Source: Nemertoderma westbladi | Taxonomy: Eukaryota > Animalia > Xenacoelomorpha | Length of the DNA stretch: 64,000 nucleotides | Direction of reading: 5' to 3' | Assembly (NCBI GenBank): GCA_032718475.1 | Contig: JAUCBJ010003987.1 | Coordinates: 1-64,000, forward strand | Part shown: positions 1 through 64,000 of the stretch, one piece after another | How the letters are laid out: the number at the start of each line of letters is the position of its first letter | Position numbering within the stretch: the stretch's first letter is position 1 | The notes under the pieces: model-generated | The model's database searches: none | Seen by the model: only the letters and a program-made list of their open reading frames with translations | What the model was told of the DNA's origin: nothing | Position numbers and translations under genes: made by a program

Positions 1-921
1 GATATCCAACCCTAACCAAAATTCGTTGCTAACATCACCGAATCCAGACTTATAGTACGCCCAATCCCGGAAGAATTCAACATCTCCATTAATTCTCCTT
101 TGAATCACCAACCATGGGCCACCTGGGTACGTGGAGTCACATCTGATTAAGCCATTTAGGCCATGATCACTACTGTGTATGTTAACAGTATTATTAAATT
201 GATATATAGGGCAAAGATGATTTGGAAGAAGATATCCCATAGCAAACAGTATCGAATTCTTTTGCTGAAGAACTTCGTCAGAAATTGTGATGCTTTGATT
301 ATTTAGTTTACCAGAAAACTTCTCAACTTTCTCACCAATGCTATAATTTAATTCCTTATTTTGTTCATTTAGAATATCAGAGAATAATTGACTTTGCTCA
401 CCAATGGTACTAATGAACATTGCAGTTTGTTCTGTAAGTTTGTCAGAATGCATTTCCATTTCCCCATTCAACTTTTCTTTTAACTCTATTGTTTTATCAT
501 TTAGTTTAGCTAAATTATGCTGTATATCATTATTTAGATCACCTTCCAAATTGTATATTTTTACTTCAATGGCTCTTTGATAACTCACTGATACCATAGC
601 AACAGTGACTTCACCTACCACAACTATAAGCAATCCAATAAATATAACAGCAATCAGCGCCCACAAACATTTGGGATTATTTAGTTTATCTCTTAAGTAT
701 GTCGTATTCAGAAAGGTAGTACCACCTGCCACTTTCTTTTTAATTCCATCCATCACACTCAATCGATTGTAATAGGTTTCTTCATAATCTTCGTATATAA
801 TGTCTTGGTTCTTGGTGGTAGTATCTCTGGATAGAGTATTACTATTAATATACTCCGAATTATCTTCTTGAATGCCAATGACACTGCTTTCAGCTGTTAT
901 TTGAGGCTTGGTAGTTTCCAT
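1..921 (-). CDS. Type-II transmembrane fibrinogen-related (FReD) receptor, copy 1 (runs off the left edge)
   Basis: Hand translation from the ATG at 921 is open for 307 codons to the window edge: [13 protein letters not shown]...[15 protein letters not shown]...[20 protein letters not shown] (TM)...coiled stalk...[48 protein letters not shown]. Clear paralog of 51719-52954. Absent from the ORF track because no stop lies in the window. Confidence 0.9.
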
Positions 922-1073
922 AGTAAAATAATTTGCATATTAAACTATATAATTTTACTAATCAAGCTAAACATAAAACAAACTTGAGCAGCAAACTTTA
1001 AGCAGAAAAATGACATGTTGACAAGGGTCATTATTCATTGGGACATTAATTCATAATAATATACTAAAAAAAA

Positions 1074-1954
1074 AGTTTCATAATCTTTCCGCAGTTATAA
1101 GTTTATTAAATAAAGAACAAATATAAATACACACAATAATTATTGAAATACAGAAAGAGGCAACGTTTCTACCACTATACTGTAGTATTCTTCAGACAAA
1201 AGTTTAGTACAACAATAGCAGGTACCGGTAATCTATAAGTCAGAATGAGAGAAAGATTTTAGGCGACCAGGGTCCCAATGATCTGTGCAGGGCAGTACAG
1301 TAGATGGGTATTTAAAAATGGTTAACTTAATGGAACTTCCCTGTTATTTATAGAAGGATTGTCTCTATGAATATATAGAGCCTCTAACTAGCAACTCGTA
1401 TTTTGGAGTTGGCCCTATCTAATCAGAGTTAACCATATGTTTGTAAACATACTCTTTTTGTCTTCCTCAAGATGCTCGTCTAGTCTTCCATTGAACCAGC
1501 GACATGAGTAGCCAGTATAAGATTCACTGCAGGAATCATATTTATAATTATAGACTATATCCGAGCTGACTCTGGTCACCGAGTTAGTAAACAAAACTTT
1601 ACCATATTAGATAGGGCCAACTCCAAATACGAGTTGCTAGTTAGAGGCTCTATATATTCATAGAGACAATCCTTCTATAAATAACAGGGAAGTTCCATTA
1701 AGTTAACCATTTATAAATACCCATTTACTGTACTGCCCTGCACAGATCATTGGGACCCTGGTCGCCTAAAATCTTTCTCTCATTCTGACTTATAGATTAC
1801 CGGTACCTGCTATTGTTGTACTAAACTTTTGTCTGAAGAATACTACAGTATAGTGGTAGAAACGTTGCCACTTTCTGTATTTCAATAATTACTGTATGTA
1901 TTAATATTTTTTCTTTATTTAATAAACTTGTAACTACGGAAACATTATGAAACT
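1074..1954. mobile_element. Foldback/MITE-like element with ~350-bp inverted arms
   Basis: 1074-1423 is a near-perfect reverse complement of 1606-1954, with a ~180-bp spacer. No TSD identified. Confidence 0.8.
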
Positions 1955-3444
1955 CTCATTTTATTCAATAAGCTTGATATTGCTATTCGTTAGCCGACTC
2001 GTTGGTTATCATTCCCATATAATAATATATTATTATTGTTTGTTTGTTTGTTTTGAAAATAAGAAAATATTTTATATTAAGAGGAAATTCTTTGAAGTTT
2101 AAATAGATTATTGATTAGAAGATCAATTTTGCTACATTTAAATCTATAAAACATTATTGCTAAACTTTGTAAATATTAATGGTATTCTTATTAACATTTA
2201 TCTTACCAGAATGATATTGAACTATGACCCATCGCATATATGCATCAGCGATATATACTGGAATATTTTCCACTGGTGAGTTACTATTTGCTGTGAGATT
2301 TCTTGTACTGGTCAATAGGGATAATCTCAATCTACAGACAACTATGATGTACAATAGTATCTGGAGTAGAAAATAATCTATCCCAACAGAAGAATGGATT
2401 ATAGAGAACAGTAATACACAAATTAGCCAGATGTCACTTTTAAATCATGCAACTAGATTATACCATTCAAGACCATTATTGGTTAGATCTGTACCCTCAT
2501 CACAAGCGGTAGTATAAGTGGTGAACTGACCACACTAGCTGATAGGATGCATCTTGCTGCAGTCGACATCCACGAACATAGGATCTAGATCACCATCAAC
2601 AAAGTTGGAAACTGGCTGACTTCAACAAACTTTAGAAAGCTGTCTTAGTCTTACTGACATCATTCAACTTGATGGTTTTTCCCATAGTCTGGAGCAAACC
2701 ATTCAATTATTCAAATACCTGACCAGACAGCTGATGATGTCCAGTCTGGTTAGGATGCGAGGAAATGCCGCTGTTCCACCTGGGTTGGAAAAGTCGTAAT
2801 GCAGACTGTGTTGCCATCGTAAACTCTTTCATCTTTTCCATCTGCATGATTGCTAGTACTTGTTAAGTAAGAACCCCAGTGTCTGTCTTATAGTGAGATG
2901 CTAGGTTCTCCACTGGGCAGCGGTGACTTGCACCCAGGAAGTTCGGTTCGGATATGCGAGGAGCAGAAAGCTGGGATCGAATTTGCGATCCAATCTCTCA
3001 CTGATGTTTTTGCCAAAACGAAATTTCAGGCAGCCACAGCCGCATACTCGGTGTTGCTGAGTTGAAGGATACCGCACCTGAGGTGCTTTCACAATAGTAT
3101 TTGGCAGAACAGGTATAAAGTCAGTCTGCTTCATTCACTCTGCTGCCATTGGACATAGCCGCACTAAAGATCAGAAATACTTACAATCAATTCAATTCAA
3201 TTACATTATCATAAAGTTATAAATCAAATTACAGCAATAGCAATATGTTTAAGGGTAGCCACGAATAGCACAGTGCTAGCAGAGGTGTAGGATACCTCTA
3301 CAGGACACAATACTGTGTAGGACTACTACAGTAGTGTACTACTACTACTACTACTACTATTATGGCCTGCTGCATTGAAACTGAATGAGATGCTATGAAA
3401 GCTTAACGAAAACATTTTGTCACCACACTGCAATCCACAATTGG

Positions 3445-3585
3445 TACTAGGTACTTGGTACTAGGTACTTGGCACTTGGTACTAGGTACTAGGTACTTGG
3501 TACTAGGTACTTGGTACTTGGCACTAGGTACTAGGTACTTGGTACTAGGTACTTGGCACTAGGTACTTGGTACTAGGTACTTGGC
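3445..3585. repeat. Short tandem repeat of TACTAGG/TACTTGG heptamers
   Basis: Directly visible; abuts the end of an RT fragment. Confidence 0.85.
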
Positions 3586-3845
3586 AGGATTTCCTCGACT
3601 TCTGGAGCCAGTAGGTGGAGTAAACATGGTTGAGAAACCATTACCATTATGATGATCTAAGGACATGCGTAGAACATAGTCAACCACAATTATGATTAAG
3701 AATGGCGCAAGTGTGTCTCCCTGGAGGACGCCCCATAACACTTCAAATGGTTCTGTATCACCGTCAACAGTAGACACAAATGTTGTCGAACCATCGTATA
3801 CTAATCTGATTGCTGCAATAATTTTATCAGGAATCCCATATAATG
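3575..3845 (-). mobile_element. RTE-type non-LTR retrotransposon RT fragment
   Basis: YGIPDKII...GVLQGDTLAPFLIIIVVDYVLR; same family as 29420-30413 and 33725-34420. Confidence 0.85.
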
Positions 3846-4543
3846 AATGTATGATGAACATACATACACACACCTATACATACATACATACAAACATCCA
3901 TCGTGTTTTTACTGGCCTCAGCTTTAGACAAAAACTACCCTGTCTAAAGACAGTTTCGTTATTAGTTATATTATAATTAGTTATTAATGTTGTTTATAGT
4001 TGTATACTTAAAATAAGAATATAAATACAGAGACAGTGTTCAATGCTAATTATGATTCTATTTTTAACATTGAATACGCAATTTTAGCAGGACTTAGGGT
4101 GAACAATAAGAATTTGTAAATAAAAAAAAAACGAAGCGACAATTTTGAGTTCTCCGTCTGATATGACAACCGTTCACCAATTTAATCAACTACTCTATCG
4201 CTTGTCGATTGTAAATATGCAATTGAAATGGAAGCTTTTACTCCACCACCAATTTTATTATTTATCGAATAAACAAACTTTATTATCATCATCTGAAATT
4301 ATTTTTTTTTCGAAAATAAAATAAATTAACAATTTTTCATTTTGATTGGATTGTTTTATTTGTGAAATATTTATGATATATTGAAAATATTCTAATTGTG
4401 TTATTGCAACAAAATTAATGTTTTTCGTAATATACGCACGTAGTTAATTATTAATTTTTTCACATATAGGACATAAATTTGCAGAAATTTGAGAAAATTT
4501 AATATTAATTTAATTTTGGTATTGATATTTATCGCAAAATTTT

Positions 4544-5974
4544 TCAACAAGTTTTACTGCATTTGGACTTTTCGGAAAGACAATCATCCTCATTCATAGA
4601 AATACATTCTGTGTTCCGTTTGGTGATCACAGACCACTGGCGGGGAACAGACGAACTAAATATCGCGAATAGAACGCCGACGCAACCGTAGAGAACGGCT
4701 GCAACGAGGAACACATTCCTCCACTGCTCCCGAGTTCCATCTGCCGTTGTCACGCTCACCAAATAGGGTGCGGCTAGTGTAAGCCCCGAGCCTAGGGTGT
4801 TACCGGCACCCACTGTAACACCCACATGGGAGGGTGCCACCTCGTTGTGATTAACCATAAACCCACCACCGTACGAACAACCAAGTCCAGTGAAACATAG
4901 GCTTAATAGGAAGACAGATATTCCTGGGTTAGTTTCCGGCACCCACCCCACGCACGCCATAGACACTCCGCATATACAGACACCCACACTGTTTAACAAT
5001 TTCCTAGTCACCGTGGCGGAAATAATCCTTCTTTTAATTAGTAAATCTGCGAGCCAAGAGAAACTTACTAACCCCACTAAGTTACCGACATAAGGCAGAG
5101 ACGATATGAACCCATTCCTCTCTATAGCGAATTCTAAAACTTCCTCCATGTAGGACGGAAGTTGTGTTGCCAAGGTTACAAGTACAGTTAAGGACATGGA
5201 GGTCATTATCATTGGTGCCCAAATAGCAACGTCACATAATAACAGTTTCCATGGTATCGAGAGTTTAACATATTCTTTTTTAGTTATTTGTAGTAAATAT
5301 TCTTTCTCTTGGTTGCTAATCCGTGGATGATGCGTCGGCGAGTCGTATAAGAAGAAATAGAACAGGATTGTTGTAATAAATGATATTCCTCCGCTGATGT
5401 AGTACAGAGACGGCCAACCCCCGTCGAATCCGTGTACAGCTAGCCAACCACCGGCCTGCATTGTCATTATTATACCCAATGGGAAGCCGGCCCATGTTAA
5501 TGCAATCATCTGACTGCAGTGTACGGGGGCGGTCCATGAATGGATGAGTATGTGGAACGACGGGAAGAATGGGCCAACAAACACGCCCTGTAAGAAACGA
5601 AACACAATAAGAGCTGCCCAATGCCATCTAGCGGCGACTGGGTGCAACAACGTGACTACAGTGGCCAGGGCAGAGGAAACCACTAAGGATATTCTAGGTC
5701 CGTAACTTGTTGCTATGCAACCGCCGGACACCGAACCCACACCGTAACCCCAGAAGACTGCACTCAGAATCAATCCTTCTATAGATTTATTCCAATGGAA
5801 AACATTGTAGCCAAGGTCGCCATCTGTTTCGTTGTTATTGGCATTTACAGTTGTCATGGGAACTATTGTAATAGCGATGGAATATCTCGATATATTCAGT
5901 ACAATTGCTCCACAAACGATAAGAATAATGACTGTAAGCCGACAGCTTCCAACCAAGCGCAGTTCATTTACCAT
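4544..5974 (-). CDS. SLC17-family (sialin/VGLUT/inorganic phosphate cotransporter-like) MFS anion transporter, intronless
   Basis: 476 aa with ~12 hydrophobic segments. SLC17-type motifs: FHWNKSIEGLILSAVFWGY, RFLQG, GWPSLYY, DSPTHHPRISNQEKEYL, IPW, LPSYMEEVL, NGFISSLPY, TRKL, W(R)NVF. Confidence 0.9.
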   Translation of the reverse strand: MVNELRLVGSCRLTVIILIVCGAIVLNISRYSIAITIVPMTTVNANNNETDGDLGYNVFHWNKSIEGLILSAVFWGYGVGSVSGGCIATSYGPRISLVVSSALATVVTLLHPVAARWHWAALIVFRFLQGVFVGPFFPSFHILIHSWTAPVHCSQMIALTWAGFPLGIIMTMQAGGWLAVHGFDGGWPSLYYISGGISFITTILFYFFLYDSPTHHPRISNQEKEYLLQITKKEYVKLSIPWKLLLCDVAIWAPMIMTSMSLTVLVTLATQLPSYMEEVLEFAIERNGFISSLPYVGNLVGLVSFSWLADLLIKRRIISATVTRKLLNSVGVCICGVSMACVGWVPETNPGISVFLLSLCFTGLGCSYGGGFMVNHNEVAPSHVGVTVGAGNTLGSGLTLAAPYLVSVTTADGTREQWRNVFLVAAVLYGCVGVLFAIFSSSVPRQWSVITKRNTECISMNEDDCLSEKSKCSKTC

Positions 5975-6299
5975 CTTCTGTAGTCAATCCAATATAATAA
6001 ATAAAGTTAAAATCAAAATCAAAGTCAGTGTGTGGTATCCTTGTACACACTGTAGTGTAGTGATGTATTGCTGTATGCGCGCGATGTACAGTAAAGATAC
6101 AGTCAGTCGTGATTCAATGAACTCCTATTCTTAATCACACTTTTTCAGAATTGAACAACACTCTTGAACTGCTGTTATCAGTTTAATGTAAATATTTACC
6201 GAAGTAATATTACCTGCAAGTGTAGATAGGCCCTGCCTATAGTATAGACCAAGGCGTCTTTTATTTAATACGCATTGGTATATGCATACATTGTTAAAT

Positions 6300-6520
6300 C
6301 GCGTTTCGGCAACTGTCGCGTTTCGGCAACTGTTGCTATTCGGCAAAAAAGATGCTTTTCGGCAAAAAAGATGCGTTTCGGCAAAAAAAAGTCGCGATTC
6401 GGCAAAAAATTCGCGATTCGGCCAAAAAGTTGCTTTTCGGCAAAAAAGATGCGTTTCGGCAAAAAAAGTAGCGATTCGGCAAAAAGTCGCGATTCGGCAA
6501 AAAAGTTGCGTTTCGGCAAA
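6300..6520. repeat. ~19-20-bp tandem repeat with TTCGGCAAAAAA core
   Basis: About 11 imperfect copies; the ORFs called over it are repeat artefacts. Confidence 0.85.
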
Positions 6521-7424
6521 AGATAAAGATAAATTCCTAGATGTTAGAACGGGGTTGAATTCAATAATTAAAATCGTAGTGGTCTTTTCTTATGTCAATT
6601 ATGCAAGGTATGTGGTGCAGTACTAATATTATTTTATTTATTTGTATGTAATTAATTCCGGACTACTTACGGGGTAACTTGCCAGTTACCCCTAAAGACG
6701 TTTTCAGATTTAAAATCCTCATTGAATTCTGCCCCAGATACGTTAAATAAATTTATGAAATCCCCCCCCCCCCCCCCCCTTACAATACATCAAGGGCCAA
6801 CAATTGGCCAATTTGTTTGGTAGTAACTTTGAAATTTATCTACCAATGGTCCCCGGCTGCCCTTTCTTTAATTTTTCATGAAAAACCGCAAATAATAACC
6901 TGCAAAATAGTTATTTATAAAATTATTTAATTGTTTATTAATAAATTTTAATTATTAATAATTGAAATTATACGTCAGGGGACACACCGCAAAGTATATT
7001 CAATCTTGTTTCCATATCATTAGTGGAATATTTACCGAAATTCCGATATTCTTCTGCCCACCTGTATTATAATTTTCACTCGTTGCTCTTATTAGCAAGG
7101 GCTTCGCTTTTGCCAAAAGCATTGTAAATAGTTAAAAAATTATACTGTTGAACACTTCCTCTTTTTTTTATTGAATTATATTTATTTCATTTTCAATAAT
7201 TAACAGAATAAAGAAAATTACATTTAATTAAAAAAAAATTGAATACAAAATAATGTAAGTCCTACTACGAATTGTACTTATATAGTTTTATATTTATTTC
7301 CAGTTTTTAACTTATACTTTCAGTTTAAAATCTTGGGTAATTTAGTTCTAGTTACTTTTTTAAACAATTGCTGTTTCACGTCAGAAAAAATGCCAGAAAC
7401 AATTTTAGTTCTATTTTGTATTCA

Positions 7425-10400
7425 GTTCGCAGCACTAGTCCCTCGGTTGGAGTCCCGTATCTAGCTAGTTTCTGTTCGCAGCACTAGTCCCTCGGTTGGA
7501 GTCCCGTATCTACCTAGTTTCTGTTCGCAGCACTAGTCCCTCGGTTGGAGTCCGTATCTACCTAGTTTCTGTTCGCAGCACTAGTCCCTTGGTTGGAGTC
7601 CCGTATCTAGCTAGTTTATGTTCGCAGCACTAGTCCCTCGGTTGGAGTCCAGTATTTAGCTAGTTTCTGTTCGCAGCACTAGTCCCTCGGTTGGAGTCCA
7701 GTATTTAGCTAGTTTCTGTTCGCAGCACTAGTCCCTTGGTTGGAGCCCGTATCTACCTAGTTTCTGTTCGCAGCACTAGTCCCTTGGTTGGAGTCCCGTA
7801 TCTAGCTAGTTAATGTTCGCAGCAGTAGTCCCTCGGTTGGAGTCCAGTATTTAGCTAGTTTCTGTTCGCAGCACTAGTCCCTCGGTTGGAGTCCGTATCT
7901 ACCTAGTTTCTGTTCGCAGCACTAGTCCCTTGGTTGGAGCCCGTATCTACCTAGTTTCTGTTCGCAGCACTAGTCCCTTGGTTGGAGCCCGTATCTACCT
8001 AGTTTCTGTTCGCAGCACTAGTCCCTTGGTTGGAGTCCTGTATCTAGCTAGTTTATGTTCGCAGCACTAGTCCCTCGGTTGGAGTCCAGTATATAGCTAG
8101 TTTCTGTTCGCAGCACTAGTCCCTCGGTTGGAGTCCAGTATTTAGCTAGTTTCTGTTCGCAGCACTAGTCCCTTGGTTGGAGCCCGTATCTACCTAGTTT
8201 CTGTTCGCAGCACTAGTCCCTTGGTTGGAGTCCCGTATCTAGCTAGTTTATGTTCGCAGCACTAGTCCCTCGGTTGGAGTCCAGTATTTAGCTAGTTTCT
8301 GTTCGCAGCACTAGTCCCTTGGTTGGAGCCCGTATCTACCTAGTTTCTGTTCGCAGCACTAGTCCCTTGGTTGGAGTCCCGTATCTAGCTAGTTTATGTT
8401 CGCAGCACTAGTCCCTCGGTTGTAGTCCAGTATTTAGCTAGTTTCTGTTCGCAACACTAGTCCCTCGGTTGGCGTCCAGTATTTAGCTAGTTTCTGTTCG
8501 CAGCACTAGTCCCTCGGTTGGAGTCCCGTATCTAGCTAGTTTCTGTTCGCAGCACTAGTCCCTCGGTTGGAGTCCAGTATTTAGCTAGTTTCTGTTCGCA
8601 ACACTAGTCCCTCGGTTGGAGTCCCGTATCTAGCTAATTTCTGTTCGCAGCACTAGTCCCTCGGTTGGAGTCCCGTATCTACCTAGTTTCTGTTCGCAGC
8701 ACTAGTCCCTCGGTTGGCGTCCAGTATTTAGCTAGTTTCTGTTCGCAGCACTAGTCCCTCGGTTGGAGTCCCGTATCTAGCTAGTTTCTGTTCGCAGCAC
8801 TAGTCCCTCGGTTGGCGTCCAGTATTTAGCTAGTTTCTGTTCGCAGCACTAGTCCCTCGGTTGGAGTCCCGTATCTAGCTAGTTTCTGTTCGCAGCACTA
8901 GTCCCTCGGTTGGAGTCCAGTATTTAGCTAGTTTCTGTTCGCAACACTAGTCCCTCGGTTGGAGTCCCGTATCTAGCTAATTTCTGTTCGCAGCACTAGT
9001 CCCTCGGTTGGAGTCCGTATCTACCTAGTTTCTGTTCGCAGCACTAGTCCCTTGGTTGGAGCCCGTATCTACCTAGTTTCTGTTCGCAGCACTAGTCCCT
9101 TGGTTGGAGTCCCGTATCTAGCTAGTTTATGTTCGCAGCACTAGTCCCTCGTTTGGAGTCCAGTATTTAGCTAGTTTCTGTTCGCAGCACTAGTCCCTCG
9201 GTTGGAGTCCAGTATTTAGCTAGTTTCTGTTCGCAGCACTAGTCCCTTGGTTGGAGCCCGTATCTACCTAGTTTCTGTTCGCAGCACTAGTCCCTTGGTT
9301 GGAGTCCCGTATCTAGCTAGTTTATGTTCGCAGCACTAGTCCCTCGGTTGGAGTCCAGTATTTAGCTAGTTTCTGTTCGCAGCACTAGTCCCTCGGTTGG
9401 AGTCCGTATCTACCTAGTTTCTGTTCGCAGCACTAGTCCCTTGGTTGGAGCCCGTATCTACCTAGTTTCTGTTCGCAGCACTAGTCCCTTGGTTGGAGCC
9501 CGTATCTACCTAGTTTATGTTCGCAGCACTAGTCCCTCGGTTGGAGTCCAGTATTTAGCTAGTTTCTGTTCGCAGCACTAGTCCCTCGGTTGGAGTCCAG
9601 TATTTAGCTAGTTTCTGTTCGCAGCACTAGTCCCTTGGTTGGAGCCCGTATCTACCTAGTTTCTGTTCGCAGCACTACTCCCTTGGTTGGAGTCCCGTAT
9701 CTAGCTAGTTTATGTTCGCAGCACTAGTCCCTCGGTTGGAGTCCAGTATTTAGCTAGTTTCTGTTCGCAGCACTAGTCCCTTGGATGGAGCCCGTATCTA
9801 CCTAGTTTCTGTTCGCAGCACTAGTCCCTTGGTTGGAGTCCCGTATCTAGCTAGTTTATGTTCGCAGCACTAGTCCCTCGGTTGGAGTCCAGTATTTAGC
9901 TAGTTTCTGTTCGCAGCACTAGTCCCTCGGTTGGCGTCCAGTATTTAGCTAGTTTCTGTTCGCAGCACTAGTCCCTCGGTTGGAGTCCCGTATCTAGCTA
10001 GTTTCTGTTCGCAGCACTAGTCCCTTGGTTGGAGTCCAGTATTCAGCTAGTTTCTGTTCGCAGCACTAGTCCCTTGGTTGGAGCCCGTATCTACCTAGTT
10101 TCTGTTCGCAGCACTAGTCCCTTGGTTGGAGTCCCGTATCTAGCTAGTTTATGTTCGCAGCACTAGTCCCTCGGTTGGAGTCCAGTATTTAGCTAGTTTC
10201 TGTTCGCAGCACTAGTCCCTCGGTTGGCGTCCAGTATTTAGCTAGTTTCTGTTCGCAGCACTAGTCCCTCGGTTGGAGTCCCGTATCTAGCTAGTTTCTG
10301 TTCGCAGCACTAGTCCCTTGGTTGGAGTCCAGTATTTAGCTAGTTTCTGTTCGCAACACTAGTCCCTCGGTTGGAGTCCAGTATTTAGCTAGTTTCTGTT

Positions 10401-13400
10401 CGCAGCACTAGTCCCGCGGTTGGTGTTCCGTATCTAGCTAGTTTATGTTCGCAGCACTAGTCCCTCGGTTGGAGTTCCGTATCTAGCTAGTTTATGTTCG
10501 CAGCACTAGTCCCTTGGTTGGAGTCCCGTATCTAGCTAGTTTATGTTCGCAGCACTAGTCCCTCGGTTGGAGTCCAGTATTTAGCTAGTTTCTGTTCGCA
10601 GCACTAGTCCCTCGGTTGGAGTCCCGTATCTAGCTAGTTTCTGTTCGCAGCACTAGTCCCTCGGTTGGAGTCCAGTATTTAGCTAGTTTCTGTTCGCAGC
10701 ACTAGTCCCTCGGTTGGAGTTCCGTATCTAGCTAGTTTCTGTTCGCAGCACTAGTCCCTTGGTTGGAGTCCCGTATCTAGCTAGTTTCTGTTCGCAGCAC
10801 TAGTCCCTTGGTTGGAGTCCCGTATCTAGCTAGTTTATGTTCGCAGCACTAGTCCCTCGGTTGGAGTCCAGTATTTAGCTAGTTTCTGTTCGCAGCACTA
10901 GTCCCTCGGTTGGAGTCCCGTATCTAGCTAGTTTCTGTTCGCAGCACTAGTCCCTTGGTTGGAGTCCCGTATCTAGCTAGTTAATGTTCGCAGCAGTAGT
11001 CCCTCGGTTGGAGTCCAGTATTTAGCTAGTTTCTGTTCGCAGCACTAGTCCCTCGGTTGGAGTCCGTATCTACCTAGTTTCTGTTCGCAGCACTAGTCCC
11101 TTGGTTGGTGCCCGTATCTACCTAGTTTCTGTTCGCAGCACTAGTCCCTTGGTTGGAGCCCGTATCTACCTAGTTTCTGTTCGCAGCACTAGTCCCTTGG
11201 TTGGAGTCCTGTATCTAGCTAGTTTATGTTCGCAGCACTAGTCCCTCGGTTGGAGTCCAGTATATAGCTAGTTTCTGTTCGCAGCACTAGTCCCTTGGTT
11301 GGAGCCCGTATCTACCTAGTTTCTGTTCGCAGCACTAGTCCCTTGGTTGGAGCCCGTATCTACCTAGTTTCTGTTCGCAGCACTAGTCCCTTGGTTGGAG
11401 TCCTGTATCTAGCTAGTTTATGTTCGCAGCACTAGTCCCTCGGTTGGAGTCCAGTATATAGCTAGTTTCTGTTCGCAGCACTAGTCCCTCGGTTGGAGTC
11501 CAGTATTTAGCTAGTTTCTGTTCGCAGCACTAGTCCCTTGGTTGGAGCCCGTATCTACCTAGTTTCTGTTCGCAGCACTAGTCCCTTGGTTGGAGTCCCG
11601 TATCTAGCTAGTTTATGTTCGCAGCACTAGTCCCTCGGTTGGAGTCCAGTATTTAGCTAGTTTCTGTTCGCAGCACTAGTCCCTTGGTTGGAGCCCGTAT
11701 CTACCTAGTTTCTGTTCGCAGCACTAGTCCCTTGGTTGGAGTCCCGTATCTAGCTAGTTTATGTTCGCAGCACTAGTCCCTCGGTTGTAGTCCAGTATTT
11801 AGCTAGTTTCTGTTCGCAGCACTAGTCCCTCGGTTGGCGTCCAGTATTTAGCTAGTTTCTGTTCGCAGCACTAGTCCCTCGGTTGGAGTCCCGTATCTAG
11901 CCCTCGGTTGGAGTCCAGTATTTAGCTAGTTTCTGTTCGCAGCACTAGTCCCTTGGTTGGAGCCCGTATCTACCTAGTTTCTGTTCGCAGCACTAGTCCC
12001 TTGGTTGGAGTCCCGTATCTAGCTAGTTTATGTTCGCAGCACTAGTCCCTCGGTTGGAGTCCAGTATTTAGCTAGTTTCTGTTCGCAGCACTAGTCCCTC
12101 GGTTGGAGTCCGTATCTACCTAGTTTCTGTTCGCAGCACTAGTCCCTTGGTTGGAGCCCGTATCTACCTAGTTTCTGTTCGCAGCACTAGTCCCTTGGTT
12201 GGAGCCCGTATCTACCTAGTTTATGTTCGCAGCACTAGTCCCTCGGTTGGAGTCCAGTATTTAGCTAGTTTCTGTTCGCAGCACTAGTCCCTCGGTTGGA
12301 GTCCAGTATTTAGCTAGTTTCTGTTCGCAGCACTAGTCCCTTGGTTGGAGCCCGTATCTACCTAGTTTCTGTTCGCAGCACTACTCCCTTGGTTGGAGTC
12401 CCGTATCTAGCTAGTTTATGTTCGCAGCACTAGTCCCTCGGTTGGAGTCCAGTATTTAGCTAGTTTCTGTTCGCAGCACTAGTCCCTTGGATGGAGCCCG
12501 TATCTACCTAGTTTCTGTTCGCAGCTCTAGTCCCTTGGTTGGAGTCCCGTATCTAGCTAGTTTATGTTCGCAGCACTAGTCCCTCGGTTGGAGTCCAGTA
12601 TTTAGCTAGTTTCTGTTCGCAGCACTAGTCCCTCGGTTGGCGTCCAGTATTTAGCTAGTTTCTGTTCGCAGCACTAGTCCCTCGGTTGGAGTCCCGTATC
12701 TAGCTAGTTTCTGTTCGCAGCACTAGTCCCTTGGTTGTAGTCCAGTATTTAGCTAGTTTCTGTTCGCAGCACTAGTCCCTTGGTTGGAGCCCGTATCTAC
12801 CTAGTTTCTGTTCGCAGCACTAGTCCCTTGGTTGGAGTCCCGTATCTAGCTAGTTTATGTTCGCAGCACTAGTCCCTCGGTTGGAGTCCAGTATTTAGCT
12901 AGTTTCTGTTCGCAGCACTAGTCCCTCGGTTGGCGTCCAGTATTTAGCTAGTTTCTGTTCGCAGCACTAGTCCCTCGGTTGGAGTCCCGTATCTAGCTAG
13001 TTTCTGTTCGCAGCACTAGTCCCTTGGTTGGAGTCCAGTATTTAGCTAGTTTCTGTTCGCAACACTAGTCCCTCGGTTGGAGTCCAGTATTTAGCTAGTT
13101 TCTGTTCGCAGCACTAGTCCCGCGGTTGGTGTTCCGTATCTAGCTAGTTTATGTTCGCAGCACTAGTCCCTCGGTTGGAGTTCCGTATCTAGCTAGTTTA
13201 TGTTCGCAGCACTAGTCCCTTGGTTGGAGTCCCGTATCTAGCTAGTTTATGTTCGCAGCACTAGTCCCTCGGTTGGAGTCCAGTATTTAGCTAGTTTCTG
13301 TTCGCAGCACTAGTCCCTCGGTTGGAGTCCCGTATCTAGCTAGTTTCTGTTCGCAGCACTAGTCCCTCGGTTGGAGTCCAGTATTTAGCTAGTTTCTGTT

Positions 13401-14180
13401 CGCAGCACTAGTCCCTCGGTTGGAGTTCCGTATCTAGCTAGTTTCTGTTCGCAGCACTAGTCCCTTGGTTGGAGTCCCGTATCTAGCTAGTTTCTGTTCG
13501 CAGCACTAGTCCCTTGGTTGGAGTCCCGTATCTAGCTAGTTTATGTTCGCAGCACTAGTCCCTCGATTGGAGTCCAGTATTTAGCTAGTTTCTGTTCGCA
13601 GCACTAGTCCCTCGGTTGGAGTCCCGTATCTAGCTAGTTTCTGTTCGCAGCACTAGTCCCTCGGTTGGAGTCCCGTATCTAGCTAGTTTTTGTTCGCAGC
13701 AGTAGTCCCTCGGTTGGAGTCCCGTATCTAGCTAGTTTCTGTTCGCAGCACTAGTCCCTCGGTTGGAGTCCAGTATTTAGCTAGTTTCTGTTCGCAGCAC
13801 TAGTCCCTCGGTTGGAGTCCAGTATTTAGCTAGTTTCTGTTTGCAGCACTAGTCCCTTGGTTGGAGTCCCGTATCTAGCTAGTTTCTGTTCGCAGCACTA
13901 GTCCCTCGGTTGGAGTCCAGTATTTAGCTAGTTTCTGTTCGCAGCACTAGTCCCTCGGTTGGAGACCAGTATTTAGCTAGTTTGTGTTCGCAGCACTAGT
14001 CCCTCGGTTGGAGTCCCGTATCTAGCTAGTTTCTGTTCGCAGCACTAGTCCCTCGGTTGGAGTCCAGTATTTAGCTAGTTTCTGTTCGCAGCACTAGTCC
14101 CTCGGTTGGAGTCCAGTATTTAGCTAGTTTCTGTTGGCAGCACTAGTCCCTCGGTTGGAGTCCCGATATCTAGCTAGTTT
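7425..14180. repeat. Satellite array, 48-49-bp unit (GTTCGCAGCACTAGTCCCTCGGTTGGAGTCCCGTATCTAGCTAGTTTCT), ~138 copies
   Basis: Period 49 (unit starts at 7425 and 7474); a few recurrent variants; no unique spacers. Confidence 0.97.
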
Positions 14181-14289
14181 CCGTGGTGAGGATAAGTTGC
14201 TTTATTATTACAACTTTATTTCAGTTGATGCAGTACTAGTAATGTAGTGTGTTAGCTAGGCCGTTTGCGCTTCCATCACAGCTGTATCA

Positions 14290-14790
14290 TATTTAATTTG
14301 TTTTTTTTTAACTTGGTACGCCAATACATTACAATTGAGCTAGACTGAGTTAATGACAGTATATTATAAAGAAGACAATAGGCCCTATAGATACGATAAA
14401 TAAATGATGTTCTGCTTGAAATTACACTGAATACGGATAGAACAATAATTAACGATATAACTAAAGTAAGTAACACCAATTGAGAATAATTAATGAAATG
14501 TTGTTCAGCTGTCAAAGTTTAGTTGTGGGCATTTAATTTCGCGTTGAATAATGTTGATAATATGTTAATATTTCGAATATCGCACATCGAATCGTTTCCA
14601 ACCTTTTATTCAACAACTAGATAGTTTTACAATCGCGTTTACAATTCTCCAATACAAGCAAGTGGTTTGAAGCTATTTGGTTATTATACACACATATAAA
14701 CATAAATAAATAATCACATAGTGTTTTTGAACGGCTCAACTCTTGACAAGAACTACCCTGGCCTGCCTATTAGTATGCAGGTTCGTTATA
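14290..14790 (-). mobile_element. Diverged partial copy of the Helentron-like element at 16645-17669
   Basis: Colinear similarity with 17155-17669 (e.g. cattacaattgagct, tttcgaatatcgcac, caagtggttt, terminal caggttcgtta). A further end fragment lies at ~3895-3962. Confidence 0.7.
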
Positions 14791-14804
14791 ATACTAGAAT
14801 AAAA

Positions 14805-15132
14805 CTATGTTTTATTTCAAAACAATTGTTTTATTTCAAAACAAATGTTTTATTTCAAAACAAATGTTTTATTTCAAAACAAATGTTTTATTTCAAAACA
14901 AATGTTTTATTTCAAAACAATTGTTTTTTTTCAAAACAAATATTTTATTTCAAAACAAATGTTTTATTTCAAAACAAATGTTTTGTTTCAAAACAAATGT
15001 TTTATTTCAAAACAAATGTTTTATTTCAAAACAATTGTTTTTTTTTCAAAACAATTGTTTTATTTCAAAACAAATATTTTATTTCAAAACAAATGTTTTA
15101 TTTCAAAACAATTGTTTTATTTCAAAACAATT
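14805..15132. repeat. 19-bp AT-rich tandem repeat (TGTTTTATTTCAAAACAAA)
   Basis: About 17 copies; the unit is partly self-complementary (TGTTTT...AAAACA). Confidence 0.9.
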
Positions 15133-15474
15133 GCCTTATTTCTTTTATTCTCTCACTAGCCTTATCATAACATCATGCTTTGTAGGCGCGATTAGTAGAG
15201 TTCTCCCCACAATTATATTTAAACTGTAATTAGATTTTATTTCAGTGGTCTTTATAACATTATTCAACAGTTAATTACCATGTGATTAACCAACCTCCTG
15301 TATTACACGTTTTATTGACATAATGTAAAACTGTAAGCGGCAACCTAATTTATACACCAATTTTGAGAAAAAAAAAAGTGAAGAAATAAGTGGTGTTATC
15401 GCTGTTTTGACTCTTTAAAACATTAATTTACAAAATAATAAGATACTAAAATACAATACGAAATACGAAAACTA

Positions 15475-18400
15475 TTTATTATTCGTATTATTATTATTAT
15501 TATTGTTATTATCGTACAGTGAATAAGAAATAATTATGCACGTACAGTTAGACAGACATAAATAGCACAATAATATAATGTAAGATTTTATATAGTTATT
15601 ATGTAATAAATAAGTAAATGTATATCTATTTTGGACCAAAAATAAACGACAATAATGATTTATATTACCTGCAATCAATCACAGCACAATTTAAATTAAA
15701 GAAAAAGAGGAAAAATCACAAAAGTAATCAGATTTACGAACCAAAATTTACAAATTCTAAAACAGCACTATAAAGTATAAATCACATTAAATTTTATGTT
15801 TAACATTAAACATATTAAATACATTTTTACATATCAAATTGAATTATTCGTTAAACAAAAAGTTTAATATCTGCTCAATTTCCTGTCGACTGAACCCAAA
15901 AATTCAATTTCATTTCTGCTCAAGTCAATTAACTAGAGTACAGCAAGCACAAATATACTGAATATATAATATAATATATAATATAAATATAAATATAGAC
16001 TATGGTAACTAAGTAGAAATGATCAGCTTGTACACATATACGATAACATATAATCTAATTCTTCTGCAGAAAACCCCGGCACTTCTAAAGTGCTCAGCCG
16101 GCAATCCAAAAGTTCCCTACAAATGCGCACTTTATAATTGTTAGCACCGTCACTGCATGGTACATACTTCAATATCTTAACTTGATTATGTTTTAATAAT
16201 CTTAAATTGTGTTCATTACATAAATTGCCAATTTTCCTAAAATTACACCCGCCACGAGATCTACAATCAAATAAAAATAATTCTGCCAAGAAACGAATAG
16301 ATGGTTTTAAAGAGGTCAATAAACTTTGAGCAAACGAAACAAACCTAGATTGAATCATTATACATGGGTGATTGAACTGCACAATATTTTCTACGATATA
16401 TCTATGTGTTGTACGGGGTAAGCCAAAAATAATCCTAACATTGATATTCCAAGCACTATAAATACGTGTACATTGTGGAGAAAAAAGGTCCCAAAGACTA
16501 CTACCATAAAAACATGTGGCATAAATTCGTTGTATGTTACACAATTGATACGGATCCGCGAAATAAAATTCTTGTCGTAATGCATTTATCTTTCCTATGA
16601 ATTGACCGCGTTTACGTAAAGTATCGGGTTCCATTGAATTCTTACTAGAACGCCATCAAGATGGCTTTAAACGAACCTGCCTTACACAGACTCCAAGAAA
16701 CAGATGGGATTGGAAGATGCAAACCAAGAATGACTTGCATCAACCAAAAAACTGCCTCCCATCTAATGTAATACACATTCGCCTAGGCAAACAAATCATA
16801 ATCACAATTACTACGATGATGTGTGAAATGGTATCCATATCCGCAACCTGAGAAACGGCCCAAAAGAGCAGTTTATTCTGCGGAGGGGTCTTTTCTGTAT
16901 TAGATAAATAAAATAAAGAACACTAATTATTTATACCTAATACATTCTCAGTTAGCCTAATAAAAACATCGGAGCAACCAATATAATGTACATGTACAAG
17001 CATCCTATGAAAGTTTGTGAAATGTTCCCTTAAGTCTACCCAACAGCCGTTGGTACCCGGCTGGCAGCCACCCTGGTTCAGTTTTATGGTTTTGTTAGTT
17101 TAATCGACAGCTGTTGTAAACGTCCCAGATATACAAAACCTACTAAGCCTTTGCATTACAATTGAGCTTAGCCTAAGTTGATGACAGTATTATAACGATG
17201 ACAATTAGGCCCTATAGATACATACGATATATAAATGATGTACTGCTTGACATTACACTAACTGGATGAATAGAGATAGAACTATAATAATACGTTTGGC
17301 ATTCTGTCAGATTTCAGTAGTAAGTAACCTCATAATAATTGCTAAATATCAATCACCTGAAAAACATTTCAAGCAAGGGAGTTGTGGGTATTTAATTTCG
17401 CGTTCAATAATGTTGAAAATATGCAAATATTTCGAATATCGCACTTCGAATCGTTCCCAACTTTTTTATTCAACAACTAGACAACAATTGATAAATACTT
17501 GCGTTTACAATTTTACAATGCATGCAAGTGGTTTCAAGCCATTTGGTGAACATACATAGTGAGTGATATAGTGACATACATATATAGTGATATAGGTAAA
17601 TATATCCATCGTGTTTTTGCCGGCCTCAGCTTTAGACAAAAACTACCCAGTCTAAAGACAGGTTCGTTATAATCCATTACATTCCCAAGATGCAGCGCCT
17701 GCTTCACCCACGGAAGATTAACCCCATATAAACCGATGTGAATATGAGGCTCAGACCATATGGAGTCGAAACGTATACATTTAGATTTCGATTTATCAGG
17801 ATCGCCGTTCGTGCTAAATACGAGGTTGTGTTCCTTTGCAAAATCTTCACAAAGAGATACCATGTATTGAAGACCAAGTATGGAGGGGCAGAGCAGAAGA
17901 ATGTCATCGGCGTAAGCTAAGATCCCTAAGTAAACCTTTCCTATATGGCACCCTACTTTCGAAGATCGTAACTTTTTTATCAACTTGTCTAGTAGTACAC
18001 AGAACAAAATTGGGCTGGCCACGGAACCTTGTCTAACCCAGTTTGATAGAGTGAACGAGTCAGAATGCGAATTATTCCACCGCACACAACAGGATTGGTT
18101 ACTGTAAATCCATAATAACACACGAAGAAATAAAGCCGAGAAACCTTTCTTAATTAGTTCTAGGAATAATTTGCCCCATTCAACCATGTCGAACGCCTTT
18201 GACAAATCTAGTAGACAACCATAGACCGGAGTAGAATGCCGGGAGTAATATCCAACGACCTCAGAGGCCGCCCAAGTACATTGGGTAGTACTGGAGCCAG
18301 ACTGGAACCCAAACTGCAATTCGTCCAATAGCAACCTTTGTGACTGGGATAGAAGCATTACCCACTCGAACAGTTTAATCAATAACGAGGATAGAGCAAT

Positions 18401-18935
18401 CGCCCTGTAATTATTAGATGTATTCTGATTACCCAGTTTGTCTTTAATTAATGGAATAATAACACATGTCAGGATGAACTGCGGAACAAAACCGTGAAAT
18501 AAGAAAGAGTTGAACAATTTACTAATATGTAACCGTAATTCAGGAGGACCATTAATCAAACAATCCGAGTCGAACCCAAAAGTAACGTCCGATTTTGAAC
18601 TTTTTAATCTATGTAAGGCCTCGTCAACCAACTCGGGTGAGATTTTGTGAAAATCGTCTGTAGAACCTCTTAACTTATATTAAATTGTCTGTTTTAATTG
18701 TTCAATATTAGAGTCATACGGTTGATTGAATAAATCGGAGTAAATACTGGCAAACTTATTGGCTATAGACTGTGGATCGGAACAATCATCAACTGTAGCA
18801 CTAACAGTACAGGGAACTGAACGAAGTTTCTTAATCTCTCTAAATATATCTGAGTTAGTTTGCAAACAAGCCTGTATAAGTTTATCGCGGCGAACTTTAT
18901 CTGCAGACTTCTTCAATCTACGTACAGCGTACTAT
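15475..18935 (-). mobile_element. 5'-truncated non-LTR retrotransposon (RT ORF2), interrupted by an insertion
   Basis: ORFs 18680-18916, 17534-18631 (NYRAIAL, QFGF, LDLSKAFD, VRQG, YADD, HLG) and 16023-16634 form one ORF2. AT-rich 3' UTR and an (AAT)n tail near 15475-15510. Clade not assigned. Confidence 0.88.
16645..17669 (-). mobile_element. Non-autonomous Helentron/DINE-1(HINE)-like element
   Basis: Splits the LINE RT between HLGNVMDY and KNSMEPD. Subterminal inverted repeat AACGAACCTG/CAGGTTCGTT, stem-loop CTTTAGAC...GTCTAAAG at one end, and hairpin GCCATC-TT-GATGGC followed by CTAG at the other end (minus strand). Confidence 0.7.
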
Positions 18936-19659
18936 AAGATATGAAGTCAATTTTTATGAATGGATACGAAATACTAATTTCCGTTTTCATATCGTATCGT
19001 ATCCTGATCCTGTTATGTTGTTAGATATGATAGTTATAGGGCAAGTTCAGTTCGTACTTCGTCTCTCATCATTTGTGGTGACCTATCTAATAACCCTAAC
19101 GTATGTGCGATCTACCATCTATTGATGCTATCTACCATTGATCATACCAACTTCTCAGACACGACCACGCTTCTTCTTATCTAGCCCTTGACCGGCAGTA
19201 GGTCCACTGATGCAGAGCTCGAAAGGCAAGGATACAAGTATAGCGAGACAGTCCACACCCCTTATCTACCTGGAACCCATTCAGCGAGCTTTACAATCCA
19301 CTGATAATAAAAAGTAATAAAATTCCCCAGGTTAATAAATATTTATATTATCCCATTTGTCTATACAATCTTCTTTACTAGCCTTTAAAAGCCATTCGAC
19401 GTTTTGCATATTTTTGGTTTATTAATCATTTAATTAACCCATCCATTGACACAACGCATTCCGATATCAATATAAACTCTAAGCCAACACACCTGCTGGC
19501 TGTTGATCCTTCTACCACACTTAACAAACCAACTTTAATTTATTACACCATTCATTCGCTTTATCTATCTCTGTTTTACTCAATTTAAAGTTTATGTATG
19601 AAAATAATATCACAACTAGGTACCGTCAGAAGGGATGTGAACAGAAAGTATTGGAATAA

Positions 19660-20472
19660 GTTAGGGCTGAGGTGGAACGGGTTGGGACTGAAGAGGAACG
19701 GCTTGGGGATGAAGTGGAACGGGTTGGGGCTGATGTGGAACGGGTTGGGGCTGATGTGGAACGGGTTGGGGCTGAGGTGGAACGGGTTGGGGCTGATATG
19801 GAACTGGTTGGGGCTGAGATGGAACGGGTTGGGGCTGAGGTGGAACGGGTTGGGGCTGAGATGGAACGGGTTGGGTATGAGATGGAACGGGTTGGGGGCT
19901 GAGGTGGAACGGGTTGGGGCTGAGATGGAACGGGTTGGGGCTGATGTGGAACGTGATGGGGCTGTGGTAGAACTGGTTGGGGTTGAAGTGGAATGGGTTG
20001 GGGCTGAGGTGGAGCGGGTTGGGGCTGATATGGAACGGGTTAGGGCTGAGGTGGAACGGGTTGGGGCTGATATGGAACGGGTTGGGGCTGATATGGAACG
20101 GGTTGGGGCTGAGATGGAACGGGTTGGGGCTGAGGTGGAACGGGTTGGGGCTGAGGTGGAACGGGTTGGGGCTGAGATGGAACGGGTTGGGGCTGAGGTG
20201 GAACGTTATGGTGCTGTGGTAGAACTGGTTGGGGTTGAAGTGGAATGGGTTGGGGCTGAGGTGGAGCGGGTTGGGGCTGATATGGAACGGGTTGGGGCTG
20301 AGGTGGAACGGGTTGGGGCTGATATGGAACGGGTTGGGGCTGATATGGAACGGGTTGGGGCTGAGGTGGAACGGGTTGGGGCTGAGGTGGAACGGGTTGG
20401 TGCTGAGATGGAACGGGTTGGGGCTGAAGTGGAACGAGTTGGGGCTGAGGTGGAACGGGTTGGGGCTGAGAT
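19660..20472. repeat. G-rich 21-bp minisatellite (GGAACGGGTTGGGGCTGAGGT)
   Basis: About 38 copies; strongly strand-asymmetric G-runs. Confidence 0.95.
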
Positions 20473-20592
20473 GGATTCTAATGGTGGTGAAAGTTGATAT
20501 TAGCACCAGTCCAACAAAATAATATTAATTACTATGCCTATTAATAATTCATAAATAAGAATTACTCTGGATAAAATCTGAGTTTGGGAACC

Positions 20593-21366
20593 ATGTTACT
20601 ATTCTTATATTTATATTTAATACTCTCAGTACTTTACTTACATCCTATATTTGGTATAGGAACCACCACAGCATACAGAAGAGTAGCTGGTACCGACCAC
20701 ATTCTAGAAGGAAGTAACCTTGGCAACGAAAGCTTTAAAGACAGCGTCGCTCAGTGCGCAATAACTTGTTCGTCCACCCATGGATGCTTATCGTTTAACT
20801 ACAAGCAGGTTGAGAAGCTCTGTCAGCTAAAAGATATCGAGGCTGGTGATGTTGATACAACCGGTCTGGTTCAACATGTAAAAGGGGGGTACTTCTCCCG
20901 GTCTCCGACGTGTAAAGTTGGCTGGAAATACAGACAGGGGAGCTGCTATTGGCTGGATACAGCGCCGACAACTTGGGCCAATGCCAAGGCCGAATGTGAA
21001 GAGAAGAGAGCCAAACTGCTGTACTTGAACCCGGAGGAGAACTTCAAAGCGGAAATGCGATGGTTAAAAGAGATGGTTGAACCGTATGGAGTATCTGCAT
21101 ACTTTGTAGGAGCCACTGACAGCGATCATGAAGGTGTGTGGAAATGGAGCAATGGGTTGCAACTAACAGTGGAGCAAATGTTTGCAAGGTTTGGACAACT
21201 GACGTTCTCGAATCATAATGGTTTAACTGGTGGTAATCGTGGCCTGGACAACTATGGAAATGAACAACACGTTCTGCAATTTTATCCGTCATTTTTAACA
21301 TTTAACGATACCAACGATTTAAAGCATCGTCCCTTTATTTGCAAATACTCAGCGGAACTAAAATAA
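20593..21366 (+). CDS. Secreted PAN/Apple-domain + C-type lectin-like domain protein, intronless
   Basis: ATG at 20593, then a hydrophobic signal peptide. PAN-like CAITCSSTHGCLSFNY...CQL. CTLD CKVGW..GSCYW...TWANAKAEC...VGATD..HEGVWKW...FICK. Confidence 0.88.
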   Translation: MLLFLYLYLILSVLYLHPIFGIGTTTAYRRVAGTDHILEGSNLGNESFKDSVAQCAITCSSTHGCLSFNYKQVEKLCQLKDIEAGDVDTTGLVQHVKGGYFSRSPTCKVGWKYRQGSCYWLDTAPTTWANAKAECEEKRAKLLYLNPEENFKAEMRWLKEMVEPYGVSAYFVGATDSDHEGVWKWSNGLQLTVEQMFARFGQLTFSNHNGLTGGNRGLDNYGNEQHVLQFYPSFLTFNDTNDLKHRPFICKYSAELK

Positions 21367-21834
21367 CTGACTGTTAAACTATCAATACATTCCGCATAAA
21401 ATATCGACCGTTTGGATTTTATTTACATAAATATGAAATTGGTAGCTGCAACCTAATTCATACACCAATTTTAAGAAAAAAATGTTAAGAAATAATTGGT
21501 GTTATTGCTGGTTTGACTGTTGAAATATATATATTTATAAAATAAATTATCTCACTTACATCATTCATTTATATACAAGTTAAATAGGCAGCAGTTCTCG
21601 CGATTACCGAGATTGGGATCTGCTACCAATGGTCACAGATAATGTTGAAAAATTAAAGCTTGGACCAGGCGGGCGGGATACGAATCGTGTGAGTACACCG
21701 ATGCTGAGCTACCCTCAAATCCACACTAATATTTCAAAAAGTCCATATCCTAGAAAACCCTAACTATTACTGTAGTTGGTTTTGTTTCGTTTTCTTACCT
21801 TCCCCTCCCCCTTTCTCTCCTTTCCAACCCACGC

Positions 21835-22035
21835 TTACTTGGTTGATGGCCGGCCCTGCAATGTATTGGTTGTGTGTTCGAGCCCCGCCAGGGTTCACTC
21901 AGCCTTTCATTCCCCCCTGGGTCGATAAAACGAGAACCAGTTAAAATAATGGGAGCAAAATTTTGGATAGGAGTAGCGACCACCCCTACCTTCAGGCCTA
22001 TCTATCTATTTAAATAGGCGCCTCTGGCCTAGACC
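21835..22035 (+). mobile_element. tRNA-derived SINE with Nin-domain-like core
   Basis: B-box-like GTTCGAGCCCC followed by TCACTCAGCCTTTCATTCCCCCCTGGGTCGATAAAA, resembling the Nin-SINE core (from memory; not aligned). Confidence 0.55.
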
Positions 22036-23691
22036 GACTGCTTGCATTACATGTTTAAGAGAGATTATAACATTATTTATGTAGATGCATACGATTGTCC
22101 ACAAGCTGTTCTCATGGCGAAAACAACCAAAGTCAAGAATATGGACTCAAAACGGTTTGTGAGATGGATCATATCCATCTGGTTCATATGCATATGGATC
22201 ATATTCATATGGATCATAATCTATATGGATCATATCAATAAGATTATCGATAATATTGCTAAAATTATGTTCTATAAGATATCGATAATATTTTTAATAT
22301 TATGTTCTGAGTCATTGTTTTTAACTATAAAACGCTTCTTAAAATACTTACTAGATGTTCAGCAATTTCCACTGCGGGCAGTTTAGCACACAGAGAATGA
22401 TGAGTCCGCTGCAGTTTGGGTCAACTTATTGAACTGAACTGAACTGGTTGAACTGAAAAATTTAGTTTGTATTTTTGTAAGCGGATCCATTCCGCTCTAC
22501 ATTTCCAACCTAAATTGGAAGGGAGCCGAATAAACAATATTGGACCCAGAGAAATACCGAATCAGTAAGTGGGCACCAACAAGCCCACTTACAGCTACAG
22601 GAAATCATACCAGGCAAATTAATACCCCACTAAGTGGAACCTTATGGCAGACAGATGAGTGGTGTGACTGGACTTGTGGGGGGGGGGGGGGGGGGGGTAA
22701 TAACATTACTTACATTAATATAATAACGCTAATAATACTACCGTATGTGATAATTCCAATATTAATGAACGTGTTAGTACGCAAATTAATATTTTAATAA
22801 ATAACAACCAAAATATTACTGGTACTGGCACAATAAATAATGTATATAATAACAATTTGATGAATAACAACATAGAAAATAATGCACAAAATAATTCATA
22901 ATACAGTGAATAATGAAGCAAAAAATAATACGCCTAGTGGCGGGAATGAAGGTGGGGATGCAGGTGGGCCATACTAGTGGCAATATAAGTAATGTGTCGA
23001 CCGGAAGAGTGTGTGGAGAAGGGGTTAACCGAGACGCTCATAGAAGTGACGGGTGGGGGGGGGGGGGGGGGGCAATAAATACCCCACAGGCATCGGCTGG
23101 GGGGCGTGCACAGTGAAACAAAACTCGGAGTGCCAATGCCGGAAGAGAATAGAAGATTAGCGAATATCTATGAAGCCGTACTACCGGGTAGGGGATGAGG
23201 TGGTCACGCCATAATCGGCCAAATTAAGGAACGTCAAACCCATTCAGGAGAGTTCATCCGGGAGATCGAAACTAGATCTCATGAATGTGGATATGATGCC
23301 AGAAGTGGACGACGCGGGGAAAGTGGGAGGATTACTCGAGGTAATGTTGCTGTTGCTACGAGCAACTGGAGGAGTCGAGATAGGACGGACAGTGAACCGT
23401 CAATAATCGAGGTGGAGGAGACAAACCGGTGGGACCTAACTTCGGGAGATTGCTGTCGCCCCGAAGAGACGCGGTCTGTGGATTTATATTACGCAATGGG
23501 AGGAGGGTATAGGATGTACCGAGAGAATGAATGAAACGAGATGATTTGAGGGGATCGTAGAGAAACTTCCCATTAACAAATTAACCCATGAAAACCATTA
23601 CTCCTCTCTCAAACCTTCACAAACCAAAATTAATAAAATTATCCGATGCATCCCATTTTCTCACTACCGATCGCAATCATCGTCAAACACT

Positions 23692-24390
23692 AGTAGTAAG
23701 AGTATGCCATCCTCGGCGACAGTTAGACCAACTTCACACCTTAGGTGTTAAGTAGGTCATTAATTAATTAAACAATTAATTAATTTGTCGATTAATCAAT
23801 TAATTAATTGTTTAATCGATCGATTTGTATCAAATAATGTTGCCAAAGGCAATTTAATTTGACAAAAATCAATCAGATAGGGACGTGCGATGAATAGATT
23901 GTACTACAGTAGATAAAATATACAATACAATAGGAACAATAATACAATATACAGTGCATTTGTATTATTTTTGCCGTACAATAGAATGATAGAATGAAAT
24001 ATAAAGAAGCGAGCGGGGCCCAAAACATAAATTAGCGTCACACGATAATAAAATGGGCCAGTTTGATCCTAGCTCAGTCCCTCAATAATCTGTGGCTGTT
24101 TGGGCTCTTATTAGACGTAGCATGACTAACCCCATTGAATCCTATGTTGAGTTATACTGTATACCAACCTGGGGCTGCCACAAAGTTTAAATTATTTAAA
24201 CCTCCAGCTTCGTTATCATGTAGACCATTGTCAAATCGCCCGAGAAATTAGAATAAACATCTGGTTTTGCAATAGATTGCATTCTTTCACATTGTATTGT
24301 GAAGCAGCCTGCGCGCCTAATCGCACGCTCCAAGTATTAGCTCAGTGACAAAGCCAATACCCAAAAACCATATGTCAAATTAACCCTCAA
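23692..24390 (+). repeat. Left terminal inverted repeat of the Polinton-like element
   Basis: Reverse complement of 28312-29013 with scattered substitutions. Confidence 0.95.
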
Positions 24391-24606
24391 GAAAAATCCA
24401 AGAAACATCTGGTTTGCAATAGATTATTCTTTTTCACAACTCCATTCTAGCTTCCCTCTATAATAGCCCCCATTCACTGCATTCCCATTCATTCTCTAAT
24501 TTTCATTTTTAAAAGTTTTATTTATTTTAATAAAAGTTTTATTTATTTAAAATTTTGTAAAATCATTTAACGAAAATTGAATACTATCAATTGAAATTGC
24601 TATATA

Positions 24607-25325
24607 ATGCCTAGTTATGAAAAATGCATGGTTTGTGATAAAGAAATGAGACGAGACAGTATATCCCGCCATATGAGTATACATAGAAAGCAAGGTGTAA
24701 TGGAACCTTCCCCAAAGAAATTAAAAAATAATGATGATATTTTTAGTGAAGAAGAGAACAAAAAGAGAGTTGAGAGTGATTTTCTAGAGATTAAACAAAT
24801 GATGAAACATAAATTCGAGAAAATCATGAATATTTTGAAAAATATACAGAAACAGCCACATAGTGAAAAGGATGATGAGATGAAGATGATAAATCAGAGG
24901 AAAGTGAAAAGGTTGAGAATGATGAAACGGAGAGTGAGATAGAGAAAGAAGAAAATGAGAGTGGTGATGAAGAAAATGAGAGCGAGAAAGAAGTCGAGGA
25001 ACATGAAAGTGGGGAGGAGAATGACTCAGATAATGAGGAGATATTAAGACATGTATTAGGAAATAAAAATAAATTGCAGAAAATAATTAGACAATTGAAT
25101 GAAATGCAGAAACATTCGCATAAGGAGAGTGATAATGATGGAAATGAGAGTGGTGAGGATGAATCGGAGGAGAGTAGCGATGACAGTGAGGAAGAATCAG
25201 AGGAGAGTAGCGATGACAGTGAGGAAGCATCAGAGGAGAAAGATAATGAAAATGGACAGAAAATCAGAGTAGGGAATGGAAAAGTTATATCTCCAGCACT
25301 GTTGTATATCGACCTAGGAGTATGA
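24607..25325 (+). pseudogene. C2H2-like zinc finger + highly acidic protein, one frameshift near 24879
   Basis: CMVC-x11-HMSIH and PSPKKLK (NLS-like). Shifting frame at GATGAG/ATGAAG gives an open D/E/S-rich frame that continues into ORF 25074-25325. AATAAA at ~25445. Confidence 0.7.
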
Positions 25326-25569
25326 ACAGTCGTACAGTTAATGCGAGACATTAATTATAACTGAAATATTGTATATGTTTGAAATATTTATTATATTTAG
25401 TCGTATTAATTATGTAATTTCATAATAATATGCTTAATTAAACAAATAAAGTCAACTTGATCCTATTTTAAATGCATAATGAATGAGTAACCAAAACATC
25501 AAATTAGTTAAACATTTTGACAACAGATAAACAAATATTCTCCTGTGGGGAGAAGTGGTGTGCTGGAGA

Positions 25570-26462
25570 AGTGGCTGAAGGTGAGGCTGTGGCTGAAGGT
25601 GAGGCTGTGGCTGAGGGTGAGGCTGTGGCTGTGGCTGAAGGTGAGGCTGTGGCTGAGGGTGAGGCTGTGGCTGTGGCTGTGGCTGTGGCTGTGGCTGTGG
25701 CTGTGGCTGTGGCTGAAGGTGAGGCTGTGGCTGAGGGTGAGGCTGTGGCTGTGGCTGTGGCTGTGGCTGAGGCTGTGGCTGTGGCTGTGGCTGTGGCTGT
25801 GGCTGTGGCTGTGGCTGAAGGTGAGGCTGTGGCTGAGGGTGAGGCTGTGGCTGTGGCTGTGGCTGTGGTTGTGGCTGTGGCTGTGGTTGTGACTGTGGCT
25901 GTGGCTGTGGCTGAGGCTGAGGCTGTGGCTGTGGCTGTGGCTGTGGCTGTGGCTGAAGGTGAGGCTGAGGGTGAGGCTGTGGCTGTGGCGTTGTGGCTGT
26001 GGCTGTGGCTGTGGCTGTGGCTGTGGCTGTGGCTGTGGCTGTGCTGTGGCTGTGGCTGTGGCTGTGGCTGTGGCTGTGGCTGTGGCTGTGGCTGTGGCTG
26101 TGGCTGTGGCTGTGGCTGTGGCTGTGGCTGTGGCTGTGGCTGTGGCTGTGGCTGTGGCTGTGGCTGTGGCTGTGGCTGTGGCTGAAGGTGAGGCTGTGGC
26201 TGAGGGTGAGGCTGTGGCTGTGGCTGTGGCTGTGGCTGTGGCTGTGGCTGTGGCTGTGGCTGTGGCTGTGGCTGTGGCTGTGGCTGTGGCTGTGGCTGTG
26301 GCTGTGGCTGTGGCTGAAGGTGAGGCTGTGGCTGAGGCTGTGGCTGTGGCTGTGGCTGTGGCTGTGGCTGTGGCTGTGGCTGTGGCTGTGGCTGTGGCTG
26401 TGGCTGTGGCTGTGGCTGTGGCTGTGGCTGTGGCTGTGGCTGTGGTTGTGGCTGAGGCTGTG
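25570..26462. repeat. (GCTGTG)n hexamer microsatellite with interspersed GAAGGTGAG/GAGGGTGAG units
   Basis: Directly visible, ~900 bp, in the middle of the Polinton-like element. Confidence 0.97.
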
Positions 26463-27344
26463 TCTCAGTGCCTCACTCCCCCACTCGTTTAACAGTACAG
26501 GCTAAAGCCATTCTTTAGATGCTGGAGGGGAATCTGGTTTGCATTGGATAACTTGATTAGTGAGTATATCTACATTTGGGAGATAGTGCGCTGTCTTATG
26601 AGTAAAAGCCAAGAGAGTAGTCCTTGGGTTCGCTCTTCTTAACTTTACAATATAACTTAACCCTTATTTAAAGTTTTAAAAAATATTTCTTAGTCGAGTA
26701 ATTTTCTGAAATATATTATAGAAATTTCATGAATAAATAGACCTAACAGTAATAATTGTTGTGAATAAATAGTCCTAATACTAATATTAAAGGAAGTCAA
26801 ACAAACAAATAAATTTCATCAGCATCGTCCTACGCATGCAAATACTGTATGAGAGTTCCACATAATAGGATCTCGACAATTAATAACCAACTTTTCTGAC
26901 TTTGTGGTGGCTCTCCTTTCATAGACACAGAAGTGTTAGTTGCTTTGGTAAGTAATCATTCTCATTAGTTAGTGATTGTAGTTTGGAAAGTGCTTCCCGC
27001 GCGCAATCTGTATCATCAATAGAAAACGCATAAACATATCGTCGATCGGAAATTTCTAATATGTCACAGTTATAGGCAGTATAAATCTTTATTCGTTCTG
27101 AAATTATTTCTTCATAGTCATCAACGCTGGCGCCAAGGCAGATGGTGGTGGCTTCCTTTACCTGATTGTCTAGTGCTTCCTAACCTGTATAATTCAACAA
27201 AGTTTAAAGTTTTTACTGTGTGTGTCTTTTTCATAGCCTATGTTAAATCAAATTACATTCATGTAACTATTGTAACATTTATATTATAAAATGGATATGG
27301 TGAGGGATTGAACTTATTGTTACTTGATTTATTTACCTTGTCAA

Positions 27345-27659
27345 TTAATCCCATGCTTCTTCTCTCCATTCTTTTTCTATGCCCCACGCTTCTTTCGGCC
27401 ATTCAACGCTAGGGTTTTCGGTTTTGATTTGTTCTTCTTCTTTTCTTTTTTCGTGAATGGACTTCCCATTTCGATACTGACAGTATCTTAAATGGTATTG
27501 TTTTTCTGCCTCGGGAAAGTAATGGCATTGGATGTTCGGGCATTGAACTATTTTTTCACCTGGATAATTTCTTCTACATTTTCTTAAATGTTTGATAAAT
27601 CTTTCTACATGGATTCTGTGGGTTGTTTCATATGGGCATATTATATACTCATTATCCAT
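27345..27659 (-). CDS. GTSF1: Miniature GTSF1/Asterix (gametocyte-specific factor 1)-like protein, 104 aa, carried by the Polinton-like element
   Basis: Two tandem U11-48K-type CHHC fingers with exact C-x5-H-x9-H-x3-C spacing (C8/H14/H24/C28 and C40/H46/H56/C60). CPY..H.I..RF..HL.KCR.N.P matches GTSF1 finger 1. Acidic Trp-rich tail ends EEAWD. AATAAA lies ~12 nt after the stop (27328-27333, minus strand). The symbol denotes family homology, not orthology. Confidence 0.88.
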   Translation of the reverse strand: MDNEYIICPYETTHRIHVERFIKHLRKCRRNYPGEKIVQCPNIQCHYFPEAEKQYHLRYCQYRNGKSIHEKRKEEEQIKTENPSVEWPKEAWGIEKEWREEAWD

Positions 27660-28311
27660 TATAAAAAGTATATGATAAACTATATTGTATTTTATATTGT
27701 ATATTATAAAATTGTTAATTTAATTACTAATAATAATTATTACCTTAGTGAATATTGAATGAATATAGTGAATATTGAATGAATATAGAGAAGTGGTTTA
27801 TTATATTATATTAAAGTAATACTCAATCTAAGGCTTATTTATCGACAAATAAATTTATTATAATATATTAACATTTGATGTATTTTATTTTTTAGATTTA
27901 CCAAAATCACGCACTATAATAGAATAATAACTAACTAACTTATCCATCACCATCACAACAGAATAATAACAATAAAAGTTCGAAAGTACACCCTGCATCC
28001 TATGTGTAGCCTTGTATGGGCATATACAGTAATATAATCACTGTTATCCATAGTATCAAAAAGACAAACTTAACTTGAAAGAAAACTTAACTTGATAGAA
28101 AACTTAGTTTAAGTGAGGATTTAATTTAAAAAACTTTGAAAACTTCACTTTAACGTTTTTTAGAGATAATGATTTAACTTTACATGATTTTTATTTATAT
28201 AGAAAGGTCCACCTTAACATTTCAAACAAGGCCGTAGTTTTCGGCATGGCATGCGTGAAGGATTATGCATTACTTCAAACAATAAAACTATAGTATCTAG
28301 TATAGAGATGG

Positions 28312-29013
28312 TTGAGGATTAATTTGACATATGGTTTTTGGGTACTGGCTTTGTCACTGAGCTAATACTTGGAGTGTGCGATTAGGCGCGCAGGCTGCTT
28401 CACAGCACAATGTGAAAGAATGCAATCTATTGCAAAACCAGATGTTTATTGTAATTTCTCGGGCGATTTGACAATGGTCTACATGATAACGAAGCTGGAG
28501 GTTTAAATAATTTAAACTTTCGTGGCAACCCCATGTTGGTATACAGTATAACTCAACATAGGATTCAATGGGATTAGTCATGCTACATCTAATAAGAGCC
28601 CAAACAGCCACAGATTATTGAGGGGCTGAGCCAGGACCAAACTGGCCCATTTCATTTTCGTGTGAGGCTAATTTATGTTTTGGGCCCCGCTCGCTTCTTT
28701 ATATTTCATTCTATCATTCTACTGTACGACAAAAATAATACAAATGTACTGTATATTGTATTATCTGTTCCTATTGTATTGTATATTTTATCTACTGTAG
28801 TACAATCTATTCATCGCGCGTCCCTATCTGATTGATTTGTGTCAAATTAAATTGCCTTTGGCAACATTATTTGATACAAATCGATCGATTAAACAATTAA
28901 TTAATTGTTTAATCGACCAATTAATTAATTGTTTAATTAATTAATGACCTACTTAACACCCAAGGTGCAAAGTGGGTCCAACTGTCGCCGAAGAGGGCGT
29001 TCATCTTACTACT
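28312..29013 (-). repeat. Right terminal inverted repeat of the Polinton-like element
   Basis: Mirror of 23692-24390. Confidence 0.95.
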
Positions 29014-29419
29014 AACACTATCTATAAATCTTCATCCATATTACCTCTTCAGCTACTATACAATCACCAAACCGCTTCACTTGTGTATGATCTTAAGATT
29101 TTCAAAAAATATCTCACAGCTACTCCACTCGCTTGGCTACCACCTCTGGGTTCATAGTGGCTTCATAGTCACCATCTGGAACTCGATCCCTGCTGATATC
29201 AAGTAACTAAATCGTCCACCTTGGTGGTATTTAAAAAAAAAAACAAACAATTTAATTAATTATTAATTAATTAGGTTCCACTAGCTCTGCTATATTACCT
29301 GGGTCTTTGCCGTTAACTAACTAATACTCACCATTTCATTTCATAACGCTAAGTGCAATTAATATTTGGTTGTAAGTGAAGGAAATCAATAAAGTTACAA
29401 AGTTAGAAAGTTAAAACAT

Positions 29420-30413
29420 GAATGAGAGACTGAATCATAGGCCCTGAAGAAGTCAACAAAGAAAACAGCCACATGCCTGTCTTTCTTTTTTGATAATTCT
29501 AATTATTCTTCTAAGTGCCAAAATGGGCTCCATGGTCCCACGACCTTTACGGAACCCATTCTGATTTCCACGGAGCAGTCTCTCAATGGGATCCCTGATG
29601 CGATTTAATAGAATTCTATTGTATAGCTTTGCAGCAATCGAGATAAATGAGATTCCCCGAAAAGAATCATAGGGTGTTAGGTTGCCCTTCTTGGAAACTG
29701 GCACCAACTTATTAGTTTTCATTTCTTTTGGGACTCTTGTTGTTCGGTACATGTCTTCTATGATGGGATAATTGGAGCTCCAAACTCTCAGTTATTTTAA
29801 AAACCTCTTGGTGGTTAGTTGGCTTTTCAGCTGGGATGAATGAGCTCCAAACACTCTGGTATTTTAAAGACCTCAGGGGGATCATCTAATCCACTGTCAC
29901 GATTGGTCTTAATGCTCTTTGCAGCAGCCTTCACTTCAGCAAAGGAGATATCACCAATAATGGGAATATCTGGAAGTACAGATACAGACAATTTAATTAT
30001 ATAAAGTTATCAGGCAATACCCTGTCATTATTGAGGAGCTTTTCAAAGTGGGCCTTCCAACCATTGTGGCGATTGGTGGTGATTCAGCCTTAACCTTGGT
30101 GGTTGGTTAGTTTTTCCGCTCACTCAGCAAGTTGATCGATTTCCATGCCTGGGATGATTGCCTGATGTCATCAGCATCATCGATGGCATCAACCTGTTGG
30201 TGTAAAGGCTCCTGTAGATTAACAGATTAATGCCTGTTCAGGGACCTAGAAGCAACATTCTCCAATACGCAGAGGAGCCTTTGGGCCTCCTCTCTTGTGA
30301 TTCTGACAGTACCCCTAAGTCATCAGCAAAGTCTAGATCAGTAAGGTAATTTACTGGATTTCCTCTACTTCTTGTGCAAGTAGGGGGTGTTACCATCACC
30401 CTATCATCATTAA
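29420..30413 (-). mobile_element. Degenerate RTE-type retrotransposon fragments
   Basis: KKGNLT..SFRGIS..AAKLYNRILLNRI..NQNGFRKGR at 29453-29752. YLTDLDFADDL at ~30310-30350 continues the RT broken at 33725. Confidence 0.85.
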
Positions 30414-33400
30414 TGGTATTATATAGTAGTTATATAACCAACAAGGCAGATAGGACACAGGGACAGGTATAATCCTGTAATCAATGGTACTTGGTATCCA
30501 GTAATGTCCAGTGTGTTATTTATTCTAACACTAACATTCGCCAGCATGGAGTTCGACGGTGAAGCTACTCTAATTGAGAAGGATACCATACTCACCTGCA
30601 CTCCGGACAGACTGGGCACTTTTCCATAGATTACTTACTGGCTAAAGTTGGGTTAGCGCGTTATATTAATTTTTTCTCCATTGACTGCCCCAACGAGTAT
30701 TCTAAACACAGTATTTTAACGATTGGTTTTGCTAACAAGACCGTCTCTACCAGTTCTTTAGGAAATTTACTTGTAACGCCAAATGTGGTTGCTGGCTTAG
30801 GTATGGATAATCCTATTAATGACGGCAATGGTAATGATCCAAATACAGCTACAATACTTAAGAAAGTTTGGAATACTCGTTCTGAAAGTAAGTTTTGTCA
30901 TGTTTTGGAATCACCCAAAGTTGTGTCTGAACTAGACTCCCTTCTGGATGCTGCTATCGACGGCAAATACTCACAATCAAAGGTTAATAGTTTAGTAAAT
31001 AAATTTACGGACATTGTAAATGACGTTTGTAGTAAAAGCACAGATGTAAAGACGCCCCCTGGCGGTACTGATGCAAATTTACCGCAATCTCATCACCCCT
31101 GGTTCAATGAGTTATGCCGCAATCAAAAATAATTTTCAGACAGGCTCTAAACCGTTTTAAAACTGACCCTGGTGATGTTACGTATAGTCATCTTGCACGA
31201 GCAAGAGGTACATATGCAAAATCCCTCAGGAGCGCTAAGTTTATTTACAACCGACAGGCATCCAATAAGTTAGCGGAATATCGTGAGGCCGACTCTAAGA
31301 AATTTTGGAAATTACTGATGGCGGCTTCGGGAAATTCTGCAGACTATGAGGGCTGCAATTTGAATGTGCTGTCTGAACACTTTCGTAAGATTAATGCTGG
31401 GAATGACTTCGTCTTTGTAGATGCGGGCACTCAGGCTAAACCTACATTAGAGTTTTCTGAGAGTAAAGTTATTTTTGATAATATGCTGGGTGACGCCATT
31501 ACCGAGAACGAAGTACTTGACGTCATTGGCAAGCTTAAACGTGGCAAATCCCCAGGCCCTGACAACTGTGGTCCGGAAGTTTTTATAGTTGGTTCTAAAC
31601 ATCTCGTAACTGTATTAACTGCAATATTTAATGCAGTGTTGTCGTCTAGTTATTATCCGGAACAGTGGGGACTGGCAAACATTATAGCATTATATAAGGG
31701 TAAGGGCGGTACCGATGATCCGACAACTTTAGGGGGATCTCTTTACTAAATGTCCTAGGCAAAATTTTCACAACTATACTTAATAATAGGTTACAGTGGT
31801 GGGCCGACTGTTTTGGTGTAATTATTGAGGCGCAGGCTGGGTTTAGACATGGGTACAGTACAATAGATCAATTATTTATTCTTAAAACAATAATTAACCA
31901 TAAACTTAACAACGGTCGCATAAAAAACTATATTGTGCGTTTATTGATTTTCAAAAGGCGTTCGACTCTATAAATAGGTTGCGCTATGGTGTAAGCTAAT
32001 AGCGCTGGGATTTTCGGGTAAAGTACTAAAAATTATCCAAAGTATGTATGCTGCGGCTAAATCTAGGGTTAGAGTACTGGGTGCATTTTCTACAGAGTTT
32101 GAATGTCTGGTTGGAGTGCGGCAAGGTGAGTGCCTCTCTCCTCTACTGTTCGCACTGTTCATAAATGATCTTGAATCAGAGTTATCTGGCAGGGGAGTTG
32201 AAGGTATTGATGTTGGTGTTTTAAAACTCTTCCTTTTATTGTACGCTGACGACGTAGTACTTATTAGCAATTCTGTAAATGGCCTCCAGATGGCGCTTGA
32301 CGTTCTTGGCGATTACTCTAGGTATTGGGGCTTAAATGTTAATATAAAAAAATCCAAGATTATTGTATTCCGTAAAGGTGGAGTGCTAGCCGGGCATGAG
32401 GAGTGGATGTTCCAGGGGAATGTGTTGGAGGTCGTTGGGTCATATACATACTTAGGTATAGCTTTTTGCACTGGGGGTAGCTTTAATTATGCGCAGTCTT
32501 TATTAGCGGAAAAGGGTATGAAGGCATACTTTGCAACGTTAAAGTACTTACACAAGTTCCCAAATATTTCGTTCGAACTTAAACTGCATATATTCAACAC
32601 ACTCGTAAGGCCTGTTCTCGAGTATGGTAGTGAGGTATGGGGATTTAACTCTGCGCACCACTGCGAACGTGTACAGCTTAAATTTTTGAAGTATATGTTA
32701 GGGATTAAATCGAGCACTCCTGATTGTTTAGTGTATGGTGAATCAGGAGTATTTCCCTTGTTTATATCTAGGCGTACCCGTATTATTAAATATTGGATGA
32801 AAATTCTAGGGTTGCCAGACTCCCGCTTAGTGAAACAGGCTTACCTTTTACTGTTGGAAGACTCGGAAAAACATGGGACAACTAACTGGGTCTCGAATGT
32901 CGAATGGCGCAGGACTAAACTACATATGGGATAATCAATTTGTTCCCGATTCTAAAATACTTATAAGTCAGCTATCGCAAATAGTAAAAGATAATTTCAT
33001 TCAAACATGGTGGACTAATTTAGCTAGTACCTCACGTAGTTTGTGGTATGTTAAACACTCGTTTGGTATGGAGCAGTATCTAAACTATATGAGTGGTTAC
33101 CCAACCCTGCGTCGGACATTAACAAAGTTGAGATGTTCGTCTCACCGTCTGCAGGTCGAGCTCGGTCGTTGGCACAATATTCCGCGTGGCGAGAGATTGT
33201 GCCAACTTTGCGATCTGGGGGAGGTTGAGGACGAATACCATTTCGTGTTGAAGTGTCCGCTTTATAAATCCCTGCGGGAGAAATTTCTTCCCGCTAAATA
33301 CACAAGATTACCTACAATTGGTAAATTATTTGAGTTATTAGCTTTACCATCTCAGAACAAAACAAAACAATTAAGCATATATGTTTTTAAGGCATTTAAA

Positions 33401-33724
33401 CGTCGGTCTGAATTCCTACCTTGAAAGTATTATATAAATTAGAGCTACTACCGCAGTTTTCATTTATTAATTCCATAATTATTAATGTAAGCCTAGTAGA
33501 TATTATGTGTTATTATAAAAGTCTGGTATTGTATAATAATATTAGTTATAAATTGAAATTGATTGGGTTTTCACGGTTTCTTTTTTCGGTACCTATGCAT
33601 ACATTATAACCTACTGTATGTTCATTATTATGTTAAGTATTCTGTGCACAATCTGAACCGGGCAATTTTCAACTATAGCGCTTTGTGCGCATGTTGTTAT
33701 GAAAATATTAATAATAATAATAAT
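30414..33724 (+). mobile_element. 5'-truncated non-LTR retrotransposon (RT + C-terminal CCHC; possibly RTEX-like) with several frameshifts
   Basis: KSPGPD, QAGFR, IDFQKAFD, GVRQGECLSP, LLYADD, YLG, C-terminal CQLC...EDEYHFVLKC. (AAT)n tail. Flanking ATTAA duplication at 30409-30413 and 33725-33729. Confidence 0.9.
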
Positions 33725-34420
33725 ATTAAGATGGTCTAAGGACATGCGTAGAATATAATCAACTACAATGACAAATACGAATGGTGCAATGGTGAATGGA
33801 TCTGTGACACCATCAGCAGTAGACACAAATGTGGTGGAACAATCGTACAGTGATCTGATAGCTGCAATAATTTCCTCATGAATCCCATATTGTGCCAGAA
33901 TGCTTTAACATACCTAGTTGGGAGACTGAGTCGAAGACTTTACGTACAGAAATGAATAAAGATAATAGCCAGATGTCTGTCTTTATTTGTTGATAACTCT
34001 TTGATTATCTTTCTAAGTGCCAGAATAGACTCCATGGTCCCACGACCTTTAGGGAACCCATTTTGGTTCCCATGTACCAGTCTCTCAACAGGATTCCTGA
34101 TGTGATTTAATATAATTCTGTTGTATAGCTTTGAAGCAATCGAGATTAATGAGATTCCACGAAAAGATCCATGGGTTGTTAGGTTTCCTTTCTTTGGGAC
34201 CAACTTATTTGTTTTCAGTTCTTGAGAGACTTTCTTTGTCCTATACATGTCCTTAATATTGGGGTGAATGAGCTTCAAGCATTTATGAAATTTAAAGACC
34301 TCAGGGGGCACTCTACTCCCCTGGCATGATTGGTCTTGATGCTCATAGCTACAATCTTGATTTCAGAAAAGGAGATGTCACCAATTGGGATATCTGTGAG
34401 CACAGACTCAGATGAAGATG
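33725..34420 (-). mobile_element. Degenerate RTE-type RT (upstream half of the interrupted copy)
   Basis: KKGNLT..SFRGISL..NQNGF; IAPFVFVIVVDYILRMSLDHLN joins to 30413. Confidence 0.85.
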
Positions 34421-34934
34421 TACCTCAATGGATGGATGATTATATCATGATCATAACCCTCCAAAAATTAGGGTAAACTATACAAGCATAATATCGCACA
34501 CCATACATAGCTTTGCTGCTCCGACACTTATGCCCGCCGTGGCCAAAATATTCCACATTTACAATCCTCCTCTCTTACCTATTAAGCTCAGGAATGTCAC
34601 AGAATATGACGACTTTAAAACTCAACTGAAAACACTATTTTTTAGAGCTTCCTTCAGTAAAATGTTGTCTAAAATTCAACTTTTGTATGAACTAATTATT
34701 TTTTACATTACAGACTGTTTTTATTTATTTATTATTCATATATAATAATTATTTTTAAATACATCAACCGAATTAAAATTGGCATTTGGTATTAACATGG
34801 CTATTATCCCTGTCTGATAAATCGAAAATTAATAATTTATAGAACAGATAAATGTAATGATTTAAATTTTAAGATTACAAGGGAAGGGCAACAATAAAAA
34901 TAAAAACAGTTGTTTTGTGAGGGTGAACACATAA

Positions 34935-36203
34935 TTAAATGCTGATTTTCATTTCAATTCTTTCTGCAGGATCTACAGCAGTGAACTCCAGCCACCATGG
35001 CCCATGCTGCCCGCCAGCACCATATATCCCATTCAAATTTGCATGCGAACAACTCTTGTACCACCAAGCGCCTCTGAAATGCACAGCACAGTTATCAAAA
35101 CCATATTCATCATTGTCCCGATCCTTTGTGGTAAAGGACTGACCATCTAACCAATCAGGGTGAGAGGGGCCACTTATTAACATAGCATTCCCTGCAGTCC
35201 CTTGGTATCCTGCAATTCTTAAAGTATAAGTTGTGCTTTCCGAACCAACTCGGAATAAAGAATATTCCGCGAATCCATATTTCCCCCTATACCAGATATC
35301 CACTCTCAGTTTAACCCCTCCAGCAGTAAGATTGTGTATGGTATCCAACCCTAACCAAAATTCGTTGCTAACATCACCGAATCCAGACTTATAATACGCC
35401 CACTCCCGATAAAAGTCCATGGCTCCATTAATTCTCCTCTGAATCACCAACCATGGACCACCTGGGACCATGGTGTCACATCTGATTAAACCATTTAGGC
35501 CATAATCACTACTGTAGATTCTAATTGTATTATTCAGTTGATAATTGTGACAAAGATTATTTGGAGGAACTCCTAGTGCCATAATTATTGCTTCCTTTTG
35601 TTCATCAATCTTACCAATGAATTCATTTGATTGTTCATTAACTTTCCCATCAAATATGTCACTTAGTTCATTAAGTGTATTTCTCAAGGTTTCAGTATTC
35701 GTACTAATGTTATAAGTAAATTCATTTATATTTACCTTCACCACATCATGGAATATTTTTGAATGATGAATTAGATTACTATATACTATATCATTGTGGT
35801 CTTCGACGTTTGCGTTAAAGTTGCTAGTTAGATAATCTAGTTGCTCACCTATTGTCTCTTCTTTATCCTTTAGACTGTCAGCAAATTTATCCAACTTCAT
35901 TATGATTTCTATTTGGTTATTTATCATGAAAAAAGAAATCCTTGCCAAGGCAGCCATCACAACTAGTAGTCCAATAAGTGTTATAATTATAATTATCCAC
36001 TTGCATTTTGTTGGATTTCTCTGAGCAATTTTCTCACCCTCAGTTTTGAGTGTTCCTTCACTGATTATCGGATCCGGCACATCATATACGGAATATACGC
36101 CTTCTTCAATAACTGATGGCTTTTGTTTACCCATCAATGTTAACTCATAAACAGGATTAGTCAACTTAACTGCATCATCATTTATTTTTAGAGAAGTTGC
36201 CAT
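34935..36203 (-). CDS. Type-II transmembrane FReD receptor, copy 2 (422 aa), intronless
   Basis: Cytoplasmic N-terminus, single TM (WIIIIITLIGLLVVMAALA), helical stalk, FReD (WLVIQRR, GFGD...EFWLGL, FTTKDRDND, GAWWY..C..ANLNG, EMKI). Confidence 0.93.
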   Translation of the reverse strand: MATSLKINDDAVKLTNPVYELTLMGKQKPSVIEEGVYSVYDVPDPIISEGTLKTEGEKIAQRNPTKCKWIIIIITLIGLLVVMAALARISFFMINNQIEIIMKLDKFADSLKDKEETIGEQLDYLTSNFNANVEDHNDIVYSNLIHHSKIFHDVVKVNINEFTYNISTNTETLRNTLNELSDIFDGKVNEQSNEFIGKIDEQKEAIIMALGVPPNNLCHNYQLNNTIRIYSSDYGLNGLIRCDTMVPGGPWLVIQRRINGAMDFYREWAYYKSGFGDVSNEFWLGLDTIHNLTAGGVKLRVDIWYRGKYGFAEYSLFRVGSESTTYTLRIAGYQGTAGNAMLISGPSHPDWLDGQSFTTKDRDNDEYGFDNCAVHFRGAWWYKSCSHANLNGIYGAGGQHGPWWLEFTAVDPAERIEMKISI

Positions 36204-36699
36204 TTATCTGATGTTATGTTTTTCTCCAATATATGTGTTTCTAGTACTTGATACACTTAACTACATTCCTATGAACAAGTTTTATTTCAAATTATAGTAA
36301 TAGTGCTTAATTCAGAAATGATAGATATCTAAATTTATGAGGAATGTACTGGTTGTATTGCAGTAGGCCATGGACTGACTGGGGAATAACGCAATTAGTT
36401 GGTGATAATATACGTCATTCTTATGCCAACTGATTACTGCTATTCTGCTGTCAGAAGTAAAGAAGTACTGCCACTGGTAGCTGACTTTTAGATTTCTTCT
36501 GGGATACCTTCATTTGCAGTAGACAAGGAACCAAAATTTAATCAAAAAGTTTAATCATAAAAAAGTAAATACTTACTGGTACTTTAGAGAGCTGCAGGCT
36601 ATAAAGTTCTTTAATGTTCTTAAATATTTTTTCATATTTATTTTTTTCCTTTTATTTTCATATTTAAAATATCTCAACCACCAATTTCCCTTTGCTTCA

Positions 36700-37900
36700 G
36701 TTACAGTTTTAATTGATTCAGGGGCTAATCTTTCACTAATGAGCAGGGTTTACTTTTATTCAAGCAGTTGTTTTGTGGTCGAATTCCCTTAGCATAACTG
36801 AAAAAACAAATTGACTGTAGCTAATTGGACTAAACATTGGATAATTTGTCACTGCTACCACAGTTCAGGATCAGACACTAAACATGAAACTATCACTGTT
36901 AGCATAGCACCAGATCTTGCCATTAATTGCCTCATTGGGCAGGATTTCCTGCGCACCTTTTCTGAGATTGAACTTTATATATGAGGACATGTATATTGTA
37001 TAAGCAGTATAAGCAGCCCATTTAAGAGCAGCTACCAGGAACTTTAGAATCCGAGTAAAAGGATTCTAACAGCAACTCACGCTTCACAAAAGCTTGGTGA
37101 GGGTCAATGTAAAGCTATTAATTCACACAGCTTTGATAATGACCTTGTGGATTACTATCAGGACTTCTGTGCTGCAGAATTTTCTGATTGACATATATCT
37201 GATATCTGATCCACATCTGACACCAGAATGTAATAGCAGTAACCACCATATCTACCTCAGTAGGCATATATGAATAATACCACTAACTCTCTACCAGTCT
37301 TTCTCCGTCAGTGCATGGCCTACTAAGCCTTTGTCTTAAGAATACAAGCTGCTCAAGTGAGCAAGAAAGTTTTCATTTGAGTTTCAGGAACAAGTGCATA
37401 TAATGATGACAGATTGGTTGGAGCCCCATTGATTGAGGAAAATAATAAATGAATACACTTGATCATGCACCATATTATTTGGGAGATGTTCTTTTTACTG
37501 CATGGCAGTGAGTGCACATTCTTCTCAAGCAGTGGTAAAGCCTCTACTTCAGGCCACATGATTTAGGTTCGTGGGTAATTTCTAAATATCAATTATTTTT
37601 CATCAAGTGGAACCATTTTTTTAGGCCACAGTTAAAAAAGTATTTTAAGGAACACACTATTGCTTGATGAATGTTGGTGAACCGATGAGAGTGGCACCTG
37701 ATTTCAAAGAAACAGTGGTTTTGGTCAAAGAGCTTGTCTCCCCGCAACTGTTTCGAATCCTGGATGGGAATTTTCTATAAATGCACAGCTCCATTGTCCA
37801 ATGGAATCACTGAATCACAACAGTGACTTCGAACTACTCACTTCAACAATATGATAAACTTTACCAGAAGCATGATTACCAGCCTATTGTTCGGTGATTT
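36700..37900 (+). mobile_element. Highly degraded LTR-retrotransposon pol relic (aspartic protease, Ty3/Gypsy-like)
   Basis: VLIDSGANLSLMS at ~36706 and CLIGQDFL at ~36928; the downstream extent is uncertain. Confidence 0.55.
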
Positions 37901-38156
37901 GCTAGTGACAATGTAGCTCAACCATTGACTTCAACTGCAGTTTTCATTTACAGGGAGGGTGCAGTAGGTTATTGACTGACTGGCGAATACCAGTAATCAG
38001 TTAGTAATATTAGTACAGTGATTACTGCTATTACAAGTATAAATATATAATACAAGTATAATGTAATGTAAGAAGTATAGGGTTTAATCCTACCTAGTAC
38101 TGTACTTGGTAATTCAATTGATTTTCAATTGATTGCTTAAATTTGATCACAATTAA

Positions 38157-40599
38157 CCCGCCTATACCCGGTTTTGTTTTGCCACATAGACACCCGCTTT
38201 GGGTCAATTTGACCCATACCTACAAAAAACGACTTTGTAGGGGAAATAATCAATTTCCACACTGCCAATATAATTATAGGGTTAAAATATAGTACAAGTG
38301 ATTGTACAGAGTTATATATCGATTACCAATATCATGTTATCGATTGTTATCAATATCATGTTATCAATAGTATGTTCGGACTCTAGGTGCAACTAGTGCA
38401 ATACGTTGATACACGTGAATGTACGTCGCAGATGAAGTGTGCACAGTTGTCGCATTTTCGTGAATACTTTGTAGACCCAGACTTTTGTGGGCACCTGTAG
38501 CATCTCCCACGTTTGGGAACTTTGGGTGCTGAAACACTGGAGCCCACCAAGGATGTACTGAGCTGCTGCTCTCGCTGGGCTATAGTACGAGGTGCCTCAG
38601 CAATATGACGGGATAGGGTACGAGACGTCATACTGATCTTCATAAGACCCTGAGATACCTCTGTTAGGTAATTGAACCTCGCCCGATTAGTGCGACGGGT
38701 TGTTGGGAAGAGAGTGTAATACACCACAAACCCGGCAACTGCAGCGACATCAACTACCACCATGAAGACCCGCATGGGCCAGCGGCGGGTGGCCCTGCGT
38801 GCTGTGAAATGACCCACCATCGCATCCATCACATCAACACCACATTTTTGCGCATTATAATCCAAAATCATGCTGGGTTTGTGGGTCGCCTCGGCTGAAA
38901 CTTCCTGATCAAAGTGGGACGATGATAACATCAGCACACACTTGCTTGCCTTTGGTATATACGAAACCAATGTTGCGTCATTGGTGTGGCCGAACAAACT
39001 GGAATGGACTTGTCTTCCCCGTGTGTCAACGAACTCTTGGGGAACCTCCGGCTTGTTACGCCTGACAGTTCCTAGGTAGCTGAGCCGATGCTGCTTCAGT
39101 TCCAATAAAAGTTCCATACTACTAAAGAAGTTGTCTGCGCAAATGTTTCTATTAGTTCCAAATAAAGGCTGCGCCAAGTCCAGGACCACACGCTTAGACT
39201 GTCCCTTTTCTCGTGCTTCATTCGGAAGCCGGCCGCAATAAACTTGGCCATTGTATGGATAGAATGTCTCAGAGTCATATAGCCACCAGAACTTGATGCC
39301 GTACTTCGCTGGCTTTGATGGGATGTATTGCCGGAATGGACACCTACCACGGAATGGTGACAGCATCTCGTCCACAGTCACAGTCGGACCTGGTACATAG
39401 GACGATCGGAGACGGTTTACAAACATGTCCCACACTTCCCGGATTGGGGCCAGTTTGTCAGTAGCTCGCCGTTCTACACGAGTCTCTTTGTTGTCAAAGC
39501 GAAAGTGGCGCAAAATTTCAACGAAACGATTTCGGGACATAGTGGCACTGTAAATGGGCCGGCCATATTCATTGTGGAAGAGTGAACGTACTGGAAGTCG
39601 ATTGTCTCGATGAACTCCTGCAAAGATAAGGATGCCGAGGAAACCATACAGCTCGTCGAGTGTAACGTCAGGGTCAATCGCACTGTTGTTCGTTGCGTCC
39701 AAAACGATCATCAACATTTCATGTGAAATGAAATTGGTAAATGTGTCCAGTGGGGAAGACATATTCTTATCTCTCACATGTTTGGGAATGGACCGACCCT
39801 CACGAATGATATTGATGGATCGAACTTGAGAAGTTGGAAGACATGGCGTCTTGCTCCACTCAATGTTGCCCCTACGTGATACATATAATGTTGCCCCTTC
39901 ACCTTCTCCATTGCTCTCCCCGACTCCTCCGGCATCACTCATCCCGCACTCCTCCACACCATCTCCGGCAGACACATTGCTTCCAGAGTCTTCCACCTCA
40001 CTCTCACCACCATCCAGTTCATCATTGTCATCTATTGCATCACTATCAACTCCATCGCTGTCATCCAGGAACTCATCTTGGGACGGAAAAAGGTACCCAT
40101 AGGCATTCACAGGACGTCTTGTCCGATTAGGATAACGATTCGACATACTAAATGATACCTCCGAAATTTGAGATCTCTGAGAGTGTTTATGTTTATCCAG
40201 TTACCTTTCAGCCTTTCAACTATATGATTAATATCAACATACAATCTCTACCGGTACAGCAGTACACTAAGATTCACTGGAGAAAATTCAAAATTCCCAC
40301 GTTTTTCAAGTTACCAATGGTACATTTCCTACTATGTATAAGCGCTTGTATAAGATAAGGAACAGCATTTACACTATTGGGTCAATTTGACCCACTTTGG
40401 TAAACCACGTGTACAAGGTGTTTAGATGTCTACTGCTAGAACACCATTTCGGTATATGTTATTATATTATAGCTTATGGTTACTAACTAGTAGGGGTAGG
40501 ATGTCACAAGATATTATGACCATCACGCCAGCCTGTACTTCACAGCTGGATTTTTAACAACGAGTTGGGCCAATTTGACCCACATCTGGTAACCGCGGG
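38157..40599 (-). mobile_element. Full-length piggyBac transposon (2443 bp)
   Basis: TTAA at 38153-38156 and 40600-40603. Termini CCCGC.../...GCGGG. Subterminal palindromes GGGTCAATTTGACCC at 38201 and 40379, with a variant at 40567. Confidence 0.93.
38383..40146 (-). CDS. piggyBac transposase, 587 aa, intact
   Basis: Acidic N-terminus; DDD triad motifs TVDEML, ADNFF, GVDVMD; PSKPAKYGIK; RRWP; C-terminal cysteine-rich domain. Confidence 0.95.
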   Translation of the reverse strand: MSNRYPNRTRRPVNAYGYLFPSQDEFLDDSDGVDSDAIDDNDELDGGESEVEDSGSNVSAGDGVEECGMSDAGGVGESNGEGEGATLYVSRRGNIEWSKTPCLPTSQVRSINIIREGRSIPKHVRDKNMSSPLDTFTNFISHEMLMIVLDATNNSAIDPDVTLDELYGFLGILIFAGVHRDNRLPVRSLFHNEYGRPIYSATMSRNRFVEILRHFRFDNKETRVERRATDKLAPIREVWDMFVNRLRSSYVPGPTVTVDEMLSPFRGRCPFRQYIPSKPAKYGIKFWWLYDSETFYPYNGQVYCGRLPNEAREKGQSKRVVLDLAQPLFGTNRNICADNFFSSMELLLELKQHRLSYLGTVRRNKPEVPQEFVDTRGRQVHSSLFGHTNDATLVSYIPKASKCVLMLSSSHFDQEVSAEATHKPSMILDYNAQKCGVDVMDAMVGHFTARRATRRWPMRVFMVVVDVAAVAGFVVYYTLFPTTRRTNRARFNYLTEVSQGLMKISMTSRTLSRHIAEAPRTIAQREQQLSTSLVGSSVSAPKVPKRGRCYRCPQKSGSTKYSRKCDNCAHFICDVHSRVSTYCTSCT

Positions 40600-43479
40600 T
40601 TAAGTGTACAGTAAGTGATTATGTAGTGAAAATTGCCAGGCTTATGTTAAATCAATGGGTAAGTAATTGGGGCGAGCCAAAACCAAGGTAACCTTTAGCA
40701 TTAGGGTTATCTTCTATCATCATGATCTTTTTAACCTAAAGTTAGGAAGCTAAGTCATTCTGAAATTTATGTTATTGTTCCAAAACCTAATTTTGCGAAC
40801 TTTTGTTCCAATGGGTTGCGTACTTTATTCCAATAATTATGAACTTTGTTCCAATAGTTACGAACTTTGTTCCAATAGTTGCGAACTTTGTTCCAATGAA
40901 CCCCACCCCCATTGCTTTTTTATGACTAACATAAGAATACCGGCATAACAACAAAATAATACGATTAAGAACCGAATATACACAAACTTTTCGTCCTGGT
41001 CACGTTATATTTCATTATCAGACGGGTCGATGGGTGAATTCTGAAAGTTTGTAAATTGCTTGAGGCTGATGGCATCTTTATTTATTAAGATGAGACAGTG
41101 CTACGACTATACAGTTGCAGAGTGATATTGCCCCAGGTTGATTTCTGTTTGTTTATCTGGCCCATTAGCACAGTCCAATTACAGTAGCCAATTCCTTATC
41201 TTTCTAAAAAAAGTACCTGACTGCCAAAATTTTACTATATATCACCTCTACCTCAATAAATACTCAATAGTATACTTTCCATCCGGGAGGTTAGAAGGGC
41301 CCATGGATGTGTTCCTATTGTAATAATAAATTTATAATAAAATAATTTAATATGGATTAATAAATAATATGTGTTAGAGATATTGTGATGAAATGTTAAT
41401 TAAATATTTGCCAAATATTTCCAAACTGGATAAAACTATTGAATTAATTTTCCATTATCTCGTATGTATCCCTGTTGTCTCATCATAAACATTCTGTAGG
41501 AAAGAACATTTATTATCGAATTTCTTTGTACAGATTAAACAACAATAACTAACGTAATACACTTTCTTTACTGTATGGCTATATTTAATATACTTCAATA
41601 TAATATAGGCCTATGAATTCTATTATATTCCAACTACAAAGACACACAAAGTATGGTTGTCTACTGGTTTTAGATACGTTGGAAGTATCATAATAATAAT
41701 TAATATTATTATCCTTTATGCTTTATGGCACTACCTCATAAACTTCACTCATTGACTTTCCATCCTGGTGCTGTATAGTGCGTAGCGTACAAAGAAGTTA
41801 TGGATTTTGGATAGTGAGTGATAGTGAGAGTCCGATGTTTTCCCCAATTCTGACGAACTGATCTGATACCTGTCAATCAATCATACAGATAATCAATCAG
41901 CTTGGCTACTATCCACCCAGTGGTACCGGAATCAACCGCGGTTCAATATCCTCCGCAGGTATGCCTGCTCGCTCATCAGTCCCATAATGTCATTACTGTA
42001 ACGCCGAAGGGTATCAGGTGATTATTGATTGCATGCACATCTGGATTTTCAGTTAATTTCAATGTATGTTTTTTATACCAATAAGACTGGTGGTTAGGGC
42101 AAAAAGGTGCAATTTTTTATGGTTTTTCTAAGCCAGCTTTGATCCATGTAATTTACACCGCGTTTTAGTAATTATTATAATATTTTCACTGGGGAACCAC
42201 TCGCGCTGCCCTGACAATCGCCAGGCCTACTACCAATGTATCTGTGGTTTTATTCAAAGCTATAAACCATGCAGCGTGTGTAAGGACCATCAAAGAATAT
42301 GTGCAATATAATAAAATAATATATAAATACGATATATCTACAATGCAACATCTGCAGTGGACCGATGAGATGGACACAATAATGATTATGTATATCAATA
42401 ACATGTCATTTCAACACAAACCACACTCAACAGGGACACACACGCACAAGTATTAATATAAACATGGACCTCAGATGTTAAAAATATTGAGAAAAATGAT
42501 CGGGGTTCAAGGTCAACATGACACAAGTATCTGAGTGGTGGCGTGACAACGTGCGTCCGGTTTTTTACGTGACCCCAGCACCCAGATTGTGACGCACTGT
42601 ATAATTAAATTAAACTTTTTTTATAATATTTGCGAGGATCATATGCTTAAAAGTGTACATTTCAACTTTCTATAAGAACTAGATATGTTTTATTTCCGTA
42701 ATATTGGAAGGGAGGCTGTTCCATAGCCATAGTCCTTGGAAACATAAATATTGCTGTGGGCTGTGGTGCTTCAAGGCATACTGGTGGGATGTAAAATAGG
42801 CCTCGCGAAGCAGCATGCGCGTTGTATGAATGAGCTGATGATAAAGCGATTGCTGAATATGCTGAAAAAGATTAGAAACTAGACTTGAGATGTTGTTAGA
42901 TACATCAACAATAATGTTGAGTACCTGAAATTTGTAAAGTTATTAAAGTGGCAAAATACCAAGGGCTTTGTTATATAGGAATATGTGCAAAGTCAAAATA
43001 TGGCGCATCCGATAGAAAATGCCTGAAGACTTTGAAATGTGTTACAAGTTACAAAAAACAAGCAATTACATATGTAAGATATATATACACATTCCGGTCT
43101 ATACCAACAAAAAACCCGTTAAATTAAAGTAATTATGTACTGTTATAGGCGTAACTAGATACAGTTGGCGTTTGACACTGATTACTTCTTATTGGCATTG
43201 TCCAAAAATGAGCAATTATTACAAAAGTAAGATAACACAATATGGTAGTGACTTAGAAATATAAAGAATTATAATTTCATCTAGCTGAGTAAGGCAGCAA
43301 CAAAGTTAACAGACAGTCCCAGTAGTGCAGTGGTTTCTGGGACTGAGGTCTCCTTTGCCAATCGATCACATGCTGCATCATCTCCACCTGTTCCTGCGAG
43401 TGCCATAGCCGACGCTTACTAGTAGATTATTATGTTAGTTCCTTATTGCGTCGATGGAAACAACTTTAAGAGCATAATC

Positions 43480-43900
43480 TCCTTAGATAGGTAGTACCTT
43501 CACGAGACCAGATAAACTTACAGTGATATTTATTCCTGATTCATTCATATCCATTCTCATTCATCATTGAATATTTTTCTATTGGTTGGGGTTAGATGTT
43601 CATTGAAGAATATCAGTGAGTTCAGTGAGGGCGCCGTTCCTTATTTGACCTCTTGCTCAAAAGAGCGTCTTTATTCTACCTATTAGTGAATTTGCAGATC
43701 AGGAGATTTTACTGGTTGGATTATTGACCCCCCAGCCTATGGCATACCTGGTTCCTGGCGATATACCAGATACTTCTAACAAATGCGCTATCAGTATGTG
43801 TGTCTCTTCAAGCCTCATTTGGTCGACCGATTCTGGAATCCCAGATATAATTAGGTTACCTGATCCATGTCGTTCAAAGTGGAAGCTTGTTCACCAATTA
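43480..43900 (-). mobile_element. Relic of a CR1/L2-type ORF1
   Basis: Minus-strand remnants NLIISGIPES and IFFNEHLTPTNRKIF, interrupted by stops. Confidence 0.45.
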
Positions 43901-45309
43901 TCCCCTGGTTACAAACCTTCTCTTTTAGTGCGGAAACTTCCGATTTTAATAGTATATTCTCTCTTTGCAGAGTAGTAACTAACCGTTTAACTCATTGTGC
44001 TGGTCAGACATAAAGTGCTGGGAATGTCCGATGTTAAGGAGCTTCTGATTTATCGCTTGTACTTTTGCCATTAAACTATTAATAAGGGATAAATCTTATA
44101 AAAGTCATTGCTAAAGTGAGATTTAAGTTGTTTGATGTCTACAGGCAGAGCCCAGAGCAGACTTTGCAGTCACTGCATTGTATTCAATATTGGAGCCCAC
44201 ATCAGCCAGCACACTACTAGGATCGGCATGCTGCATTGCAGCTGCATTTTTAAGAATGCCGGCACAGATTTATCGTTTACAGCGGACCAGTCCGTAGACT
44301 GGAAGCAGCTTCAGGAGTATGTTGTTCTTTCTGACTGCATTCGACTGTAAGACCTACCATAGTCGCTTCGGCATTCTTTGTGGTTCTGGAGACAAATGAT
44401 TATGGAAGACTTGTTACCTGATATCTGGAGTTCGCAACGGGCAAGTTAAGCCTTAAGTTGTCTGCTTGACCAGGCAGAATACGGTTGATCAAGGCCAGTG
44501 TCGTCAGCGTCGGAATTGTCAAGAAATTCTTCTCCATTTCCAGTTTCAAACTCAGCAACAGTTGTGCTGGTGGATTGAGTCATTCCATCAGATGCATATA
44601 ATAGAAATTAACAATCATTAGGCCCAGCTGTATAGATTATGTCAACAGTGCAGGATTGCAGTACGCAGCAGTCCAGTAATGTCAACATATAATATTGATA
44701 TTAGATAATAACATAAGTTTTATACATGACCAGTGGGCCATCAAGCAACTGAACACATTGACTGATGATCAAAACACGAATTTTCAATATTGCAATTTTT
44801 CGAAAGTTTAGGTTAACATACACAGTTCTTGTTTAACAGTAATATGCTGAAATGGAGAGTGACAGAAATTGGTAAAAAAATGAAAAGTCACAATGTGAGT
44901 AGATTCCTTTGGGTCTGAAAGGTTTCGGATCCTTGGTTCGGATCAAGTGTGTTTACGCATCTGATATCTACCTACTCGTCTTAATCAATCTCACTCTGGT
45001 CTCGAACTGGGATTTTGTCATTGATAAATCAAGTTGAAGGTTTGGTATGGATACCAGAGGAGTGTCAATGGAAAGAAAGGATTTGTTGTTGCTATGTATG
45101 TATATTTGCTCTGATAAAATAAAACTATCTAAATTACGTTGAGGATAGCATAAATACTTGACCAACATAACAAATTGTTCAAACACACATCAGGGTCCTT
45201 ATGGAACCAAGAGAGGTAATATTTGATGTAGAATACGTAAACACAGAATGAATCTACACCAATAAATCATGGGTAATGTAATCAATATTGAAAAGTGACT
45301 CTAGTTGCC

Positions 45310-45600
45310 AGATATCTAGTACTTGGCGTTCTTGTAGTGTGAATCCAAGATCTTCACAATTTGTGGCCATCCTCATTGCGTAATCCCATACAATTACATA
45401 TAGGAAAGGCGCCAATGTGTTACCTTGCAGTACGCCAGCCAGGATTGAGAATAATTCAAATTCACCATATGATGAGAGTACCTGCGCTTCTGTGTCACAT
45501 ATAACAATCCAATGCCAGCAACAATTACTTCTGGTATTCCATAAGCTCTTAGTATTTGCAGCATTTTACCTCTATGGATGGAGTTGAATGCTTTCCTTAA
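45310..45600 (-). mobile_element. RTE-type RT fragment
   Basis: KAFNSIHRGKMLQILRAYGIP followed by frameshifted GVLQG..LAP. Confidence 0.8.
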
Positions 45601-46371
45601 GACCACACATGTGGGGCGAGACACGTATGGCGAGCCATCAGCGAACTGATATAATTATACTATGGCCGTTTTTCAAAAGTCTGTGTGTGTGTGTGTGTGT
45701 GTCAGTGTGTGTGTCGGAAGCCATAAATGTCGGAAGCCATAATCGAAGTTAATATCTTCAGCTAAATTGTATGGTTGAGTCATTTTGAACGGTCTCTCCA
45801 TGGAAATTAATTGTTTAGCACCATACGATTAAAGTTATTTTGCACAGAAATTAGATATCTGGAATCCATGTACCCCATTCTATTATAGTTTTTTATTTTT
45901 TCAAGTGATTTGCGTTAATAAATGTATTTTTAATTGATTTAAACATAATTAACTTTGTAAATTCATACGCTGATTCCATTCTCCCCCATAGAGCCTAAGG
46001 CATGGCAAGGGCAGCCGTGCCCAATAATATTTCTTGAAGTTTTACATTAGTAACATTGCAAGCTCAAGTCTTTGACCAAGCCAGTGCCTAGGCTAGTTAG
46101 TACACAAGGACATAGTAGTCCAGTAGAAGGAATAGTGCTCCTTCAATACATCTCAACAGACATCAATTAATTTGCCTGTGCCTACCAACGCGTGCTCCTT
46201 AACATAACATATATTCTTGATTTCCATCACCTCTCACCACAATTATTATTAGTAATTAAAAGTTTCAATTCGGTTTGTCTTTCCGTTATCTGGTTATTCA
46301 GTTATTGCATTATTAATAAATAAATGTTTTAAAATATATCTTACGAAATATGGTTAATCATTAAAACTTGG

Positions 46372-46915
46372 CGCTAACATTCTCGCTATGGGGGTTTTAA
46401 AGAGTGTTGATTACATTTCTGATGTCAGTTTTCACGTTTACATAAATCTAGTCTGTCTGTCTGTCGGTCGTTCTGTCAGTCAGTCTGTCAAAACATAAAA
46501 GAGAATTCAAATTAACTAACATTCTCGCTATGGGGGATTTAAGGGGTGCTGATTTCATTTCTGATGTCAGTTTTCAGGTTTACATAAATCTAGTCTGTCT
46601 GTTTGTCGGTCTTTCTGCCAGTCAGTCAGTCTGTCAAAACTTAAAAAAGAATACAAACTAACCAACATTCTCGTTATGGGGGATTTAATGGGTGCTAATT
46701 TTATTTGAGATGTCGGTTTTCACGTTTAAAAAAATCTAGTCTGTCTGGCTGTCGGTCTTTCTGTCAGTCAGTCTGTGAAAACTTAAGAAAGTATACTAAC
46801 TAACCAACATTCTCGCTATGGGGGTTTTAAGGGTTGCTGATTTCATTTTTGATGTCAGTTTACACGTTTACATAAATCTAGTCTGTCTGTCTGTCGGTCT
46901 TACTGTCAGTCTGTA
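46372..46915. repeat. ~143-bp tandem repeat x4 with (GTCT)n tracts (DINE/HINE-like core repeats)
   Basis: AACATTCTCG(C/T)TATGGGG recurs at ~46376, 46518, 46664 and 46806. Confidence 0.8.
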
Positions 46916-47234
46916 CTACTGTACTGTGGTTGGCATTACGCCATATACCTAACACTAATAATACAGTCTACAATACAGCCTATCTACAGTACAGAATGGA
47001 TTTTTTGCCACGAAGAGCAATAAATGTCATTAATACTATCCACCAGTATACCTTATCCAAGAGCCTTCCAATAAAACATGTATTCCAGCATGACGTCCAC
47101 TGCACGTCTTCGTGCTGTCCATTGTGACGTGCAGTGGACGTCATAGGCTCTAAGGGGTTAAGCAACACGGTCCCTACTTCGCCCTGTCGACACCAAGGCC
47201 ATTTTTCACCAATCCTTTTTTAGAGTTTTTTAAT

Positions 47235-47482
47235 TTTTTTGGTATTGGTGAAAGTTCTACAACATTAGTAGATATGTTTTTTATGATAGCTAGTGTTTTT
47301 TTGCTAGCTAAGTATTTTTTGAAATTATAAAAAATGTGAAAGTCCATGATATTTCAGGTTAAACTGTTGAAGAATATATTAATGACCAAAATAATTTCCA
47401 AAAATTACTAGCTAGTAAAAAATACTAGCTATATATCATAAAAAATCTACTAAGGTTCTAGAACATTCACTAATATAAAAAA
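47235..47482. repeat. Imperfect AT-rich foldback (MITE relic)
   Basis: The arms ~47235-47330 and ~47390-47482 are approximate reverse complements. Confidence 0.55.
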
Positions 47483-47989
47483 GCACTCAAAATCACAAAA
47501 AAATAAAGGTTAAAAACTCATTCGGGACTCTTTTGCTTAAGCAGTCAAAATTGTAGAAAAAATTCCCGAAGTTTGCGACGTTTGCGAAATTCGCGAAGAA
47601 TCCGTCAGTTTCTGTGCCCTAATGGTTTCGTGACGAAACAATAAAATCTTACACACTTAACACACACGAACTAATTTAATGTGTGTACATGAAATCTACG
47701 GAATCAATACACAACACACGCACACTACTGAATTTAAAAATTTATAAAGATTGCAACTTATATTTGGCTACCTTTTAGGCCTAATGGGTGACTAATTTAA
47801 TTATTCACCCCTATATATTTGTAGCCTTTTTAATTTGTGCCTCTAATTGAATCAAACATTAAACTAAAATATATGTCACAATATTGGTCTGTCGGTAGCT
47901 GGTCAAAGAATCTCTCATAAATTTGTTAATTAGTCGCTGCACAGTCATTGAACATTTGAACACGTGCTGCTCGAAGACCCCACAACGTA

Positions 47990-48476
47990 TCAGGATTGCA
48001 TTGAGATTCTTCGACTTAATTCCTTCAATCAGTCTCCGTAGCGCAAGTATCTGAGCTATTGTTGATCTATTTGGTCGAAATCCGTTTTGACTCTTACACA
48101 CGGTAGTTCTTTATGTGAGGCTTAATTCTATATTGAATAATTTTGTTGTCACAACAGATCCCACGATAGTTTGTTGGTATACCGAAGTCTCCTTTTCTTG
48201 GCTTTAGTTGACTTTTTGTCCAAATTGGTGGTGGCTCCATAATATCCTGTTTTACAATACCTCGGCAGGGATTTCATCTAATCCACTGGCTTTATTATTG
48301 GACATGCTGTTAATGTTTCTCTGGAGTTCGGCAGGTGTGAAGTCCCCTGTTTCTATAGGTAGTGTCTTGTCATATATTTTCCTTGTAGGGCTGACCTCGA
48401 TGTTTGGTGGTTGCCCAAGCAAGTTGCTGAAGTGATCTTTCCATTTCCCAACACGTTCTTCATTACCAGTATACAA
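47990..48476 (-). mobile_element. RTE-type RT N-terminal fragment
   Basis: WKDHFSNLLG, NNKASGLDEIPAEV, NYRGI, QNGFRPNRSTIAQILALRRLIEG. Confidence 0.85.
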
Positions 48477-50229
48477 AGTAATCTAAATTGATTTAATTTT
48501 GTCTCAGAGAGGAAGAGCAATTCGAATATAAATCAAGAGGTTACCATAGATTACAATATTATTGAATTATTTTTTCTACTGTACCAGCGTTAAATCTGAA
48601 ATGTTCGAGTGCCAAATTTACTCGCCATTGTGTTAAATGTTCCATGTTCAGAGAATATTAACAATTGCTTACATACACTAACACAAGCTTACATCGGGAA
48701 TGTAAGCTACTGCGGAGCGTTATGGAAAAACGGGGAATAAATTCTTGAGTAATAAGTTGTTTGGTAGTAATATCGCAGGTTCTATTCCAAAATGATCTGC
48801 TGCGGGACCAGAATAGAACATGTGGTATACAGGGTTGTAGAGTCACTTTATACAAGGGTTGAGCTGTGAAGTATGTATGCTTCATATTATATAAAATTCA
48901 CAAATATATTTGCAAATTTGTTGCTAAATAAATGTAAAATGTAAATAAAGCTTTCAATATTTCTTTAAATATTCTTGTCTTTCAATATTGCTTTCAGATG
49001 ATAGATAGATACTGCCATAAAGTGGCGATATTTTGTACAGAATATCCTTGTGGATTAGGATTAACTATAAATATTTCAGCATAACGGCCAAAGTCTATCA
49101 TGGATGGATAGTTTCAGATAACTAAACACCGTTAATTAATATGTCATGCCGACGTAATAATCAAGTTTTAGATAGACACTTCTGTAACCAGGGGAACAAA
49201 AATTAGATAAACTCTCTGTAATCGAGTTGAGAGATTTTTACTTAAGTAAAATGCATATAACTCATGAAAAAATGAACCATAACCCTGTAATGTTACTAAT
49301 ATATTGCTTAATCTCTCAATTTCCAAGTTGACTTTGTATCACAATAAAGTTATATTATGACGTACAGTACATGCAGTTTAACAACCATGAGATAAAAATC
49401 AATCAATACAGAAGGGGTAGACAAATGAATTTTGAATGTTGTCAAATATGATGGTTTGGAATCCTTTAGATTGTAGTCCTCCCTAATTGTATAGTATTGA
49501 ATTATTCTGCAAAGAAAAATATAAATATATGCCTATATATATGATGTACAGTTTTTTTTTTTCAATATAAATATTAAATTATTAGCAAGAATCTGAATTT
49601 ATAGGCAATAATTATTGTAGATTTTCTGGCACCATAGACAATAAATATATTTTTGTTGGAAATATAAATGGTAATAAACGAAATCTAACAATTTTTGGTA
49701 AAGTCTTATTTCACTGGTGCCTGTAATCCGTAACATCGATTGTTTTCAAATTATTAATAAATATTTAAATATTTTATTCCAAAATTGTAACATTACTCAA
49801 TGCCGTTAGAAATAGCAACGAGTTGTTATTTAGCACTTTACAACTTTGTATTGGATTACAGCATTGTATTGGCCTGTACATTTAGTATTGTATTTGGTGT
49901 TAGTAGTTTAGTAATGTCCCGTTAGAGGACATTACTTAACGCTGTCTTTGGATACCACGTAAACAATAGGTGGTATTTGCCTGACAGCCAGATAGGCCTA
50001 CTGCATTACCTAACGGTAGGCAGGGTAGAGCTATTAATAACCAGTAGCTATAAACTATTAGCATGGCTCCAAACACCACCATAAATATAAGCTAACTTAT
50101 TTATAACATAATTTATGTCATTTTTACATTTATTTATACAGTCAACTAATATAATTTATGTAGTTTCTATCACTTATAATGTATATGTACAATCATTTCG
50201 TAATGTTAAAATTTTGGAATAAAACTGCA

Positions 50230-50366
50230 TACATACTTGTTGCAAAGTACTTTACAGTGTTCTGATCCTCGTGGCTTTATTTTCACTCACTCACTAACGT
50301 TCGTTCGTGTAATAAAGCCACTCGGATCTTCACACTGTAAAGTGCTACTTTACACACAAGTATGTA
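50230..50366. repeat. ~135-bp palindromic hairpin (MITE-like)
   Basis: tacatacttgt..tttacagtgt..gtggctttatt pairs with aataaagccac..acactgtaaag..acaagtatgta. Confidence 0.65.
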
Positions 50367-51718
50367 AATAGTTATTATTCCAATTATTAATAAATATTTA
50401 AATATTTTCCATTACTTTTCTTATATAATATTACAAAGTCAAATAGTAAGGACAAAAATTAAGTAATAACATGAAATTAATCAAATACAAGTGGAATTAA
50501 GACAAATGAACGAATATATATCTTTACACATTAAATTAATCTAAACTTATTGTCAATATAAATAAACTATAATAAACTCATAAATTACTATTATTACATC
50601 AAGCCGCCAAATGTTATTTAGTTTGAATGTCTTGCACCAACATGTTTACCAACAATTTTACAAAAACTGATCTTTTCGCGATCATGAACTCGATCATTTG
50701 AATGGGCTTCTCCAACCAAGATAAATTTATAATTTTAAATATTAATTTATAATTAATTTATAGATAATATATATATATACAATATAAATTTATTTAAATA
50801 AATAAATAAACAAAGATAAATTTGGGCACTGTAACCTAATCTGAACATAGAGTTCGTGTAATTTTACGGGGTGTGAAATTAAACTCTTTATAATGGATAG
50901 AATACATTCAAACAATTGGCAGTCTTCAAAAGTGACCTACGGACTCTGTAAGTTGTCAATTTGACAAAATCACCAATTGTACATTACATGTTATCTCTGA
51001 AACACGAATATTGCCCACCAAGGACAATTGCCACCAAAACAATTTTTAACCTCGTTCCTCTTAGTTGTATTTCAATGTGGAATTGATAATAATTATTCGT
51101 ACTTGTAATTTACATAATTACTCATAATTTTACACATTCAACTAAAAATAAATCCCATCAATTACTGGCATAAAATCTTGTACAATATTTATTACTTCCA
51201 AAATTACTCAATGTAAACAAACGGGTTAGCAAAATAGAACACTTGAAGCAATGAACTTAACTTGCCAATAAATTGGTTCCATTTTCTTAAAAGATCTAAG
51301 TTTCATTTTATTTTGAGAGAATTGGAAAGCGTCCTTCACCCCTGGTAAAATAATTCCATTCAGTGTAATTATGTCCAATGCTTCCCTCCATATAGACCCC
51401 AACCCAAAACCTATAACACTTTGATAGTTTGATAGTATTTGTGATAAAAACAAGGTTGATTTTCCTTTGTGAAACTATAGCAGAAAGATGGAGATGTTAT
51501 AATGATGGGCAAAGGATGATTATCTCGTCAGCATATGCCAGAGCTCCAAGGAATATTTTTAACACATCATACATAAACCCTAAATCACAAATCATGCAAT
51601 ATGTGTAATGTTGAATCCAAGAGGAAGTAAAACAGAATAGTATAGTTATACAATTGGAAGACTAATGAGATGCTTCAAATATATAATAGAATCTGGGTCT
51701 ATGAGAGAGATAACATAA

Positions 51719-52954
51719 TTAAATACTAATTTTCATTTCAATTTTTTCAGCAGGACCTACAGCAGTGAACTCCTGCCACCAAGGCCCATGAAAATTGACG
51801 AAGTCGTTATAAATTCCATTCAAATTTGCGTGCGAACATTTCTTATACCACCAAGCGCCACTGAAATGCTTGGCGCAGTTCAAATAGTATTTATCGTTGT
51901 CTTTATCCTTTGTGGTGAAGGGCTGACCATCTAACCAATTATCACCAGTTGGATCACCAGGTAGCAATGCGTCCCCTGCAGTCCCTTGGTATCCTGAGAC
52001 GCCCAAAATATAATTTGTGCTTTCCGAACCAACTTTGAATGAAGAATATTCCGCGAATCTGTATTCCCCCTTATACCAGATATCCACTCTCAGTTTAACC
52101 CCTCCAGCAGTAAGATTGTGTATGGTATCCAACCCTAACCAAAATTCGTTGCTAACATCACCGAATCCAGACTTATAATACGCCCACTCCCGAAAGAAGT
52201 TAACAGCTCCATTAATTCTCCTTTGAATCACCAACCATGGGCCACCTGGGAACGTTGTGTCACATCTGATTAACCCATTTAGACCTTGTTGACTATTATA
52301 GATGCTAACTGAGTTATTCAGTTGATAATTTTGGCAAAGATGATTTGAAAGAAGATATCCTAAAGCAACCAGTATTGAATTCTTTTGCTGAAGAATTCTC
52401 TCAGTAATTGTGTTGCTTTGATTATTTAGCTGACCAGAAAACTTATCAACTTTTTCCACAACACTTTTATTTAATTCCTTAAGTTGTTCATTTTGAATAT
52501 CAGAGAATAATTTACTTTGCTCACCAATGGTACCATTGAATATCGCAATTTGTTCTTGAAGTTTATCAGAATGTATTTCCATTTCCCCATTTAACTTTGC
52601 CTTTAGCTCTTTTGTTTTATCATTTAGTTCAGCTAAATAATTCTTTATATCTTTATTTATATCACTTTCCAAACTGATCACTTCTATATCACTTTGATAA
52701 CTACCAGATACCATAGCATTAGCAATGGCGATTTCACCGACCAACACAATTAGTAAACCAGTAAATATAACAGCCATCACCGTCCACAAACACTTGTAAT
52801 TATTTAGCTTATTTCTTGTATATCTAGATGCATATTGATTGTCTTGGATTTTATCTGGAATAACTATGTATAGAGGATTATTATAATCTGAATTATCTTC
52901 TTGAAAGTCAATGACACCGCTCTCAGCTGTTATTGGACTCATATCAGTTTCCAT
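51719..52954 (-). CDS. Type-II transmembrane FReD receptor, copy 3 (411 aa), intronless
   Basis: Same architecture as copies 1 and 2; TM CLWTVMAVIFTGLLIVLVG; complete FReD. Confidence 0.93.
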   Translation of the reverse strand: METDMSPITAESGVIDFQEDNSDYNNPLYIVIPDKIQDNQYASRYTRNKLNNYKCLWTVMAVIFTGLLIVLVGEIAIANAMVSGSYQSDIEVISLESDINKDIKNYLAELNDKTKELKAKLNGEMEIHSDKLQEQIAIFNGTIGEQSKLFSDIQNEQLKELNKSVVEKVDKFSGQLNNQSNTITERILQQKNSILVALGYLLSNHLCQNYQLNNSVSIYNSQQGLNGLIRCDTTFPGGPWLVIQRRINGAVNFFREWAYYKSGFGDVSNEFWLGLDTIHNLTAGGVKLRVDIWYKGEYRFAEYSSFKVGSESTNYILGVSGYQGTAGDALLPGDPTGDNWLDGQPFTTKDKDNDKYYLNCAKHFSGAWWYKKCSHANLNGIYNDFVNFHGPWWQEFTAVGPAEKIEMKISI

Positions 52955-53024
52955 AGTATAATATTGCTAAGCATTCAACAATGTATTTTCATTCATGAAA
53001 CTGCACGTTAAACCCAATATTATT

Positions 53025-53262
53025 ATAATAATTAATAATTTTTAATAATTACAAATTAAATAATAATTAATAATTAAATAATAATTAATAATTAAATAAT
53101 AATTAATAATTAAATAATAATTAATAATTAAATAATAATTAATAATTAAATAATAATTAATAATTAAATAATAATTAATAATTAAATAATAATTAATAAT
53201 TAAATACTAATTAATAATTAAATAATAATTAATAATTAAATATTATAATTAATAATAATAAT
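53025..53262. repeat. Almost pure A/T 18-bp tandem repeat (ATAATTAATAATTAAATA)
   Basis: Lies ~70-300 bp upstream of the FReD copy 3 ATG. Confidence 0.9.
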
Positions 53263-54529
53263 TTTAGATACTTTATATTACTTTGTATTACTATATTTTT
53301 AATGATAAGTATAAAATGCATGGGTAGTGAGAATTTCACAAACTCTAGCTAACAATACCCACTTAGTGGGTTTAGCTGATCTACTGTCAGTGGAAGATCT
53401 AATGTGCGGAGTCTTTAACACAATAAAAAGTGACGATTGGCAAAAATGATACTGCTAACCCCATTGAAGCGGGATCTGTTGTCTTAATAAATGGGCATTA
53501 GAATACCTGTCAACCCATCAGCCTTTCCACAGGGGCAACTGATGGAGAAGGAACATACATTGAATGAGGAGTCAATCAAATTTATTGAGTAGATGAGACG
53601 AGATGAGATGGAGCCTGGTGTAATGCAAGGCAATCGAACCTTGTTGTTGGGAGACCGGATGGAGCCCCTTATTGAGGGCCGCAGTCCAGACCAGACTCCT
53701 CACGAATTCCATGCACACACAATCCACCACTAGCATACACCCGCTGTCATGGATTGAGTTGAATAGAAATCCTCTGACTAGAAAGTGAAATTAAAGGGAT
53801 AACTAACTTAGAGCAATCCACTCCAACAACGCCAAGATGGGTGGAGTAACGGACTATCAACCAAGATGAAACAATGAGAGCTGATGACTGCGACTCGATC
53901 AAGATAAACTTTCAAAACATTATTGACGAGTTATTTGGGAAGTTTTATTATTATACTAGGATACTACAGTGAACTGTTAGTTGTTTAACCTGTTGAAGAA
54001 AAAATTTACCAACAATAAGAAATTTGCCATAAACATTTTATTGGATTAATGGAGGTGACTTGGAATGGAACAGAAGGCCAGTTAGAAAGTAAATCTTATT
54101 GTATTTCTGGAAAAAAAACATTGAATTATGTTGTATATACGTTTAAGTGCAAGAAAAAGAGGAAATAATGTATTATACTGTATATATAGAAAATATGTAA
54201 CTTATATATGAAGTTTGAATAGGTTATTGATTAGAAGATGAGATTATGAAACTATGCAAATATGCATTACTTTCATTTTAAGTACAAACATATAAATTAA
54301 TAAACAGTCATGTGCAGTTATCTTATCAAAATCACAATGAACTATGTCCATTATACGTTTCAGTTAAATTTATTTATTTTATTGGTATATAATTATTGCT
54401 TATGTATTATAACATAGGAAATTGATTGATGCTTGTAACAAACTCAGCAGAAAGAAATTCAGCCAATTATGCATCAATCGCTGGATTAGGAATTATTTTT
54501 AAATTTTATAAAAATTTTTGTTTTATGAA

Positions 54530-54950
54530 GTTTTATGAAAATCTGCCTGGAATTATAAAGGACATTCTGAAACACAATGTCAGTGTCATTGCAGGTGATG
54601 CGAATGCCTAAATGGGCCCAAAGGACATCAAGGGTTGCATCTATAATACCAGTTCGAACAGAAATGGGGGCTTAATCGTATACCTATGGAAGAACGTGAA
54701 TTGATACCAATAAAAATCACATTTATAAAGTGTAAGTTGAAGCTTTCAATTCCCAAACGAAACCAAAGTGCGGGTGGACTTATCTGTGTCAAAAAAAGTG
54801 GAGGAAGAACATACTTAACTGCGAGGCATACTTGTCGTTCAACCTAATTGGCTTGTACTATAAAATCAAGACGGTGGTGGTACGAAACAGTTTGAGGGAC
54901 AGCAAAAACAGCTCAAGCAAGCGAATCAACTATGACTGTGATAAACTTAG
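54530..54950 (+). mobile_element. Degenerate APE endonuclease of an RTE-type element
   Basis: FYENL...KHNVSVIAGDANA, NRNG motifs with stops. Confidence 0.6.
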
Positions 54951-55399
54951 ATCAGGGGTCGCATTCACCAAGCTCCCTAAATTAGACCGAACATATATAC
55001 CCAGTTGAAACTAATACGATTGAAACACAATCTAAACTGTATTTACCAAGATTATAATTACCTAATTAGTTCGTAAATTAGTACAAACTAGTTTACCTAA
55101 TACTAGTAGGTAAATTAGATTGAACTCTACCTAAAATCATTCAGCGGGGCCTTTTATCGGAGTAATGTAGCTCAGTGACGGTACCAAAGTAGGCATGGCA
55201 TGATTCATGACTAAGGTTCGCTCATGCCTTAGGTTTAAGGTACATTGTGAATTACCGATGTTTCTCTTTGGAAGTTTTTAAACATTGATGAAAAGTTTAA
55301 CACTACTATAGAAATATTCTATGCATAACTAGTAATGTATTGGGTCTATGTAAATGCTACGCCTACACCTACGTCTACACCTACATATCTGTTCGGCTG

Positions 55400-57325
55400 A
55401 CATGAACCACAGCACAAGTAGTAACACACAAACGGACACAATTAGAATGGAAGTTCTAAAATTGAGTCAACAGGAGAGCATTCCTACAGTGTCACCAGAC
55501 GTAATTAAACCAGCGGTGAGGCACTTGGCCAGGCGAAAGTCTCCAGATATAAACTCTCTGACGGTTGAACACCTGCTCCATACTGATCCAGACAAAACAA
55601 CACTTCTACTAAGTAATATACTCAACTGTTGCTTCCGGCTTGGTAAGGTTCCAACGACATTTGGAAAGACAACCACAACGTACATCTACAAGGGCAACAA
55701 GAGGAATACATTACAACCGAACTCGAATCGACCAATTTCCATTGTCAGCCTACTCGCAAAGGTATATGAGTACACTGTACTGAATAATTTCCTCACAGAG
55801 GTCAACACACAGGGACTCACAAGTAACTACCAATGTGGATACAAAAAAAAAGGCTGGGACTGACATGGTGATTGCTTGTATACTGGAATGTATGGAATAT
55901 TTCAATCAGGGTGGATCACCGCTTTACATTTGCAAACTCGATATATCATCTGCATTTGACGAAGTAAACCACAACATTTTATTCAATAAATTGAAAGGCA
56001 AAATTAACTCTCACATAATTCTAACCCTCATTGATTACTACTCTGTCTCCATGATATACCTCAAGTTTAACGGAATCATTTATGACGGTCCAATTGAAAT
56101 TTATAAGGGGGTGAAACAGGGATCACTATTATCACCAACACTTTTTAATATCTACACCTGCAATATTCTCACGAAATTAGAGGAGTCTGGACTAGGTTGT
56201 TGGATTACATCCACATGGTTAGGAGCACTATGTTACGCTGATGACATAATTTTGTTGACTACCACTCAATCAGACATGGAGTCAATGGTTAGCATCGCGA
56301 TATCGGAAGCAAACACCTTAAACTTGAAAATTGAACCCTCTAAATCCAACTGGATGCGCACATCATAAAAATCTCCCACAACTTTCATCAAAATTAATGG
56401 TGTACTGGTCCCTGAGTCAGACTCAATTAAATTTTTGGGTGTGGAAATAACCAAAAACAAGTTCAATAATCTCTCAAGCAAATGCATCAGGGTGATATCC
56501 GCGATAGCTGGAGCTTTCCATAAAAATGGATGGTCAGTACGAAACCTGGACATCGACACCGTGGCTTACCTCTGGAGAATGGTCGCCATACCTGCCATCC
56601 TATATGGTCTTAAGTTCTACATAGGAGGGATGTCAGACACACAAATACATCATCTGGAGGTGCATTACCGCAAACAACTTCGGGGACTACTATCCCTGGG
56701 GACGTACGTAAACAACACAACCATTTACAACCTATTTAACTCCAACTCACTTTCTAACCTGGCCCTAACTCATGCCATAGGGACTTTAATCAACATTATA
56801 TAAATGTCCCATTCCACCGGTTCAAACCACCTTACTTATCAACATGCAACTGAATAAACGACGGAGATATAAAGGAGTCGGCAGTGCCTATCACCTAACC
56901 AGCAGTAGGTGTGCAATGCCGGCGCTAATTACAATGCTGACATCCAGATTTGATAAAAAAAGAATTGCATCTCGTCTTGACATGGGAAAATTAACCTGCC
57001 TGGAGACAATTAACTTGAATTTCATTAGGAACACTTATAAGATCTCAAACATCACTTTCAACCAAAAACACGACAGGATCATACAGTATTTCAGTAAACA
57101 TAATGAACTTCTGAACGAGGACCCAAATGAAACAAACTCACCGATTTTTAATACCCAATAATGTAAATATACACCTGATTTTATTATGAAATGCCCCTGT
57201 GCCTAGCACATTTTAAGATGTTGAATTGTACTTATAATATTATGGGTTTTATGTCTCAATTGTTAATATTGTAATTTGTCATTTTATATGATCTTAAAAT
57301 AAAAATATATATAACACACACACAT
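55400..57325 (+). mobile_element. 5'-truncated non-LTR retrotransposon RT, frameshifted
   Basis: RPISIVS, LDISSAFD, GVKQGSLLSP, CYADD, KFLG; AATAAA then a (CA)n tail at ~57298-57325. Confidence 0.85.
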
Positions 57326-58750
57326 ACTTCCAACCATGAATTTCAACACTGTGGCCAGTTCCCCATAAATCCATTGCGTACAGAGTCGAGAAGCCGCACA
57401 ATCTCCCAAATACAGAAGTAGCGATCACCTATTATGATCACGAATGATGTAATTTAAACAGCTATAGTGACAGACTTGACTGACGTTACTATCAGTCTAA
57501 TTTAAAAAAAAATAGCCAAATAATTAGTGTCACAAACATTGAAATCACAATTCGGTGTTTATGCGTACAATATATAAAAAAAATAATTGGTTCACGTTAT
57601 TCTACAGTAAAAAATTATCCTAGAGAGAAATTTTCAAGTCTATAACTCAAATAGCAGCTGAGAAAAATGTACCGAAATAATTTGAAAAACACATTTCGAG
57701 TAAAATGGGTTTAAAGTTTGCCTTTGTTTTTTTTGGTTTTTCAATGTTAATGACGGGTTTTTGTTCCAGAATCCAAAATTAATGTTGATGAAAAAGAACA
57801 GCTGTGCTTACAATTGGTCTTAAGGCGTAACATTTTGTGCTGATTCCTAATATAATAATGAAAATCGTATATTTCCAATACATTTCAAATATATAGTGAT
57901 TTATTGATTATTTTTATTGGCAAATGTTGTAAATCGTCATACAAATATTGTACAGATAAATAATATTATAAGTGGCTGAATAAAATTAAGGGGTAAAATT
58001 GGTTATATGTGGTAAAATTTTATGTTGATTCCGAATATTACAATGAAAATATAAAACCAATCAATCAATCAATGTATTTTAAATAAAACCACCCTGCAAA
58101 CCACCAACGTTAATCTAACGTTGGGTTTATGTTAGACATTCGTTAAAAAATGACAGTTAGAATTTAACCATAAACCTACGTTAAAATACGTTAGAATTCT
58201 GTCAATTTTTAACGTTAATTTTTTACAGTAATTATACGTCAAAAATAGACAATTATCTGACAATACCATATTTTTTAACGTTACTTTAGATCGTTAATTT
58301 TTGACAGTAATTATACGTTAATAATCAACAGAGATCTGACATTTCCAAATTTTTTAACGTTGATTTAACGTTAATTTTTAACGTTCATTATTAACGTTAA
58401 TTTAGCATTAAAATACATCAGATTTTAACGATGATTAGTGAATCACTTAACTATCAATGGATAACATATCTATGTCTAGCTGACCATCCGCTGACTTTGT
58501 TCATTTCTTATTTTGTTAAATTTTTATGATACTTGTGTAATTTTTTAAATATTATTTTTAAATATTTGCCTTACTAGTCAGCATCTGTGTACCAGTACCA
58601 AGCGTACAGTATAAAAGTACAGTAAGTAAGCGTACAGTAGAAAAAGGGTGGAAAGAAGGATCTAGAAGATGCTAGTGGGGCTGCAGCCGATAGCGAAGAT
58701 GAATGAATATTATATATCGATAAAAACTTGGCCCTAATTACGTTACGGAT

Positions 58751-58980
58751 AACTTTATGAAACTGGATGTACGTTTCGGTTAACTTTATGAAACTGGATG
58801 TACGTTTCGGTTAACTTTATGAAACTGGATGTACGTTACGGTTAACTTTATGAAACTGGATGTACGTTTCGGTTAACTTTATGAAACTGGATGTACGTTT
58901 CGGTTAACTTTATGAAACTGGATGTACGTTTCGGTTAACTTTATGAAACTGGATGTACGTTTCGGTTAACTTTATGAAAC
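58751..58980. repeat. 31-bp tandem repeat x~7.5
   Basis: Unit AACTTTATGAAACTGGATGTACGTTTCGGTT. Confidence 0.95.
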
Positions 58981-59492
58981 GGATGAGTCCGGTAGCAACC
59001 TACGGGTCTCTGAACTATAGATCTAAGCCTCCCATTGATAAATAAAAATTCCACAAATTTCTAATTCCGAATTCCAAAAATTCCACATTTCTAAAGCCTA
59101 CTTTATAGTGTTATAGAAATTAAATTCAGAATTTCATACAAGAAAAAATCATACATAATTATTGATTTTTTCATTGATCAATTACACGAGATTATGAATT
59201 TAAGCTTATGGTTTTAACACTTGAATTTGTTCAAAATTACATTTCACTGTATGTAACTGGCAATTTGAAAATCTATCGTAATGTGATAATAACGTGTATT
59301 ATTAATATTATATCTAATACATAATTAAAATATATACATAATTATTATATGTAATATTGATTAATCATAAGTAATGTGTTAATTGTGAGTTAATACAATA
59401 TAATTTTGTCAATATTAAGTGGCAAAGTTGTCTTCGGCCGTTAGGCCAGGGAAAACATTACGCACAAAGTCTGACGACTTGTTTCCAGATAA

Positions 59493-60008
59493 GGGGGCGT
59501 TCATAAAGTATGTCACTCACTAGGGGAGGGGGGGGGGGGGGTCGAGCTTTCGTGACATTTTGTGACAGGTGGTAGGGGGGTGTCGACCTTTGTGACGGTC
59601 ACGGCGATGCTCTACGGTATGCTTTAATGTTAGCTTGACTTTGACTAACACATTTGTAGATGAGTGGGAAACTTTAAGGAAAAAACAATAAACTCAATAA
59701 CATTGAATTTAATCCCTAACATTAACAGGGCACCCCTGTCTAGTCTGCCTTGTACATGTACAGTATTGTAGTTTGAAGCTGCTAAAGTATGTATAGGCTT
59801 TTAGTAAGAACTACTTCAGTCAAAATGTTTCACTTTCTATTGTGCTTTCTAACTGTTATTAAATTACTGAAATAAAATATTTTTCGTCTAGGGGGGGGGG
59901 GGGGGGGGGGGGGGTTATAAATTTACGAAAATAGGTTTTTTGTGACAGAAGGGGGGGGGGGGGTCAAAAAAATGGAAAATTTGCGTGACATACTTTATGA
60001 ACGCCACC
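59493..60008. mobile_element. PIF/Harbinger-type MITE
   Basis: 24-bp TIR GGGGGCGTTCATAAAGTATGTCAC (one mismatch) with TAA on both flanks. Confidence 0.85.
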
Positions 60009-60109
60009 TAATTCCACCATATTTTTATTCACCAGAGGATACTCCAGTACCCATTAAAGGACGCCCTTGAGAAATGCGCCCTAGCTCGTCCCTTTAAAGC
60101 GTTCGTCCT

Positions 60110-60200
60110 GAAACGAAAACTCTCCCGACCCCTTTGCGGGGATCGAACCCATGACCTCTGGAGAGATGTTAATTAAAGGCAACGGATTAACACTACACAA
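60110..60200 (-). mobile_element. tRNA-derived SINE head fragment
   Basis: Minus strand CCAGAGGTCATGGGTTCGATCCCC (B-box/T-arm); no full cloverleaf. Confidence 0.5.
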
Positions 60201-60887
60201 ACTACAAGGGCGGGAAGAACATAAAAAATGTTAGATTTTTGCTTGATCAAATGTGGCGTCGAATGCTGGACATTGACATTGACATATAGATTATCTATCA
60301 TTACTAATATCAATATTAATCATAACAACACATTTTGATGCTAACAAATACAATAGTATTTGTAATTTCTCTGAATGCTATTTTTAATGCAACCACGGCG
60401 ACAATAAACCGAGAGGATCATAGATTCGAGCTGAGTTTCAGCAGAGTAAGTGCAATACAAAAGACCGCAACTATTTAAATTTATGCAAAAAAACCGTAAG
60501 TCAACAAGACTTGCGGTTTTTTGTCATCAGAATTTAATGAGGATTTCACATCTGGAAATGGTTTGGCGAGATCTGTTGTATGCATTTTCAATAATTACCA
60601 GAAGTAGCTCCGATGAGAGAAAGCTTGTAATTAAACTGATTGTTATTAATTCCATTAGTCACCTGAGGTCAACCCACCCTAACCTAACTGTTTAATATGA
60701 GAATGCCTTCTTAGGTTGTTTCGAGTTATCACTGTCTACCGGTCTGACCGTCAAGATGTAAATTTAGACAGAGCCAGATAAGATAATAGCAATTGTCTGG
60801 AATATGTGATTATTTGACGTTAATTAACGTTAAGGTAATTAAGCGTTAATTATTATAATTATGTTTTTATCACTGTCAGTTGTTTGT

Positions 60888-61232
60888 ATTTTTTACGTTA
60901 AATACAATATATTTTGACGATCCAAACTGATTGTCAGTAATATGTCATTTTTTAACGTTAACATACAATATATTTTGACGATCCAAACTGATTGTCAGTA
61001 ATATGTCATTTTTTAACGTTAAACATACAATATATTTGACGATCCAAACTGATTGTCAGTAATATGTCATTTTTTAACGTTAAACATACAATATATTTTG
61101 ACGATCCAAACTGATTGTCAGTAATATGTCATTTTTTAACGTTAAACATACAATATATTTTGACGATCCAAACTGATTGTCAGTAATATGTCATTTTTTA
61201 ACGTTAAACATACAATATATTTTGACGATCAA
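60888..61232. repeat. ~62-bp tandem repeat x~5.5 within the EnSpm-like subterminal region
   Basis: Unit TTTTTAACGTTAAACATACAATATATTTTGACGATCCAAACTGATTGTCAGTAATATGTCAT. Confidence 0.92.
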
Positions 61233-61597
61233 AATACCTACCGTTTAAAATTAACGTTAATTTGCGTTAATTTTTAACGTTAAAAGGGCGGCCAAACTAA
61301 CGTTATTTATATGTATTATTAACGTTAATAATTAACGTTGGCATTGTCAGAAAATAACGTATATTAATGCATTATTAACGTTAAATTGTTTGCAGGGCAA
61401 TACCTGCTATAATTCTTACCAGGTTGTCATTTATATAGAGTATACTACTATTATGCAGTAAATCCGTATGCTTTTACCAATTATGATATAAAAAAATGTT
61501 GTATTTTTATTAATTAGCAGATAAATAAAAATCCCAATACTATAAAATTGCATAATATCCCCCCCCCCCCCACTCATCACAACATAGATGAAACTTT

Positions 61598-63241
61598 CTA
61601 AAACTGCCCGGTGCCATATTCACTTTTATCGACTTCCTCGAACTCCCTCTTCCGTTGACACTTTCGAGCTATCTTGGCAGCATCTGAATCGGCTTTATCG
61701 GCCCTATGTATCCTCTCGTCCTTTACTCTTTAGACTATTTAGCAAAAACTGACCAGCACTAAACCCAAGTTTCTCAAAAATCTGGCATCTATTAGCAGCG
61801 CCATCATTGAATGTAATGACTAAGTCATAAGCACTAATAACATTTTCCATTATGTGTATGTAGTTAAATAACTCTGGAAGCCATGTGTTTTCTAAGTTGT
61901 AACACTGTGTACAAGTTGGGTATAGTAACCCCAATTGTCTCACACTTTCTCAAGTCACTGGCACTGTCTCCTCGAAAGTTACAATTATTTAACTGGTTCT
62001 GTGGGTAGTAACATGAAAAAACGCCGCTTATAGCCTAAAAACACACTCCCACCTAATATAATCGTATGTAGTTAAATAACTCTGGAAGCCCTGTGTTTTC
62101 TAAGTTGTAACACTGTGTACAAGTTGGGAATAGTAACCCCAATTGTCTCACACTTTCTCAAGTCACTGGCACTGTCTCCTCGAAAGTTACAATTATTTAA
62201 CTGGTTCTGTAGGTAGTAACATGAAAAAACGCCGCTTATAGCCTAAAAACACACTCCCACCTAATATAATCGTATGTAGTTAAATAACTCTGGAAGCCCT
62301 GTGTTTTCTAAGTTGTAACACTGTGTACAAGTTGGGAATAGTAACCCCAATTGTCTCACACTTTCTCAAGTCACTGGCACTGTCTCCTCGAAAGTTACAA
62401 TTATTTAACTGGTTCTGTAGGTAGTAACATGAAAAAACGCTGCTTATAGCCTAAAAACACACTCCCACCTAATATAATCGTATGTAGTTAAATAACTCTG
62501 GAAGCCCTGTGTTTTCTAAGTTGTAACACTGTGTACAAGTTGGGAACAGTAACCCCAATTGTCTCACACTTTCTCAAGTCACTGGCACTGTCTCCTCGAA
62601 AGTTACAAGTATTTAACTGGTTCTGTAGGTAGTAACATGAAATAACGCCGCTTATAGCCTAAAAACACACTCCCACCTAATATAATCGTATGTAGTTAAA
62701 TAACTCTGGAAGCCCTGTGTTTTCTAAGTTGTAACACTGTGTACAAGTTGGGAATAGTAACACCAATTGTCTCACACTTTCTCAAGTCACTGGCACTGTC
62801 TCCTCCAAAGTTACAAATATTTAAATGGTTCTGTAGGTAGTAACATGAAATAACGCCGCTTATATGCTAAAAACACACTCCCACCTAATATAATCGTATG
62901 AAGTTAAATAACTTTGTTATAACAATAACATATAACACTTTCCATCCAAAAAATACACTTTTCGAACTTCGGGACCATAGGACATTGTTGAAAGATTAAT
63001 TTACATTCGGTGTTTGACCATGTAAGCACTTCTGTAACAGATGGGCAGCTGTCAGATGTAGATAGGTTTCACAATGTCCATTATAGCAATGGGTAGACTG
63101 TTTTTTTTTATATACTTCATTTGTAATACGTGCCCGGTTGAAGGCGCAACAACTAGCTTCACCTGTTGGACACAACTCATGACACGGTGCTGCATCTGTG
63201 GAAACGTGGTGATAGAATGTGGCCCATATTGCCTTTCTCAT
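61598..63241 (-). pseudogene. Mutator-like transposase C-terminal relic, interrupted by a tandem array
   Basis: MRKAIWATFYH..STD..P.H..CP.G..SCC; LLQKCLHGQTPNVN*SFNNVLW; then, after the array, VITFNDG...LG and terminal YGTGQF*. Confidence 0.75.
61856..62915. repeat. 208-bp tandem repeat x5
   Basis: GTATGTAGTTAAATAACT recurs every 208 bp (e.g. 62064, 62272); copies are nearly identical. Confidence 0.95.
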
Positions 63242-63388
63242 ATTGACTACTGACTAGTAGTTAATACTGTATTGCAGTATGGTGTACTAAAACCTAAGTA
63301 GGCTAAAAGCACTACTGCACTACCGGTATTCATCTATCTGCTATCTGGAATGGAATGAAGTCTCAGCAGAATATGTTGGTTAGCACCA

Positions 63389-64000
63389 ATGGCAAAGAAA
63401 AGGAAGCGCGCGAAACAAACTAAATCGCCACTTTCGCCAAATGAAATCGGAATTCTGGGGTTGGCTAACGCAAACCCACAACTCCTACCTGTAGGCCTAT
63501 CTAATAAAACACCATATCGGGAAGCCAAACGGATCAATCGCAGGGTGGAGATAGATCTGGACGATTCGACAGCTGGTACCGGTAGGCCTACCCCTGCCAT
63601 TACAGATGCACCGACCCTTACTGCCCCCCTTAACCTTGCACACGCTCGAACCAATAGTCAAACCTTAGGCCTATCGAGCACCGCCGGTGGTACCAGTAAC
63701 TCTGACTCTTCTTCTGCTGCCACTATGGATCAGCAAGCTATGGTACAGCAAATAGCTTCCCTCGTAGTCACTGAAGTAACGAGGAATCTGTCCGAGTATA
63801 TCAACTCTGTAAACTCTGGAGCGGTAACCTGCGCGGTTGCTTCTCAAAACAGCGTGGAAATCGAAGACGTTAAGGATCATGGCGATCGTGTCGAACAGTT
63901 TCACCTACTAACCATGGTTGAAGTGCGCGGTCAATCTGTCAACTCACTTTTAAAGATGAAAGGCGACCGGTATGGCTTCGTCAGGAGTCTAGCGACATTC
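63389..64000 (+). CDS. Uncharacterised ORF (204 codons, open to the right edge) with N-terminal NLS-like motif
   Basis: Hand translation is stop-free: MAKKRKRAKQ...S/T-rich linker...MDQQAMVQQIASLVVTEV...KGDRYGFVRSLATF. GC content is higher than in the flanks. Confidence 0.6.
   Translation, partial: MAKKRKRAKQTKSPLSPNEIGILGLANANPQLLPVGLSNKTPYREAKRINRRVEIDLDDSTAGTGRPTPAITDAPTLTAPLNLAHARTNSQTLGLSSTAGGTSNSDSSSAATMDQQAMVQQIASLVVTEVTRNLSEYINSVNSGAVTCAVASQNSVEIEDVKDHGDRVEQFHLLTMVEVRGQSVNSLLKMKGDRYGFVRSLATF

Follow-up and report, generated by a model that had tools for sequence, protein, structure and literature searches.

Non-autonomous derivatives of Polintons were reportedly described by Kapitonov and Jurka in 2006. 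The ends of Mavericks are defined by a signature of (AGT)2//(ACT)2 or (AG)3//(CT)3 motifs together with a 6-bp duplication (PMC8097293). The capture of piRNA genes by transposons as a counter-defence is in print (PMC7785250, PMC13534243). Do animal transposons also encode proteins that counter piRNA silencing? The published cases found are gene fragments proposed as sources of piRNAs. GTSF1 is a cofactor that PIWI proteins need for slicing; in the mouse protein, residues R29, K36 and K39 are required for RNA binding (PMC9385479). Solved structures are available for mouse GTSF1 (6x46) and for GTSF1 in the SIWI-piRNA-target-GTSF1-Maelstrom complex (9nhb/9nhc).

The window analyzed is a 64-kb stretch (positions 1 to 64,000) of the Nemertoderma westbladi contig JAUCBJ010003987.1. 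It contains an element of 5322 bp at positions 23692–29013, whose features are listed in Table 1. The original prediction had described AGTAGT...ACTACT termini, an exact 6-bp target-site duplication, terminal inverted repeats of ~700 bp, an AT-rich palindromic block and a total size of 5.3 kb, and all of these were found. The termini are at 23692 and 29013 and the 5322 bp lie between the two copies of AACACT; an exact 6-mer repeat is expected there by chance with a probability of about 3e-4, as calculated from flank composition. The sequence AGTAGTAAGA is present at both element termini on opposite strands, and these are its only two exact matches in the window. The inverted repeats are 95% alike, with 35 differences in 702 columns. 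The first 169 nt of the element fold into a row of five hairpins (z = -8.4; 0 of 200 shuffles are equally stable). Divergence between the two repeats is K2P 0.047, but 10 of the 35 differences fall within the first 55 columns and repeat-based dating of the element is thus unreliable.

Table 1. Features of the Polinton-ended element and its flanks in the N. westbladi contig.
Feature	Positions	Strand	Properties
Left target-site duplication	23686–23691	+	AACACT, exact 6 bp
Left terminal inverted repeat	23692–24390	+	begins AGTAGTAAGA; first ~170 nt are five hairpins
ORF1	24607–25325	+	N-terminal C2H2-type finger, then coiled/acidic low-complexity region; TATAATG start context
Broken stretch around (GGCTGT)n	25452–26660	-	premature stop, frameshifts; array reads as Pro-Gln or Ala-Thr repeats
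Broken stretch	26919–27234	-	37-aa and 86-aa pieces in different frames; no family
GTSF1/Asterix-like gene	27345–27659	-	intact, intronless, 104 aa; TATAATG start context; AATAAA about 10 nt past stop
Right terminal inverted repeat	28312–29013	-	ends TCTTACTACT
Right target-site duplication	29014–29019	+	AACACT, exact 6 bp

The element displays the end motif, the 6-bp duplication and the long terminal inverted repeats of Polinton/Maverick elements. Neither a protein-primed PolB nor a retroviral-like integrase is seen in a six-frame reading or in Pfam scans, and genes for an ATPase, a protease or capsids are also absent from its 5322 bp, as compared with 15–25 kb for an autonomous Polinton/Maverick. 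The longest open reading frame outside the repeat array is at most 176 aa, and there is no match in Rfam. The element is Polinton-ended and is without replication, integration or capsid genes; the prediction of Polinton-type ends that lack core genes is supported, with end motif and duplication fitting the published signature (PMC8097293). It is very improbable that the ends come from another transposon superfamily. The absence of any Polinton gene would agree with such an origin, as would the absence of a helper with the same ends (no exact 23-nt match to the repeat in viral contigs and no 22-nt match in metagenome contigs), but Maverick ends are defined by just this combination of AGTAGT/ACTACT, repeats of ~700 bp and a duplication of 6 bp (PMC8097293).

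The interior has four gene-like stretches, one intact and three broken. ORF1 is broken by a frameshift, with overlapping frames at 24607–24942 and 24879–25325. It shows a weak match to Pfam C2H2 (E 0.14), and most of its Atlas leads (0.90 or less) are small C2H2 proteins from large DNA viruses; no homologues were found in viral contigs or by a word-based search among longer proteins only. The (GGCTGT)n array, at 25585–26462, consists of 146 units and takes up ~880 bp of the interior, and the non-repeat pieces of the stretch around it have no Pfam match. The 86-aa piece of the remaining broken stretch has no relatives in viral contigs, and a search there with P0002 was likewise empty. Two convergent open reading frames, one just inside each terminal repeat, had been predicted. 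They are convergent, but there are four gene-like stretches with only one intact, and the left one was measured to start 217 bp inside its repeat, the right one about 650 bp inside. The statement that only accessory genes were kept overlooked that the sole intact gene is a homologue of GTSF1, a piRNA cofactor of the host.

The open reading frame at 27345–27659 is a GTSF1/Asterix homologue. The translated protein has two CHHC fingers (C8 H14 H24 C28 and C40 H46 H56 C60) separated by an 11-aa linker, with all eight zinc ligands kept, and Pfam zf-U11-48K matches it above the cut-off. Four PDB sequences match; the top two are GTSF1, mouse and SIWI-complex (E = 5e-10 and 6.5e-9), and U11-48K follows with E = 0.004. 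In the Atlas, GTSF1-like clusters score 0.95–0.96, including short ones of 109–145 aa, and a TRM13-type cluster is 27th at 0.85. By PDB E-values and Atlas rank, U11-48K and TRM13 are therefore more distant from the protein than GTSF1 is. A model predicted from a 41-row alignment, which replaced a single-sequence fold (pLDDT 53), has both fingers folded with pLDDT 81, and the two best matches in a fold search with the predicted model are GTSF1.

There are 477 relatives at E<=1e-3, and identity is 46% or less among those listed. The comparison set consists of the 119 of 150 listed relatives that have the strict tandem CHHC pattern. No relatives were found in viral contigs, word-based homologue searches at near and longer lengths were empty, and the viral fold library gave 0 matches to the model at E<=0.001. 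The only metagenome protein match (L001) was rejected as chance; it has a 9-residue word in common, and the first Cys/His ligands are missing.

Several features of the family are retained. The linker is that of 107 of the 119 relatives. R20, K27 and R30 correspond to mouse R29, K36 and K39, positions which have R in 103, K in 105 and K/R in 98 of the relatives. Thus three of the four basic RNA-binding residues (mouse R26, R29, K36 and K39) are basic here; the fourth, mouse R26, is His, and is Arg in just 27 of the 119. An acidic-Trp motif, present in 82 of the 119, is at offset 42, the family median. Aromatic residues of the PIWI-binding type are present on sequence grounds, the family Trp corresponding to W98 in the A1 alignment and to W103 by offset. 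A Trp-x4-Trp match to mouse W107/W112 may be due to chance, since this spacing is found in 0 of the 119 other relatives.

Other features are altered. The tail displays a doubled EWxxEAW motif (W87, W92, W98 and W103), the product of an internal duplication whose copies agree at 16 of 21 nt, and its four Trp residues compare with two or fewer in the 119 relatives. The protein terminates at D104, immediately past the motif; this is so in one of 82 relatives, with a median of 158 residues beyond. In finger 2, the aromatic-Asn pair after CP has been lost, and neither of the residues now in its place is found in any of the 119. By finger scores, finger 2 exceeds just 5 of 107 members and finger 1 exceeds 25 of 107. 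A quick tree of the 119 relatives and the element protein (70 columns) gives the latter a branch of 1.82 against a median of 0.34, and provides no placement and names no donor. The long branch and the short tail may be traits of the host lineage; GTSF1-like clusters as short as 109–145 aa are found in the Atlas.

The protein could help PIWI and not block it, because the finger-1 ridge and Trp motif needed for activation are kept. As a working GTSF1 it might boost or re-tune PIWI slicing, excluding competing elements or viruses or buying host tolerance. The eight ligands, three of four RNA-binding residues and acidic-Trp motif, the two folded fingers of the model (pLDDT 81), and the finding that GTSF paralogues can be specific to one PIWI protein (PMC9385479) are in line with such a role. 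It is nonetheless unlikely: finger 2 and the stretch that follows it rank with the most diverged of the comparison set, and stronger piRNA silencing would presumably harm a transposon unless aimed elsewhere.

A somewhat less doubtful possibility, though still an unlikely one, is that the gene is a passive passenger, i.e. a retrocopied host GTSF1 paralogue, short and fast-evolving, that inserted into a defective Polinton and multiplied along with it, at no benefit to the element. GTSF has many paralogues with fast-diverging tails (PMC9385479), and the lack of relatives in viral or metagenome contigs agrees with this. In a simulation of neutral decay at half the two-repeat divergence, the reading frame was still open in 31% of 5000 runs, a favorable figure for a passenger; the open frame is weak evidence for selection. 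Against a retrocopy, the gene has no poly(A) remnant or long UTR and is the sole intact one of the four. It shares with ORF1 an AT-rich leader and the TATAATG start, which begins both ATG-led genes and occurs only twice in the element, and a poly(A) signal lies right past its stop. In addition, 0 of 7 listed joints inside the element cut the open reading frame and one duplicates it whole, a weak point with 15 of 137 joints listed.

The element appears to be present in several copies per genome. In contigs of the three runs X1–X3 (two studies), depth over the GTSF1-like gene is 4–30x flank depth overall, 12–33x that of the lowest flank bin and 3.5–8.4x that of the next bin; single contigs reach 10–13x. 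Summed contig depth does not equal copy number, the flank baseline is uncertain, and the excess can be partly tandem; the best of the depth runs may be the source sample itself, and contigs of these runs do not join the element interior to insertion sites. Contigs also display a variant that differs by about 10%, and a tandem duplication of 998 bp that encloses the gene. Raised depth, the diverged variant and the tandem duplication together suggest that the gene is a family trait and not a one-off. The original prediction offered a trans-mobilized derivative or an in-situ deletion; contig depth and variant contigs favor a multi-copy derivative over a single deletion.

The tandem duplication would also suit an effect at the RNA level, as in Drosophila TART: here, piRNAs from the captured sequence would silence host Gtsf1 mRNA and the protein would be irrelevant. 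Fragments of nxf2, piwi and aub, including tandem amplification, are precedents (PMC7785250, PMC13534243). However, in these cases the fragments must match the host gene at about 90% identity, about 80% being too low (PMC13534243), whereas the element has kept a complete open reading frame, start and stop included, that is distant from every listed relative. This explanation is improbable.

The reading we prefer, tentatively and short of calling it probable, is that of a multi-copy family whose members a full Polinton moves in trans, with a mini-GTSF1 that competes with host GTSF1 for PIWI-piRNA and so weakens silencing. GTSF1 would have been captured from a host gene, probably through RNA because no intron is left, and then reworked into a compact gene in the style of the element. 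Despite its long branch the protein retains the eight zinc ligands, the basic ridge of finger 1 and the Trp motif, which suggests that it may have been under selection for a long time. The element would be mobilized through the ends it shares with a helper, by the polymerase and integrase of that helper, and competition for PIWI-piRNA complexes would result in weaker silencing of the element family. A non-activating binder is feasible since GTSF1 has separable modules for RNA binding and PIWI binding (PMC9539491). A more specific proposal, and a more doubtful one, is that a Polinton lineage captured GTSF1 and remodelled it into a short protein that binds PIWI with high avidity and blocks the host cofactor, with gene-ferrying mini-elements supplying it in trans to the helper.

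The element thus carries a complete homologue of the slicing cofactor, with a putative RNA-binding finger and a doubled motif of predicted PIWI-binding type. The question of protein-level counter-defence becomes testable because the 104-residue protein fits existing slicing assays directly. With a high-avidity PIWI binder, a transposon would encode a protein that inhibits the piRNA pathway of animals; even if the protein is an activator, Polinton derivatives would be shown to ferry genome-defence genes. No report of a transposon-borne GTSF1 was found in the literature searched, although supplements and Repbase-type annotations may hold one. Passages of PMC9808576 and PMC11125864 contain nothing on an element-borne GTSF1, and among the papers searched Polinton and GTSF1 are mentioned together only in a review, in unrelated passages.

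With GTSF1/Asterix (6x46, 9nhb/9nhc; PMC9385479, PMC9539491) the protein has in common the tandem CHHC fingers, 11-aa linker, small size, finger-1 basic ridge and an acidic Trp motif about 40 residues past finger 2. It differs in its location on a mobile element, terminus at the motif, doubled motif with four Trp, diverged finger 2 and His at the mouse R26 position. With Polinton/Maverick elements the locus shares (AGT)2//(ACT)2 ends, long inverted repeats and a 6-bp duplication (PMC8097293), and, with the cargo-carrying nematode Mavericks included, intronless compact genes and host-derived cargo (bioRxiv 10.1101/2022.07.12.499685). Unlike these it is 5.3 kb in size without pPolB, integrase, ATPase, protease or capsid genes, and its cargo is a small-RNA defence cofactor where that of nematode Mavericks is a protease or kinase (bioRxiv 10.1101/2022.07.12.499685). 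As in TART-A/nxf2 (PMC7785250) and the aub and piwi fragments (PMC13534243), a piRNA-pathway gene sequence is present on a transposon, and tandem amplification of the captured piece is seen both in the Drosophila telomeric retrotransposons and here. The Drosophila cases are gene fragments in LINE elements with a proposed action via antisense piRNAs (PMC7785250, PMC13534243), whereas the N. westbladi locus has a whole, apparently protein-selected open reading frame in a Polinton-type DNA element.

The element is bounded by two exact copies of AACACT (the chance of such an exact pair is about 3e-4), and AGTAGTAAGA is read at both of its ends, with only 2 exact matches in the 64-kb window. The AGTAGT...ACTACT termini and 6-bp target site duplication of the original prediction are confirmed, and agree with the published Maverick (Polinton) signature of (AGT)2//(ACT)2 ends and a 6-bp duplication (PMC8097293). 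The predicted total of 5.3 kb is 5322 bp by measurement, and the inverted repeats, expected at ~700 bp, are 699 and 702 bp long with 35 differences in 702 columns. The palindromic block is also borne out: the first 169 nt form five hairpins (z = -8.4; 0 of 200 shuffles). Ends of other than Polinton type are very improbable.

The outermost 55 columns (window positions 23692–23746 and 28959–29013) are the most diverged part of the two repeats and hold 10 of the 35 differences (p about 3e-4), which would fit ends derived from different subfamilies. The motif ATCTGGTTT(T)GCA, a possible regulatory site, occurs in each repeat, again immediately inward of the left repeat, and at one further interior site. 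No match to the element was found elsewhere in the 64-kb window. The window is animal genomic DNA with many LINE fragments; it also carries a piggyBac open reading frame and intronless genes of the MFS, lectin and fibrinogen-domain types.

Six-frame reading and Pfam scans of the element gave no pPolB, integrase, ATPase, protease or capsid gene, as had been predicted. The interior was expected to retain two open reading frames; it has instead four gene-like stretches, one of them intact. Sequence searches including viral contigs yielded no homologue of ORF1, and its Atlas leads were weak. ORF1 and the intact gene have a TATAATG start in common, found only 2 times in the element and 20 times in the window, and AATAAA lies about 10 nt past the stop of the intact gene. 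Start and AATAAA appear to fit a compact element gene better than a fresh retrocopy.

Features of the element and of the surrounding window
Feature	Position	Strand	Description
Element	23692–29013		5322 bp
ORF1	24607–25325	+	C2H2-type finger and acidic region; frameshifted
Broken gene-like stretch	25452–26660	-	surrounds 146 GGCTGT units; no match found
Broken gene-like stretch	26919–27234	-	no match found
Intact gene	27345–27659	-	intronless; GTSF1 homologue by sequence
ATCTGGTTT(T)GCA	24259, 24407, 26532 (+), 28443 (-)		candidate site
Element flanks	23545–23691, 29014–29206		resemble a degenerate LINE reverse-transcriptase gene (C-terminal part) that the insertion has interrupted; no Pfam match
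Foldback element	1065–1963		900 bp; 339-nt arms, 96% complementary
MFS ORF	4544–5983		intronless
Satellite	7421–14181		6.8 kb, 49-bp unit, 93% alike
PAN/C-lectin ORF	20575–21366		intronless
Fibrinogen-domain genes, two	34935–36203, 51719–52966		intronless; predicted membrane anchor
piggyBac-type transposase ORF	38383–40200		open, 605 aa; Pfam DDE_Tnp_1_7, E 1e-73

The amino acid sequence of the intact gene is that of a GTSF1 homologue. It matches Pfam zf-U11-48K above cut-off, and among solved structures it is closest to mouse GTSF1 (E = 5.2e-10), followed by the GTSF1 chain of 9nhb (6.5e-9); U11-48K is matched more weakly than both (E = 0.004). A structure model (41 sequences, pLDDT 81) again gave these two GTSF1 entries as best fold matches, with low TM-scores of 0.34–0.38, and Atlas scored the protein 0.95–0.96 to GTSF1-like clusters. 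A full HMMER scan yielded 477 relatives, none of the best 150 of which exceeds 46% identity; the 119 of these 150 with a strict tandem CHHC pattern form the comparison set (31 dropped).

All eight zinc ligands are kept, as is the 11-residue linker (same length in 107 of 119 relatives). R20, K27 and R30 align with mouse R29, K36 and K39, which belong to the four residues required for RNA binding and slicing potentiation (PMC9385479). An acidic-Trp motif, present in 82 of the 119, is kept at the family median offset of 42. The protein terminates right at the end of this motif, as does only one of the 82 (median, 158 further residues). Its tail has four Trp versus at most two in the relatives, originating from a duplicated EWxxEAW unit whose copies are 16/21 nt alike. 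Finger 2 has drifted (CPNIQCH); none of the 119 has either residue after CP, and it outscores only 5 of 107 members (finger 1, 25 of 107). A quick tree of the 119 relatives and the element protein leaves the latter unplaced, on a branch of 1.82 versus a median of 0.34. That the ligands and functional residues have survived so long a divergence implies selection on the protein, which may have acted on a host paralogue or while the gene was in the element. That it functions as GTSF1, a working activator, is unlikely. Carriage as a passive passenger, without benefit to the element, is rather doubtful; in its favour, the frame stayed open in 31% of 5000 simulated runs of neutral decay.

P0002, an unnamed ENA protein of 156 aa, is 52% identical at its N-terminus to the element protein over 31 aa. 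It has two single CHHC fingers, and a Cys motif with a Thr-rich linker comes after each. The viral fold library gave no match at E ≤ 0.001; the best, weak matches are the Vesanto virus "putative glycoproteins" A0A7D4W439 and A0A7D4W433 (E = 3e-3 and 1.5e-2, TM about 0.3). This bidna-like virus of Drosophila carries PolB homologues and has inverted repeats at its termini (PMC8363768).

The right half of the element is present in four sequencing runs (X1–X4) from three studies of one species, X1 and X3 being one sample. With contigs placed on 26480–30200, summed contig depth across the gene is 338–554 (X1), 270–406 (X2) and 1531–2872 (X3), i.e. 12–33-fold over the lowest flank bin (16.7, 18.7 and 125) and 3.5–8.4-fold over the bin adjoining the element (96.5, 69.3 and 342). 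Single contigs right by the 3′ end of the gene reach 10–13-fold the lowest flank bin. In X4 a single contig of depth 9 covers the 5′ two-thirds of the gene, and no contig lies on the near flank. X1–X3 also contain a variant with 35–37 differences and 9 gaps across 27151–27525, and forms lacking 142–145 bp directly upstream of the ATG. A joint of 28047 to 27050 in X2 and X3 is a 998-bp tandem duplication containing the whole gene. None of the seven interior joints among the 15 listed of 137 cuts the open reading frame. Summed contig depth is not copy number and one of the runs may come from the source sample itself, hence our estimate is several to about twenty copies, some possibly tandem. The repeats are far deeper than the gene (about 5,000 to 73,000 in X1), which suggests that related ends form a large family.

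A helper Polinton may replicate and integrate the mini-element via common hairpin-rich ends, and the gene would derive from host Gtsf1, probably through RNA. The RNA-binding and PIWI-binding modules of GTSF1 are separable, and finger mutants retain Piwi binding and do not rescue silencing (PMC9539491). A short GTSF1 with a doubled aromatic motif and drifted second finger, and without the distal tail, could take the host cofactor's place on PIWI complexes; the element would then encode a putative anti-piRNA protein. This reading, which is proposed tentatively, is the likeliest of those compared. RNA targeting by the captured sequence, as in TART, a Drosophila telomeric retrotransposon, is quite improbable. 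No whole GTSF1-like open reading frame in a transposon or virus was found in searches of the openly accessible main texts of the literature.

Non-autonomous Polinton derivatives are a known kind of element. The core genes looked for are absent; the element is not an autonomous Polinton and probably works like such a derivative. Cargo genes in Mavericks have been published for nematodes (bioRxiv 10.1101/2022.07.12.499685), and Drosophila telomeric elements are reported to have captured fragments of piRNA genes (PMC7785250; PMC13534243). The Drosophila elements have captured fragments, whereas the element described here carries a whole GTSF1-like open reading frame.

Follow-up and report, generated by a model that had tools for sequence, protein, structure and literature searches.

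Introduction

GTSF1 is a cofactor on which PIWI proteins depend for the silencing of transposons. Studies of mouse GTSF1 report that basic residues are required for activation and the central tryptophan for PIWI binding, and that the central and C-terminal parts of GTSF1 determine which PIWI is chosen (PMC9385479, PMC9539491, PMC9808576). GTSF1 is described as being recruited to PIWI that is engaged with its target (10.64898/2025.12.23.696163), and an activated Piwi complex formed with GTSF1 and Maelstrom has been reported (PMC13269885). The structures 9nhb and 9nhc hold a complex of SIWI, piRNA, target, GTSF1 and Maelstrom.

Polintons (Mavericks), large mobile elements, are recognized by the length of their terminal inverted repeats (TIRs), a 6-bp target-site duplication (TSD) and a short terminal tandem repeat (PMC4196379). 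The capture of cargo genes by Polintons is known in nematodes (PMC11131425), and a preprint groups some moth polintons as 'mael-associated', in passages that neither define 'mael' nor discuss piRNAs (10.1101/2025.02.07.637071).

Whether the transposons of animals make proteins against piRNA defence has long been a gap in the field. Such factors have been invoked to account for the fast evolution of piRNA genes, and a 2019 review states that its authors were aware of no such protein (PMC6719617). Two systems come close. In Drosophila, the transposon TART-A acquired sequence of the piRNA-pathway gene nxf2, a gene fragment proposed to act via antisense piRNAs (PMC7785250). In Arabidopsis, VANDAL transposons encode VANC, an accessory protein that counters host silencing by acting family-specifically on DNA methylation and that the same review does not describe as imitating a cofactor of its host (PMC6719617). 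The locus analysed here resembles TART-A in that a transposon has acquired piRNA-pathway gene sequence, but differs in holding a whole frame under protein-level constraint; by analogy with VANC, it is a candidate for an accessory protein of this kind.

Identity of the GTSF1-type protein

The window, that is, the whole stretch of DNA that was analysed, comprises 64,000 nucleotides of a Nemertoderma westbladi contig (JAUCBJ010003987.1). On its minus strand, positions 27345-27659 form a single open frame for a protein of 104 aa. An earlier note on this DNA had described two CHHC fingers and an acidic, Trp-rich tail, and each of these parts could be located. Finger 1 (residues 8-28; 27576-27638, minus strand) has the zinc ligands C8, H14, H24 and C28, and finger 2 (residues 40-60; 27480-27542, minus strand) has C40, H46, H56 and C60. 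Both N-terminal fingers fit the pattern C-P-x4-H-x9-H-x3-C, and they stand 11 residues apart, as in GTSF1/Asterix proteins (mouse 6x46; 9nhb and 9nhc). The tail (residues 85-104; 27348-27407, minus strand), the predicted PIWI-docking part, carries tryptophans at positions 87, 92, 98 and 103 and ends in an E-E-x-W-D motif. The single exon claimed for the gene stands as one open frame, from which the exon structure is predicted.

Comparison with the Pfam profile zf-U11-48K, as the earlier note had proposed, gave a match at E 1.5e-5, with finger 1 scoring above the cut-off. In the PDB sequence search, mouse GTSF1 (6e-10) and the GTSF1 chain of 9nhb (7e-9) came well ahead of U11-48K (4e-3). The AlphaFold model had a mean pLDDT of 82, with fingers above 89, and its best matches in the fold search were 6x46 and 9nhc, so that the predicted fold agrees with that of GTSF1. 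In the Atlas, CHHC/GTSF1-like clusters ranked at the top (0.95-0.96), with the TRM13 cluster at 0.85. These three comparisons rule out a U11-48K or TRM13 identity and bear out the assignment to the GTSF1 type.

The word-based homologue search gave no candidate, and a profile-free library search returned 477 matches, with identity of at most 46% among the best 150 of the 477. The 20 named matches that were looked up were host GTSF1-like, CHHC-type, uncharacterized or hypothetical proteins, with none from a transposon or a virus, and Pfam found no transposon domain on the 150 aligned homologue rows. The viral structure library held no match to the protein at E 0.001 or better, and viral contigs held no relative of the ORF, of two other frames of the element or of the TIR pattern. 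The sole match of a metagenome scan (locus L001) was a short chance match without the first Cys/His of the finger and was dropped.

A tree of 137 rows and 61 columns, built by a quick method on GTSF1-type rows without U11-48K or TRM13, left the protein on a long branch without a place among the homologues, and it points to no donor of the gene. This tree and the comparisons with 136 homologues given below are based on tandem-finger proteins, 14 of the 150 matches without tandem fingers having been left out. The protein collection does not contain this organism's proteins (0 of 6 window proteins present), and a host-type MFS transporter of the window reaches only 30-32% identity with its best matches. 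Thus, part of the divergence of the GTSF1-type protein, its long branch included, may belong to the host lineage, and divergence by itself is no sign of residence in a transposon.

Architecture and class of the element

The ORF is enclosed in an element of 5,322 bp (23692-29013). Its left TIR (23692-24390, plus strand) and right TIR (28312-29013, minus strand), found by repeat alignment, are 95% identical over 703 columns, and at both termini the element begins, read inward, with AGTAGT. The terminal repeat AGT is itself typical of Polintons. Directly outside the termini, the direct repeat AACACT occurs on both sides (23686-23691 and 29014-29019, plus strand), and a 6-base match at this place has a chance of about 3e-4. 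The gene therefore lies, as had been noted before, inside the TIRs of a TSD-flanked element, and it points inward from the right TIR.

The remaining content of the element is a microsatellite, a broken accessory-type ORF and short frames without assignment. The accessory-type ORF (24607-25325, plus strand) has an N-terminal C2H2-like finger followed by an acidic low-complexity stretch, and its frame shifts around 24880-24940. It gave no Pfam family and no homologue among longer proteins; its look-alikes in the Atlas all score below 0.9 and are mainly small C2H2 proteins of large DNA viruses, a resemblance that may serve as a lead only. The microsatellite consists of 146 units of GGCTGT (25585-26462, strand not assigned). 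An internal segment at 26575-26890 (strand not assigned) has a contig depth far above that of the ORF, peaking at 10-50 times its value, and is common to many more genomic sites; it is either a separate high-copy repeat or a piece common to many derivatives. A TATA stands immediately before the ATG of both inward-facing ORFs (24603-24609 and 27657-27663) and differs in some other copies.

The traits shared with Polintons are TIRs within 100-1000 bp, a 6-bp TSD and a terminal tandem repeat within 1-3 bp. In contrast, a Polinton of 15-20 kb would carry pPolB, integrase, ATPase, protease and capsid genes, and no polymerase, integrase, ATPase, protease or capsid domain was found in the frames scanned in this 5.3-kb element. 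The frame scans and the viral contigs also gave no autonomous parent of the element. For this reason it was filed as a non-autonomous Polinton-like element and not as a Polinton, so that the earlier label of Polinton/Maverick-like holds for the ends and fails for size and core genes. The AATAAA credited to the gene as its own poly(A) signal is present 11 bases past the stop codon (27328-27333, minus strand), with a second one at 27088-27093; as the DNA is AT-rich, this putative signal, read from sequence, is weak evidence and was not accepted as a strong argument.

The earlier note had also taken the lack of introns as a sign of capture through mRNA. This argument is weak, because three host-type genes of the window, for the MFS transporter, a fibrinogen-domain protein and a lectin, are likewise single open frames, and intron loss was rejected as evidence of retro-capture. 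Intron-poor host genes appear to be common in the window. The transporter is sialin-like (4544-5974, minus strand), and the lectin gene combines PAN and C-type lectin domains (20593-21366, plus strand). Two related single-frame proteins each combine a hydrophobic stretch with a C-terminal domain of fibrinogen type (34935-36203 and 51719-52954, both minus strand), the Pfam result referring to the first of the pair.

Other repeats accompany the element in the window. A piggyBac-type transposase has an open frame of 587 aa (38383-40146, minus strand; Pfam DDE_Tnp_1_7, E 1e-73). A large satellite array of 49-bp period occupies about 7300-14000. A MITE-like inverted pair of 339-bp repeats, 96% complementary and 221 bp apart, lies at 1065-1963. 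Two related non-LTR reverse-transcriptase fragments lie at 29410-29752 and 33940-34248, the first with extremely high contig depth.

Copies of the gene in the genome

Contigs over the ORF numbered 26, 30, 23 and 1 in four DNA runs of this organism, which come from no more than three samples; several contigs were 90-95% alike or less, and ORF variants reach about 10% divergence. In three runs the summed depth over the ORF was 231-468, 317-629 and 1544-2624, as compared with 9-31, 8-32 and 60-182 over the flank at 29200-29409; the ORF is about 10-30 times deeper than this flank, a depth ratio that does not equal copy number. The contigs are short and none spans from the ORF to the TIR, and alleles and paralogues are counted together here.

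Several observations concern the surroundings of these copies. Depth is unbroken from the ORF to the right TIR, whose inner border is crossed by divergent contigs, and the outer TIR is far deeper than the ORF, with a sharp fall in depth at the terminus. Deletion joints (27660 to 27806, 27733 to 28058 and 27371 to 28171) tie ORF-adjacent to TIR-proximal DNA, and in one run the terminal TTACTACT is followed by a different flank. From the joints, the continuity of depth and the alternative flank, the other copies appear to lie in the same element context. The earlier expectation of further copies holds to this extent, of several diverged copies in a shared context, and does not extend to a full Polinton with the gene. 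A joint from 28047 back to 27050, present in two of the four runs, points to a 998-bp cassette (27050-28047), the whole GTSF1-type gene included, that is repeated in tandem.

Selection on the copies

Selection was assessed on 40 of the 55 rows of differences in the ORF, corresponding for the main contig to 14 of its 18 differences, with rows assigned by matching depth. Of these 40 rows, 21 are silent, 18 missense and one a stop, which gives a pN/pS of 0.19-0.31 (p at most 2e-4 across transition weights). The copies, for which the earlier note had allowed neutral evolution, are therefore not neutral, and neutral cargo was rejected on the silent excess. By region, the silent fraction is 14/22 in the fingers, 4/11 in the linker and 3/7 in the tail, linker and tail not being significant separately. 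In the commonest divergent contig, all 7 differences in finger 2 are silent, as compared with 2/7 in the linker. In the tail, the four high-depth differences (27354, 27369, 27381 and 27390) are all silent, the four missense rows all come from low-depth contigs, and the Trp codons are untouched in all listed rows.

In one contig of lower depth, which has lost a His ligand and is interrupted by a stop at codon 58, only 3/10 differences are silent; this contig is a decaying copy and an internal neutral control. A stop or deletions are seen in some of the copies. Overall, the differences look like those of a gene held under constraint during the spread of the element and decaying in some copies. 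Two traits of an anti-silencing protein, being encoded by the element and being under purifying selection among copies, were thus found, on short contigs and 40 of the 55 rows. We hold with high confidence that this is an element-borne gene under protein-level selection. Both the several diverged copies and the excess of silent differences are new with respect to the earlier note.

The broken copies would suit a passive cargo, or a sequence acting at the RNA level through piRNAs against the host gtsf1 mRNA alone, for which the proposal made for TART-A and nxf2 is a precedent (PMC7785250). Protein-level constraint is, however, not expected of either, and this reading, already disfavoured, is the least likely of those weighed here.

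The same data bear on a host-level retention, with selection acting for the host instead of the element. Here a gtsf1 paralogue of the host, carried along by the element or duplicated in tandem, would have multiplied, and some of its copies would be retained by the host. Multiple GTSF1 paralogues are common in hosts, the 28047-to-27050 joint indicates tandem cassettes, and the ORF is intact, although its neighbour is broken and the two TIRs have come to differ by 5%. Nevertheless, a 315-bp frame that is still intact after a few percent of divergence would not be improbable by chance. Moreover, the silent excess is seen between high-depth variants about 10% apart in a shared element context, and at least one copy decays, as would be expected if selection acted while the element spread. 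We regard retention by the host as improbable.

Remodelled anatomy of the protein

Finger 1 is canonical. In the alignment, R20, K27 and R30 correspond to R29, K36 and K39 of mouse, with a His at the variable R26 site, so the basic surface predicted for RNA binding (mouse R26, R29, K36 and K39) extends to R30 and keeps three of its four basic residues (H, R, K, R). As judged by alignment, three of four is the commonest state among the homologues (93/136), and the net charge of the finger is +5 against a homologue median of +4. The central aromatic residues that would serve PIWI docking are also in place, with the last Trp in the acidic motif and 43 residues past finger 2 (homologue median 42).

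Other parts have been changed. Finger 2 retains its ligands but its aromatic-Asn knuckle is replaced: among 136 tandem-finger homologues, N42 occurs in 0, I43 in 0 and Q44 in 2. The protein ends one residue past the last Trp, whereas only one of 99 homologues with an acidic Trp motif ends within five residues of it, the median being 150 further residues. Four tryptophans stand in the tail, against a maximum of three within 60 residues in the homologues. The knuckle and the region C-terminal of the Trp motif, both absent here, are typical traits of the homologue set that lie outside the published definition of GTSF1. In sum, the protein differs from known GTSF1/Asterix proteins in its length of 104 aa, its end at the Trp motif, its four tryptophans, its derived knuckle, its low identity to the matches and its place in a mobile element.

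Having CHHC fingers, which bind structured RNA (mouse GTSF1 binds tRNA; PMC9539491), the protein could have been repurposed for another RNA-binding job, for instance on tRNA or on the element's own transcripts, without PIWI. The altered finger 2 and the switch of partner of nematode GTSF-1 would agree with such a change. The nematode proteins, by contrast, lost these aromatic residues, and here the acidic Trp tail is retained and even multiplied, with four high-depth tail differences all silent. We consider a PIWI-independent role quite unlikely.

The canonical, basic finger 1 and the usual spacing of the last Trp raise a different prospect, that of a working minimal GTSF1 that boosts or redirects PIWI slicing and thereby holds competitors in check or reduces the damage that the element itself does to its host. 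Among the copies the two functional modules are conserved, and host paralogues with different tails are reported to activate chosen PIWIs still (PMC9385479, PMC9808576). Since the surface required for activation appears to be kept, the protein may simply activate PIWI; three of the four basic residues needed in mouse are present, which is an argument against a simple dominant negative as far as alignment can tell. The finger-2 knuckle, on the other hand, is unlike that of all 136 homologues, the C-terminal region is absent, and any benefit to the element from stronger silencing of itself would be indirect. An activator is in our view unlikely, although it deserves more weight than the other alternatives.

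Discussion

According to these data, the feature is real, and it is better supported than in the earlier note as regards copy number and selection; its functional role is putative. To judge from its modules, the protein probably binds PIWI. The explanation that we favour, tentatively, is that a Polinton-like family makes a remodelled GTSF1-type protein that binds target-engaged PIWI and competes with host GTSF1. An autonomous Polinton ancestor would have captured an animal gtsf1 gene, and its product would dock through finger 1 on RNA and through the Trp tail on PIWI, as host GTSF1 does. Slicing would then not be activated, or partners such as Maelstrom would not be brought in, and competition with host GTSF1 on target-engaged PIWI complexes would dampen piRNA silencing.

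This competitor is favoured because of the remodelling, which fits a decoy as far as sequence comparison goes, and because the benefit to the element would be direct. Since GTSF1 joins PIWI that has engaged its target, a mimic could not do without either docking module, and for this reason selection on the modules does not separate a decoy from an activator. That the protein is a net antagonist is accordingly a possibility we lean on with reserve. A broad piRNA blocker has been argued to be costly to the transposon's own germline (PMC6719617), and a broad block could harm host fertility. It must also be taken into account that the unusual finger 2 or the short tail might be present in the host's own GTSF1 as well.

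In the open-access literature we found no report of a transposon-borne GTSF1; Repbase, subscription papers and the supplementary gene maps of PMC8502044 may bear on novelty. The main text of PMC8502044 contains none of the terms mael, GTSF and piRNA. PMC8363768 and PMC9683012 gave nothing further, and 10.1101/2023.08.22.554363 had no term matches.

The 'mael' of the moth polintons presumably stands for Maelstrom, and if so, Polintons may have captured partners of the PIWI complex more than once. A more daring and more doubtful proposal is that Polintons turned the captured PIWI activation module into a high-avidity, activation-dead protein inhibitor that occupies target-engaged PIWI, both partners of the activated complex having been taken independently by this class of element. 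The ORF is a small and concrete candidate at the step controlled by GTSF1, and existing slicing assays suit it. Should it prove to be an activator instead, it would show a cofactor of host defence kept under selection by a selfish element, and it would define a natural minimal GTSF1.

Follow-up and report, generated by a model that had tools for sequence, protein, structure and literature searches.

A 64,000-nucleotide stretch of genomic DNA from Nemertoderma westbladi (GCA_032718475.1, contig JAUCBJ010003987.1, positions 1 to 64,000 of the forward strand; the window hereafter) contains a GTSF1 homologue, apparently under selection, aboard a Maverick-type element. Judged from sequence, this context appears to be the real finding. 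The original prediction for the gene held that a tryptophan repeat at the end of the protein, together with His17, reveals a PIWI-binding decoy; that claim should be dropped and not carried forward.

Results

A Maverick/Polinton-type element around the GTSF gene

Besides LINE reverse transcriptases, the window, which is animal genomic DNA, encodes an IS4/piggyBac-type transposase and carries fibrinogen-domain, MFS and lectin genes. The GTSF gene lies in a short element about 650 nt inward of its right inverted repeat. The features of the element are:

23686..23691, plus strand: left target-site duplication AACACT (chance of an exact 6-mer ~3e-4)
23692..29013: non-autonomous element of 5,322 bp with Maverick/Polinton-type ends (AGTAGT...ACTACT termini, inverted repeats, 6-bp duplication)
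23692..24390, plus strand: left terminal inverted repeat, 699 nt, 667/699 aligned nucleotides identical to the right one (95.4%)
24607..25325, plus strand: second, apparently broken cargo gene, with a 111-aa C2H2-like ORF that is followed by an acidic stretch in another frame
25585..26462: (GGCTGT)n microsatellite inside the element, 146 copies, 878 nt
26922..27179, minus strand: 86-codon open frame lacking an ATG, downstream of the GTSF gene, possibly a remnant; no Pfam match
28312..29013, minus strand: right terminal inverted repeat, the partner of the left one
29014..29019, plus strand: right target-site duplication AACACT, identical to the left copy

Mavericks are described by (AGT)2//(ACT)2 ends, a 6-bp target-site duplication and repeats of 46-1,447 bp in the accessible text of PMC8097293; (AGT)2//(ACT)2 termini, a 6-bp duplication and long terminal inverted repeats are all found here. 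In the available descriptions, Maverick/Polinton elements with accessory genes share with the present element these ends, the duplication, the range of repeat lengths and the placement of accessory ORFs outside the core modules, whereas the present element has a length of 5.3 kb and is without core genes. No Pfam family for pPolB, integrase, ATPase, protease or capsids is detected in the element frames scanned, which are part of all frames, and the longest stop-to-stop frame outside the microsatellite is at most 176 codons. As this leaves no room for core genes, the element is classed only as a non-autonomous derivative.

The second cargo gene (24607..25325) matches no Pfam family. Its Atlas look-alikes (0.84-0.88) are mostly viral, which we regard as a lead only, and the viral contigs scanned contain no locus related to the C2H2-like ORF. 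Both cargo genes share a TATAATG start context (24601-24609, plus strand; 27657-27663, minus strand), possibly an element-specific start motif. Within the element, contig depth at 26591-26863 is far above that of the surroundings, suggesting a separate high-copy repeat.

Elsewhere in the window we noted an intact 587-aa IS4/piggyBac-type transposase ORF (38383-40146, minus strand; Pfam DDE_Tnp_1_7, 1e-73), two paralogous intronless fibrinogen-domain genes with an N-terminal hydrophobic segment (34935-36203 and 51719-52954, both minus strand), an intronless PAN plus C-type lectin ORF (20584-21366) and a sialin-like MFS ORF (4544-5974). The relatives of this MFS gene, used as a check on the host lineage, share only 27-34% identity with it, molluscan proteins ranking ahead of insect ones. 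A long array of a 49-nt satellite (~50% GC) occupies ~7300-14000, and a 339-nt inverted repeat that is 96% complementary, with a 221-nt spacer, may represent a foldback element (1065-1963).

An intact ORF of the GTSF1 family

The gene and its parts are as follows:

27328..27333, minus strand: AATAAA, a possible poly(A) signal (seen in DNA only), 12 nt downstream of the stop
27345..27659, minus strand: intronless GTSF1/Asterix-like ORF of 104 aa (Pfam zf-U11-48K, 1.5e-5; PDB and Foldseek matches to GTSF1)
27348..27404, minus strand: acidic Trp tail with EWxxEAW twice; W103-D104 occupies the place of the family [DE]xW[DE] motif
27480..27542, minus strand: CHHC finger 2 (C40, H46, H56, C60) with an atypical loop (N42, I43, Q44, extra C45)
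27576..27638, minus strand: CHHC finger 1 (C8, H14, H24, C28) with basic R20, K27 and R30; H17 is a variable site

All eight zinc ligands of the tandem N-terminal CHHC fingers are present with regular spacing, and the AF2 model has a pLDDT of 86-96 across residues 1-60, which comprise the fingers. The translation ends in ...VEWPKEAWGIEKEWREEAWD*, and the residues originally named in it (W87, W92, W98, W103, H17, R20 and K27) are all borne out, as are the two EWxxEAW copies at the protein end (EWPKEAW-GIEK-EWREEAWD).

The end of the protein looks genuine, since a second in-frame stop follows four codons past the first, AATAAA is close by, and tblastn with 264 GTSF-like proteins reveals no separate C-terminal GTSF remnant in the window; two matches beyond the set bounds merely ran a few codons past the stop. 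On the same grounds we reject a premature stop.

In a comparison with PDB sequences the protein matches best mouse GTSF1 (6x46, 6e-10) and the GTSF1 chain 9nhb_E (7e-9), with U11-48K at only 0.0044, i.e. it is closer to GTSF1. Foldseek with the AF2 model places 6x46 and the chain of 9nhc (the SIWI-piRNA-target-GTSF1-Maelstrom complex) at the top, with VIA Z values of only 4.3 and 2.1 for the structural matches. The top Atlas matches score 0.95-0.96 and one of them is named GTSF1-like, while a TRM13-type cluster scores 0.85. Of the features that mark GTSF1/Asterix proteins, tandem CHHC fingers, affinity to GTSF1, a basic ridge and an acidic aromatic motif are observed.

Relatives were collected by a search of 1.84 billion representatives, which gave 477 matches. 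The best 150 of these were analysed and are 28-46% identical to our protein. A profile search gave 339 matches, the best 120 of which are mostly named vertebrate GTSF1. The quick tree of 139 finger regions (68 columns) gives our protein a long branch (1.61, compared with a median of 0.29) and does not place it, and we therefore name no lineage as donor. A word-based search that used this protein alone yielded no candidate among proteins of 57-182 aa, the viral contigs scanned hold no locus related to the GTSF ORF, and nothing in the viral structure library matches at E<=0.001. One metagenome locus (L001) was rejected as a chance match, consisting of a short similarity to the finger 1 region in a frame without CHHC spacing. 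The molluscan orthologues are 248-321 aa long.

The basic ridge of finger 1

For the comparison with characterized proteins, the mammalian numbering (R26, R29, K36, K39 and W98, W107, W112) was verified on a 167-aa orthologue (P0206) and on the accessible text of Arif 2022. Mammalian GTSF1 (6x46) and the 9nhb/9nhc chain share with our protein the basic sites 29, 36 and 39, the Trp cluster and the WxxxxW spacing, whereas mouse and mammalian GTSF1 and the 9nhb/9nhc chain are 63 and 45 residues longer, respectively, and have the usual finger 2 loop. It had been predicted that R29 and K36 are kept (as R20 and K27) while R26 is replaced by His17, which we confirm; a fourth ridge site, equivalent to K39, had been overlooked and is likewise basic (R30, just after finger 1). 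The quadruple mutant R26A/R29A/K36A/K39A is inactive (Arif 2022), and no single R26 mutant appears in the part of that text examined.

The further conclusion that the RNA-binding face is altered is not supported. Among the 148 relatives with a parsable finger 1 (from the best 150 of 477 matches, two being dropped), the four ridge sites are basic in 44, 135, 141 and 120, respectively. At the His17 site these diverse relatives have R/K in 44/148 and His in 5/148, among the latter named host genes of Aplysia, Polistes and Branchiostoma. Three basic sites out of four is the commonest state in this same set from the best 150 of 477 (100/148), all four being basic in only 27/148. In a vertebrate-heavy set the R26 position is Arg in 103/114 proteins, which explains the earlier impression of an altered site. 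The mammalian Arg is replaced by Glu in 9nhb_E, the GTSF1 chain of the SIWI complex, at the residue aligned to H17. We take this chain to be silkworm Gtsf1, going by the title of the PDB entry. Silkworm Gtsf1 is a proven activator of Siwi (PMC9808576). With R20, K27 and R30 kept and a finger 1 net charge of +5 (family medians +4 and +5), loss of the finger 1 RNA ridge, which had been regarded as a sign of a decoy, is not observed, and we reject His17 as a mark of lost function.

The tryptophan tail

The two EWxxEAW copies agree in 5/7 residues and 16/21 nucleotides at a 33-nt period, their flanks being without match. As shuffling the 44-aa tail 20,000 times reaches 5/7 in 405 cases (p ~0.02), a short duplication is likely and not certain; the repeat is probably real, if modest.

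Of the best 150 of 477 relatives, 100 have a [DE]xW[DE] motif. W103 lies at +43 after finger 2 and the family motif at a median of +42.5 (n=94 placeable relatives), so that the protein stops just past the family core motif. Such an end is unusual, as the distance from the motif to the end of the protein is 10 residues or less in only 3/94 relatives and 150 residues in the median. None of the relatives (0/150 and 0/114) has four Trp in a 17-residue span downstream of the fingers, and the Trp density of the tail exceeds that of all 264. Mammalian GTSF1 has W98, W107, W112 and W121, with the same five-residue (WxxxxW) spacing between W107 and W112. The putative PIWI hook differs from the usual one in its higher density, not in kind.

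The tail had been read as the design of a decoy. Its unusual shortness and density in Trp are upheld; what it was taken to mean is not supported, as there are short proteins that act positively. Bombyx Gtsf1L (BmGtsf1L) and Drosophila Tpp, as far as the available text describes them, resemble our protein in having two CHHC fingers and a short tail, and Gtsf1L also ends in Trp-Asp. The 39-aa tail of BmGtsf1L has W99-D100-D101 at its end, and W99 aids binding to BmAgo3 and Vreteno (PMC10711660). BmGtsf1L stimulates BmAgo3 slicing modestly but significantly (PMC9808576), and Tpp (CG14036), of 93 aa, is needed for piRNA production (PMC12184484). Proven activators, too, can have a short Trp tail or a non-basic residue at the site of His17, so that neither of these shows the protein to be a decoy. 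Differences exist nevertheless: Gtsf1L and Tpp are host genes, whereas ours has a mobile-element setting and an atypical finger 2 loop, and the Gtsf1L tail is described with one Trp and one Tyr compared with four Trp here.

Among the relatives we further noted a 107-aa protein (P0065, encoded on a 10.8-kb contig) that ends directly at an acidic W-D, and one of 156 aa (P0002) in which a finger-1-like unit is repeated and followed by a different Cys motif. Both genes may be mobile too.

The loop of finger 2

N42, I43, Q44 and Y62 stand where relatives have F/Y, N, A and D, respectively. Among proteins with two regular fingers (17 and 12 being dropped from the two sets of relatives), N42 and I43 occur in 0/133 and 0/102, i.e. 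0/235 for both sets, Q44 in 2/133 and Y62 in 4/133. The usual loop residues, a family habit seen among the relatives analysed here and not a published criterion, are therefore absent. The extra Cys45 could offer another zinc ligand. Should the protein fail to activate PIWI, the changed finger 2 loop and the missing C-terminal segment are likelier causes than His17 or the position of the stop.

Diverged copies and probable purifying selection

Four DNA runs of one organism, from at most three samples, were mapped onto the region, and variants were counted as distinct contigs, not as summed depth. At least four distinct contigs of run X1 overlap 27435-27525, with 1, 11, 18 and 37 differences. 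Two of these variants, those with 11 and 37 differences, were recovered again from a separate study (run X2), unchanged in length and in number of differences. Beyond the stop, loose contig ends lead into other sequence contexts. Divergence among the GTSF copies reaches ~10%, which makes it unlikely that the contigs are alleles, although X1 may be a pool.

The ORF differences, 34 ORF rows among 40 of 79, comprise 20 silent changes and 14 replacements, compared with 17-28% silent expected. The silent excess corresponds to a binomial p of 5e-8 to 1e-4 and a rough omega of 0.14-0.27, values that rest on rows scored singly and non-independent. In the same 34 rows among 40 of 79 the ratio of silent to replacement changes is 12:6 in the fingers, 4:7 in the linker and 4:1 in the Trp tail, and none of the 34 differences listed changes a Trp, a zinc ligand, H17, R20, K27 or R30. 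The proportion of silent differences (20/34) points to purifying selection, under which the diverged GTSF copies likely stand. Disrupted copies exist as well: one X2 contig has a gap of 7 nt at 27543 and one skips 799 nt.

Two further observations concern the structure of the copies. A 998-nt backward joint (28047 to 27050) in X1 and X3 contigs suggests a tandem duplication of the GTSF block in some copy. Upstream of the ATG, at 27660-27806, the sequence is AT-rich, and contigs of X1-X3 pass over ~142-145 nt of it, so that the promoter region varies between copies.

Discussion

The best explanation may be that an intact, divergent GTSF1-family gene is the cargo of a non-autonomous Maverick-type element with several diverged copies. 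Going by what is known of the family, finger 1 would grip piRNA-target RNA and the acidic Trp tail would bind PIWI, possibly more tightly through the repeat. Since the gene is carried and apparently maintained by the element, a role as a competitor is plausible on grounds other than those put forward originally. The protein would then be a PIWI-docking cargo that competes with host GTSF1 and so dampens silencing of the element, an antagonism suggested by the context only; we consider this quite possible, though short of probable. It appears somewhat unlikely that GTSF1, an activator of PIWI, was taken up by a Maverick family and made into a competitor of high avidity, i.e. a TE-encoded protein antagonist of the animal piRNA pathway. 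Competition is favoured by the element ends, the target-site duplication, the closeness of the gene to the inverted repeat, the variants, the silent bias, the Trp density, the finger 2 loop and the long branch, and by the way in which the central and C-terminal parts of longer GTSF1 proteins are wrapped around the PIWI domain (PMC13650160). Against it stand the broken copies, a selection signal that comes from 34 ORF rows among 40 of 79, and the harm that a broad block of the piRNA pathway should do to host fertility and hence to the element (PMC6719617).

Every classical activator feature tested is also present, and the Glu at the His17 site of 9nhb_E and the positive action of the short, W-D-ending BmGtsf1L and of Tpp likewise argue against competition. 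In a close rival, the product would be a genuine minimal activator of the Gtsf1L/Tpp type, accelerating slicing by a single PIWI paralogue to which it binds, and the element would benefit through self-restraint, through a pathway turned on its competitors or through a host that favours such copies. The basic ridge, the W-D at its canonical place, the existence of short host activators and the four Trp with WxxxxW spacing in mammalian GTSF1 are all in line with it; yet a selfish element would have little to gain from stronger silencing and the finger 2 loop departs from all 235 relatives checked, and we regard activation as rather unlikely. It is decidedly unlikely that the product is an RNA-binding zinc-finger protein repurposed for a partner other than PIWI, such as a Tudor domain, an RdRP or the element's own replication or expression. 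Nematode GTSF-1 did switch to RRF-3 (PMC13650160), the W-D end of BmGtsf1L binds a Tudor pocket of Vreteno (PMC10711660), and finger 2, with its extra Cys, weakly resembles a TRAF finger (Pfam E 0.015, below the cut-off); however, the nematode proteins, as described in the accessible text, have lost the aromatic motif and the basic ridge, both of which our protein retains. The broken neighbouring cargo ORF, the missing core genes and the disruption of some copies would suit a mere passenger, in which case a host gene was captured and is now decaying in the non-autonomous element, its silent bias left from an earlier phase, but the bias is seen among copies only up to ~10% apart and the ORF of the present copy is intact, making this very unlikely. 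We consider it extremely unlikely that the element acts at the RNA level, its piRNAs silencing host Gtsf1 mRNA in the way of the nxf2 piece of TART-A (PMC7785250), as selection appears to act on the protein and the nearest relative has only ~46% protein identity among the best 150 of 477, a comparison to which the host gene itself does not belong.

If the cargo does compete with host GTSF1, it would join other mobile elements that carry part of the host silencing machinery or a means to counter it, namely TART-A with its nxf2 capture and the VANC of VANDAL. As the accessible accounts describe them, TART-A works via piRNAs and VANC via DNA demethylation in plants, whereas here a whole cofactor protein is carried, with a hypothetical anti-silencing effect. 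A 2019 review states that no protein antagonist of the animal piRNA pathway from a mobile element had yet been reported (PMC6719617, accessible text), and no later description of one was found in the literature searched. Nor did that literature, whose coverage leaves out most subscription papers, yield a Maverick-borne GTSF1. GTSF1 and Polinton occur together in one review, which in its available text names both separately; the main text of the adintovirus paper contains no GTSF, gametocyte or PIWI, and the accessible parts of anti-silencing reviews include no TE-borne GTSF1.

A GTSF1 relative of 104 aa that a Maverick family apparently maintains makes it testable, with the established in vitro slicing assay, whether transposons of animals encode proteins that oppose the piRNA pathway. 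If the protein is an inhibitor, it would be a new counter-defence protein and a tool for blocking PIWI. If it is an activator this would be new as well, as a virus-like element would then carry a silencing cofactor.
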